Shown here one piece after another: positions 1 through 64,000 of a stretch of DNA of 64,000 nt. The stretch is from Klebsormidium nitens (Eukaryota > Plantae > Klebsormidiophyceae): assembly GCA_000708835.1 (NCBI GenBank), contig DF237465.1:1227-65226 (forward strand). The letters are read 5' to 3'. How positions within the stretch are numbered: position 1 is the stretch's first letter; every line of letters begins with the position of its first letter. Below the pieces are notes generated by a model. It was not told the origin of the DNA and did not search any database. It was given only the letters and a program-made list of their open reading frames with translations. Made by a program: the position numbers and the translations under genes.

Positions 1-182
1 TGGGCTGATTCCAGTTAAGCCACTATTGTAAGTTGTGCGGGTCATTTGGAAGACTGCCCTTCCATCTTTTGTTTTGCCGCTGTCCGCGCAATTTTAGAAG
101 CCTTGCAAACATGATGTACTTCGGATGTTTCATAAGAGCAAGCATACTTGGTTATGAATGAAACCGAGCATCTTTCATACAG

Positions 183-2025
183 ATTTAGTAAGTACAAAGA
201 AGGCGCTATCAGCCACCCGCACCCTGCAAAAGCCGAAGGTAAGCCACTGGACCTTGTTCCCGTTTTTTGGAGCACCTTTACAATCCTACCTTATCGCAAA
301 AGTGATCAGGTGCTCAATAGGTGAAAGAGTCCTGGCCAATTGAATTAGGGGTTTGGTTGCGTTTTCCCCTGATCTCAGGGAGGAACGTTTAAGCTTGTAC
401 CGCATGCCAAGATTTCCGATTGTGGAGTTGGGTCACGGATTGCAATCATAAGATTAAAGTCCTAGACATCTATTCAGAACTTGTTCTGTGGTCTAAAGTG
501 GACAGAGCTGGGGTTGACCGATATTCAATGAGTCTCTTGAACCTGACAGAAACGTCAGACTGGTCCACCCAATCTTAAGCGCCTTACGTTTTTGTGATCA
601 ACGTCGGATCTCCAAATTTCCGCTCCGCAGACAGGTGTTTGGAGACGAAGGGGACCCCTCTTCACGGGCTCGGGCGAACTCCAGTTTCTCTTGAGGATCA
701 CATGTTCCCTCTGGTCAATGTTTCGCCCCTGAAATGTGAAAAGACCTTTTGGCAGCCTTTCCGCTTTTGTCTTTGTCTTCAACCCAATCCGTTGTAAAGT
801 TTTCAACGCCAAGACGTGTTTGGCGTTGCTCTGCAGAAACGGAAAGGCCGGAGCCTGGGCCTCGCCCTCGAAAACCTCTCCACTCTAGTTAACGACCTCC
901 CAGCGGGGCCCAGCAAGCAGCAGAGTCGGCAGCCGAAAATTCTCAGGAGCAAAGCGAGGCAGGACATAACGTGAGTGCAGAGGTGGCGTATATTGACGGC
1001 AAATGTTTTGGAAATATATCTGTGTTCCCTGTACTTTCAGAATGGACTGGCCTCCCGTCTTGTGAAGCATCGCGTCTCTGCCCTTCCGGTTCTGTTGAAA
1101 TAGGCCTCATACTTGCCGTTTCAGATCGAATGAGTCTTCTGGGAGTCAAGCTTGTGGGCTAACAAGCTCGTAGTTGCACACGAGCCGAATCTGCACGTGG
1201 AGTGCGTCTCCTATCCTTCGGTCCCCTTCAAGGGCCGGATCATGCTCTTTATCTACTATATTGTTTTGTACACAGAAGCGCGACCGCACTAGAAGCAATC
1301 AGAAGCAGGAAAACCCTGCTCGTACTACCACATCAATCTATCGCTGGTGTTGTGCCGTGATGCTTGATTGGAATCACGTTCGGGGAATGTTTCAGTGCTT
1401 GCCTATCTGGTGTTACGAAAAGGTCTACAGAGTCGGCCGGTGCATGTCTCAGAAGCGGTCAAGTCAAGAATAGCCGGGACGTGGGCAGGTGTACTGCACA
1501 GTGCTCCCGCTTGGCACGGACGCTGCGAGTCGTAACTCTTTCGCTTTCTTTGGGCTCTTCGTCCGGTCTTACTCAGCAAAACTAGAAGCGGGCAGACTAG
1601 TCCAGAATAGACAATCCTTGAGAGCTGCGAAGGGGCTGAACGCACGTTTGTGTTGCATCGTGCGATTTTCGAAGGAACCTCCCTAGAAGAAGCTGACACC
1701 TTTTTCATTGTGGTCTGCCCATTACGAAAGGGAGGTTTTAATCGAGCATGAGCAGACACGTACACACATTGAATGAGCAGAGGGGCTCAATCCGTGCGGT
1801 CGACTGTGCAGGACCCAAGAATCGAAGCAACTCGCAGCTGTTCTAGATCACCCAACGTTTAAGGCGAACCCCTTCGAAGCCATCCGGCAACATCTAACCA
1901 ACACGGTGCCGCCACCCCCTCCCGCCCCGAAACCGAAACGGCCGACGGGCGCGAAACGAAAAAGGGACAAGAAAAAGAAGGCGAGAGCGGAAGACGGGAT
2001 GGACGAGGAGATGGATATGCTATAG
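183..2025 (+). CDS. SLX9/FAM207A-like ribosome biogenesis protein, 3' part (5' end probably outside window)
   Basis: Phase-compatible GT-AG exons 183-238 (tentative), 837-970 and 1812-2025 translate to ...KRKGRSLGLALENLSTLVNDLP...KILRSKARQDIT|TQESKQLAAVLDHPTFKANPFEAIRQHLTNT...KRKRDKKKK...ML*. The HPxFxxNPxxAIxxHL motif matches my recollection of the SLX9 family C-terminus. Confidence 0.7.
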
Positions 2026-3495
2026 GAGTCCTTCTGCCACGCCATGTCTCGCTTGTTCAGGAATTGAGAATGTGTGCTGATTTGACCTAATGGAATCTGA
2101 ATCTGCACTACGATTGGTTTAAGCTCGTTAGTAAACACGGCCAGTGCGTGTGCGCCCTGCTAGGTTGCATACCAACTCTTGGGCCACCAGCCTCCTATGA
2201 CGCGAAGTCGACCTGACTAACCAAGACAGTCGAATTAAGCGCAAGTCCGAATGAACGGGCTGCTTTGGTGATTGGTGACAGCAGCATAGCCCCGGCGGGC
2301 GCGGGCTGCGTGTTTGCGCTCGCTCATGTTGAGGATATATTGATTGTGGTTGTGGATCCTGTCAGACCGCCGCAGCATCATCTGGCCGCGCACGCCTTCT
2401 AATCAGCCAAAGTCCTCTGAAGTTACAATCATCATACCGTCATGCTGATTAAAATTAATTAAATGCTGAGTACATACGATCATCGTCGATACATATATCT
2501 CTCGGATACAATGCAAAAAATAGAGCTGGCCGCACGGTCGACTGGAATTCTAGACGATTGCACGTACGCACGACGGTCGCATGCACTCTAGCCTGGTTAT
2601 GCATACGTACTGCAGCCGGGATTTATAGTAGACATCTTAGTATGTAATCATTCATGCATTGGATGTAGTGTCGGACGTGTACGCCGGCACCGTCGTGATC
2701 TAGGTCTGTGTGACAGAGACATTAATTGAGTCATGGTACCTCTAAATGCCTTTAATAATGAAAGCTTGTGTGAGTCCTGGCACGATGCTACATACCGCAC
2801 TAGCTCCTGTGCATTTCCGGAGACCATAATTTTAAATAGCACATCTAATCCTAGTTAGTAAGTGATTTTAAGTCGCTAAAAACTCAGTTTTACAATTTCT
2901 TTTAAAACGCTGAAGATGCTCACGCCCGATCGAGCGTGGCAGATCCGAATCATAATTTTTATCCTGAACAGATCTGCAATTATATCGGCTAAGAATGCAC
3001 GGTTCATAGGACATTCTCGGCCCTATTACTTCTGGATTCGTTCAACGAAACAAATCAGGCCGCCGAAAAGTTGCAAGAATAAGCGACACAATATATGCAC
3101 GCATGCGCCAAGGTTGCAGATTATTGCCTTGGACCTCTAAGGAGCAGATGATGCTTCGATTGAAATCTGGAGGAATCGCACAAAAGGTTCGAATTCGAGA
3201 GAATCTGCGAAATGTCTTGTTCTTTCCAAACCAACTCTGCGAGCTGGCAAGTCAACTGCATGAAGTTCAGTTCCACCCAAAGCGAGGGAGAGCGCAGCGG
3301 TCGTTGACACGACGCAAAGGCGACACGCTTAACCTTATGCGGGTGACCGTACGAGACTCAGAAGTCATGAGGACCCAATCTCGGAACCATAGCTCTGTCA
3401 TTCGACCACATGAATCTGCCAGCTTATTTTTCACCGCCGCTTCTATTCTTCTCGAAGTCACACAACCAGGCGCCGTCACGGTTCCCCTGCCAGGC

Positions 3496-6201
3496 TTACG
3501 GGAAGAAACCGGAAGGTCCGCAGCCCGTCTTCTCGGTACCGACCGCGTTACCGGAAGGCGGGAAGTTTTGCTTGATGGCTTCAATCGTAGACGCCTTCGC
3601 ATTGAAGGCGACCTGCTCGATGCTGGTGGGGATGCCGGTGGGCAGAAAGAGCGCGCTGCCGATCCTCTGCAAGACAGGGAAAGAAAGTGAGCGCCGCGAA
3701 GAGTAAGAGTTCTCGATCGGAGAAAATCTGCAAATGGAAGATGGCGAAATGCTGGGGGCGATCACCGGTGGGCAAAAAGAGGTTGAAGCGTTGGGACGTT
3801 AGCCAATGTGCGAAGTCCGAAGAACAGGGGGCTTGCGTAGGCTATCAATGAAGGACGTGAACTAAAGCGGCCGCTTGGAGACTGTATTGATCACAAGAGC
3901 GGACGCTTTTGTCTGGAGCCACCCTTCGTCCCTTGGAAGTCGGATTCCACCCGGAGGTTCATCGAGTCTGCCAGATTTACAGTGCAGGCCCGTCCATCAA
4001 ACATATATTCTTCGACACAAGTGAAAGTTCTATTTCGTCGCAGAGGAAAGGAGAATGTTCTCCGTTCACCCCTCTCTAGGTTTTCATTCTCCACAGTCTT
4101 CGGAGATAACTTTGGAATCAATGATTCTCAAGCAATCACTGTCCCAAACTTCTACGCCTCATGTTCTTTGACAAGACTGCGGTTGCAAGCATACTCTGAC
4201 CTGGGTTCCCGGGTTCTGGCTGTTGAAAGCCGCGAGCGCCTTCGCGGGCTTGCGGGGGCTGGTGTTCTGCTGGAAGTGGATCAGACCGCGGGGGAAGACG
4301 AACACGTCACCCGCGTTCAGCGTCGTCGCATACAGTGTGTCTGTTGGCCGCGCAAAGTTTACGTCAGCGGATGTCTCGTAACATGCGCCACAGAGTCGAG
4401 TTGACTAAGGAAGGTGCCAATATTTTGCGAGCGCGGTCCGCTTTCAGGTCAAATGAGGAGAGAAAAGTTCGTTCGGCGATCGGAGGAGATTCAGCAGAAG
4501 AGGTTGAAGGCACAGACCGGTGAAAGATGAGGGTTATATTCGAGAATGAATGAGGAATTAGATAAACCTTAGTTGTGAATTTGGAGACCCCTTCCATTCT
4601 TCAGGTCTTCAATGCATGCTTCTGAAATTTGAAAAGCCCTCACCAGGTCAAATTTTATTAAGAAATAAAGGGTCCATCCGTTATCGGGTCAAGCAATCTG
4701 AGCCGGACGCCTAGAGCCGTCAACGCTCAAAACCTTGCCATTGACACGCAAAGCGTATTAAGCTGGGAGCTTTTGCCGCCACTCACTGTTTGTGTCAACG
4801 AAGCCGACGTACAGCTGGCCTACGACGACGAAGAGCAGCTCCGTTCCGCGGGGGTGGGTGTGAATGGGGCTGGACACAGAAGCGGAGCGACCATTAGATA
4901 CAATACTGAAAACGAATCCTGCTGGATTTCAGGCAGGAACTAGGACTTCCCCTTCTCAACAGGTCAGACGCGATGTGATTGGAACGTCTGCGATCCGGTT
5001 CCGAGTGACTCGATGACGCGCCCTTAAGAAAGATGTTTGTCCCCTTCAGAGGTTGGCGAATCGCTCCTCAGCTCTTTGGTTCGCACGAGACGTCGACGAG
5101 AATTCAAGATATGCACTTTCATTTCGGTTTCGTCCAAGCGTCGAACAGCGCTTGAGGAACTGGAAATGGGCTATAGCATTCCGTACTTACTTCTGGCCGC
5201 ACGGCGCATAGTCGATGAACGTATACGAGACGCCCTGGGATCTGCAGAAGGCAATCCATGCCGTCAGTCTGTCGGACTGCAACGAATTTTATCCTTTAGA
5301 AGCATGCCCTCTCTGATTTGAATGGGTGAGGTGGACCTGGTTGAAGTAGGTAGGAAGTGGGGCCGAGTGCTCTTAGGTTTAAGTCGGTCAATCTTTTTGT
5401 CTAGTCACGTTGCTGTCGCTCTTATGGCAATCCCACGCACTCGGGACACTGTTCTGAAAAATAAACGCATTTCGCAGTAACCACAATGGTTACAGTCGTT
5501 AGCAAGGGCTCACGTCACAGCGGGGAAGGTTGCGGCGTTGGCGGACTTGGTCGCGCTGCCCTGGCCGGGCGGCACGGTGACGTTATCCAGACGGCGAAAG
5601 GCGAAATTGGCGCCAGTCACTGCACGGCAAGGACTGGCGCCGCTTACGCGACGATAGCTTTGATGGTTAAGCTCATTGATTTTGGATCGAATATGCAACA
5701 CAACTTTTCGCTGGAAAGTGAGTTGGAAAGGAAACTGCGGAGCCAATGGATTAACCGGGCTGCTTCCGACCGTGCTCTGGAGCCAATCACTAGGAAAGTT
5801 CGCCACAGTAGCTGGTCCACGCCTGATCAGGAACCCTTTCATGTAGCAAACATACATGACTTCTTTTCAATTTAAGTGCCCGCTAACAAGGCTTGGACAC
5901 AAAAATGAACTTCCTTAGCAGTACGGCTTATGAGGGCTTCAATAAAAAATCAACACCTCTTTGACAGAGCATTCATAGAGTGCTCTTTTGTGGCTCTCAT
6001 GAGGCGCTCCAAACCCTCTACATTCGACTTTCCACAGGCTCACCTCTGTGACCCCTCAAAAGAGTCAGCCTCCTCACCTTCGGCGCCAGTCAGTCCCGGC
6101 AGCAAAAAGTCCGCAAGGGGATCCGGGTCCGCTGCGGACGCCATCAGAACAGCCGCCGCCAGAACGAGCAGCGCCAAGCCGGCGCGATAGCTTATGGCCA
6201 T
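3496..6201 (-). CDS. Germin-like protein 1 (cupin), 6 exons, 224 aa, predicted secreted
   Basis: Exons 6201-6078, 5619-5514, 5241-5191, 4869-4787, 4340-4201, 3666-3496; all GT-AG, phases close. Signal peptide [32 protein letters not shown]; germin box 1 [15 protein letters not shown]; box 2 [11 protein letters not shown]. Confidence 0.92.
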
Positions 6202-8072
6202 CCTGCCAAGGGGGATGAGGTCCCGAGTCCCGAGTGTGTGTGAGACGGTTCAGAAGAAAGAATTTTAGCTTTATTTTTGGCGGTCTCAAGAGAGGGGAGG
6301 GTTGATCTTGCTGCGGCTTGCTGCGAATGTGTTAATCGAGATTTTGCAAAATGAAGATGCTCGAAGAGTTTGGTTTCGTAGCAGTCTTTTCAAACTGATC
6401 CCAGCTAGACATATGCAGGGCGGGGCCAGAAAATTTTGCAGGGCGCTCTTACTTTGCCGAGTCGGGCGCAGTATTGATTGCGATCTTTGCACATGCAGGA
6501 ACTTGAAGCAGGCTGCCGACGAGATGTGCCTTGAGTAGATTTAATGTTGCTCGGATCCTGCTTGCTTCTCGACTTCGGCTGCAAATGAAAACTCTCGTAG
6601 ATATTCTCTCGTATCACACAGAATGACGTGGCAGGCGGGTGGTCACTGATTGCGAATCGCAACCTACTCTATGAACACTGTCAATTCTTCAATCGATGGT
6701 GTTTCTCCGCATGCAGCCCAGTATTGTCTATGGTCGTTCACAAATTCCTCGGAAAAGTCATCTATGTTTTCGGAACCACAGGTTTAGTAATCGTATAAGG
6801 TCAAACATGTGCGGCCTCATAAGATGACAAAGTTCAAGGATTAGTCGACTGAGAGAGCGGTATTATAAGACGCCAATCGCTTCAGCCTTGTGAGGGAAGA
6901 GAACAGTAGTAGAAGAGGGGATGGTTGAGCAATAACATTGCTGCCATCATCCGGAGAAGTCGAATAGGGCACCTTTTCGGTGTAGATGTCAAGGAACTCG
7001 GCGTTGTATCGAGTTCACAGCTGCTCATGAAGAATTGTGCGGTCGAGCATTGACTGCTCCGAGTCACCGTCACCCATTAAGCCAAGGTATCGCCTTTTTC
7101 TTGTTTGCGTCGAATAGGCAGAACCCGTTCAATTATACCTTACCCCACTTTTCAATTAGTACTTCTTTTCAGTAGAGAGTTCTTTGAGCGCTCGAGGAGT
7201 CCCAGACTAATAGCACTTGTCTCTTCCAAGCTTCTGCCGAAACGCTTCGCTGACATGGATCTTTCCTACAGGAAGCAAAAGCAATCTTTGTCTTTCGCTT
7301 ACCCACGCACTGTAGTATAATGCTGGAGCGTACCAACGCTTAGTGAGCGCCAACCCGTAGGAGGTGTCGTTTCAGCAGCTCAGAAACTCCAGCCTTTGAA
7401 CCGATTGCGTCGTGAGGTCTTTCAATCGACTCTCAGGCGTAACTTGCTTCAGATATGTGGGCGCACAGAGTCGCGCTCCAACCTCTTCATAATGGGCGCG
7501 CGCAGCGGCTGTCGTAAGCATGTAAGCATCCCATGCGACGGCGCACTCTCGAAACGCAGAGCTGAGTCTGCTGCTCGTTCACACGCCTTTCAGATGAATA
7601 TCGCGCGGGTAAAAGTTGGATGACAGCGAGATGAAGCTTGCGAGACATCTTGAAAGTTGAAATATGTTTCAATGGTGTCGAATCTTGTTGCAGCAACTCG
7701 TTTCATCATGTCACTATCATGTCGCGTCACGTCGCAATGAGCTGCCTGCCCATCAGTGCTAAATAGAAGACCGTTTAATTGGGCAGTATGCGAGATGACG
7801 TAGTCGAATCAGATGCGAAGGAACGCGAAGCGTGTCCGGTGCATGAATGAAATTTTTGAAAGATCATAGGAGAACAGAGCTGCTATGTGGAAGTGGCTAC
7901 GGATTCCAGAGATAGCATCAAAATGTCTTCTTAGGTTTTACTGACGTCGGCCTCCAGATGCTAGCTTACATGGGGCGCGAGCGAACGGGAATATCTTCGA
8001 ACTCAGAACGCTGGTTAATTAAATACAAGCAAGCAGCGTTCGTTCTCCAAATATCTGCTTCCGCCCAGCTGA

Positions 8073-11039
8073 CTACATCATCTTCCTGCCTGACGGGAAA
8101 GTGGCGGACGGTCCGCACCCCGTGTTGGCGGTACCGACCGGGTTTCCGGACGCCGGGAAGTTCTGCTTGATGGCTTCGATGGCGGACGCCTGCGCATTGA
8201 ATGCGACCTGGGAGATGCTGGTGGGGATGCCGGTGGGCAGGAAGAGCGCGCTGCCGATCCTCTGCAAAGAAACAAAGGTTTGTGAGCGGCACGATTGACG
8301 GAGCATTTGATCGGACGGCTGCGAGTGAGATGTGGGGAAATGCTCGTGAGAGTGCGGGTTGCGCAGGAAAGCGCGCAAGCCGACTCTTTGATTTTCAAAG
8401 GGAAAAGGCACGAGTTCGGGGTCTTGTTTGATGGTACGGTTGGTGGGATTTGATAGGACAGATCAAGCGAAAGCATGCTAAGGTTTGATGCGGAAGTTTG
8501 CCTGGGGTTTAGGTGGGTCAAGGGTTCCAGCTTGTCCGTAGGCTGAAGTGGCCGCGACCACCCACCATCGGGAAGTGGCTGTTTTTACTTCCAAAACGTA
8601 TCCTTTACCAATTGACGCCCAGGCAATCGCTCCCTGAAAGTTGGCGGCTTCAACAGAGCACAAGTGCAACTAATATTATGGTTCCCGACCATTCCGCCCT
8701 AAGACACCGTTTCTTCCGAGCCGTTTCGAATGAAGCTTCCTCCAAGAGGGATCCCTCGAGATTTGCCCACATCTTTCGTTCAGCCCGCTTTCAAGAAGAA
8801 GCTCATCAGTCTCGATATGTGGAGGTGTGCTAACCTGGGTCCCCGGGTTCTGGCTGTTGAGCGCCGCGAGCGCCTTGGCCGGGTTGTTGGGGCTGGTGTT
8901 CTGCTGGAAGTGGATCAGACCGCGGGGGAAGACGAACACGTCGCCCGCGTTCAGGGTCGTCGAGAACAGAGTGTCTGCGGCAAAGGCAAAGGTGACGTCA
9001 GCAAATACATACGGAAGGATGGGGGAATGCTAACGGATCAGCCCGCGAAGGAAGACAAAGACATTTCTCACGTTCAGGGTCGTCGAGAACAGAGTGTCTG
9101 CGGCAAAAGAAAGGTGACGTCAGCAGGTTAAGTACGGAAGGATGGGAGAATGGTGACTTCCAGCCTGCGGGAGAAGTTCAGATTCGGCCTACATTCAGAA
9201 TTGTCGGGAACAGCGTGTCTGCGGCAAAAGGGAAGGTGACGTCAGCAGACTGAGTGCGGAAGGACGAGAGAACTGGTAGTAGTTTGAACCGTGGGGGAGA
9301 CGAGTACGTCACCCCAGCTGATCAGCGTGCATATACGTGTTTCGGACAAGATGAGACGACGCCAGCAGCTTAGGTGCGGGAGTGTGGCGGCCCAGAGTCA
9401 ATCGCTCTGACAGGGCGTCAAAGGTACAAGGAGCGTCTTTTGAGACGACTAAGAGTCCCTCTCTGACGCTGTCATTGACAGTCCTACTAAGCAGCGCAAT
9501 ATTAACACTCCGTCGACGGCACTGCCAAGTCGCTCGACCCCTCTGCCACCAGAACGTTGACATGAGAAGGTAAACTGAAGACCACGGCTGAGACCGCGTG
9601 CGAAGTCTCACTGTTGGTGTCAACGAAGCCGACAAACAGCTGGCCCTCGATGACGTACAGGATCTCTGTCGCGCGGGGGTGGGTGTGGATGGGGCTGGAC
9701 ACATAGCCGATCAGGGAAATGTCAGATACGTGTGCAGTTCCTCGGCTTCAAAACTGCCTTCAAATCTACCTTACATTATGAGGTCAGTAGTTCTCATTGT
9801 TTGCCCGTTCCGAGGAGCAAGAAATGAATGAAAGATGCCCCCAGGCCCTCTATAAACAAAAGGATATCGTGATCCAGGGTGACTGAACTCCTTTGCGAGA
9901 TGAGCTTTCAACCTTTGAGGCTTAGCAAAGACCATAGTTGCAGGCTGGCAAGAGGCAGAGACGCACCAAACCTTCCATTGTTAGCACCCATGTGAAGGAA
10001 GTAGAAACTGGAGAACTGAAGATCCAGTGATTGATAGATAACGAAGCTCAAAGAGAAGTCTGAGAGGTTCTAAGGGTTGAACGTGTTAAGAAGGGCCCGG
10101 AGCCTCACTTCTGGCCGCACGGCGCGTAGTTGACGAAAGTGTACGAGATGCCCTGCGACCTGCACAGGACATATGTTGCACTCAATACTCAAGCGAATCC
10201 AATGATGATTCGGAATCCGGAATCAATTTCAATCAAGGTTCGAGCTCAACTAGTTCAGCATCAGATCCACCAGATAATCTAGCAAGAGAGTTTAGAGAAG
10301 CCTTCTTTTGGCAGAAAGTCAACAACAACGATCTGAATAATTGTGACTACTGTAGGGGGAGGACTTTCATCTAGACAGGCAGGACCTGATGAACAGATCT
10401 ACATGCGCATGTCGATTTGCCAAGAAACTTTCTGATGCTGAGGGATTTGCTCAAGGGACTGGAGCCTTACGTGAGAGCGGGGAAGGTTGCAGCATTGGCA
10501 GCCTTGGCGGCGCTGCCCTGGCCTGACGTCACGTTGACGTTGTTGAGCCCACGGAAGGCGAAGTTGGCACCAGTCACTGCAGCCCACCAAGAGCTATCAG
10601 AGCTTCAGGACAACCAGAAAAGATTTCACACTCCCTTAAAAAAATGTTTTTGCATTATATCTGCAACTGGTGAACCTGCTTTGTAGAGACTGCCTTTTAG
10701 CAACTGGGGTCTTGTTTGAGACCCAGGCGACTACAGTAGCACCTTAGTTGAGACCCAAGGCTTAAAAATCTGTCGCTAGCTACAGACTTGAGGAGCCTGC
10801 ATCCGTGACTCCTGAATATATCATATCATTCTACCTTATGAGCATCACTTCTGTAAACTCCCGGACTTTGAGCTCCTTCAAATCTTGGAGGATGTTTTGG
10901 AGATACCAGACTTACCTGGTGCACCATTCACTCCGGACAGTACGAAATCCGCAAGGGGGTCCGCGTCCGATGCGGACGCCACAGCTGCGACCGCTGCCAG
11001 GACGAGCAGCGCCAAGCCGGTGCGATAGCTTATGGCCAT
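8073..11039 (-). CDS. Germin-like protein 2 (cupin), 6 exons, 230 aa, predicted secreted
   Basis: Exons 11039-10916, 10576-10471, 10159-10109, 9694-9612, 8974-8835, 8261-8073. First five exon lengths (124, 106, 51, 83, 140) are identical to GLP1. HTHPRATE and PRGLIHFQ motifs intact. Confidence 0.92.
8975..9260 (-). repeat. Two decayed tandem copies of the intron 4 acceptor plus exon 5 start of GLP2
   Basis: The cag|acac junction recurs at 8974 (true), 9097 and 9218 (period 123 and 121 nt), together with upstream intron sequence (gctgacgtcacc...tttgccgcag). Confidence 0.85.
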
Positions 11040-11367
11040 ATTTCTGAGAGGGACGTGAGAGCCTATATCCGCAGTGGACTAAATTAGCACTGTTGGGTTG
11101 CTTCAAGCAGGTTCCCTGCGTTGGCGTAGCACGCGGCGGGATGGTAGCTAGGAAAGGTTGGACTTGGTGTGAAAGAATGGACTATAAGGGACGCGCTGGA
11201 CGCTGCTCTTTGTATCTACTGATTAGCCACAGCTCTTAGCTGCTCGGAAACAGCAGGGCCGTTTGGAGCTGAGTGTGGATGAAGATCACAATCTGGATCG
11301 GAGGAATTGGTTGAAGGAGCTGGAGCTGCTGTTGTAACTTTTGTAGCTACGACGCTCTTTTTGGAGC

Positions 11368-11374
11368 TTATATA
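11368..11374 (-). promoter_or_regulatory. Candidate TATA box (TATATAA) upstream of germin-like gene 2
   Basis: Minus-strand ATATATAAG about 330 nt upstream of the ATG at 11039. Motif and position only. Confidence 0.3.
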
Positions 11375-13859
11375 TCAGAAGCTGGAGATATTGGATCCGC
11401 CCAGCTGGTTCCATAGTAAGACTCGGAAAGACTTGGTCAGATTAGCCATGACTGCGTGCTGCAGGGTTTGACCGCAATGCATGTGGCAGAGCACAGGTCT
11501 TTCCAGGAGTCCGGTGCACTGCAGTAATGCCAGCCATGCGACGTCCCACCGTTTGCTTTCTAATCTTAGCTGGTCTTTGCAGGGAACTTCACTGTCAGGA
11601 GCATGAGCTCACCCCAGCATATTGAACCTACGCAAAACTTACGTCACAAGAGGTACTATCCTGATCTGCATGACGTGTGCTCTGAAATCATAGAGTGAGA
11701 CTCAGTCTTGCTGCTTGTGGGGCCGTGTGCGTCAACCCGGCGTCTTCAGAACTCAGGTTGCCAAGCCTAAAGTTGACCCTGACTTTTGATTCGTGAGGCG
11801 GCAGCTTCCTGTGAGATGCGCAGCGCAGACAGAAGTTTGACCTTCTCGATTGTCGCATTAAATGCTTCCGGTGACATCATCCGACGGCTCGCGCGCAGGT
11901 TGCGACGGTATGACGGAGGGTGCTGACAAGGACAGGCACATGCCCCGCCGAATACGACCTTGGTACAAAGTTCAAACCTGCGATACGTTTTACGTACCGC
12001 ACCGCACTGAGCCTCCGATCCCGGCCATGCCAATGCCAGTGGATGCCGCCGCGCGCGCCCGCGCACTCAGACGGCGCTTCTGCGTACACGTACTGCAACT
12101 TGCAAGTAGTTACATAGCGTTGCATCTTCGCGGCCACATCTGAATCCGTCATAATAGACCTGGCACGGGTCAAGTCGCGACTCTGCACTCCCTGAATAAA
12201 TGTGCACGGTTCCACATGTGACTAAAGTGGTCGTCCCGGCCCAGCTCGCTCGTCAGGCAACGTCGAGCCGGCAACATCCACATTATACTGATTACAAGGA
12301 CGTCAGCTTTAATATCGGACTCGAGCTCGGAACGTTTCGTTGTGAATGCAAAACTTTGGCAAAACTGCGTGTATAATGTCCGGCTCACTACGTACTCATT
12401 TCTTTACAAGCAGTGGTTTTGGATTGACAAATGAATTGTTTCCAAACGTAGACTTCAAAAGCCCGATTAGTAAGGAGAATTAGATGTTAGAATTGATCAA
12501 GCGACCTACTCGAATTAGAGGATATATGGGAGCCATGCACCCAAGAGGCTAGAACCACGAAATACCAGTGATGAGGAAACAGATTCTTCATGAACTAGAC
12601 TCAAGCCAAGTACTATCTAGCTACATGCCTGGTTGTCCATGCGTTTCAGCAATCGGCTCTCGCTGAGTCAATGCTTGGAGCTTGTCATAACAGCTTATAG
12701 TCAAAGAATAAAGGTTCGGTCGCGTAGATATTCAAGTGCAGGTCTTTCAAGTCCTCACGGTGGCGAGGATTCCGAAGTTGATTGCTTGATCGATCTGGAA
12801 GCGTCTAAATGAGTTTCATGTTGGGTGAGGGAGGCCTTAGAGGGCTGCGGTACATGACACCGCATGCGCATGAAAGACGCAGAGAACGCCGAGAGAAGGG
12901 CCGGGGTTGTTAGGTTCCGGCAGTAAGACATCAAGAAGCTGATCAGCGCGCCCCAAAGTCTAAACATGTAGCTTCGGATTGGATACCCTGTCTGGCCTTC
13001 GCTTCTGATGCACTATATAACTGAATACCACCTGCTTTCCTTTGAAACCCAAAGGACTCCCTTCGACCTCGCCCATCGACGGGCGCAGAAGGGGAACAAA
13101 TTGCGGGAGGCGGGCTAGGAAAGTTGAAGACGCAAGCAAGGGACGGATGAATGTTTCTTCATTGCGGGTCCTTGCTTGTCAAATGTGCAGATTGATCATA
13201 TCCAAACGCTTTTGCACTGACGAGTCGCCACAAATACACAATCCAAGAGGAAGCTGTATGTAAATTGCGAATCCTTATCGTTCGTGCGCGCGAGTGATCC
13301 CCAGCAGATAGAGAACCAAGCTTGAGTCCATTGATCTTCCTTTTGCGTCTATTCTTTCCGGGTGGCGAAAAGTCATTGGCGTTAGCGGTCGGCCTTGAGG
13401 CAAAATACGTGAACGGGAAAGCGCAGGGGCAGGGACTGTAGTCGGCCACGTCCGAGCACGGTCAACGTACCAGAGATGATCTCACTTTGTAAACAGAGGT
13501 GTCTTTAATCTAACTCTTGTAGACGCGCTTCAAAGCGCTTGAAGCCCCCTCGAAAGAAACGATTTCTCCGGTCTACAATTTCCATGAACTCTTTCTGACA
13601 GCCAATAACTTACACCTCACTCACTCACTCACTTACCTAAATCACCGCGTCTTTCAGTTAGACGGGTACGTCACGCCGGGTCCGCACCCCGTGTCAGCGG
13701 TACCGACCGCGTTCCCGGACGGCGGAAAGTTCTGCTTGATGCCTTCGATTGCTGACGCCTCCGCATTGAATGCGACTTGAAGGATGCTGGTGGGAACACC
13801 GGTGGGCAGGAAGAGCGAACTGCCGATTCTCTGCAGGGAATGGGAAGGATCTGAGACGC

Positions 13860-14280
13860 ACGATCATAGAGTGGACGGTTTGCAGGACTCGGGCCGGTGG
13901 AGATGCTAGTTCGGACGCCAATGGGCAGAAAGAGCGCGCTGCCGCTTCTCTGGATAGAAGGCGAAGGATGTGAGCCGCAAGTTTGACGAAGCTTTAGAAG
14001 GACGATGCGATCGCGCGAGAATTTAATGCGAATGGGATGCCGGTGGGCAGAAAGGGCGTGCTGCGAACTCTGCAAGAAGCGGTGGATGTGAGCACCACGA
14101 TTGAAGGAGCGTTTTATCAGAAGTTTGTACATGGGCCGAAAGTTGATGTCAGTGGGCACGAATATCGCGCTGCCGCTCCTCGGACGATTGCAAATGGGCA
14201 GAAAGAAAGGAGAAAGAAGTGCTGGTGGGAAACGCCGGTGGGTAGGAAGAGCGCGCTGTCATCTCTCTGCAGAGAAGGCG
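13860..14280 (-). repeat. Four decayed copies of the GLP3 exon 6 acceptor plus exon start
   Basis: Pseudo-exon starts at about 13949, 14069, 14178 and 14266, all resembling ag|agaatcggcagttcgctcttcctgcccaccgg (true start 13830). Confidence 0.75.
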
Positions 14281-15252
14281 GATTTGGAAGTTAGGCAACA
14301 AAATCCGTAAACTCCGTTTTCTCGGACGATTCACCATACGAAGTAAAGCTAACCCCACAGCCGCAGAGAATAGGGCGGAAGAAGGAGAGCCTGCCTCCTG
14401 GTCGATTTTTTTCCGCTCGAACGCTTGATTGAAGAAGAAAAAGGCGCCTGACTTGTTAAGTGACTCACAGGTTCGACACACAATGAAAACGCTGGCATTG
14501 ATGAAGGGCGCACAGCGCTTCGCGCACGCGCGTGCGCCTGCTTTCGATTCGACCGCATGATCAAAATCTCTAGAGTACTCAAGGCATGTCCATAGGATCG
14601 TTCAGGAGATCCTTGCACTTGATCGTTCATTCCCGAGCGCTCTGTTCAATATCACCACTGCAAGACTGCCAATCTATCGAACTCAGAGCGGGCGGGTAAA
14701 AACAAGCTCGCGCTCCTGTTTCCCCACGCGACCACCTGATCATAAACCTGGTACTCAAAAAAATATCCGGCTCATCTTAGAGGTCCTTGGACTTGATCGC
14801 TCTTTCACAAGCGCTCTGTTCAGCTTCACCATCGCAAGACTGCCAGAAGAGGTAAGAGGGAGAACATGGATTCCCGGCCAGCTTGTGCAATGTGATGAAC
14901 CCCCTTGGGTATAACACCCCCAGATTGACCATTCGGCCCGACAGTGAGTGTCGCAAAACTTGCCTACTTGGATCAAGGCTGTTTGGTTGCACAGCCTAAC
15001 CAGAGCAATCACTGTGAGCCTTTTGGTACAAGGGTTTGCGGGAAGCTGGCCTCTTCTAACGACTTTACGACTTTCTGGTTAAGTGTGCAAAGCCTAGCTA
15101 GCACATACACCTGTTTGGAGGCCATTCAGAACCTGCATATTCAGTGACATAGAGAATCAAAGCCTTGTCAGGTTGACCCACATATTGGAGCGATTCTTCG
15201 TGCAAAGAAGCTGGAGACACCTTTCCTGACATATTGCTTTGTGGTTCTTCAG

Positions 15253-16011
15253 ACCCCTCCACACCCATCCCCGCGCAACAGAGATCCTGTACGTTATTGA
15301 GGGCCAGCTGTACGCCGGCTTCGTTGACACCAACAGTGAGTTCCGCCCACCATACCCGGCTGATTACAATCGTTGTGCTAACGACAGTTGTTTAAGTGTC
15401 GAAGAACGGTTTTCGGTTGCCTTAATAAACATATGTGCGTTTACAATGGTCCTTCACTTTTCCGACAACGTCTCATCACCGACCGTGACATGTGCTTCGC
15501 TCAGTTTCCCTTTGATCGTCTGAACTAGCCTTGCTCCCTCTTTCCATTCAACTCCTGCATATAAGGGGAGCTTTTATATATGGGACTTGGGTAGAAGGCC
15601 ATTCTCCGGATTGCCTACAGAACCACATGATAAAACCCGATGCTGTTTTATTTCGACTAAGATGAGACCGCCTCCGGCCTTCCTCTCTCTGTCACGGTAC
15701 CTGGTGCCGATAAAGGGCTTGTCTGCCAGAGCCTGCTTCAATGCTGACGTCGTCTGTAGGATACGCTACTGTGAATAAGGCTGGGCTCGACGTGTCCCTC
15801 TTCCCTTAGGCTCGTTTTGAACGCAGTCTCGCAAGCAATATGCTGACGTCGTCAATCCCCCTGTCCTGCAGACACTCTCTACGCAACGACGCTGAACGTG
15901 GGTGACGTGTTCGTCTTCCCCCGCGGTCTGATCCACTTCCAGCAGAACACCAGCCCGGACAATCCTGCCAAGGCGCTCGCGGCGCTCAACAGCCAAAACC
16001 CAGGAACGCAG
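15253..16011 (+). CDS. Inverted exons 4 and 5 of germin-like gene 3
   Basis: Plus-strand exon 15253-15335 (83 nt, cag|...|gtgag; [27 protein letters not shown]) and exon 15872-16011 (140 nt, cag|...|gtgag; [46 protein letters not shown]). Lengths and phases equal exons 4 and 5 of GLP1 and GLP2. Confidence 0.9.
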
Positions 16012-19000
16012 GTGAGCCGAAGGATCAAATTCTGCAAATAGTCCAGATGACGTCACACGTTTGACCGGACCGGCCTGGATGCAGATTGACAGAACGGAAC
16101 GGAACCGAACGGAACGCACCTTGAGGAGAACATGGACTCCCGGCCAACTCTGGACAGGCCTAGACGGGGTCAACGGTCTAAATGCAAAGGCTAACTAGAC
16201 TGGAAAGAAAAAGCCAGTAAGATTGAAGCACCACCAAGGTCAGGGGAACGTTCCTATCTAGGTCAAAAAAGTTGGAAAAAGGAAACATCTGTAGAAACAC
16301 ACGGTAACTCACACTTGGCCGCACGGCGCATAGTTATAGAAGGCGGCTGAGATGCCTTGGGACCTGCAAGGAGTGGCAAGCTTTACTGCCCATTCAGCGT
16401 GGCTACGCTTAAATTCACCATGACACAAGATGTGATGTAGGATAAGCCTAGGGCCCATGACTGGCCTAGCGCCAACATAGGAAGAGTTGATAAAGGGACT
16501 TCCTTACGGGCAGTCAAGAAGCAAGATCAGACAAGTTGAGAGTCGACATCAGACAGATTGATTGGTCCACAAAAGAACTATCTACCACAATGAAGAGCCC
16601 TGCATTGCACAGCATCTGTCTGCAGAAACATTGTGTCTCAATGCTAAGCGATTTCCTAATGGGAGTGAGGCCTTACGCGAGAGCAGGGAATGTTGCGGCG
16701 ATGGCAGGCTTGGCGGCGCTGCCCTGGCCTGACGTCACATTGACGTTGTTGAGACCACGGAAGGCAAAGTTGGCGCCAGTCACTGCAGCCCACCAAGCAA
16801 CATTGAAGCTCATGACATCCAGAAGTTGGGGTCAATGCTGCTGGTAAAAGCATTTTACCTTTGTCTTACTTGCCAAAGGTGCCCTTACTTTGAAACCCGG
16901 TGAATTGTCGCATGCAGGTGGTCAATGGCAGACCGGGTTGTGTCAATGCAGCTCTAGTAATTTGCTTGCAAACTTATTGCTTTCTGATCCACGTTTCATA
17001 TACACAGCCTTTGGACTTCAGCCTGAGTGAATGCAGATATGCCCAGCATTCAGGAAGAGTTGATTACGTATGACAGTCTGACAACTCTTTTTTTTGCAGA
17101 GCTGAGGCATGCTGCATTGCTCGGCTCCTTAAAACGTTCGAGAATGCCCTCGGTATCATATGGCGCCTCAACTTTCTCACCTGGGGCCCCATTGGCTCCG
17201 GAAAGGATGAAGTCTGCGACCGGGTCTGGGTCCGAAGCAGACGCCACAATGGCGACCACTGACAGGACCAGTAACGCCAAGCTAGTACCATAGCTCATAG
17301 CCATAATTCTGACTTGAAATAGAATTCAAGAAGCTACAAGGGACGGTGCCCCAGCTAAACTCTCTTCTCAGCTGAAGCTGAAGTTTGCTCAATAGTCCTG
17401 ACTGCAAGCTGATGAAGCTGGACGTACGTGTTGAGACAAGTCGAAACGCGGGCAGCCTCCACGCCTCAGGGAGCCAGCCCTGTAGGAGCTGTTCCGTGTA
17501 TTTTACACCTACACGTTCTGGCTGGCGCCTTCAAGGTGTTCTGGGAACTGACGTGCAAATGGCGGTGCAGCAAGTGCTGAGCGAATGTGGAATCTAGCTC
17601 TCTCTCGACATTTAGGTAGAATCCTGCAACCTGCAAGCCAAATTATTCGCAAACAAGTTACCTGGCATTGGCTAGCAGCAGAAGCCCAAGCTTCCTTCCA
17701 CCAGCGTGTAGGAGGACGCCAAATGGAAGCTCAGAGCGCGTCCGTCGCTTTGGCCTCCGAATCCCGATCTGCACTCTGCGCACATACCGGGGGCGGTCGT
17801 ATAAGACGTCACTGCTGGCGACTCCGTAGATTGAGTTCCGCCGCTCGGAGTCGCCGCCGTCCACGCGCTGGATTGCAGGAGGTCAATGATTGGATGCTTC
17901 CGTGGCAGGCAATCATTGATTGATGAATTTCCGATCGGACTCGATCCGGCGCCGACTCCGGCCGCTATCCGGCCGCTATGCGGCTATCGCCCCTGCGCCC
18001 CGGCCGATCGCTGATGGTTTCTTCCGTGATCGTCGACGGGCCCATGAATGATCATCCGAACGCCATTCCGACGAGACGACGAATGGGCCAGTAGATTCCT
18101 TATCATTCTTCTTCTGGATGGTTGTCGAACGACGGATAAGTGGAATTAAGCCCGTTGTGTACGTTGTCGATGGACAAAGGGGTATATGAGGCTCTTACAA
18201 GTGCGAGCTTGCATGGTGTGGAGACGGCGCGGCTCCCCCGTACATGACTTGGCATTCGCCGTCCAAAATCGTCCAACAATATACACGTCTTAAAGTCGAC
18301 GGGAGGTCGAACTTGAGAACGTACTCGACTCAACCACGTCGTCACCTTGAAAAGGATACGGAAAGACCCATCTCGGCAATCAATCCACGCGACCAATTAG
18401 TGCGGCGCACTGTGGACCCGGACAGTCGGACAATGCTGTGAAACAAGGTAATGACCTGTTCTTGATCACGTCTTCATCCGGTGTTTCCTTCAGATGTTAC
18501 TAATATTCTTTGCGACACTCAGGACTCGGAGCAATATAAACTTAGAGACTGTCATGAGATGATCTCTCATTCAACAGCGACATACCAGTCAGGATACGCG
18601 GACGCGAAAAATCGGAATGAGTTGTGGGGCTTGTGGAGTCAACCCTCAGTTGAATCGGCAAAGGGCATTAAGAACGAGACCCGCACAGTGACTCGACTTC
18701 GATCTGTTACATTGAGGTTGATAAGAGGACTTAGAACTTTTAAAGTCTTAGACGTATGCGTCGATAATGTGAGGACAGGGTCGAGGACAAGGTCAGCTCT
18801 CGTTAGAGACATTCAAGATGCGAGTCGCTGCTTAAGAAGTGAAGTTTGTGCTGGCACATCTTTCGAAAGCTTATCTGCCAGTCAGGCGAGTCGAAGCGCG
18901 ACGTCGCCACCTGATTCACGTTAACCGTACCAGATGCTAAAGCCCCGCCTCTCCTGCCGCCACCTATCCTTATTTTTTATTTCAATGTTTTCTTGTAATG

Positions 19001-19040
19001 TGGTTCCAAATTAGCTCTTTATGCAGCACTCGTTCACCCG

Positions 19041-20685
19041 TTAGTCTGCATAGAAAGGCCAGTACAGCCCGCCGTTCTCGAGGTCCCAGATCGACCGGGC
19101 GAGCCTCACGGCCCCCGCCGATGCTGACGGGGCATCATGTTCTCCCTGCTCGCCTGCTGACGTGGCACTCTCTTCGGCTGCTGACGTGGCGCTCTCGTCG
19201 CGAATGCGCACCAGCCCAAGCGCGCACATCTCGCCCAGGAACTCCGTCAGCTCGTCGTCATCTCTTACCGTCACCTCCGCGGTCAGGATGGCGTCAGGGC
19301 TGGCGTCACTCTTCTCTTCGTCAGTGACGTCAGCCTCCTCCTCGCCGGCAGGGACGCAGTCGAAGGGGAACTGGACGCGGATGGTGCGCCGAACTGCGGC
19401 GACAATATTGTACATGGCAATCAGAAAAGGGGTCCCTGAGCCTTTGCGTAATCTAGAAGAGATTGTCTGATTGCTTTTTGGAAACAGCTTTCGTCAAGAA
19501 ACGGCTTCTGTCCACTAGCCAGCTGAAAATGCTGCACGCGGCATCCATGATCATCATCTTTTAGGACGGACATTCTTTTCGTTCCAAAGAAAGCTGAGGA
19601 CATGGCATTGAGGTCCAACCTAGCAAACATCACAGCATATGTCCTACCTACCGCGCTTTCAATATCAGGGCCGTAGCAGCTTTCACAAGTAACTTCTGCG
19701 ACTGTCCTGACGGCAATCGCTTTTTCTGGCAGCCAGAGAAAAGCATTTGTTTATCCGCTGACGGAATCAGAGCGGAATGCGATCAGCTCTCGCACCGACT
19801 CCCTGAAGGTGTTCAGAGATGGGAAAGGCCCCCCAGACTTTTCTCGGACGCTAGGCAACCCTAAGAACAGCAGCCAGACACACTTTTTCGAAGCCGAGCC
19901 CGTTTCAGACCATTAGAGATGGTTAAAATTAAATTCCAAAATATCTGTGCCGTTAGGGAATTTCCGAAAAGGGCCTCACCCGCCAGTTCGTTGATTGCGC
20001 GCACGAGGCGCTTAGCGGGGCCTTTGGGCAGCCCAATCTCCTCGAAGTCTTCGGACGTCCAGTAGGGCAGGTCCGCGCCCGCGATCTTGGCCCTGCAAAG
20101 AAAACGGACGTCCTAATTCTGTAAGCTTTCTTTGCCGGCGATCCTTCGAGTATGACGGTAAAACACTTCGTGGAAATCCTCTCTTGAGCACGTGACCAAT
20201 ATTTGCTGACGTTTTGAGTGTTTCCTTCTTGCTTCTCGAAGCGAGAGAGCAAGTGCTGACGGAAAGCTGGTCCTTTTCTTGTAATTCCTCCCGTTAGTAC
20301 TGGGAGGGAATCGACAAGCTTTTCTCTTCGACTAGATCGCGATGGCATGTCCGCCATCTCGAGTTCCCCTGTGAATACGGTGGATTACCAGGAGACAGAT
20401 TCATGCGTCTTCAGCCCGTTGAACCTAGAAACACACGAACACAAGAACAGCCCCGACTTTGACCAACTTCTGACGTACGAAAAACTTTTTTCAGATTCTG
20501 GAAACGCGTCGAGATGTCGAGCGCCTGAATGAAAGGCCAGCGGGCTCACTTGAGGAAGCGGTGGACGTCCACCTTAGTTGTGAGGAAGCCTTGGTCCGCA
20601 GCCCACGTTACCACCTCCTGTGTGCTCCAGTCGCTCACCGGGTGTGAATGCGGGCTCAATGTTTCCTCTTCCTTTGCTTTCTTCT
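19041..20685 (-). CDS. SAM (sterile alpha motif) domain protein, C-terminal exons
   Basis: Phase-compatible exons 20685-20550 and 20092-19980 join to HPVSDWSTQEVVTWAADQGFLTTKVDVHRFLK|AKIAGADLPYWTSEDFEEIGLPKGPAKRLVRAINELA, a typical SAM pattern (W..eV..W, G..L...t.ed..e.G...G). Probable last exon 19393-19041 (acidic). Upstream exons unresolved. Confidence 0.6.
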
Positions 20686-22466
20686 CTGCAGCGGGAAAGA
20701 CAAACAAGAAGTGCCATTACTTTGCTTTCCGAGAAACCAAGCTAGCGCGGTCGATACAGAGGAAAGTACGTACTGCCGATGACAAAGAGTGGATCAGAAG
20801 AGCCGAGCGGATCAGAAGTGCCGACCGGATCGTTTGGCCCGATGGGCCGCGGATGGCTGATCTTCATGGCCTAGCAATCAACTGCCTTGAGACATTCAAA
20901 ATGCTTCTCAATTTGGTAGCAAGATGGAAAAGGGAGACAAGCCCAGTGCACGAAGTTGAATATCCTTTAATGAAGCATATACACACGAGAGAAGCGGAAG
21001 TAACGGAGGCTGCATGGTCAAAATGTGCACCGAATCCTTCGACGACACCTTGCCTCAAGTCCTCGAAGGCAATGCCGTCGGGCCCAGTACGATACATCCT
21101 GGCTGTCCAGTCGATGCAAGGTCAAACCAATCTGATGAGTTTTAAACAGCGCAAAGGCAAGACTTCTAAAATAAAACTCGTGGGTTCCAATCGCTCCTGC
21201 TTTTACAAACACCTACTTTGCCTCGACTGAGAGGAAAACTTCCGGGACCGGGAGCTCAGTGCTAAATGGTAAACTATCTAGAATCTGTGCCGTGCTGCGG
21301 CCACATCATCCAGGCCGTTTCTTTCCATCAACAATGCCGTTGGCCGGCAGAAATTCGAAAGGTCTCTGAATCTGTGGTCCCGACAGCGGTTTAAGTCATC
21401 TTTTTGAGGCTATCCAGGCCCTGAGGGGTTTCCTAGAAACGAAGAACTCTTCGTCGAAGCAGTCTCAAGAAGCTCTCGAAATTTCATCTAAATATTTTGT
21501 TTTCAACGGAAAGATTCAAAAAAGGCCAGAGGTCGGAGTCGAGGACAGTCTGCATCGGACAGTCTCGAGTGCCCTTCGAAAGGACCTTTTCGACGCTATC
21601 CTTCTCAAACAATTCAAAGTAGGTCACAGAGCCACAGCACAGCTAATTCAGCACTGGACTCGAGCTTTGTTGATACCACGTGCTTTCTCGCGGCCGGTAA
21701 ATCGAACGGCGGATATTTCCAGGATTCAGATCCAGAACTCTAGTTCAAGTCTGATGAACAAGGAACTTCTGATGAACTCGAGCTAATGAAAAGCGAACCA
21801 CTTGTGACGCACTCAACTAAGTGATTACAAACTTTGAAAGCACGAGAAGAAACGGAGTCACCCAGACTTGGACGGCCCCGAAATTGACGGTGGTCCGGAT
21901 AACCCGCCAGCACTGGGGCGCATTGGGCGTCCAAGTTTTCTATCCATTTTCTCAAGGACATTACTGAATACAGAAAACAGAGGCGGTGAAAGAAGACTAG
22001 GTACAGGTTCACCAAATTTCCTCCTTGTTTCACAAAGAAGCCTCTGCGTTAAGCGGTTGACAGCTTATATCATTGACGGAATTGAGTCACTTTTTGCAAG
22101 AGGTCTTCTGGCATCTAACGGCCCCCTTCGTTCTGTTGAGAAGAACAGAACGCTCTTGGCCTTTTTGAATCATAACCGTATGCCACTAGACTGGGCGCGA
22201 TTGCCGCCGCGTGACAAAGCTCAACCGTTGTCAAATCACACTTGTTTGGTCCAGCTTCGTGCAAAGCTGACCCGCATGAATCATCACATCCGCAAAAAGT
22301 CTCGTCAAACTTTGCAGGCAACAAAGGGTGCCATAGTGCAAAAGCAGCGGCACAAGCGGAGAAGAGGTTTTTGAATCGCATACATACCCGTGCACACAAT
22401 TCCAACCGCTTAGAAGGTGTTGAAGACTTGGAAACGCTCAGAAAAGGTTGAAGACTAAGAAACCGC

Positions 22467-23657
22467 TCAAATGAAGTTTGAAGACTTGGAAAACCGAAGA
22501 ACTTTCAGAACATGCCCACCTGCTTTTCTGGCCCTGACGCGCTTCTCGACCCGCTCCTCCTGCCGGTCCTTTTCCAGGCCCGCCACGTGCACCGCCTTCT
22601 TCGCCTCTTCGTCCGGCTCCACCCCCCGCTGCTCATCGCCTCTTATCTCCCGCCCATCTCCTATCCCCCCCTCCTGCTCGTCTCGTTTCTTATGCTGCTC
22701 GTGCCCTTTCTCCTCTTTCTGCTCACCTCGTATCTCTATTCGCCCATCTCCTATCCCTTGCTTCTCCTTCCTTTCATCTCCTGCCCATGGATCCTGCTCA
22801 TTGCCTCTCTCCTTCAGCGCAACTCTCCTCCCCTGCTTTTCTCCGTCCCCTCTGCCTTCCTTCCGCGAGTCATCGCCCTTCCCCTTGTTTCGCTGATCTC
22901 CGTCCCGCCTCTGCGCATCTCCATCCCCTCCCGTCCGCTCCGTTTTGCCACCCTCTCTCTCCTCCGGGTGAACCCTCACGATGTGAAACAGACGTTTCGG
23001 CTGAGACCTCACGATCTGAAATAGTCGCATCCACGTGCTGGGGTAAGGCGTCCCGACCGCAGTCAGCCTCGGCACCTTCATCCGCTGCCACGCCGCCTCT
23101 CTTTCTCCCCACCCCTCTTCATCGCCTTTCTTCTGCATGCGCTCCCTCTGCTGCGCAGGCTGGTCTTTGCTGACGTCAGCCGACCCGGATGCAACGTCAG
23201 CAGACGTCCGTCTCCCTGCATTCTGCTTCTTTCCGTTCCCCAGAACGTCCCAGGCTTGGGTCTGATCGTCAGCGCTGCCACGTGCATGCTGCATTCCCGC
23301 CTTGTCATGGCCTCCCTCACTAGAAAAGCCCTGAAAAGAAAAGAGTGTCTTTCTATCGTCCCCTGCATTTCCCTCATGAGTTGCACTCGCTGCAGCTCTG
23401 ATTCCCAGATACTGTGCGGGGCAAAGTTTTCTAGACGTTCTCTTCTTTGCATTTGACCCGGCCTCGGAATGCTTCTGACTCAAGAAATTGTTGTGGAGAA
23501 GGACTCTAGAGAAGGACCCTGCTCTGGTCACGTTTCGAAGGGGGACCACTTTCTGCCTCGAACTGGTCCCCACATTCCCGTAGGTCGAGGCATGCACGAG
23601 CACCTGTCCATCTAGCCTTGCAGGTCTTCTTCCCAGGGCTGTGCTTGCAGTCGCCAT
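22467..23657 (-). CDS. Long first-exon-like ORF: transit-peptide-like N-terminus plus charged low-complexity region; possibly the 5' end of the SAM gene
   Basis: 396-aa ORF, Ser/Arg/Ala-rich N-terminus then G/E/R/K/D-rich region with a duplicated GIGDGR(I)EIRG(D)EQ peptide. Linkage to the SAM exons is inference. Confidence 0.5.
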   Translation of the reverse strand: MATASTALGRRPARLDGQVLVHASTYGNVGTSSRQKVVPLRNVTRAGSFSRVLLHNNFLSQKHSEAGSNAKKRTSRKLCPAQYLGIRAAASATHEGNAGDDRKTLFSFQGFSSEGGHDKAGMQHARGSADDQTQAWDVLGNGKKQNAGRRTSADVASGSADVSKDQPAQQRERMQKKGDEEGWGEREAAWQRMKVPRLTAVGTPYPSTWMRLFQIVRSQPKRLFHIVRVHPEEREGGKTERTGGDGDAQRRDGDQRNKGKGDDSRKEGRGDGEKQGRRVALKERGNEQDPWAGDERKEKQGIGDGRIEIRGEQKEEKGHEQHKKRDEQEGGIGDGREIRGDEQRGVEPDEEAKKAVHVAGLEKDRQEERVEKRVRARKAGGHVLKVLRFSKSSNFI

Positions 23658-24715
23658 TTAATCCTTTGTTTTTTTATCGACAGCTGGCCTTAGAGAAGCT
23701 CCATATCACATTGACAAGCTAGAAAAAGCCCTTGGTAATCTGACCGATGAGCTCTTCTTGATTACTTCGGCACAAATCGCTCGACTCTGTCGACTGCGCC
23801 GATGCTCTTGAAGCTCTTGTTTCGCTTCGAAGATCAGGAAGCTCGCCTCCTCTTACTCCACCTTGCGTCACCGCTCACTTCTGCAGAGAAGGAATTTCAA
23901 GCAGAACAGAATGAATGATCCGGATTATCTTTCGGAGAGCGAAGCTGTATCTTAAGCTGAATGGGCTGCTCGTAGAACGTAATGCCCCGATAGCGAGCTC
24001 TTAATCTTCAGCTCATGATCACGAGCCTTCGACTGCTCGGATTGTGCTCAAATGAATTGGAGCTGCTACAGCACTCGTCGAATCAATCATGATCACGAGG
24101 CACATTGCGCCCCTGCATTCTACCCTGTATTGTTCTTCAGTAATCTTACAGTGAGTTAATGGATGACCAATCTGGCTTTCCTGGGGCTTCAACTCTGGGC
24201 CAAGCTGCAGCTGCTCAAGAGCACTCTTTGCCCGACTTTCGTAGCTTGGGTTAAGAGACTGGTTACGTACTAACCTACTTCACCAGCAGATTCAACCGTC
24301 AGGTCGCTCCTAACCCTTCTCCAATCAGGGAGCACGCTGGAAGTGTCAAATCTCATCATGGTCGTCAGGGAGCTCAAGTTTTGACACTAGATAAGTTTCC
24401 TCGAAACCCAGATCACGTGCAGGCGGCGTGGTTACGCAACTGCGTGACTGGTTGCGATCCAGCAACAAGCGCGCACTGCTCCTTCTGATGACAATGTGAC
24501 AGTGATGGAAATGAAAACCAGCAAGCTGCATTGAAAGAGCGCTGGTCTCAGAAGTCTTAGAATTTGGGCAGCTTTCCCTTCTCAAACTTTTCTGCTGCTT
24601 CATTGCCGAATGAAGAGGAACAGATTCGCAACAGGGCGCAGCATCCATCCGACAAATTGTTCGATTGAGCTCCTGATCTACAATTCGCAGGCGATTTGCA
24701 AGTGAGCGTTCACCA

Positions 24716-27700
24716 ATGGAGGCTACAGTGAAACTGTCTAGAGAATGCTTCAGTCCTCCTTTAAGTGGTCAGACCTGTTCTGGTCAGCTTTTCAAGCAAG
24801 GAAAACGCAAGTCTTGTGCAATACTTTCTTGGGATCACCAGAACTCATCAAGAAAATTGGTTGGCACATTTTCTGGAAGAAATGCTTCAGCACACAGCAA
24901 AGCAGACCGGCGGGAAGTGGAGCTCAAGACTGTCAAAGCGGGCGTCTTTGAAGATCCCGGAACACACGCGCCTGACAAGATCTGTAGCGGTTTGCCTCCA
25001 AGCCGAAGATCAAGAGCGTTGAGAGGGGCCCGAACAATACAGAAGGCTCAAGCCTGTGCGGAAGGTTCTTCAAGCAATCTGCAACCAAACGAAGGCGGGT
25101 CTTCTGGCAGCAATCGTGCGCAACCGGGGGAGCTGCCTTCGGTTTCAGGAGGGATTCGAAGGGGCAATGACAACGGGAATGGAGTGACACCAGAGTCACA
25201 AGAGGAGAAGAACCATCGAGGAAACATCAACTGGAGAAGGTTAGTCATTACTACAATTTGATGCTCATTGATTATCGATCAATCATCAATACAATTTTGA
25301 TGCTCTCCTTTTGCTTGGTCTCTCTGCTTCCCTAAAACAGGGGGCTCCGCTGGGTGTGTGACGACAGTTCTTTGCATCCTCAGTAGCTCAGCACGGGAAA
25401 AGGAAGCAATACTCAGATCTGGAAACCACTCGCCCTCAGATGCTCCCTGCCATGACAGAGTCTTCGTCTAGAGGTTCTGGTATCCAGGCTGAGAATGTGA
25501 TGGTGAAAGAAAGTCGGGAAGATAGGCGAGGATGCATCCGGTTCTCAACAGTCACCTAAGCCTCAAATTGACCATTTGAAGCCTTCAAAGCTCAAACGAA
25601 GATACTAAAAAGCAATCACTTTGCTGCAGGCGCGCACTCCAAGCTGTGAAAGGCGACGAGGTCCATATTACAGCGCCTCCGCCGGACTTTGTCTCAGACC
25701 GGCCGCAGCGGCCCTTCAGGATCTTCCTTGTGCGGCATGGTGAAAGCGAGGTGGGGCTTCTTGGTCATCGTGCCCCTGTTGGAATCAAAACACCGTATGA
25801 GTTTGGCAAGAAGTACTGCTAAGAAGACACTGCTGCTTGAAGGGGACGATATTGTCTGGATCAAATTGCAATATACTGGTAGGTTGTTCGCGTTGCCTGG
25901 TTCGTACTTGATCTGCAGTAGGGTCACTTTGGTGTACGGCACTTGTTTAATGTATGATATGCAGATGCAGATGCGGTCCAACATCATCTTGAAGTGTCAG
26001 GGTCAAATGAGCACTTGGTTCAAATGATTCTGGTAGGAAGCCCGGGTGGTACTTCTCTGCCCGTATCCACCTCTCAACCCCTTTCATTGCGCCTGAAACT
26101 CGATTCGCGAAACAAAGTAGGGCAAGCCCCCGTCTGCAGGCATGCATCCTGTAACATCCAGAAGTGGGTAAAGCAAACCAGTTCCAGTTGCGACAGTGAA
26201 AGGAGAATATTCATGACCAAACTAAAATGCATCTTTGAGGCGCCTTCTGTCAAACTGAGCCATCACTAACAACTCTGCCTCGACAGAGAACAACGGTTCG
26301 CAAAACTTTCCAGGAAAGTACATCTTGTGATCCCTCGACTTTTCAGGGCAACGTGGACGAGAGCATGTACTAGCCCGCCACTAACAACTCTGCCTCCTTG
26401 AAGAACTGAGAACTCAGAAGATAACAGGATTGAACATTTTGATCACTCAACTTTTCAGGGCAACGTGGACGAGAGCATGTACACGCGCATCCCCGACTCC
26501 AAGATCAGCCTCACCAAGCAAGGGAAGCATCAGGCGGAGGAGGCCGGGCGGCAGATCCGGGAGATCATTCAGGCGGGACAAGCGGAGGACGACGACAACT
26601 GGATGGTCTACTTTTACGTGTCGCCGTACCTGCGCACGCTGCAGACGCTGCGTGGCATCGGGGCCGCGTTCGAGCGGCGGAGGATCGCGGGGGTGCGGGA
26701 GGAGCCGCGCCTGCGGGAGCAAGACTTTGGTGAGGGGCGGACTCGATTGGAATTCCATCCGCAAAGTCTGGAGTAGGATTGAACGCCAATTGAGACTGAC
26801 GAGAGTTCTGGATGCGCATCCACCCAACATAGATGAGTTCCAAAGGGAGTGTCAGGATGATTCCTAGGAGCGATGGAGCTGTGGTCAAAGACGGGAGGGC
26901 TTGTGGGACTTGGGTGATGACTGGAATTTTAATCTGGTTCAGTAGTTTCTTGGTTGAAGTACCTTGTATGGCACTCCCGTTTGCTGCTTCGCCCCGAGTA
27001 GAGTGTGTTCTGAAACCCCACCCGACCTTTGAGGCGCGCGTCGTCCTGAGCTGCGAAATTGTGAGAAGCTTCAAGCAAAGCCGTAATGTTATGTCGGACA
27101 TGAAGGCTGGACAGGGACTCCCTCGGATAATTGCGGGAGTGCCGATTTGATTGACCCTCGAAACGAGCAATCAAGAACAGTTTCCGTTGACGCCGAAGTA
27201 TCTTCCTTGCAGGTAACTTTCAGGACCGAGAGAAGATGCGCGTTGAGAAGACTATCCGGCTGCGCTTCGGCCGCTTCTTCTACCGCTTCCCGGACGGAGA
27301 GTCCGCTGCTGACGTGTACGACCGAGTGACAGGTCAGAACCTGCTGTTGATTCAACAAGGACTGGCTGTGTGTGAAACGGAACCCCTTCGTTTCCCCCAA
27401 CTACATAAGCTTCTGCAGTTTCGAACGACATCGTCGTTGGGGAAGAGGCCAGGGCGCGGGTGATAACAACCCGACGCAGCTGTCGGATGCTCCGTTTGCG
27501 CAAACTTTCACGCTCTTTCCTAGCAGTTACTGCTTGCCAAATACAAAAAGGACGTGGGGGTTTTAGCGTAAATCATATGGTCAAAGTTCTTCGTTCGCTC
27601 CTCTGGTTAACGAGACCCCCTTCGCTCCGACATCAATGTTGGGCAGGTCCAAACGGAGGGGGCCCGACGCACCACCATCAACCTGACCCGTAGCGTCAGG

Positions 27701-29882
27701 CGCGTCAGCCGTGCGCCTTCAAGCGCTTTCCTCAGATGCGACTCAATTCCATTCGGATTCTGAGACACAATTATCCAGGATGATATCTTTTCCTCACCCG
27801 CTTTCCTGGTGTTTTGGAAACCCTTTAGACCGACGTCGGAGGAGGCGAGCCGACGCTTTAACGTGAACCTTACCCTTGGTCTCAGTCGCTTTGCCCTGCT
27901 GTGCTTGTGCTTGGAGGCTCACAGAACACCACTCTAGAGTCGAAATTACCAAGCATGCTGGTCTCCCTGTCCCCCTTTCAGGATTCCGAGAAACGCTTCG
28001 GACCGACATCGAACTCGGCAGGTCCAGGAAGACGGAGCCGGCGCGCCAACAGGAACCTTTTTCTGGTGTCAGGCACCTTTTATCGCAATTATTGATCTCT
28101 CTCATCTGTCTCGCAGGGTTTTGCGAGACGCTACGCATCGACATCGATGTTAAGCGGTCCCAGAAAAGGCGAGCCGAAGTACCAACAGGCAATCATTCCT
28201 GGTGTCAGGCGCTCTGTGTCCCATTTCTTTTTGTCTGGGAGATGCACAACCAACTTACTGAGACATCTCTTACTAATCTCTCCTCCTCCGTTTAGGTTTC
28301 CGAGAAACATTGCGGACCGACATCGACGTCGGGCGGTTCCAAAAAGAGGCGAGCCGGCGCACCAACATGAACCTGATCCTGGTGTCGCACGGGCTGACGC
28401 TGCGCGTGTTCCTCATGCGTTGGTACAAGTGGACCGTGGACCAATTTCAGGCGCTGCACAACTTTGGGAACGCAGGGTTCCTCGTCATGGAGCTAGGGCC
28501 GGGGGGGCGGTGAGAATACTCTCACGCTTAGTCTGATTGAACCTTCTCTGATTGGTCGCATTTTGGACAATTAAGCAGCTCCATATCGACAGGGCGCGGG
28601 GTTCGTCGTTATGGAGCTGGATCTGGGGGGCCGGTGAGAAAATCCTCGCACTCGTGGTGTCAGGTCTGTTAGGAAGACTTTTTGTGGTTGGTTGACTTGG
28701 AAGATTCAGCAGTTGCACAGATTCGGAAAGGCGGGGTTTGTTGTTATGGAGCTAGGGCCGAGGGGACGCTGCGAAAACGTTGACGTTGCTGGTTACGGAG
28801 CTGGTTACAGAATGAAGCTTCCGGTTGGGCTGAATTTTCCAACCATTTCGGAAACGCGGGGTTCCTCGGCATACAGCTAGGGCCGGGGGGCCAGTGCGAA
28901 GACCTCGACCTTATCACTTACAAAGTTGGTTAGATCTGAAGCCTCTGATTCGGTCGGTTTCTGGATTACTTTATGAATGTGGGGTTTCTCGCATCAGATC
29001 GGGGCCGGGGAGCCAGTTAGGACTCACCTCTTTATCTGCAGAGTTGCTTCGGACGAAGTCCCTGGTTGGATCAATGCAGACGATTCAGTAGACGCCAATT
29101 GGTCACACGGCCTTACCTTCTGATAGATTCTGAAACGGGAGGACCAAGCAAGCGAAAGTTCCAAGACTCACGTCACTGGTTGCTCCTTGGCGAAGCCGTT
29201 GGAGCGAGCGGCAGTATCTGGCCACACGGATTGTCTGCTTGCGGAGCTAGGGCGGCATGCACGCCCTTTTCATGTCATCCTTCAGTGAAGAATTTGTTGA
29301 ACTTTCTTGGCACGAGAAAGGCTTTGCTCTTAGAATTACGATGGAGAGGCGCCTGAGTACGATTGAGCGGGAACGCCCTCGTGCGAGTTTCATCTGGCAA
29401 ACTACTACTGTCAACCCGTTTTCGACGAAACACCGTCTACAAACGGTGGCATCCATTTCTGCAAAGTACGAGCGAGATTGACTGACGAGCCCTCCTGCAC
29501 GTTCAGGTCGCGGCTTCTTTTGAGGCCTCTTCTTCGTGCTGCTCCAAGACTGTTAAATGATGTCCTAATCGTGTACATCTCTTCGTCCAAAGTTACTGAA
29601 GTCGATTAAGGTTGACGCGGAGTCCGCACTCAGAATCCGTTGCCCTCTCTGCAGGTATACACAAGAATCCGGACTGATCTCTCCGTTATTCTGCGGAACG
29701 GTCAAGGACCTCGCATTTGTGTACCTCATTTGTTCCTTTCTGGTCCAATGGAGATCGAACTGGAGCCGCACTCAGCACTCGTTGCCCCTTACTGCAGGTA
29801 TAGCTTAACAGCGCACCACACGCATGAAGAACTGGCGACGTTCGGACTCTCGCCGGACATGATCGCCGACCAAGAGTGGTGA
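24716..29882 (+). CDS. Phosphoglycerate mutase-like histidine phosphatase (plant AT74-type), about 444 aa, long N-terminal extension
   Basis: Exons 24716-25239, 25630-25750, 26459-26729, 27213-27332, 28296-28509, 29798-29882, phases consistent. Motifs RIFLVRHGESE|GN, FYVSPYLRTLQT, EEPRLREQDFGNFQ, FFYRFPDGESAADVYDRV, LVSHGLTLRVFLMRWYKWTV. The 3' end is uncertain: tg|gtgagc at 29878 could be a donor instead of the TGA stop. Confidence 0.9.
26264..26482 (+). repeat. Tandem duplication (about 112-115 nt) of an acceptor plus first 24 nt of the exon at 26459
   Basis: ttttcag|ggcaacgtggacgagagcatgtac is identical at 26347 (followed by TAG) and 26459; cactaacaactctgcct is also duplicated. Confidence 0.9.
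27611..29020 (+). repeat. Decayed partial copies flanking phosphatase exon 28296-28509: four of the 5' half upstream, four of the 3' half downstream
   Basis: Upstream copies near 27611, 27811, 27982, 28117 (for example GFRETLRTDIELGR and GFCETLRIDIDVKR versus true GFRETLRTDIDVGR). Downstream copies near 28564, 28700, 28830, 28960 (variants of gcagggttcctcgtcatggagctagggccggggggcg|gtgaga). Confidence 0.85.
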
Positions 29883-32359
29883 GCGTTCTCCGCAACAGTT
29901 TAACTTGCCCCCATTCATCTGAGCAGAAGTCCTGAAGTGCAAGAGCGAACTTTTGAGAGTATGAAAACGAGTATTGTGAGTATCTTTTCTACATACTGCC
30001 TGCGCAAATCGAGTTCTGCTCACAATGCTATTTTTCGTCCTGGCTTTCACACTCCGATGGCTTACTCCAGTGGCGCCAAACTTCCCCACTCCAGATCGGC
30101 GCTCTGGATCTTGTTTTGGCCATCAGCTGCGCTCCGTATAGGGTTCAGTAGTTTTTTTGCAGATTCTATAAATTTTGATGTTTGTTGCCCAAAGCATGGC
30201 AAACATTACGCTTTGTCATGAGGCAAGGCTCTGAGGCGAATGGCTTGAATCAAAGGCAAAGGCTGGTCAACATGGAACCCACCCGTTCTTAGAGCTGGAT
30301 CTCACATGTTCGGTCCCACTCAGTATGCGCCATGACATAAAATTTGGCATTTCAATTGGGCCGCGTGTCAAAAAGACCACGTGTCGATCATAGACCGGGG
30401 TCCGAGTCGCTCGAAATAAACTTTGATGCAACGTCATTTATGCGTCACAATTTTACTTTCAGAATATCGATGACCAAAGGTGATTGAGAAATGGCATTGA
30501 ACGGCCATCTAGGCCCACTCCATACCTATAACTGGACTCTTATATACGCTCATTTCAGATCTTATAACTCTTTCTTTCCCTTTTGATCTCCTTTTCCCCC
30601 GTAAATCTTGGCAGTGAGTGGGACCCCACCTGTGATTGCCCTTTCTTCGTTCCTTAATCTTTTGAGAGACTGATCTACGTTTGTCTGGGGCGTCGCAGGC
30701 AGGTAACGGCTCGTCCGGGTGACTTGAATTCCGAGTGGCCAACTTCGGGGCCTAGCTTTTTCGACTACTTTGAGAACCTACAGGACGGGGATGGGCTGAA
30801 ATATCCTGACAGATCCCCTCAATTCGACAAGATAATCCGCGATCTGGAGTGCCCAGCAACTCGGGAAGAACTAGAAGTAATCAAGCAATTTCCAACGTGA
30901 CACTTGCATTTGAGTGGTAAAGTGTGCCAGAAAGTACGTGTCTTGTTGCTTTGGCCACGTCACGTGTTGTATATAAACAGTAGGAAGGACTTGCTGAACA
31001 ATAAGCTTTGATTGACAGACTTTCATTGACATTAGTCATCCCGTAGGTAAACGCATATACTAATAATAAGACGCGATTGATAATCAGTACGTTATTCAAT
31101 CCATAAATGATTGTCTTCACAATGCGTTTGGAATGTTCATGCACCTTTCGTATGGTCAGTGCGCTGCCGTACTAGCTTGTCGAGCTTCAAAGCCTTGGGA
31201 ACAGCGAGCTGGTTCATATATTATGAGCCAATTGATCGGATCGCATCTGCCTACTAGACTGGTACTTGTAGCAATCGCAATGCAACTCAATCATTGGCAC
31301 TATACCTGCAAAACCGCCCTTCAACCGACGCTTGCAGTCCGGGTCGTTGAATATTGTCTTGCATGAGCACGCGCTCAAAGTATTCTGAACGTATGATCAA
31401 AGGGAGCATGCATCTTCGTGTTAGGCACTGATATAAAAGCTATCGCGATGAGGATCGTGCACTGACATTCGTTTTGATGATCGCATATAAGCATATACGG
31501 GATATATATCATATTGTATACAGACGACGTGGCTAGGGCTGTTCGTCTAGCTGTACGTTTTACGCGCATCATTGCGCATGGTCGCTTTAATTGTTCCAAT
31601 GGGTCATGGTAAGTTTGCTGCGGCACGCGGTGCCCCGCGGCCCGGCAGCTATATAATGATATATAGCCATGCCAGCTCTGCCTGACCATATATACCTATA
31701 CTTATTTCACATGCATCATGCCACTGAGGCTTCTGGTAGTGCTTGAACGAGCCTGCGAACGGTATTTCACTCATTCGGAGTAGGTAACGTAGGGCCCTCA
31801 GACGTCTACTCAGTTTGGCCACAACATGGTGTAACGGAACCTGGGCTCGGGAATCTTGGGCGGTCATGGGCCAGCTCTTGCGGCACGGGGCTTGAAGGCC
31901 GGGCGGATGGAACACCATGCGTGTCTTGGGCGATCTGGATTGAGGGGATACGCCCAGGTCGTCCAGCGCCGGGCGTGAGATTGCAAGGACCGGACTCGAT
32001 TATTGTAGAGATCGTGTACGCGACTGAAATGAGCTGACATGCAAATCGCTGTGCCAAAACTTGTGGCCACATCCGATCGGCATGCGAGACTAAATCTGCG
32101 GGTAAGTATTCAAATTGTTTGGAACTCGTGTTCTTCGTTGCAACTGCCTTGCCCACCAACTTCGTTGCATGCAGCGAGATGCTTGGGCTTGAACCCATTC
32201 TCGGGCACACAAGAGCAATTTCGCAACCGCGCATAACAACACCTCTCCCCGCATCTCATATACGGTCGTATGTGGGTCGTATGTGATTCTCAATGACGGC
32301 CAACATTGCTACTCCTGAGAACGTTCTGTCCTAAAAGGAACTTTTCATTACGCAGGTCG

Positions 32360-35300
32360 CTATCGTCCCTCCTCTCGCAGCGTCCCCGTGCCAGAGGGGA
32401 GGCCTAACAAGGAGGACAATTGGGCTGTGGAGTTCGCCAAACCTACTGGGACGTATTGTTGACTCCCTTGGTAGGCTACCTCTTGCAGTTGCTCAAGGCC
32501 GCCACCCGTGTCTGTGTGCCGTTGCTGCGGGAACTGTGCAGCGAAGCCGCCCCGATCCCGTCCATAATTACCCCACCGAACTTCGGAGTAACCACTCTGT
32601 TGCTGGTAACTACCTTGGTTAGGGTGAAAACCGCTTTGGTTAGGTTGCACCGAGTACCCACCCTGGTTAGGCCGATACAAGGACTCTGTTACGGCCGGGT
32701 CGAAACTCTGCGGAGCTCGTTGCGACTCCTCGGCCTGCGCGGCTGGACCCGCATTTACAGGGCCTCTCCAATCCTGACTGCGGTCACTCTGCGGCTGCAC
32801 GCCGACGTAGAGGCCTTGCACAGACGGTTGTTCCTGCCACTGGTTGCGGAGGCCGTATTGGGCGGCCTGTTGTTGGGTTACAACACGACGGATAGGGAGG
32901 GGCTGCTGCGGAACAGGGCCCGAGCTTGGAGTTGGCGCCAGTGGGAGGCTTCGGAAATTAGTTGTGTCTCCGAGAGGACCCGAATTCAACCCTGAGCTTA
33001 ACCCGGTTTGGCGGCTCGACACCCGGGCGTAGGAGGGGTGAGGTTCGGTGTAGACTGGGGCGGTGTTTAGGCCTTGGGGAGTGTGAGAAACCGGGAGACC
33101 GTGCATCCTCTGCTGGCTATCGAGGTTCAATAAAGCTTGCAAGGTCGAGGGAGGTGGGTTTTCAACCCCCCTGACGGCAGCCGCTTGACCCGGTTTCGGA
33201 GCAACCTGAGGGTTTGGGAAAGCTGGGTTATGCGCCGCCCATTGGAGAGGCGCTAGACTAGAAGAACCGTCCGAGGCGCGGTGGGTCTCCGCCTGACTGA
33301 CAAGGGTTTGCAACGTTTGGAGGTGCTGGGCGACCGATTGTAAGCTCGGATGGTGCTGGTTAAGCCGATAACCCCCGGACATGTTTGGCGGTGGGGCTTG
33401 TGGGTTAGGCGGATAACCGGCCGAGTTTGGCATGGAGGCTTGCGGACCGAGCGGGTGATTTGATTGCGCTGGAGCTCCGCCTAGCACTCTGGAACCCGCT
33501 GCTAAACCCGCTGCCAAACCCGGCTGCTGACCGCCAGGCCCTGTCGTGGGACCTCCCGCCGTCACCGACCCCGCTTTCTTGTCCTTCTTCGGCTTCGCAG
33601 GGCCTTTCTTGGCCTTCTTAGCACCCGTGTTCGGAGCGAATCCGGCGAGAGGTTGACCGGGAGGGAGCAGACCGATCGGGGGGGCAAATTGCGGCCGGAA
33701 GAGCGGCCCCCCCTGAAGCTTAGCACCGCTCGGTTGGTTCGCCTCGGTAGACGGTCTCGAGATCGGACTCGCTCTTGCCCCGAGGCGCGGCCAATTGGGG
33801 GCCGTCTCCGGAGATTGCAACATACGCCGACTTTCTCCCGACTCTAGTTTCCCGGCCTCTCCCATTTCCGCGCCCTCTGCTCCGTCCTTGTTCTCTTCCC
33901 CCCCACTCCGGTCCCGGGGGGTGTTTATCGGGGCCGGCATCTGCGGCGGCGACATCGGATGGCTGCCCACCTTCTCCTTCGGGGGGATGATCCGGATCCG
34001 GACGATCTTCTTCTTGCCGTCCGAACCGGGAGCCGTCTTCGCCGCCAAACCCGCCTCCTGCGTTAACTTGGCGGAACCGCTCCCCGGCTGCGCGGAAACG
34101 CCAAAGCACGACCCCCCCGGACTTTGGTTTCCCAAATTCTCCAGACCCTGTTGTCCGGGACCCCCCATACCCTCTCCTCTTGACGCACCCCCCAATGCTC
34201 CCCCCTGCTTTTCCGCTGCCTTCTCCCCCGTTCCGTTCACGACCGACCGGAACTGCACCCCCCGGAAGTCATTGACGCCCCCCAGACGCACCACCAGCCG
34301 CCCGTTCCCGCTATCCGACGGTCCTGGATCTCCGCTCACGCCACTCCCATTCTGCCCCCCCGCCACCAAGCCTTGCAAGGGACCCCCCGGGAGCCCCCCC
34401 CCTCCCCGTTTCTCGCCCCTCCATGCCCCCTGGTCGCGCCGCGCTTCTTCTTTCCGGCCCACAGGGGCACCCCCCCAAGTCGTCCCCCCTCGGGGATCCC
34501 CCCGATATCCACCCCCCCGCGCCAAGCCATCAATCGCGCCGCCCCCTCTTCTCCGCCCATTTCTGACCCCCCGCCGCCCGCTGTCTCATCCTCCGAAACC
34601 CCCTTGTTTTTGCTCGCCGACGGACGCCTGCGGCTGGGCCGGCGGCCCGGTTCGCTTCCCTCCTCGTCGGAACTAGAGGGGGGAGTGTCGGAGTCGTCTT
34701 CCCAGTCGTCGTCTTCTTTCGGCCGCCGGCGCAGTTGGCGCGTCGCGGGGCGCGGGTGCCGCTCGTCGGCTCTTCCCTCCGGAAGGCTCTCGTAGTCGTC
34801 GCTGGGGGCAAGAATGGGAGAAAGGTCAGTTTGACCTACAAACTCGTCGAAGTCTGCGACCATCAATATGCATCTGAGAGATTTGAGCGATGATCTTAAC
34901 CTCAACTTTCTACTTCTCGAAGGAGAATAAAGCAGGACCGTGTACAGCTTTAGTCAACATTCGCTTACGGACATCTACCTGGTTTCGGACAAGGACTACA
35001 CCTGCAACGTATCTACCACACCAAAGCGGTAAGTGAGGATCAGAACCGGGATAACTCTTGATAGTCCCCTTCGTCGTCAGCGCGATAAAGTCGGATGCGA
35101 CCATGCGAAAGTGCATCGCCAGATTGCTTTCCTGTTTTTCCTGATCTTAAACATGCACCTCAACCGCCTAAAAATCAGAAATCGAAAAGCAGGTTCATGT
35201 GAACGGGGCTAGTTGGCCATGGATGCTGAAGCTTGATAAACGATCAAAGCGGGCCGCGTCTTAGCCCCATGAAGAAGTTTCAGGAAGGTTTTTCACTGCC

Positions 35301-38300
35301 TGGGGTTGGCAACATACGCTACGAGGACACGCCCGAACAGCAGCGACCTTCAAACCGCCGAAAGCGGTTTCTGAGCGAAATCCAATGTCAAGGAGAAACT
35401 TTTAAACGCTGTTGAAAGGTGCAGCAGCCCTGTAACGATTCAAACCCTAGAGCTTTCAAAGCTCAGGACAGCAGGGTCCTCACTCGCGCTTCCTCTTGAT
35501 GACCCGCCCGAACCTGGACGTACTGGGCGCTTCCTCGCCCGTCCGCCGCCGCCTTCCGGACCCTCCGGACGATTCCCCGCCGTCCGAGAGCCCCCGCCCC
35601 CGGCGAGACGACGGGCGCAGACCTCTTCGGGTGGCCCGCGCAATGCCGCTGCCGTCGTCGTCACTATCGGAAATCGACCCTGCAAAGAGAGAGAGTTTAC
35701 ATATCCAAATGATAAGCTGCACGAAGAATGAGATCAAAGCAAAGTGGGAACGACAAAATATAACAGGACGGGCGCAGGCCTCTTTGGGTGGCCCGCGCAA
35801 CGCCGCTTCTGTCGTCGTCACTATCGGAGACCGATAAAACCACAGCGTGATGCCTGGTAAGTTGCGCGTTTCTCTTCCTCGATTGCGCCCCAAGGATTTG
35901 GCGGACGGACACGATCTACGTCGAAACGCAAATTTTGCTCTCAGACAGACCTCCAAACTTACTCAATTCTGGTTAGTGAATTCTTACCCGAATCGTCATC
36001 CTCGTCTCCCTCCTCCACGTCCCCCTCAAAGTCGTCTCGGAAGACAGTCGGCTGGCGGGGCGGCTGCGAGAGCGGGGGCGGCAGCGGCGCGGGTTCCAGG
36101 CGGGGCCCGTCTGCGTGGTGGCTGGTCCACACGTGGTGGCGGAGCGGCTGCGATGCGGCGGCTTGCGCGGCAAAGATCACCTGGGGGGTGGGCATCCTGC
36201 AGAACACATGGCACAGGAATTTAAACATTCAGTATTGGTGAGAATGGAAGAAGGGCTACATCGACGCAGTATTCCTGACATTCCAGTTCAATGGAGGCCA
36301 GCAGCGGAGTGCAATTCAAAGGACTAGGGAGTAGGCAACCTGCATAAAGTTGGCATGAAAAGTTATTGAGATCAGAACTAAACACGAAAGGATGCTGAGT
36401 CGGAGGTTTATCAACCTGTTAATTCATGTCTTGATAAGCTCCGACAAAATCCAGCGGCGAGATTTGAGAAGCGGAAGCCAGCGCCAGGAGTCGACCTGGG
36501 AGTGGGGCATCCTGGACCCTAAAAAAGCGAACACTTGACAAGATGGATTGGAGCGTCAAGATGGTCGGAAAAGTTTTCTGCAAATGATGAATGTCTTCTC
36601 GTCTGAAGTAGAAGCCCGATCGACCCTCCATACCCACCTCGCCATCGGCACGGGCAGCTCCGCCGCGAGCAGCGCCCCCGCGCCCCCGAACGCGCGCGCG
36701 CGCTCCGCCTGGTACGCGCTCTGCCACGGCTCCGGGTACGGCTCCATCTGCGCGTTGCACAGCGGGTCCTGGAGGTTGCGCAAGTGGACCGGGATGTCCA
36801 TCGTGACGTCTTGCACGTAGCCGTTGACGTCTTCCGCCGTCTCCAGGTAGTCGCCCAGGAAGAACTGGTCGGGGGCCGCGGTGCGGTGCTGGCCGGGCGA
36901 GCCGGTGGCGTAGTAGTACACCTCGCCGATCTGCACGACAGAACGAAGTCCGTTTCGGTACTCGGATTTTAGAAAGGCTTTCGTTATGTCGAAGTTTGTT
37001 TTCGTCTATTTTGTCTGGGGGTCTGGATCCATCCTCCGTATAAGATGTGACACAGATTGCGAACACCCCAAAGGAACCATCTGCCACAGGTAGATGCTGT
37101 TACTGATGATTGTAAGGAAGTAAAGCAAGGGTCAGGGTTCGCTTGATCGTCCGGTCCTAGTTTGGGTTGGGGGCGGTATGGAAGCTGAAAAGGAAAGGGA
37201 GACGAAGGAAGGAAAAGGGAGAAGTTCAATCAGCCCACATCCTGTTCTTAAACTCCTACTCCTACTCCTAACACTATGACGGAAGAGCAACGAAAATTAG
37301 TCTTAATGACGCGTCTTCCAACGAGCGCTTTAAGTATATGGGAGCGCCAGCGACTAGGAGCGGAGTGCGGAGACCCAACCACTCACCAGAAAAACAAATG
37401 CTTTTCATCAGAGACAATTGCAGACGACCAGAAGCAATGTCAGGAGAAGGAAGAGACAAACAAGAACAGAATCCAACGCCCACAAGCCTTTGAGCCGAGC
37501 ACCACTCGCAAGCAGATCGTACAGGCGACAACAAAATAACGAAGGCGCGACACAAAACGGACAGGTATTGGAGAGAAAAGCCGTAGGGGCGGACGTCAAC
37601 ACCTCGTTGGACGCAATGATCGCGGTCCCGTCCGGCGAGAAGCGCGCGTCGACCAGTTCCAGCTCCGCCTGCTGGAAGGTGCGCAGCGCGCGGCCGGCCC
37701 AGAGGTCCCAGATGATCAGCCGCCCGTCGTAGCCGGCGCTGAGAGCCATACGGGGATCCGTGGGGTGCACGTCTAAGACGTACGTCGCCTGCGGAAAGAG
37801 AAAAGGAACTTTCCAGCTACGGATACCCTTCTGGTGAGTGTGGGATAGCGGGTCGGGAACGAAGCTTCCACTAGGAAAAATTAGCTGAACCAGCCTGGGA
37901 CGGGTGGGGTTAGTTTGGCGGTTTGGGGTGGGAACGGGTACGGGGCAGGTAAATCAGTGGGTTAGGTTTCTAGCAATTTAATGTAGGAGCTCACTTCTGC
38001 TAAACTGAAGGGAAATGGGTCGGGACCCTTCCAGGAAGCGCCCCGGCTTGCCGGGCGCCCCAACAGGAACCACCTCGCCTCCGTTTCCTCTTCTCGGGAA
38101 AAGCTAAAACTGTTAAGTACAACAATGAGGCCAAGCTCGTGCCGTACTCATCAACAGGGTAACCGAAGAACCGTCTGAACCTAGATGTGAAAAACGTGGG
38201 AACGCGCAAGTTGAACTTTGGCTTAAGATGGTCGGACAACTGTAATTATGGTATTGCTTCGGCGTTGAAAGGTGACCTGAAAACTCCAGCCGCCCTTTGG

Positions 38301-41300
38301 CACCGACAAGGAATGTTGTTTTATTGTCATCATGACTATATAACAATGAAAAGGGTCGTAATGGGTCGACTCCCAGCTGGTCTCTTACTCATTTGTTTTG
38401 CATGAGGGCCGCTGAAGAAAGAGCTACGAGGGGGACGAATATGAAGGCTTTTGTAACGGCTACAACCAGTGATTACCCATATCTACGTACCATACCTTCT
38501 CGACTACGTCAAGAGACGAAGTCGCGCGGTTGAAAATCTATTGCATCCTTACAACTTACCCGCTTGAGAAAACTACACTTCTGACAAAAAACTTAGCCCA
38601 CCAGTTGCGATCTCTGAATAAGATCCATGCCGCATGGTAGAAGAGACGGCGATTACATTCCGACATGTGATGCACCTGGTCCGTGCATCTGCCTTTACTT
38701 CAATGATGGACGGCGGATTTGTATCGTGACAGATACGCAACCGAGCACGCGACGATTTGCAAAAAGCTTCGATTTAGCAGAAGCAAGCTTTAGCAGAAGT
38801 AAGCTGACCAGCCTGGACGGGTGGGGTTAGTTTAGATTTCAGCGTGGGTATGGGTGCGGAGCAAGTGATTTTGTGGGTTAGGTTTTCAGTGTTAAGGTTG
38901 GAGCTACTTTTGCTAAATTCAGGAGACTATAGTTTGCCCTCACCTTAGTGTGCCCATTCAGGGAGTGCACCAGCGTGCCGTCCCGCGCGTTCCAGACGCA
39001 GATGCGGCAGTCCATGATCGCCGCCAGGACGAACCGGTTGTCAAGCGACCACACGATCATGTTCACGCCCCGGGGGGTAGGATATGGGTGGCGCGGGAGC
39101 CCCCTGACTGTGGGCGGGACGGGGGGCTCGGGGACCTTCAGCGTGTGCGTCTTGACCCAGCTCATTATCTTGCTCTGAGGAAGAAAAGAGAGTACATGCT
39201 ATTGAGTTTGATACAAGAGTCATTGAAACGAGAATTCGTGAGCATCGTTTTAACCCTGAGCCGCTTGAGGTAAACGTGAATCGCGTCATTTTCGGGAAAC
39301 ATCTTTCGAGAACAAACTTTGTAGAAGCAGCTCTTACGCTCGAGATGTGCTCAAGCAACGAGAGGCGCAACAACCAAAACGGTAGAAGTTGAAAAGTCTA
39401 GAATCTAACTTTCAAACTGGATACGGTCTACACAGTTGCGTCATAAGAAATTGCCGACTTCAAATTGCCCTTTCGTTCCAACAAAGTATCGAATATATCA
39501 CATTGTAAGAATCGGCTCCATCGATTTCGTTTTCATCACACTGTCGGACGCCTGCTCAAAACGTTCGGTACGTGCAGACCCTTGCCAAAACGGCACTGAT
39601 TCCTCTAAGTGCCGTGAAAAGTTTGTCCAAACTCACGTGCGTCTTCTTGGGCATCCAGATGATAGCGCTCCCGTCTTTAGAGCAGCTGACGATGTTCGCC
39701 GCGAGCGGAGCGACTTTAAATATGCGCGCACCGGCAGAGCCGTAAGAGGACGCAAGTTCTGGCGCGGTAGAGGGACCGCATCCGCTGAACTGGACGAAGT
39801 TGACCTGGTTCTCGTGGCCTGCCAGCGTGTCAATCTCGTGCATCGAGTAGAGGGGGAACAACTCGGGGAGCGTGGGCGTCGACCAGACCTGCAAAGAGAT
39901 GGTTCCGGTGTCTTTCGTCCTGTCCATACTTTGTGCTTCGTTTATCCTTTACTCTTGTCTCCTGTCCGTGTTGTTTGCTTGCCTCAGCCATAGATTTTGT
40001 CTCGTCATTGATAGGTTGCCAGATAGCTGCGGATACTCGAATGGGCTCGCCCGAGTTGACAAATTCGAGCGATTCTGCCAATTGAGCGGTGCTTTTCCCA
40101 TATAGCTAGAATTTGGAACGGTGTTGAAAGCTGTTATCTGTCGTTGTGAGCGCATGGCTGGCAACTAACGGAGCAGAACCACTCAACCGACTCCCCAAAG
40201 GGTATTGTGGTGAACGGACCCAAGAGACTGTAATTGCAGCCAACTGTTGAGAAGCGCAAGCTTGATCTCGGAGGACTTTCTTCCAGCCCACCTTTTCAAA
40301 ACTCTCAGGCAGTAAACCATGAAGCCCTCCAAAAGTTCTCAAGCAAGACAGTGACTGTCTCCGCCCCTCAAAACAAGTTCCTCGGTCCTGGCAAGGCACA
40401 CCAACCTTCAATCTTAAGCACGACTACTCTAACTAGGGTAAAAGCGCCACCAACGCTTTTGAGATGGGCCCATATGACAAGCCAGCATGGTGTCTCACCC
40501 TGGCCATCTTGTCAGTGCTTCCAGTCACAAAGAAGCGCCCGTCCGGGTTGTAGCTCGCCGCCAAGATCTCGTCCTTGGCAGCCGTTTTGGCCTTCTCTGC
40601 ACCTGGCAGCGGTTTCGGGATGTATACCTGCGGCTTCACCTTGGAGCTGCGGGCGTCCCAGATGCGGCACGTGTTGTCTTCGGACGCCCTGCAGCGTCCG
40701 AACATATGCCTTTAGCGTCCAAGATTGTTCAGAAGTGGAACTAGAGAGTAAGAAGCTTGAAACATATTGCTAGGTCTCCCTTTTGGGGGCCTTGGATGGA
40801 TTGCACTGCACAAAGACGTTCGATAGCGCTAGAACGATAGAACAATTAAAGTGAGAAAACATTGGTAAGCTTTCTGACCAAGCTCTTCTGTTAGTAATCA
40901 CTTCCAGAATGGGAACAAAGCCTAGCTGCGCCGATTGCTGGCCCGCTAAGAAGATGATAAAGAAAAAAAAAACAGAATGCAAATCAGGAGGTCAAAGAGG
41001 GTCGTATCAACAGCAGAAAGCTTTGATTTTGCCAGCAAGCGCAGTACATGCAGAAAGAACGTTGGACACTCGCCTCTACTACTTCAACAATTTAAACGGT
41101 GAACGAGGAAGGGCAGCTTACGAGAGCAGCTGGTGCTCAAAGCCAGGGCGGGGGCTGAACTGGACCGCTGTCACCGGGTTGGCATGCCCTTTCAACACGG
41201 ATATTGGGTTGCCAAAGGGAAGAGACCATATGCGAATGGAGTGGTCGTTGGAGCCAGACGCCACGAACTTGTTGTCAGCGGACACGGTGAGATCCGTGAT

Positions 41301-43348
41301 GTCGCCCTGCGGTCTCAACCGGAACAGGAGTCAGATCCGTTGAAAAGTGGGGCCAGGTGAGATAAAGAGGGCAACAAAAGTAGAAAACTTACAAACGGAA
41401 GTTCTTTGGTAATGTGTGTGGTGACAATTGAATTCACCACTGCGTCGCCTGCATCAACGTCTAGAATCGACAGAGCTCATCATTGTCAAATGGTGACGTT
41501 AATAATCTGTAACAAACTCAACTCGCTGGCAGGCAAAGAAATCTAGTTGCATGCTAGAACTTCTGAAGAATCGTCGAGAAAACCTTTTGAGGTTTTCACC
41601 GTCGGGACATGAAAAGGGTGAGGACAATGCGAGGCCCGGGCCCGACTCACCGTGTGGCCCCTACACGTGCGCAGCAAGATCCCGGTGTTCATGCTCCATA
41701 TTTTCACCAGAAAGTCGTCCGAGCCTGTCACCACGAGCCTCCCGCTGCGGTCGAACACCGTGCAGTACACAGCGTTCCGATGGCCCCTCAGAGTGGACAG
41801 ACGCTCCATCCGTTCCACCAGCAGCGCAGGGTGCCCTAGAGCGTACTCCCCCGCCTTCCGAGCAGGCAACCGGTTGGTGGGGCCTGAGAACCCTCCCCCG
41901 ATCTCTCTCAGCATCATCCCTAGCACGTGCCCTGCTTGGCTGTTAGGCCATCGAAGCCACTTGGGTAAGGGCTTCTGCTGGAGAGAAGCAGCGCGCTCCT
42001 TCTCGAGAAGCGAGAAGGGGCCCGTACCGAGGATTGTGTTTGCACTGGCAACGGTGAGGGTTCGCTCGTGGGGGCTGTCGGGGGGGCTGTGGTCGGCCGC
42101 GGTGGTGTGCATCAGCTGAAGGAGTAGCCTGCGCAGGTGGTCCTGGCTGATGCTGGGATGCCTGTGGGGGAGGAGGAACTTCCAAGTGAGGGCAAAGCTC
42201 GTACCCTGTCACAAGCCTGGTCGTACCCCCTCAATTGCTGATTGACTTGGTCAGCGGAGTCTCGTCACACAAAAATCGCGGCAAAGCCTACAGCGTTGAA
42301 ATCAGTCTTGGAGCCTGCTCAACATGGCCCTGCAGATCCCACCACTCGGATCCAACAGCTAGCGAGAATATTATTTTTTGCTCTGGGCTATTGGGTCGGA
42401 GATGTTATTCGCAACACTGTCGTAGTGTCCAATGTGCATACCTTCCATCAAAAAGTGGACGTCCCGTAGTTCCCACCCTATCATTCACGAGATATGACAA
42501 GAAGATGCAAACCTCAAATACAGAACCGATTCAAGCCGGATTTACTGCAGCAAGACAAATGCTGCATCAACCAGGTAGAATGACCATTCAAGTGCAGCAA
42601 GTCTGCAAAATTGACAACATCCCTCAGATGGAAACGCAGAAAGGAATACTGAAGTGGTGAATGCCAACATCAGACCTCCTGAGCAGCCCACGCACACAAA
42701 ATGTATGTTACTGGGTGCTGAAGCTCTTTCCATGGCTTTTCCCCACGGCTCAAAACCTCTCAGCATCATGCAAGCTTTTCACTCCTAAAAAGGTCGAGAT
42801 GCTGGGCGCAAGGGACGTTTAAGGTCAGCCTGTCCAAGAATGAACATACTCATGCTATTTTTCACTTGCCAAGAATCTCAAACAACATCAGACGATTGTT
42901 AACATAAAGCAATCGCTCTCTTCGCTTCCATTCGCCCTCGACGCCACCTCATTTGACAGTTTCAGTTATTGAGCTCTGTCGATTTTTATTTGGACCTGCC
43001 ATCTTACCTTGCAGCCACCTCCTCGTAAGACACCGAAAGCGTCCTCCCATTATCGCCCACCAGCTCTGACGGCTGCCCGCTGCTGCTGTGGAAGGCATGG
43101 CCGCGGCGTGGCAGAAGGTCGTGCTCTCTAAGCTCCTGCTTCAACAACTCTGCAGCTTTGACACACGGGCCAGCAGACAGGAAGTGTGCCACCAAAAAGT
43201 ACACTTCTCGCATGTCAATGAAAGGAGCTGCGTTCCTGATGGGACTAACTTGAACTGACGCACTTGGTGGACGAGTTGGGGGCTGCTTCGCAAGAGCTGC
43301 AGGCGCGTTCTGAATCTTCTTGTACGGCACCCCTTGGTTCCCAGCCAT
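32360..43348 (-). CDS. BRWD/PHIP-like WD40-repeat protein, 11 exons, about 1678 aa if a 1-bp frameshift near 34544 is corrected
   Basis: Exons 43348-43008, 42161-41651, 41306-41122, 40688-40499, 39888-39637, 39174-38944, 37788-37603, 36930-36638, 36196-35988, 35679-35484, 34801-32360. N-terminal DMREVYFLVAHFLSAGPC...HDLLPRR, LRGHRNAVYC and GVNMIVWSLDNRFVLAAIMDCRICVWN match my recollection of plant BRWD/PHIP proteins. Several WD40 repeats. The C-terminal 721-aa ORF is G/P/Q-rich. Confidence 0.85.
37871..38004. mobile_element. Short dispersed element, copy A (G-rich core, degenerate inverted arms), in BRWD intron
   Basis: Core acgggtggggttagtttggcgg...gggttaggtttctag starts at 37900; right arm agctcacttctgctaaa at 37988-38004; left arm decayed. 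Confidence 0.55.
38773..38917. mobile_element. Short dispersed element, copy B (G-rich core, TTTAGCARAAGT(A)AGCT arms), in BRWD intron
   Basis: Left arm tttagcagaagtaagct (38789-38805, itself tandemly duplicated from 38773), core from 38817, right arm agctacttttgctaaa (38902-38917). Confidence 0.65.
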
Positions 43349-43635
43349 GTTTGATGCAAGTGACGCAAACTTCCTTTAACTAGCTTTCAATCATGCAAAC
43401 AAGCTTGGCCTCGACATGTTTCCGCTCATGGGATAAGAACGTTAACAGATAAACCCCAACGCATTTCGAGGCTTGCCGCAGCGCCAGAACGTTTTCGAGG
43501 CTTCAACAACTCAGCGTCCAGCATCCGCCATTCTTGAAGGAAAGAAGCGTCTAGGAACTACAGAAACGTTGTCCTCAATTCGAGACCCGAACTCAGAGCA
43601 GGCCTGCACGAGCATGCGTCGTCTCAATAACCATG

Positions 43636-43806
43636 AACTTTAATAGTAATAAGGATCTTAAGGTACTGAAAGTACTGGATTTCCGACTTAACCAACACTA
43701 AAACCCTAAGGACAAAATGACTCGCTCCGCACCCGAACCCACCCTAACCACCAAACTAACCCCACCCGTACTCGTGTACCTTAAGTTCCTTATTACAATT
43801 AAAGTT
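43636..43806. mobile_element. MITE-like element, copy C (31-bp inverted arms around the G-rich core)
   Basis: aactttaatagtaataaggatcttaaggtac (43636-43666) versus the reverse complement of 43776-43806: 29 of 31 identical. Core is on the minus strand. No clear target-site duplication. Confidence 0.8.
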
Positions 43807-44424
43807 TATCCCTATTCGTCATCTCTGTAATCCTGTACTAGCCTAGTCGGACTCGTAGAGTTTAGAGAGTACTAGAGACTGATTCTGAAGCTGCGACTCG
43901 CGACTCGCGAGCACCTTTTCGAAAGAAGCTGATTCAAACTCGACAAGGTTCGAACTGGAGCACGATTCCCGCCAGTTTTGTACCGGGCACAAAACAGCTC
44001 CCGAGTACTTCGGCATTGGCCGGGGGGGGAAAACGTAGATCGATCGAATAGACGGCCAGGCCGGGTTGTTGTTTTCACCGGCCCCGCTCGGCCTTCGGAG
44101 CTTCCGAGCCCTGACCGGGGCAACCCAGCGCCGGGTGCCGACTAGGTTCGAGGTGGCCCGGCTGGTCAACTGAAATTTTGAATCCTTTAGTGGTACCGGT
44201 ACCTACGTAGGCTAGGTAGGGTACCGCAAGCCCAGTACCGTACCGTGTACGTTTTAAAGACCGGTATGTACCGCGGCAAGAGAGAAGGCTGCAATACGGC
44301 GTCGGTAGGTAGGTACCTGGCAATGCGCTGCATGATTTTGAAGAAGACGCGCTGCTCTTCTCCATTGCTCCGCTTTGCTGGATTTGATTTCTGAAGGGAG
44401 CCAAAGCGTTGAACTTGAAGGACC

Positions 44425-45696
44425 ATGGCCAGGGAAACGTCAATCGATGATTTGCCGGAAGGTATACTGACAACCATATTTGAATTCAAGCTGCGCACCA
44501 TGGAGGAGATGATGACCCTCAGTTGCGTCTGCAAAAAGTGGAGGAGTGCGGCATTGCAGACAAGATACTTGTCTGTAGAGTCCAAGTATCTAGAAGAGCC
44601 AGAAAGTCCTTTTACAAAAGTACTGCTCCTTGATTTACTAGCCAAGTATACAATGCTGGAAGACGTCGAATTTGATGTGACCGAATTGGATGCCCCTTTC
44701 CTTTGGGCATTCCTGAGGGGGAGGGACAGACTGACAAGGTTCACTTTTGAAGGAGGGCACCTCGATTTCGACAGCTCCGCTGCCCTTTTCTCAATGCTCA
44801 TGCTTCTGCCAAAGTTGAGACAACTCAAAATCAAAGGACTGTCCTTAAATGCGGGCGTGCTAGAGCAGAGACGAAACAGGTCTTTCGAGTCTCTTCAACA
44901 GATCCATATGAGTACTTTCTTCATCTCCCAAGCTGATCTGGACTCCTTGATGTCTCAGTGCCCCAGTCTGCTTAAATTGACTCTCATACAGGCCACTCTG
45001 GAAGTGGATGTCATAGAGGACCTCTACATCCGATCGCTTTTGCTAGAAGAACTAGAGTTCCGTCTAGCTCGCGGTACGGTCGAGCTGTACATCGACACCC
45101 CATCCTTGAAGTCTGCCGCATTGGGTTTGAACAACTATGGGAGTGCAGTATTTCTGGCGCACCGGTTGATGTCCCTTGATCTACACGCCTGCAAGCTAAT
45201 AACAACAGCAGGGTCCTTTTCAGGGGTGAAGAACCTAACATGGGGCACCGCATGGGGGCCTAAAGGTGTTGTCAGTATAAGCTGGGACAGCCTTGTTGGT
45301 CTGCTTAATCAGATGATTGGGCTAGAGTTTTTGTCTCTCTCTTGCAACAACGTCAGCATGGGAGCAACAGGTGCTCGTGCTGGCATTAGCCAGTTTTTTG
45401 AGGGTTTGGGAAACCTTACAGAACTTCATGTTGAAGGAGCCTGGTTTTTCCGCACGCTGGTAAAATCAACCCCACGGAAGGAGCAGCCACTTAAGCTTGA
45501 CACTCTGGACATTGAGCTGCCCAAGCCTCTCCCCCATCGTTGCATCAGCCATGTCAATTGGCTGCTATGTAGCAGCCCAAACCTTGAGTATCTGACCATC
45601 TTCACTGAGGCCAAAAGCCAAGCCCTGACCAGGCTTGTCTCCGCTTATCGGAAGGATCACCCAGATGTCCAAGTTGACTTTGAGCTAGAAGATTAG
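44425..45696 (+). CDS. F-box/LRR (RNI-like) protein, single exon, 423 aa
   Basis: Uninterrupted ORF with N-terminal F-box pattern IDDLPEGILTTIF...LSCVCKKWR followed by LxxLxL-type repeats. Confidence 0.85.
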   Translation: MARETSIDDLPEGILTTIFEFKLRTMEEMMTLSCVCKKWRSAALQTRYLSVESKYLEEPESPFTKVLLLDLLAKYTMLEDVEFDVTELDAPFLWAFLRGRDRLTRFTFEGGHLDFDSSAALFSMLMLLPKLRQLKIKGLSLNAGVLEQRRNRSFESLQQIHMSTFFISQADLDSLMSQCPSLLKLTLIQATLEVDVIEDLYIRSLLLEELEFRLARGTVELYIDTPSLKSAALGLNNYGSAVFLAHRLMSLDLHACKLITTAGSFSGVKNLTWGTAWGPKGVVSISWDSLVGLLNQMIGLEFLSLSCNNVSMGATGARAGISQFFEGLGNLTELHVEGAWFFRTLVKSTPRKEQPLKLDTLDIELPKPLPHRCISHVNWLLCSSPNLEYLTIFTEAKSQALTRLVSAYRKDHPDVQVDFELED

Positions 45697-46631
45697 AAGT
45701 GCTTAACTTGTAAAACGTGTGAAGTCAGAATAAGTTGTAAATACAAGGTTAGGATTGCTTAGTTGCAAGAAGCTTCTTTTTCGTCTAGTCTACACGTTGG
45801 CATGCGAAATACCGTACTTCGCTGTTGCAAGCTGAGGAGCAGTCTCGTTCCTTCAATAACAAATGGAGACACAGACCTTGGTTCAAGTTTTAAAGTCTGG
45901 TGTACTTTAGCGGGACAAAGGTGGCAAAATTGTAGGAAGATACTATATTTACAAAAGGCGCTTGACATATTCAACGCAGCAGCTATGTTATATTAGTTGC
46001 TGCTGGATGTTGCATATGCATTGTCCTACGAGACACTGACCTGCCATACATAAAATGGCTATATACATTGGCCCGAGCTTGACAGGGGAAAGCCTTGGCC
46101 CGGGCTTGGCAGAGGGAAGCCTTGAACCGAATCGAGGTATCGCAAGTTGTGCATGCAAACCGGGTGCGATAGAGGACAGTCGTATCATTTTTGACCATAT
46201 GCACGTATATTGTATTGTTGTCCAAGCACTCAGCAAATAACGCATGATTTGGCTTAAGAACTGATTTTTGCGTGTACGTCAACTAGCTAATCGAACAGAG
46301 GCGGCCGACCGAAGGGAAGAAACCATATATATGAACGTATGTATAATCTGCAGGCCAATGAGTGTATATGCGGTAGGGAACTTCGAGTCTGCTCCTTTCA
46401 GCTATACAAGTTTGCAGCTATCACATTCGATCGAGCTAGGCAAGCTGTAAGTAAGAAACTTAAATAGATACATTCATCACTTAGGGTCAACCATGGCTCC
46501 ACGTACTGTATTAGAAACTCTGATTATGATCACCCGCAGCAAAACGCAACACTGACGAAAGCGATAGAGCCAACTGCCGAGAAGCGGAATAATAATCATG
46601 TGCTAGTCCGCCTTTCAATGTGCTTTGTGTT

Positions 46632-49600
46632 TTACTTTAGCTGTTCCAACTCGTCCAGCAGGATCGTAAGCACCTCTTCTTTAAGCGGTATGTACAGGCA
46701 GTCCTGACCGTCGTGCCCTCTTCGCGTTTTGACCAGCTGGTGGTCTCGGAACTCGACAAGGTGCGTGCGCAACGTTGTCTCGCTGCTCACGATGAACTTC
46801 TCTCGGCAGAGTGTGTATAGACGATGGAAAGGGAGACCTGCGAAAGGGGGATTGTCAGTCTCCTTTTAGAACGGCTGACTTGTGCTGGCTGCCGTGATGG
46901 AAGCTTTTGAGGGAACTTGCAAACGGAGAAACCAATGGCCACGTCAGCGAAGACCACAGAATGGACCACAGAAAGGATCGGCAAGCTCTACAAGGAAGTC
47001 AAGGTTGCGCATGGCAGAACCGGGTGGTGACGTCAGCTATGGTGGGCGTCAAATAGCGGTTGACTGCTGTTCGATAAATCGATCTTTAGATAAATGAGCC
47101 GGTATTAGATTGCCTAGCACCAACTCCCAATGGAAGTTCGATTCGAAGCTTAGTCCGAAGAGGATAAAGACGATCGCTATGGCGCTGTGGTGTTTTCAAT
47201 TCAGCTCTTTATGAAAGCTTCATGGGTTGGTCGGGATGCATGCCAAACGGCTACGACCGGTTGATCAGCAGGCCATCAATAGATAACACCACTGGATATG
47301 AGTTCGGTCTGCGGCAACTCGAATCGTTCACGCAGACTGTCATTCAAGCGGACCTTATCAGCAAGTGCCGCCGCCGTTAGAACTGCAAAAGATGGACTAG
47401 GCAAGATCATCCTTCATTCGGGAACATAGTGAAAACAAACGAGCGTTCTAGCGGCCCCAAGCTGAGCTTACAAAACGAGCGACGTCAGTACGAGTGTATT
47501 CACACCGACCTTGGTCGTGGTCGGGCGCCAGCTGCTGCCCGGCCAGCACTTTGAACACGCCCCGGGCGTTGGGCGTCAGACTTTTCAGCACTACGGCCGC
47601 GCCCCGAGCGCCTTTCTCGGCCCCCCGGGGAACTAGAAGTGGGGGAATGTGGGCGGTTTCCGCTGTGTACGGGGCGAAGGTCGGGGCGTGCTGCCACCAC
47701 CAGCGGAAGAGTGTGCGCTCCGCGCGGTGGTCCCAGACTGCAAAAGGGAGGGTTAAGGAGGTTAAAGGGGTTAACTGAGCGATAAAACGACGGCTTGTTG
47801 CGAGAGCCTCAAGGGAAGTCGGGGCGTGCTGCCACGAGCGGCGGAAGCGAGTGCGCTCCGCGTGGTGGTCCCAAACTGGAAGAGGAGTGGGTTAGGAGAG
47901 GGTAAGAAGGGGCTAACCTGGGTGGTTTGACAAAACAATCGACTCCTGACCTGCTTGAATGAGCTTCGTACTTGGTTGCGCACCGAAAGAAGAGAGTGCC
48001 TTGACTGTGGGTTTACTCCACATGGACCGGGGATTCAGCACAAGGTAAATAAGCTTTTCCAATAAGTTGTGTTCTCATGGATGGATTCTCCGGATAGGAT
48101 CAGGTCGATTGCCACCACAGAGCCACCCCAGATCTGGAAAAGGCGCAAACATGGTCCTCTCCCGCTTCGAAAGTCCAGTGTCGGGTAGGGACAGATTAGC
48201 ACATACCGTGTTCGAGCTTCGAAGGGGACAGTTAGCTGGGGTTAAATGGCAGGTAAAACTTTCTCTGTTCTGCTCAATGCGGTCGGGATTTCGACCATGG
48301 ACACCCCCAAGCAGAGGGCAGAGGGCCAAACTAAACGAGCGCTCGGCAACAAAGCAGTTATACCAAAAACCGCTTTTGGAAGGACCAACCAAGCTTACGC
48401 AGAGTGGCGTTAACGTTATCCACCGACGCGATTAGCCGCACCCCTCGACAGCGCGCCATCTCGCCGAGCAGCGCCTGCGCCTCCGGCTTCCGCAGATCTG
48501 GGCCGTCGATGTTGTGGACGATCAGGTAGAGATGCGATCTGAGCCGTCGATGGTCGAGGAAAGCGAGCAGGTCGTCTTCTTTGGCGGTGGAAGAGGGGTC
48601 GGGGGGGCGCTCCGAGGAGGGGGCGGGGCGTTTGCACTCGTGCTCCCAAAGAGTGCGGGTTACGAGGGCGAGGACCTGGTTGACCAACTTGGTTAGGAGA
48701 TCGCCGCAATTTCGCAAGAATTGAGAAACGGTGCAAAGTCGTGAGTAGTTCGCTTCTTTAGACAGAAAACAGGCTGGCAGAGCTCGACGGTGAGAAGGTC
48801 CAAGAACGGAAGCCATTGGTACCAGAGGTTTGGCTTTACCAATAAGGACTTGATCAACAACCGAGTAAGGACTCGACCAAGATGAACACTCAAGGACCCA
48901 TTTCTGGTTTTCTGGAGACTTCGTTTTACGAGAGGCCACTCCCGCTTTTCGAAACACTTTCAGAGGTTGCTAAAATTGGGGCTCGTTGAGACGGTTGAGG
49001 AACTTGGGTCGTGTGTTCAAAATCCGAATGGGAGGCTCCATTCTGGCCGGTTAAGTGAGCCCTTTCGCGAACATTCTGACTCGTAGCCCTTGGTGCCACA
49101 TCCTACTCAATTTTCGGTCAGTAGGGGCGACTACACGTCAGCAAGTGATCCTGATGACGGCAAACTTCACGGACCCTGAAGGCAGTCCGGCTTCGACCTC
49201 CATGCAGCGCAGCAGTGCCCATCGTTAACCCCCCAAAAACGTCACCCATTTCCAGTTTACTTTTCGTGTGGCTTGATATGCTGCTGCCGAAAGTGCTGGA
49301 GCGTGCTATTCGACAAATCCTTACCTGTTTCAAATTTACAGCCGGAAGGAAGCCGTTGACCACGACCGCAGGCCCGTCGGTACAAGAAGCAGAGGCGAAC
49401 CTTTCAAGCAACGCCCGCTTCGAGCCGAACCCGTAGAAAAGAAGGCTGAAACCACCGCTGCAAAGCAGCAACAAAAGCAATCTTGTTGACTCACCGTTCA
49501 AGGAGTTTATCCAGTGACATAGAGCGTCGATGTTCATGACAAACTAGTCAACCTCTAAACCAGTAGCGTTTGAAGTGTCTAGTCCTTGGCTTATAGTACA

Positions 49601-51564
49601 AAAGGAGGTTAGCAAGGACGCGGCTATGGATGCTGATCGCTGTTCTCGTCGACTGCATGCCCGTGCAGGCTCGGAGCTCCGCACGTGTCTTCTTGCCCGA
49701 TAGATTCGGAATCTCGGATCTGTTTTCTGAGCGCTTTCCTTGTTGCAAACGTGGCGCCTACATTTCAAGGGAGATACAGGAACCAATTTCTGCTTTACTC
49801 CCTTTCGACACCTTACTAATCAGACATTGGGGGTCGATCACACACTGGACAGAACTCCTGAGTTGCCCAAAGGGTATACGGCAATCGCCAATACAGAAGA
49901 CAGAACCACCCCCTGAATATGAAAAGCGTATCAGTGTTTGCACAAAGAATCTCATAAATAGATTGTCTGAGTACTAGTATTGTTCCTCGGCTAAGGAGAA
50001 ACGTAAACTTTTTGGCGCTGCGCTTCGATTGACAACCCGTTTCGTCAAGCCCATTACAGAAAGTGACCCAACAAACGATTACTTGACACTGAAATCCCAT
50101 ATTGCTGATTGAATAGGGAGTATTCACCTCAGTCGGAAGTGCCAGTCGTCAAAGTGCTGTGTATACGACTCCAGCAGTGCCGCCTGCTCCTCAGGATGCG
50201 ACGGAGGCAGAGTCGCTTTGGCATCGCGCATCGCCTGCAACAAAGAAGGAACGAGGGGACTTTTCAAAGCCGACTCCGAAAACTGCGTTTTGTCCTTCTC
50301 AAAGTTCCAAAACATCATCGAAATCAGACAGAAGCACGCTTCGAGGAAGGTCGCTGGACACACAGTCACAAGACAGCTCGAATTTTGTCCAATGTTTCAG
50401 GTACTTTTCCATCATCGTCACCTTTAGAAGCCTAGGTCCCTTCTCTTTGCTCCCGCGTAAACCTCAGTACTTCTTGGCTTTGAAAGATGCTCATAGAACA
50501 GACAGATTTCCCAAGGTGAGGACTTCATCGCCCTATTGCCTGTTTGGTGAATTGAGGCAATGGACAAGAACACGGAATGGGCCCCCAAGTGACTCAGCAA
50601 CCTTGGAAACAAATGCACAAGAAAAGGATGGAAAGTGCTTCGGCCCCCCATTGCACCTGCTCGCTAACTAGGTCGAGATCCTGCATCTTCCGGGCAGCTT
50701 TGCGGCCCCGCTTGGCCCCCTTGGGATTGGACGGCGGTTGGCTTGGGTCCTCATCTGATTCCTCACCGTCCCCCTGACTGCAAAAGACAAAGTAAAAGTC
50801 AACAATATTTGTCAGAGGTGAAACATCAACGTCCCTCATTCTGGCAGTAGCGTACTGCAGCCTTGTGCTGGCAATTATGAAATTCCATTTCTCAAGTAAT
50901 CGACGCCAGCGAAACAAAAACGACCGACCACTAGCTTTTATGTAGCTTGCGGCATTCAAGAAAGAAGGATGAGCTTGATTTGAAGCTTCTATTCAGACAA
51001 TTGAGGCTTGTAAGCTGGCTTCAGGTTTCCCGATAAAAGTTTCTGGTGACATCAGCTCGTCTTCTGTTTGCTTTAGCTCGTGTTGCCCCAGCCACCAGCT
51101 AGAAGTAAAACCTTTTATGAAACTTAAGTCGACTTGTTTGCAGATCTCTGGTGCTTCAATGCTGCTGGTTAGTGTTGATGCACGTATTAGTGGTCACTGT
51201 GGTGCTTATTTCATCAGAAAGTGGGATTGTTGTCCTGTGCAAAGACAACAACTCTCAAAACAGTAAGTCACAGCATTTGACTGTGCTACATCCTGGGATC
51301 CTTGACTTGAGCTCTGTGTGCCAACCCAGCTTGCTGCAAGCATAAAAGCGTTCTTTCTTGCAGCTTCCATTTATTGTAGCACTCAACTATCTGCTGCAGA
51401 AAAAAGCAACCTCAGGTTCTCAACTAGTTCCACGTTTCTCACCCGAGGAGCGCTGCGATACTGGCGCCGTTCGCCTCAGTCTCCTTCTGCTTGCCCTTCT
51501 CTGCCCTTGAAGGCCCTGGAACAGCTTCTACATCCTCCCCTGCGCCAGCTGTGCTGTCCTCCAT
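46632..51564 (-). CDS. ORC2: Origin recognition complex subunit 2
   Basis: Exons 51564-51443 (start tentative), 50777-50657, 50234-50128, 49457-49325, 48675-48399, 47737-47510, 46837-46632, phases consistent. Motifs [61 protein letters not shown] and [24 protein letters not shown] are characteristic of ORC2. Confidence 0.93.
47738..47875 (-). repeat. 138-nt duplication of ORC2 exon 6 acceptor plus exon start
   Basis: ccag|tttgggaccaccacgcggagcgcactcgcttccgcc...tggcagcacgccccgac at 47875 versus true gcag|tctgggaccaccgcgcggagcgcacactcttccgc at 47737. Confidence 0.85.
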
Positions 51565-51740
51565 AGATGCCACCAACTTACTGCACGGCGTGCTGTAGAT
51601 CCAATGCAACTTCGAGATTCCTGACACCCTCACAAAAACAAAGCACAGGTCTTTGACGTCCGTCCCCTTGATTCGCATAAAAGCCTCCTCATTGAACTTG
51701 AAGTTGAAGCCTATTAGGCAGTAGGTGGCAGTAGGTAGGC

Positions 51741-51745
51741 AAAAA
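51741..51745 (-). terminator. Candidate RNA polymerase III terminator (T5) downstream of tRNA-iMet
   Basis: aaaaa on the plus strand at 51741-51745, which is TTTTT on the tRNA strand. Confidence 0.5.
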
Positions 51746-51779
51746 GGAAATTCCGGAAGCTTGCCACTCTCTGCCAGTG

Positions 51780-51851
51780 TATCAGAGGAAGGTTTCGATC
51801 CTTCGACCTGTGGGTTATGGGCCCACCACGCTTCCGCTGCGCCACTCTGAT
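51780..51851 (-). tRNA. Initiator tRNA-Met (CAT)
   Basis: 72 nt: ATCAGAGTGGCGCAGCGGAAGCGTGGTGGGCCCATAACCCACAGGTCGAAGGATCGAAACCTTCCTCTGATA. A1-U72 pair, three G-C pairs in the anticodon stem, CAT anticodon, AUCG T-loop typical of eukaryotic initiators; T5 run about 35 nt downstream. Confidence 0.97.
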
Positions 51852-52299
51852 GGAGCGGGCAAACAGGGTGCGCAAATGAATACATAAAGCATATTGCGCA
51901 GTTCTTCGGGCCTCCGCAAGAGCTTGTTTCTAGTTGCTATGGTTCGCTAGTTTTGGCCCTGCCTTTCAATAGAACACGGCGTTCGTACCTCATGCTTCTT
52001 AGTGAGCGCGGGCGCGCGCGTATTCAAAGCTGAGCTGGACAGGCCCAGGGCCACGGGACAGATGCTACACTGCCTACAGCCTCAGGCAAGAGAAAGACGC
52101 CGCATCCATGCATGGGCGTTGGAGGGCGGCCACTTGCGTCCTCGAGGAAATCTGTGCAACTTCCCGCTAACCTGGCGTCCGGGAGGTGTTGAGATGCACA
52201 TCCTGCCAATATTGCTGAGGTGCACCCAAAATGAAGCGAGATTGGCAATGAGAGCAATCTGCCGTTGAAGTGACACATTGTTCAGCTTGTGGCAAGAGG

Positions 52300-55200
52300 A
52301 TGGTGCACTCTGCTTTCAAGGCAGTCTGCCTCGTGCCCGAGAGCCGAGTGAAAGTGGAGAGCGTGGCGCTCTGGGGAGACCGCTTGCTGGTTAGTATCCG
52401 TATTCTCAGCGGCTCCCGCCTTTTGCAAATCCCTTTGATTTGAGCCTGCCAGAACGCAGCTGAGAAATCTGGCCTGATGTATACTGTGCTGGCGCACAAC
52501 TTCCTCTGAAGATTTGTGCTCTTTATAACTTGTGAAGGGCCTGTCTTGTTGATTGGCACGATAGGGAAGCTTCGGATGTCTTGTGCTGCTGAGTGCATAT
52601 TCCACAGAATAGAAGGATCGGTTAAGTGCGTCTGGCTAGCTAACACCCAATTAATTTATTCATATCCTGCTCAATCATGGCACTCTGATCAATGAATGAA
52701 AGGAAGTGACCTACGCTTCAACAATGTTTAATTTGTGTCGGTTTTCCTCCAGGTTGGCTGCCTTGATGGATCACTGCAAGTGCATGGTCCCCCCCAAGGA
52801 GCGGAGTCCCCAGATGGAGCGCCCTACGCTCTTGTTGAGAAAAGGGTCGGCTTTGGCAAGAAGTCCATCGTGCAATTGGACGTGCTTCAAGTGAGGCTAC
52901 TTTCCTTATTGCTTTGAATCAGGTGCCTCACTATAGTTTTGGAATTAATTTCTCCTGTCAGGATCCACTTGCAGAAAGAAAGACATCAGCAATCCTGTTT
53001 CGGAGATTGAGGTCTGTTCCGCACTGCTGAAGCATGAGCCAGCATCTGCTGTCTAGTTTCAATTCTTCACAATGGACCTTCCACCCGAATGTGTCCTTTC
53101 GTTTGATCAGAACATCTTTCTCCCGCCCCCAGACCAGGGCAGGGACACATATACGACTTGCACTGGTGCTGATAAATTCTCAATTGAGCTGGCAGATGTT
53201 TTTCTCGTTTGTCCACAATCTACCCAATAAACCAATGGTTTGTCCACAATGGTCCCAACCAACCAACGGATATAACGAGAAAACGGCCTGAAAAAATCCA
53301 ACGCCGTTTTCCAACACACAATCTCCACTACCCCCTCTCCAGTCAAGAGCGCTTCTCGTGTCCCTCTCCGACGGCATCAGCCTGCACACCCTCCCCGAAC
53401 TCGACCTCGTAACGCACCTCTACAAAACAAGGGGGGCCACTTCCTACGCCCTCCAGCCCCCCGCCGGCCTCCTCGCCGTTGCGCTCCGCCGGAAGCTCCT
53501 CGTCTACTCCTTCGACGCCGCGAACAAGGATGACGTCAGCATCTCGGAGAAGGCTGACGTCAGCATCCCGGACGCGGTGCGCACGATGGCCTGGGCGGGA
53601 GAGGGGGCGGTGTGCGTCGGGATCGGGCGGCAGTATTCGTTGGTGAACGTGCAGACGAGAGCGATGACGGACGTTTTTCCGACCGGTCGGATCGGGCCGC
53701 CGGTCGCGGCGGTGCTGCCGGAGGGCGAGCTGCTTCTGAGCAAGGTGCAGTTTATGCGCGGTCTCGTCTTTGCTTTCCCCTCTTTTCTTCTCGGCCCCGT
53801 TTTCCGTCCCGTTGGTAACTTATCATGGGCAATCATAGGGCGATCTCCGGCAAGTTCCTCGTATTCACCGTGTTAGGGCAAGAAGAAAACAGTGTTCTTG
53901 TAAGTGCACTTCAGATTTCGGACAGGTAGTGTCATGGCAACCCTCATTCACGAACACGTTTCTTACTGTATAGCAGGCTGATTCGAGTCGAGAGTCCCAA
54001 AGAAATTGTTCGAAAACGAATGACAAGAAGCACTGGAAGTGATGGCTTTGAAGTTGCAGTGTTTCATCCAAAGTCCTATCTTTTCCTGAATTTGGCGTAA
54101 AGCCGGTGTCGGGCCTTTGTTTGCCAGCGTCAGATCATGTTGTAGAGAGATTTCATCCATCAGAGCTGTTCCGTCTGACGAGATTTCGTTCTCGATGCTC
54201 GTGGCATCTTATTGAACCGCAGGCTTTTGCCCCCCTTCGATTGCAAGATACTTCAAAGTGCAAGTTCGTCCTTCGTCGAAGAGTTTCTTCGATCTTAGTC
54301 TGCGTCAAGAATCCTGTTCTGCTTACATGCATTTGCAGGATAATTAACGGCGTCTTCGTGGATGCTGCCAGAGCTCCTCCCTTCATCTTACTTCCTTCCT
54401 TGTTCTTACACTTCGTTTCTTGGATGAGAGTCCCTTTTTTGTCTCTCTTGTAGAACAAGATTGCCGTGCTTGTGGTTGCTGCCAAAGCGCCCTCCTTCCG
54501 CCTACTTCCCTTTCTTGTCCTTGCTTCTTGTTCCTGATTCAAACGTCTCTTTGATGACCCTTTTGCGGGACAACATCGGCGTGTTTGTGCACTGCTACTG
54601 AAGCTCCGTTACTGCTACTCCTATCATTTGCTTCAGATGGTTTCAGCAGTTTTATCAGCTTAACCCGAGTTAACGCTCGCAAGGAGCCCGGTGTGTCGGA
54701 AAGCTTTCTCAGTCTTTGGCTTTCTGTTCTCGCAGGACAACATCGGCGTATTTGTGGATGCTGCCGGCAAGCCCACCCGGACCGGCGGCCTCAGCTGGTC
54801 GGAGCCGCCGGCCTCTGTTATCGCCTCACCTCCGTACATCATTGCTTTGCTGACGCGCTTTGTCGAGGTAAAAGGCTTTTGTCTCTTCTATTTTGGGAAG
54901 TCGTTCCGAGTCTCAAGCACAAACTACCTGCCAACGACGAAGTGTAATTTTGTCCATAGTGCTCGCACAGCCGGCGGGAGAATCGATGTCGAAAAGCTGG
55001 AACGTAGGACAAATTGAAATGGTTTCTGGACAGCGGTCCGTCGGCTCTTCCTCGTCACGAATTCTTCCCGGCTTACAAGCCCTTTCTTATGCAACACGTT
55101 GACTTGAAACTCTGTTCTGTGCACTGCGGGCTACCTAAAACCAAAGTCTAAAATGCACAAGTGGAAGAAAAAATCGGTTTCGTCCTGGGTGATGGTCTCG

Positions 55201-58200
55201 GTGACAGTATGCGTCGTCGGGTGGTCCCTTTACTTTGTTACCGATCAAGTCGTTGTACTCGCTCTTTTCGCGCAGACTTTTTCCGTCGGTCCGATTATCA
55301 CCCAGAACTTCCGGCGTGATCCTTCATAGTTGTCTGACGCCACACCTAAATTGAATCTGACGTCATCTCTCCAGGTGCGCTCGCTGCGCCCCCCTCACTC
55401 CCTGGTGCAGACCGTCCCTCTGCGCTCCATGACCCTGCTGACGTCAGCGCCAGCTGGCAGCGCCCTGGTGGCCGACGACAAGGCCGTGTACCGCTTGCAG
55501 CCGGTCGACGTGGCAGCACAGGTAGGCTCTGCTGCTTTCTGTCGTTTCAATGAAGTGAGCGCTTTGCAAATCAGAAATTGGTTGCTTGGAGGTTTTCTGT
55601 TCGCTGAGGCTTCAGAGAAACATGAAGTTCACGGCTCGGGGATGCAACAATGCCCTGCCGCAGAGACAGTGGAACGAGTTGCTCTGCTCTGTAACGCCGT
55701 GATAGTGTTGACTTTTGACTTTTGAGAAGCTTTGTCCAGACCCGCCAAGTTTTTAAATCTCCATTGTCCGCCAACACGAGCACGCACTTGCTGAAGCGCA
55801 AGCACACCGTTTCAGCACTGTTTGACCCCGTGATCTTCTCCATGGATGTGAAACTGTTGCCAGCTTTTGACGTTTGCTTGGACGTGCAGATCTCGCAGCT
55901 CCTCGCGGGTCGCCAGTACGAGGACGCGTTGCTGCTTTGCCAGCAGCTGCAAGGGGAGGAGGCGCAGTCACGAACAGCGAAGGAAGACGAGATCCATACG
56001 CGCTACGCAGAGGACCTGTTTCAGAGGGGCGAGTATGAGAGTGCCATGGTGAGAAACTATCTGGTTTCTCAGCCAGTCTGATCTCAGTATTCCGACCGAG
56101 GAAAGGCCTACTCAGATTATGTTGTCAAGCGCTGGCTTGCAATGTGATTTGTTGAACCGACGGAACACTGTGCAGAGCTGTTTGTATCTCGAAGGACACG
56201 CGCGAAATGCTGTCGAGTAGTCGAGATCTCCGGGCGAAGGGCTGTCGTCAACGGCTTCGAGAGCGGGGCTCAAGCGGGAATCTGGAAGCTATGATGACCA
56301 AAAGGGCATCACGCGTGACCTTCAACCGCAGAATATCGAGACTCAACGTGCCAACAAAAAAAGAGCACTGCTTTTCAGCTCTGCTAATGGGGTTTTTACC
56401 CTATCGTTTCCAACACTTTCTTTCCTTTTGGACTTGAACGCTCCGGTTGCGTAGCCCGCCTTACTCAACGCTCCGTTTCCAACTGCAGGCTCACTTTGCG
56501 GCAGCTCCCCTGGACCTTCCATCCCTCCTATCTCGATACTCCTCCATCGAGCTCCCGTCAAACATTCCCTCTGAACCTGAAGCCCAGTTGAGAACCGGCC
56601 CCGACAACCTAAACAATCCTTATACCGAAAGACCCGTTTCTAGAGAGAGTTCCCTCTCGCCAACCGTTGCAAACAGCCCGCTTGCGGGCCTCACCCTTAC
56701 CCGCGCTCTGAAAGCCCTTTCGGAATTCTTGACACTGAAGCGGCCGGGCATAGTATCCCTAGTCGAGCCTCGCCGAAGTAGTGTCAGTCTGCCCTCCTCC
56801 GATTACAGCTCGAGGGAGCCTGCACCTTCTCAGGGCCTCTCGCCGCAGCAGCAGGCGACCCTTCTTGACACCGCGCTGCTCCAAGCGCTGCTGGCGACGG
56901 ACAGTGTCAAGCAGGCGCGCCAGCTGCTCGACGGCCCCAACTTATGCCACGTGGCGACCTGTGAGCCGCTCCTTTCGGCAGATGGACGGTTCGAGGAGCT
57001 TTTGGCGTTGTATAGATCGCAAGGGGCGCATCGAGAGGCGCTCGATCTGCTCAGACGGCTGGCTGAAGACGGGTCTGGGGGGTCAGCTTTCGGGCATGAG
57101 CGGCTAGCGGAGTATTTGAAGCAGCTGGGGAGCGACAATATTGGCCTCCTGTTGGAGTACTCAAAATGGCTTTTGGAGGTGAGCGAACGTTCTGCTCTCG
57201 ATGGTGCGAGCAATTAACATCCTCAGTTCTGCTTCAATCTATGAGGTAGGGAGAGCGTGCGAGGGATCGTGCCATCGTTCGTGGATGGAGCGGCTCTTTC
57301 GCCTCCTCCAGGTCGCGTTTCCAGTTTTGCGTGAATCAAACGCTTTCATTCGAGTAGGCGAAGTTCGCGTTTCAGCGCATCTCGCAGTCAGCCTTTGAGC
57401 AAGGCTTTGTGGAAACGTCTGATGGTGGTGTCAGGAGCAGAATCCGGATGGCTCCTGTTGCTAACAGTCAGCGCCCATGAGCAGCCACGCCTTGCCGAAT
57501 CCATCGCTGACACTTGCATTCTCTCCATCAGCTTGGTAAAGATTTCTGTTGCCTCATGTTTCAGAAGTCGCAGAACGAAGTACGCCTCATGTTTCACAAG
57601 TCGCAGAACGAAGTACCCACCCTTCTTTGCAGGCTCATCCTGACGAAGGCCTCGCCCTCTTCAAAAACCTGGACCCCCCCATCCCGCCCCAAACCGTCCT
57701 CGCCCACCTGCGCACCCACGCTCCCCAGCTCTCCGCCGCATACCTCGAACACATTCTGGGGGGGTCCGCGGGGAGTCAGCCGCCCAGCCTGCCCGCCACC
57801 CCCCCGCAGCTGTCCCGCCTCAGCAGCAGCAGCTTCGGGGGGGACAGTTTCGGGGGCGAGAGCACCCCCCCGGCGGCGAAAACGCCGACCGAGGACGAAG
57901 GGCTGAGCAAAGAGCTGGTGCATTTGTATCTCGAACGTGTTTTGGAGGAGGCCAAAGCGGGGAGTGTTTCAGGTCGGGGGGTCGGAGCGGAAACCGGAAC
58001 AGCGGAAGGGGGAAGAAAGTGGGACGAGCGAGCGAAAAGCGAGACGCGGCAGAAACTGCTGTCGCTGCTCGAGCGGTCGACTGCGTACGATCCGAAGCGG
58101 CTGCTGTCCGAAATTGCGGACGGAGTTCTGCTGTACGAACGCGCTCTTCTGTTGGGCCGGCTGGGAAAACACCGGCAGGCGCTGTTTCTCTACTCGCGAG

Positions 58201-59826
58201 CGTTGGGGGATCCCCCAGCCGCGGAGGAATATTGCACGCGGTTCCACGAAGAGGGGGGGAACGTGGCGGGGGGGATCGAGCAGAGCATCGGAGTGGATAC
58301 GGGGGCGGTCACTGGGGGGAGGGGACAGGGGGAGGGGGGGGTAGAAGGAAAGGGTGGGAGCGCCAGAAAAGGGGAGACGGAGGGGGTGAATATGTACTTG
58401 ACACTGTTGGAGGTGAGTGACGTGGGCAGGCGCGTCGTGACAAGGTCTGTGGATTGCGAAATGCTAGAAGGTCTGGGATCAGCGAATCTCCAAGAACGGG
58501 CTATTCATGACTGTAGAGTAGAAGTTGGCATCCGATTTGATGCGGACAGTCGACAAGAGGCCATTGCATCTGGTTCCGCCTGTGAGCCTTGAGTCTGCTG
58601 CGTTGAGGCAGCTAGGTAACACACGTGCCTCGTTACAATCCATGAATCGTCCGAACTCCCCGTGAGTGTTTGATTCAAGATCGGACCACGGTCAAACAAC
58701 CAGTACATGCAAGTTGAATTCGACAAGGAGGTGTCAAAGGTCCTGCAAACGTTTTGTCAAGATTCTCTATGATGCGCAGGTGTATCTTGACCCTCACGTG
58801 GGAGCTTCCGATGTCCCTTCTCACCAGCGTGGAGCCAACGAGGACACTCCACGTGGCACTGCGAGCAACTCCGACGGAGTCTCCACCTCAGGCGCCGGTA
58901 ACGACGTCCAAGTCTTCCCGGGGGGTGCGCGCAGGGGCAGTTCTACCCCCCGGAGTCGAAAACCGCGCAACTTACAGCCAAACTTAGAAACGATACGCGC
59001 CTCCTCTCAGAGCAGCGGTTCAGAGGAGGCCGCTTTCCAAAACGGCCCCGGTTTGGGAGCGGTTAGTGTAAACCAGGAGGTCATGCTTGACGATGCGCTG
59101 CGGCTCTTGGTGCGGTTTTGGGACCGAATAGACGGCGCAAAGGCAGTGCGGCTGCTACCGGGGACGGTCGAGATTGGGCGGCTGATTCCATTTCTCGGGC
59201 CGCTGCTCCGGCGGATCAGCGAGGGGAAACGGAATGCCGCGGTCGTGAAGAGCCTGCGGCGCAGCGAGAATCTGCAGGCAAGCGACCGGCGGGAGTGCTC
59301 AAATTGCGGTTATATGCGAATGCCCGATTACGTATCTCCTTCTGACCCTTTCCCCTGTGTCCTTTGCTTTCATCCTAAAGAATGGCAGCCCGTCACCATT
59401 TTTTGCTTCCCGTTCTGACACCTTGCAACTTCGTGTCCTTGAGCACTCTTTCACCTGTTCGATATGGGATGTTTTATTGATCTGAAGTCGCAAATCGTAA
59501 TGGAAATCGGAAGTATGTTCCGTTACCTTTGACGCCTGACCGATCGTAAGCGGACGACGCTGCAATTCAAGCCATACATAACAAAGCGGAACGGAAAGGG
59601 ATAGAAAGAAATGAACTTTTGAGACGTGGTTGAAAGCTCATCCTCCCCTCCTTCCGCACAGGTGCGAGATCGGTTGCTCGAAGAACGGCGGCGTTCGTTC
59701 CGTGTGACAGGTGGCACTCTCTGCACCATCTGTCACAAGAAGATCGGGACAGGCGTGTTTGCCGTGCATCCAGACAACCGGCTCGTCCATTTCTCGTGCT
59801 ATAAGGAGACCGGGACAGCACCATGA
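52300..59826 (+). CDS. VPS39: Vacuolar sorting protein 39 / Vam6-like (CNH domain, CHCR repeat, C-terminal zinc-finger-like), 10 exons, 1066 aa
   Basis: Exons 52300-52389, 52753-52890, 53343-53744, 54736-54867, 55375-55521, 55890-56048, 56489-57178, 57633-58412, 58780-59277, 59662-59826, all phase 0. MVHSAF start, DNIGVFVDAAGK, LLYERALLLGRLGKHRQAL, SLRRSENLQ|VRDRL and CTICHKKIGTGVFAVHP...VHFSC match plant VPS39 as I recall it. Confidence 0.92.
54330..54610 (+). repeat. Three decayed copies of the VPS39 exon 4 acceptor plus exon start
   Basis: Pseudo-starts at 54339 (cag|gataattaacggcgtcttcgtggatgctgcc), 54454 (tag|aacaagattgccgtgcttgtggttgctgcc) and 54569 (cgg|gacaacatcggcgtgtttgtg); true start 54736 (cag|gacaacatcggcgtatttgtggatgctgcc). 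Confidence 0.8.
57551..57616 (+). repeat. 33-bp tandem duplication in VPS39 intron 7
   Basis: gcctcatgtttcagaagtcgcagaacgaagtac followed by gcctcatgtttcacaagtcgcagaacgaagtac (1 mismatch). Confidence 0.9.
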
Positions 59827-60786
59827 AAACTTTATGCAAGTTTTGACTTGCGTACAAATCAAACATCTGTCGTTCTTCGGCTTCATCAACTTCGGACTCT
59901 ACGTTCTTCTTGCTAGCCGGGCGCCCCTTGCAGTGGGGAGCACTGCCAGGATCGCGGTGGTACTTGCCTGCACTAAGGACACTGCAGCAATGCCAGTCGT
60001 TGTCAGACCGTTAATCTGATCCAAGCATAATAAATTCATGTCCGACCATCAAATACGCGGACTTCAACTTCTCTCGCTTAATGCACAGTTGAGACTGTGC
60101 GCTGCGTCAGATCTTTTGCCTAAGGGTACGGGTGATGCTGGAAGGGGGTCTAAGAAGTAGACAATGATTTTTAATATGGCGTTGAGGCAAGCTCGGCCAA
60201 TTGAGGCTCCTTATTTACGGCATACACGAGTTGTGTGCCTCTTTTCAAAATATGCCTGTGCACTACGAATGATCGGTCGAATGATGTGCACAAATGGATG
60301 TTTCCATATAATCATGTGAGCCGGGCCGCCGCGATTAATTGCAAAGCGATAACAATCTAATGCAATATGAACTACGGGCAAATAGTATGCAATGGTTGCT
60401 TCGATCCGATTACATCAGTGTATAGCTATATAGGGCACAGCGTATACCCGGATACCAATTTTAGCCTACAGCTCATGGGGGCCTACATGGCGCAAACAAG
60501 CCATGTGGAAGCCTTCGTTGTTGAAATCAAGTCTACGGAAAGAGACTATGAATTGTCCGCACGCCGCGCGCAATTGCCAAACCGCGGCCGCGCCGGGCTG
60601 CCCGGCGGCCGGGCTGGACAAAGAAATCAATTATTGCAAATGTAGGTAAAAGCTACGTCCGTACAGCTTATCTGACACCTGTTAAGGTCCATAGAACTCG
60701 GAAAACATTTGCATATTGGCTAAAGCATAATCTCATAATCTAATCCATAAGCGGATAGCGGATGAAATAACACTGCACGAAGACGC

Positions 60787-60873
60787 GGGCTATGAACTCT
60801 GTTGGTGATCGTATACGATATATGTATTACATATATGCAACGGGTATACGATCACCCACAGAGTTCATAGCCC
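60787..60873. repeat. 87-nt near-perfect hairpin
   Basis: 30-bp arms 60787-60816 and 60844-60873 (29 of 30 complementary) enclosing a second palindrome atatatgta-t-tacatatat. Confidence 0.85.
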
Positions 60874-61341
60874 CGTTGCATCTGGGTTCTGGTTCTTCCA
60901 CTAACCAAAGTCTCAAAGCCAAACCATAGATAGGCATGAATTTCCTCCAAACCCACACTAGAACCTGGTTTGAACCGGTCAACCCCCTTCTAATGCCCAC
61001 TATAAGGAGGGTATAGGCCATCATAAACCAATAAACTCACCATCTGCTTCCCGTTCTTGTGGATATACGTATATCCATGGAGCACCATCTTGCTATCCAA
61101 AACAGCCCCTCTGCCCGGGCGTAATTCAGATGAAGCAATGCAACATTTGGCATGACGATGCAGCCTGACGCTGACGAAGAATTGTGATTCTCAAACTTCA
61201 AAGGTTTGCTACCGGACCTGCTTCAAACGTGTGCGCGCGTGCAAATCGCAGTGAGCTTACCGTCCGGACAGTCGATACTGATTCGACTAACCTGACGGGA
61301 CGCGGTGTGCCACATCCCGATCGATGTAGTGACTGAAACAG

Positions 61342-61462
61342 CCAGTGAACAGTAACGGAGACGGGTAGGGTTGGTTAGGGGGTTAGGGTGGGTACGGGTG
61401 CGGAGCGGGTGTTTCCTTAGGTTAGGGTTTTTAGTAACCCCAAAATGCTTACTGTTCACTGG
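61342..61462. mobile_element. Short dispersed element, copy D (G-rich core with perfect 14-bp inverted arms)
   Basis: ccagtgaacagtaa (61342-61355) and ttactgttcactgg (61449-61462) around acgggtagggttggttagggggttagggtgggtacgggtgcggagcggg...ttagggtttttag. Confidence 0.75.
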
Positions 61463-61642
61463 GCTTGCTGTTCACTAGATCGAGAAATACGTGTGCCACC
61501 GTCGATGGGAATCGTGCAGGTCGGTGCACTAGCGACAAAACAAGCCACCAATCGAAAAGCTGGAAAGGCCGTCGCGACCGCCGAACTTAATATGCGCCCT
61601 CGCGAGTCGCGACCCCTTTCCTACTGTTTCTCTGCCAACAAA

Positions 61643-63100
61643 ATGAAGCGAAGCGCAATGGCGGCCATGGAAACGGACGCCCAGGACGCACAGGAAGACG
61701 CGCTGAAAGCTCAAAAGCTAGACCATGTTATCTTCAACGATGCATCCAGCAGCGATGTTGTTATTCGTTTGGTGAAGGAGACAGCTGCAGATGGGGCTAC
61801 TTCCGAAGCTTTGTATCTTCACACAGATGTCCTTGTTGCATGCAGCACTTATTTTGCTGCTCAACTCTCCGAGCGCTGGGTCGGGGCGGATGTCTCGGTG
61901 GACGAGCAAGGACGACTTGTTCTTGTTGTGCATTTGAACGACGCTGGGAGCTTTGAGGCGTTCTCTGTGGCCCTTGCTAAGTTGTACGCTGAACTTGGTG
62001 TTGGTAGGGGACAGTCTGAGAAAGACATCAGCTTTTCTGGCTTTCAAGAAGCCTTGGCGTGCCTGCAACCAGCAGACCAACTGGGCTTGGAGTCCCTGTA
62101 CAAATCTGCAGTATCTTATCTCCAGTCGATCCCCTGGACAGTGCAAGAGGAGGGAATGATCGTGGAGCTGCTAAGCCGGACGCGAATTCCTGAGGAAAAG
62201 CTCTTGGAAAGGACTAGGGAAGCAAGCATCACGACTCAGTACAGAATCCTGGAAGCTGTAGTTGCCAATGCGGTCCAGGGTCTAAGATCCTCAGCATTTT
62301 GCCGCAGCTTCGTTGAAAAGTTGCTCAGTTCCGATTCCAGCAGCAACCGGCAAGTGATAGAGAGGGCACTCAATGAGATCTTCAAAGATCTTGAAGCATC
62401 CAGCGTTGAGACATTGAAAAAACTCATTCAGAATCTAGTGAAAGATGCCGGTTTCAAGGCCTTCGCTGACAAGCTGGAATGGCTTTTTGGCCTCCCTCTT
62501 CCATTGGTTGCAAGTGAGCGCAGCCTGAAAATCAAGCGGAAGATAGTGGATGTGGTGCTCCCATTGAGGAGCGACAAGTCAGACTTTCGCATATTATTCT
62601 GGAGCGCAGGCTTGTCCAATTTGCACTCGGTCCTCGTGGCAGAGGTCATCAAAGGGAGGCTTCCCCTGGATGTGGAATGCCGCAAAGGCTTGGTCGAAAT
62701 GTGGTTCCTAGCTTTTAAGTCGCTTTCCGAAGCTGGCTGCTCTTTGGGTGGAAGGCTTCCAGATCCAGAGCTGGCTTTGCTGTCCACTCTCCCGCTTGAC
62801 GACCAAGCAGAAGTGATCGAGCCAGTGCTATCCATCATCTCAGATGAAAGGGCATGGGCGCCCTGGTTTCAATGCTGGATGGAAAAGGTTTGCCACGCAG
62901 GCGGAGAACCGGTAAGTCTGGTGATTGCGGATTTACGCGCTTTATTTACGCATGCTTCTCAAGCTGTTGGGTACAGCTCTAATCTTATGCTACTTAAAAA
63001 GCTGGAAGAGGAAGTCTGTCATGATCACCTACCGTCTACATGGCATGCCTGCGGTTGTGATCATTACCTTGCAAAGCTCTGCTGTGTCTACGAGAATTGA
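61643..63100 (+). CDS. BTB/POZ domain protein (plant At3g05675/At3g50780-like by recollection)
   Basis: Long ORF (61445-63100; likely ATG at 61643 or 61658) with IFNDASSSDVVIRL...LYLHTDVLVACSTYFAAQLSERW and YLQSIPWTVQEE. A likely donor ccg|gtaagt at 62911 means the true 3' end may differ. Confidence 0.8.
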   Translation: MKRSAMAAMETDAQDAQEDALKAQKLDHVIFNDASSSDVVIRLVKETAADGATSEALYLHTDVLVACSTYFAAQLSERWVGADVSVDEQGRLVLVVHLNDAGSFEAFSVALAKLYAELGVGRGQSEKDISFSGFQEALACLQPADQLGLESLYKSAVSYLQSIPWTVQEEGMIVELLSRTRIPEEKLLERTREASITTQYRILEAVVANAVQGLRSSAFCRSFVEKLLSSDSSSNRQVIERALNEIFKDLEASSVETLKKLIQNLVKDAGFKAFADKLEWLFGLPLPLVASERSLKIKRKIVDVVLPLRSDKSDFRILFWSAGLSNLHSVLVAEVIKGRLPLDVECRKGLVEMWFLAFKSLSEAGCSLGGRLPDPELALLSTLPLDDQAEVIEPVLSIISDERAWAPWFQCWMEKVCHAGGEPVSLVIADLRALFTHASQAVGYSSNLMLLKKLEEEVCHDHLPSTWHACGCDHYLAKLCCVYEN

Positions 63101-64000
63101 AAGACTCGTGTCTTTCCAGCGTTGTTGGAGGGAATTTCCACATTGTAGTTGAATGGTCGCTTGATTAAGACAGCTGACACTGCTCGTGCAGGTCCTTCAG
63201 TGTTGAACCTCATCATCCCTCGTGCAAAGTTAAAGCGTCGTCCGAATAGATTTGTCAGATGGAAGAGGTCTTGTGAACGTCCTGCAAAGCCGGTTGAATA
63301 AGCTTTAACATACTCTTCTCTGTACGAAGATGCCGGAAACTGGCCGGGCCATGTGACTAGAGGTTCATCATCGAGGTCGACCATGGTTACCTTTGAATCT
63401 CATCTTTCATGAACGAATTTCTGCTTGCAAGATTCATGACGTTTGAATTGATAGGCTTGATTGAGGGCAATATGGTGCTGAGCATCGCTTATGAAGTCGC
63501 CTTAGCATTCAACGTTATCAAAGCGAGATGGATATGATTGATCGGTATGGCGGCAAGTCCAAGCCGCAAAGCCGGGCTTGTCGATCAAGTCTGTACAGTT
63601 GCTGCCGAGCATTTTTATCATTGCCAGTGTATTAGCTCTGGCTATCGTTTAATTGCATACCAATGCATGTGCTTCCGACATTCAGTCGTGCAAGCCTGTA
63701 ACAAGAGCTGTACTTCAAATCTTCATGATAGAGCATTTCAATTTGATCAGCCTTACTAACAGTGCGTCCGTCACCCCGGTATGATGCTCTGTAATCGTCC
63801 GCGCAAAGGGCGAGTGGACCGTCATATCCCCATTTGCATTCTCGATCCACACGTAACCTGCAGTCCACCCGACAGTGCGGCATCCCAGTCAAGCGAGATG
63901 AGTCATGCAATACATGCATGCACATGAGCGATATCGAGCTCATGCACACGTTAAGTTCCAGAATAAGTGACTCTCAGGCTGCAATCAGACCTTTCCTTCT

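Follow-up and report, generated by a model that had tools for sequence, protein, structure and literature searches.

A germin-like gene with two exons on the opposite strand

How did the two central exons of a germin-like gene come to lie undamaged on the opposite strand, and what can such a gene still encode? The locus that raises this question is found on DF237465.1, a scaffold of Klebsormidium nitens NIES-2285, of which we analyzed a stretch of 64 kb (the window, to which all coordinates refer). A local tblastn search with exon peptides located three tandem, six-exon germin-like (Cupin_1) genes, GLP1, GLP2 and GLP3, all on the minus strand. PF00190/PF07883 are present in the full-length paralogs, and a megablast comparison of the window with plasmids returned no match. 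The two neighbours of GLP3 are collinear:

3496-6201, minus strand: GLP1, collinear paralog, P0016, 224 aa
8073-11039, minus strand: GLP2, collinear paralog, GAQ89382.1, 230 aa

GLP3 itself comprises the following features (a slash marks the splice site):

17181-17304, minus strand: exon 1, with ATG, a hydrophobic, signal-peptide-like N-terminus and donor GT, phase 1
16677-16782, minus strand: exon 2, AG/GT, phase 2 after it
16313-16363, minus strand: exon 3, with the homologous donor CAAGT/GTGAGT (phase 2) and an alternative GT 2 nt upstream
15253-15335, plus strand (opposite): exon 4, germin box 1 (H, H and E ligands), AG/GT intact
15336-15871, plus strand: intron 4, flipped along with its exons and aligning collinearly to intron 4 of a paralog on scaffold 3 (L002)
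15872-16011, plus strand (opposite): exon 5, germin box 2 with the fourth metal ligand, a His, AG/GT intact
13654-13830, minus strand: exon 6, phase 0 acceptor, stop TGA
13831-14276, minus strand: four degenerate tandem copies of the exon 6 acceptor and first 12-16 codons, spaced about 86-122 nt

Exons 1-3 and 6 thus lie on the minus strand and exons 4 and 5 on the plus strand with their order swapped, exactly as one inversion broken in introns 3 and 5 predicts. The tblastn coordinates confirm this anatomy, which had been proposed in the initial annotation of the locus. Every exon is present exactly once, and exons 1-5 (124, 106, 51, 83 and 140 nt) are equal in length to those of both neighbours. 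The five introns have phases 1, 2, 2, 1 and 0, AG/GT is found at all internal splice sites, and the exons taken in the order 1-6 give 226 codons and TGA with no internal stop; the exons were searched singly, and their concatenation served for frame bookkeeping only. The paralog-type exon lengths (shown here for exons 1-5), intact GT/AG sites and open frames described earlier are therefore borne out. Three of the exon 6 decoy copies, checked by eye, have kept their AG. Nothing convincing in the way of coding potential was found on either strand of the two junction zones.

Taken alone, exon 4 matches Pfam Cupin_1 with E 8.6e-9 and exon 5 with E 2.9e-12. GLP2 aligns with barley oxalate oxidase (PDB IDs 2ET7/1FI2) over 164 residues (E 1e-28) with the motifs HxHPRATE and GLxHFQ in register, and the same residues are kept in GLP3 exons 4 and 5. 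Placed via this GLP2 alignment, the HxH...E motif is located in exon 4 and the His of GLIHFQ in exon 5, in agreement with the earlier statement that the two exons carry all four metal ligands, which in barley germin we take to be His, His and Glu from box 1 and His from box 2. GLP3 exons 4 and 5 have the boxes HTHPRATE and PRGLIHFQ in common with plant germin-like proteins and with the barley germin oxalate oxidase (PDB IDs 1FI2, 2ET1, 2ET7); the germin assignment of GLP1-3 as Klebsormidium members of this family is made by sequence and implies no activity. Unlike barley germin, the assembled GLP3, with two central exons on the other strand, cannot encode a cupin barrel, and it nowhere holds one continuous coding unit from which a full barrel (~220 aa) could be made.

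Predicted products of the assembled gene

Public annotation splits GLP3 into models of 95 and 68 aa and leaves exons 4 and 5 unannotated. The 95-aa model, KFL_005160055, ends in a short coding piece located beyond exon 3:

16025-16031, minus strand: last 7 coding nt (A ATT TGA) of KFL_005160055, preceded by the acceptor tttgcag, which is antisense to the sequence immediately 3' of exon 5

This acceptor lies on the transcribed strand only under the inverted arrangement. Transcripts from the GLP3 promoter would end after exon 3, giving the annotated 95-aa product, or alternatively might skip to exon 6 or to its decoy acceptors. It had been argued that exon 3 can be joined to exon 6 only out of frame. 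We find that this holds for the homologous donor CAAGT/GTGAGT, whereas use of the GT two bases upstream (CAA/GTGTGA) would keep the frame. By either route a cupin would be unobtainable from the assembled gene, which points to loss of function.

A complete protein could still be made if RNAs from both strands were trans-spliced, as the initial annotation had considered, and with splice sites and frames undamaged on either strand this would be feasible. A search among roughly 15 billion proteins returned no collinear GLP3 protein or transcript-derived product, only the 95-aa fragment, and no plus-strand gene is annotated over 14499-16024. We know of no such trans-splicing in streptophyte nuclear genes and, with no collinear product on record to support it, regard this explanation as extremely unlikely. 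An exact look-up of four window ORFs that span or adjoin the junctions found none on record, a metagenome scan with the exon 6 peptide was empty, and the searches made did not find a second assembly, strain or ortholog of GLP3.

The exons of GLP3 show no decay

GLP3-specific changes (16 nonsynonymous and 20 synonymous) resemble those of the intact paralogs, and the pairwise omega of exons 4-5 is 0.12-0.17. GLP3 dS to the nearest paralog is 0.4-0.6. In simulations, the probability that all exons stay intact is 0.06 at 3% neutral divergence. The undecayed state of the exons therefore places a gene-killing event at no more than about 3% neutral divergence; the exons would have been disabled too recently for decay to appear. 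The lack of decay reported initially is upheld, with all exons and splice sites intact and omega low.

One difference from the paralogs is found at the exon 3/4 boundary, where the split codon reads GT/A (Val) in GLP3 and AA/C (Asn) in GLP1 and GLP2; the residue is Asn in barley germin as well. This Val, along with another two changes in exon 3, suggests that constraint may have loosened beforehand.

A 25-nt direct repeat marks the breakpoint zones

The introns of the paralogs on the same scaffold are too diverged for breakpoint placement, and we used the L002 paralog instead. Intron homology to this gene narrows the breakpoint zones to 14610-15224 and 16064-16280. Between them, 15225-16016, including intron 4, is collinear with the L002 paralog at 64% identity, and the exon 2-3 region shows a similar 64% to the same gene, so that the block shares its history with the remainder of GLP3. 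On the left, 14489-14609 is unflipped intron 5, which is homologous to its counterpart in the L002 paralog (E 1.7e-4) and still reads in the same direction as the gene; direct homology ends at 14609, and a tandem duplicate of this material ends at 14845. On the right, intron 3 homology begins at 16281. The two zones contain the following features:

14525-14845, minus strand: unflipped intron 5, with a tandem pair of ~175-nt units that are 71% alike
14859-14883, plus strand: R1, left-hand copy of a direct repeat of 25 nt, 13 nt past the end of the unflipped intron 5 material
16092-16116, plus strand: (GAACG)5 microsatellite, 8 nt before R2
16125-16149, plus strand: R2, right-hand counterpart of R1, located within the right breakpoint zone
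14859-16124, no strand: putative flipped block of 1,266 nt if R1 moved with it (alternatively 14884-16149 if R2 did)

R1 and R2 are identical at 23 of 25 positions, never match over more than 12 consecutive nt, and lose all similarity beyond the 25 nt. They are the only two copies in the 64-kb window, one per breakpoint zone, where none is expected by chance. Neither 23 kb of another scaffold nor a metagenome scan with the repeat yielded a further copy. The 25-mer was considered as a dispersed repeat or transposon end and rejected in view of its low copy number, two in the window and zero in the 23 kb.

Direct repeats around an insert are an established sign of staggered-cut insertion. R1 and R2 could accordingly be read as a target-site duplication, formed when the block was excised and re-inserted at a staggered break or captured from a paralog, and the (GAACG)5 tract 8 nt from R2 loosely resembles a microsatellite tail. 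Such a history requires three joins instead of two, and an insert that supplies precisely the exons GLP3 lacks, with nothing duplicated and nothing lost; at 25 nt, the duplication would also be a long one for a transposase. The block lacks poly(A) and retains intron 4, and its divergence from every paralog matches that of the rest of GLP3, which argues against capture. We regard re-insertion and capture as very unlikely.

The block is not bordered by inverted repeats; inverted matches reach at best 10-12 nt, a length expected by chance. This bears on the possibility that both orientations coexist, either as a polymorphism of the culture or strain or as a regulated, reversible switch that turns an exon cassette on and off. 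Persistence of a collinear form under selection would indeed explain the intact exons. Reversible inversion by homologous or site-specific recombination, however, needs inverted sites on both sides, and only a direct repeat is present, in which we see by eye no internal dyad symmetry. Pfam scans of eight large window ORFs, a partial survey of unspliced frames, detected no recombinase, and with two intact paralogs adjoining GLP3 there is no obvious need for a switch. Coexistence of the two forms thus seems very unlikely, and the on/off switch suggested at first finds no support at the block edges.

Assembly error as an alternative

The living genome could be collinear and the 1.27-kb block merely misoriented in the 2014 draft. 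Flawless exons, phases and splice sites are what an artefact would predict as well, a small contig would have about the length of the block, and the 50-nt palindrome that arises when the block is turned back (see below) could create false overlaps between forward and reverse reads. The published assembly was built with Newbler (OLC) from 454 and Illumina reads (PMC4052687), and a literature search did not find a paper on a newer K. nitens assembly. Newbler joins reads by overlap only, and there is no N in the whole window or across the 23 kb of another scaffold. The right junction zone, from exon 5 to exon 3, measures only about 300 nt, and a 454 Titanium read is of roughly this length. A flip in the assembly graph would require inverted repeats at both ends, where we found none, and R1 and R2, which differ at 2 of 25 positions, offer no exact run of more than 12 nt. 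An overlap-based assembly with no gaps and no repeat apt to mislead the assembler makes misassembly the less likely explanation; we consider it unlikely, and the inverted arrangement presumably exists in the living strain.

A palindrome break as the likely origin of the inversion

When the block is turned back in silico, R1 and R2 abut head to head and together form a palindrome of 50 nt, near-perfect with 23 of 25 arm positions paired. The re-inverted junction folds into a hairpin of 23-25 bp with a calculated energy of -41 to -43 kcal/mol, using RNA parameters. A palindrome break is thus the most economical origin. Staggered-break and template-switch models of the inversion were rejected on theoretical grounds, as the edge duplications that both generate are inverted, whereas R1 and R2 are direct. 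Across the 64 kb, a single inverted repeat has arms of at least 16 nt, which equals chance level; a palindrome with 25-nt arms is a rare object, and the ancestral palindrome therefore stays a postulate.

We consider it likely that GLP3, the third gene in a tandem row of presumably secreted germin-like cupins, underwent a very recent, single inversion of ~1.27 kb, which would have arisen from a palindrome break and left a newborn pseudogene. A double-strand break at the centre of the hairpin-forming palindrome would have been accompanied by a second break in the other intron, after which the ends would have been joined with the piece between them reversed. The two breaks, in introns 3 and 5, would have turned the stretch from exon 4 through intron 4 to exon 5 as a unit, the block being GLP3's own DNA and not a copy from a paralog. 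Of the four options put forward initially, we favour gene death through a very recent inversion, given the block's own-DNA character, the breakpoint footprint, the lack of decay and the split annotation.

Relation to known rearrangements and biological meaning

Palindromes provoke breakage at inverted-repeat fragile sites in yeast and at the palindromic AT-rich repeats of the human t(11;22) translocation. GLP3 resembles these cases in its putative ancestral 50-nt palindrome, located exactly at one breakpoint, and in its blunt-looking rejoining with no homology at the other junction. It differs in that the arms are GC-rich and, at only 25 nt, far shorter than those of classic fragile palindromes, with the palindrome itself reconstructed, and in that the outcome would be a local 1.27-kb inversion, not a translocation. 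With invertible switches such as hin/fim phase variation and yeast 2-micron FLP, GLP3 shares a cassette whose orientation decides whether the full protein can be made; unlike them, it has no inverted recombination sites at the block and no recombinase among the ORFs tested. GLP3 also parallels young or unitary pseudogenes made by small inversions in tandem families, in which a redundant member is disabled while its exons remain pristine and its annotation fragmentary. We see no essential difference from these, although two points are unusual, the repeat at the breakpoints and the clean geometry of the exon cassette.

The flip might also be one instance of an active process in K. nitens that makes small inversions (about 1-2 kb) at hairpin-forming sites, perhaps heterogeneous within a culture, and by which exon cassettes of dispensable tandem genes are turned off and possibly on again. 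We hold this to be highly improbable. GLP3 is probably a young pseudogene created by an ordinary gene-killing inversion, and no new kind of system is revealed.

Two public 'hypothetical protein' models, one of them KFL_005160055, can now be flagged as pieces of one broken germin-like gene, and the locus offers a quality test of the 2014 draft assembly that can be checked by PCR. If the inversion is real, GLP3 would be a gene caught dying, with the lesion present but its codons and splice sites all undamaged so far, and the palindrome split between the two breakpoints would be a readable footprint of a DNA break. It would then inform how members are gained and lost in tandem families of an early-diverging streptophyte, and would provide a marker of strain history.

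An inverted block in the third germin-like gene

We located three tandem minus-strand copies of a six-exon germin-like gene (GLP1, GLP2 and GLP3) in the window by local tblastn with six exon peptides. The exons were searched singly, and the joined spliced GLP3 model was used in no search. Window positions equal record positions in DF237465.1 (65,226 bp, strain NIES-2285) minus 1226, and the window contains no N bases.

Germin-like genes and GLP3 exons located by tblastn
3496-6201, minus strand, GLP1 (annotated 224-aa protein, P0016)
8073-11039, minus strand, GLP2 (GAQ89382.1, 230 aa)
13654-17304, mixed strands, GLP3
17181-17304, minus strand, GLP3 exon 1
16677-16782, minus strand, GLP3 exon 2
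16313-16363, minus strand, GLP3 exon 3
15253-15335, plus strand, GLP3 exon 4
15872-16011, plus strand, GLP3 exon 5
13654-13830, minus strand, GLP3 exon 6

The tblastn matches confirm that exons 4 and 5 of GLP3 lie on the opposite strand and in swapped order compared with a collinear gene. Exons 1-5 have identical lengths in the three genes (124, 106, 51, 83 and 140 nt), all internal exon boundaries of GLP3 are AG...GT (phases 1, 2, 2, 1 and 0), and exons 1-6, when joined, read as 226 codons and TGA with zero internal stops. This reading bears out the paralog-type lengths (for exons 1-5), splice sites and open frame reported in the initial annotation.

Searched alone, exon 4 and exon 5 both match Pfam Cupin_1. 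In an alignment of GLP2 with germin oxalate oxidase of barley (2ET7/1FI2, E about 1e-28), HTHPRATE stands under HIHPRATE and GLIHFQ under GLMHFQ. The residues in these boxes that we take, from what is known of barley germin, to be the metal ligands are kept in GLP3, and all four are thus correctly placed on exons 4-5.

The block is probably GLP3's own DNA

The introns of GLP1, GLP2 and GLP3 are too diverged to be aligned with each other. A paralog on DF236952.1 (P0131, L002:10001-12917; L002 is the scaffold 3 region DF236952.1:136394-159310) aligns with GLP3 through the introns. Positions 15225-16016 (last part of intron 3, exon 4, the whole of intron 4 and exon 5) are collinear with this gene at 64% in plus orientation, and 16281-16803 (exon 3, intron 2 and exon 2) match it at 64% in minus orientation. 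Since the block is neither more nor less diverged than the DNA beyond it, a flip in place is favored over an insertion copied from a family member. Among the paralogs compared here, no DNA comes above about 90% to GLP3 exons 4-5.

Unflipped intron 5 is recognizable as far as 14609 by its match to the L002 gene's intron 5 (E 1.7e-4), and a diverged tandem duplicate of it extends to 14845. On the right side, intron-3 homology begins at 16281, and the flank directly behind exon 5 bears a weak likeness to the first part of intron 5 as far as 16063. These limits place the breakpoints in 14610 (probably 14846) to 15224 and in 16064 to 16280.

A 25-nt direct repeat marks the block edges

Copies of the 25-nt repeat in the breakpoint zones
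14859-14883, R1, same orientation as R2, left zone
16125-16149, R2, same orientation as R1, right zone

R1 and R2 are identical at 23 of 25 positions, and their likeness ends at the edges of the 25-mer. They are the only copies in the 64 kb (0.00 expected by chance), with no further copy in 23 kb of another scaffold or in a metagenome collection. A (GAACG)5 pentanucleotide repeat is found at 16092-16116, 8 nt before R2. Re-inverting the block in silico yields a 50-nt palindrome with arms paired at 23/25 positions, and its calculated folding energy is -41 to -43 kcal/mol (RNA parameters), whichever repeat copy travelled with the block.

Reasoned on paper, a flipped block would simply end up with a direct repeat at its edges if the copies had previously stood head to head. 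By the same reasoning we rejected recombination between inverted repeats, which would leave inverted rather than direct repeats, and staggered-break or template-switching inversion, which would leave inverted duplications. In the mechanism that we prefer, which is inferred, both strands may have broken at the tip of a hairpin or cruciform in one GLP3 intron, with a second break in the other intron and joining of the ends in the wrong orientation. The weak point of such a palindrome break is the rarity of these structures; the window holds only one inverted repeat with arms of at least 16 nt, which is the chance level. Alternatively, the block may have been excised and re-inserted at a staggered cut, with the 25-nt repeat as target-site duplication, but this requires one extra join and a duplication of unusual length.

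Inverted matches flanking the block do not exceed 12 nt, and the 25-mer lacks dyad symmetry. Reversible inversion thus has no substrate here, and the previously suggested on/off switch is not supported.

A misassembled block seems unlikely. It would account for the perfect preservation of the GLP3 exons, and a palindrome is the type of structure that misleads overlap detection. However, the assembler works by read overlap, the window has no gaps and no inverted repeats able to flip a path, R1 and R2 match without interruption over at most 12 nt, and the right junction is so short that, given 454 read length, single reads could cover it.

Selection and age

Pairwise omega is 0.1-0.25 between paralogs and 0.12-0.17 for GLP3 exons 4-5. 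Compared with four relatives, changes unique to GLP3 amount to 16 nonsynonymous and 20 synonymous (2 and 6 within exons 4-5), with ratios of 14:17 in the intact scaffold-3 paralog and 24:20 in GLP1. These values resemble those of the intact paralogs, and GLP3 was therefore under purifying selection through nearly all its separate history; at synonymous sites it differs from its nearest paralog by 0.4-0.6. In a neutral simulation with assumed rates (transitions at twice the transversion rate, indels equal to 10% of substitutions), the probability of every exon and splice site remaining intact fell to 0.06 at 3% divergence. If the flip killed the gene, the inversion is very young. The block's origin in GLP3 itself, the breakpoint footprint, the undecayed exons and the split public annotation favor, among the options raised initially, a very recent gene-killing inversion.

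Splicing and annotation of the inverted locus

Exon 3 had been described as out of phase with exon 6. This holds for its homologous donor (CAAGT/GTGAGT), from which a frameshift gives a 146-codon product, but not for a second GT 2 bases upstream in GLP3 (CAA/GTGTGA), which joins exon 6 in frame (151 codons). The codon split over exons 3/4 (16311-16316 and 15253) is GT/A (Val) in GLP3 versus AA/C (Asn) in GLP1 and GLP2, differing at 3/3 positions, and this same change created the tandem GTGT donor. Further changes in GLP3 exon 3 are YT to AA and V/I to Y. We ascribe no function to the exon 3-exon 6 product, because a cupin deprived of its core strands is not expected to fold.

In the public annotation the locus is already broken up. 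The model KFL_005160055 (P0134, 95 aa) splices exons 1-3 to a 7-nt piece (16031-16025) and ends in ...CGQVI before a stop; the acceptor of this predicted model is on the transcribed strand in the inverted arrangement only. A second model (68 aa) joins an ATG at 14498 to exon 6, and nothing is annotated over exons 4-5. Queries with a full-length relative and GLP2 residues 1-150 returned the 95-aa fragment and no collinear or exon-skipped GLP3 product from a 5.8-billion-cluster protein collection. The absence of either product is weak evidence, since GLP1 and GLP2 themselves are known from the NCBI record only.

Related copies and other features of the window

Introns of the family carry tandem partial copies of a neighboring exon edge. 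In GLP3 intron 5 (13831-14276), the exon-6 acceptor and first 12-16 codons occur four times in degenerate form (AG kept in all three copies inspected by eye). GLP2 intron 4 (8912-9384) has three exon-5-start copies (123-nt period, 84%), and the scaffold-3 paralog carries the end of exon 5 a second time (L002:12199-12315). P0005, a 1,702-aa database protein, contains 15 exon-6-like stretches. Such copies could act as decoy splice sites or be plain products of replication slippage.

L002 holds a second germin-like cluster, with a 230-aa gene whose protein is >90% identical to GLP2 (same 90% cluster) and a 231-aa gene ∼3.7 kb away on the opposite strand, which shows a duplication of the family between scaffolds. 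L003, a 1097-nt Logan contig (SRR22937787) probably from a related Klebsormidium strain, is a transcript for a 230-aa germin-like protein that falls with GLP2 in one 90%-identity cluster. This protein is 93% identical to GLP2 residues 1-150 and has several GLP3-specific residues (MAMSY, NVGD, NAEAS).

Other features of the window
22467-23657, minus strand, open frame of 396 aa, no Pfam match
32360-34525, minus strand, open frame of 721 aa, no Pfam match, in a stretch of 59-60% G+C versus about 51% elsewhere
44425-45696, plus strand, intron-less F-box/LRR protein of 423 aa, ordinary eukaryotic gene
56447-57217, plus strand, exon with Vps39 domain 1 match, ordinary eukaryotic gene
61445-63100, plus strand, open frame of 551 aa, no Pfam match

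Conclusion

We consider it probable that the GLP3 inversion is real, fixed and recent. Coexisting orientations, excision with re-insertion, and trans-splicing jointly share the probability left beside this reading and misassembly. On this view the locus is best read as a newborn pseudogene within a redundant tandem family, and its breakpoints carry a neat footprint; a pseudogene made by inversion is an already known kind of event.
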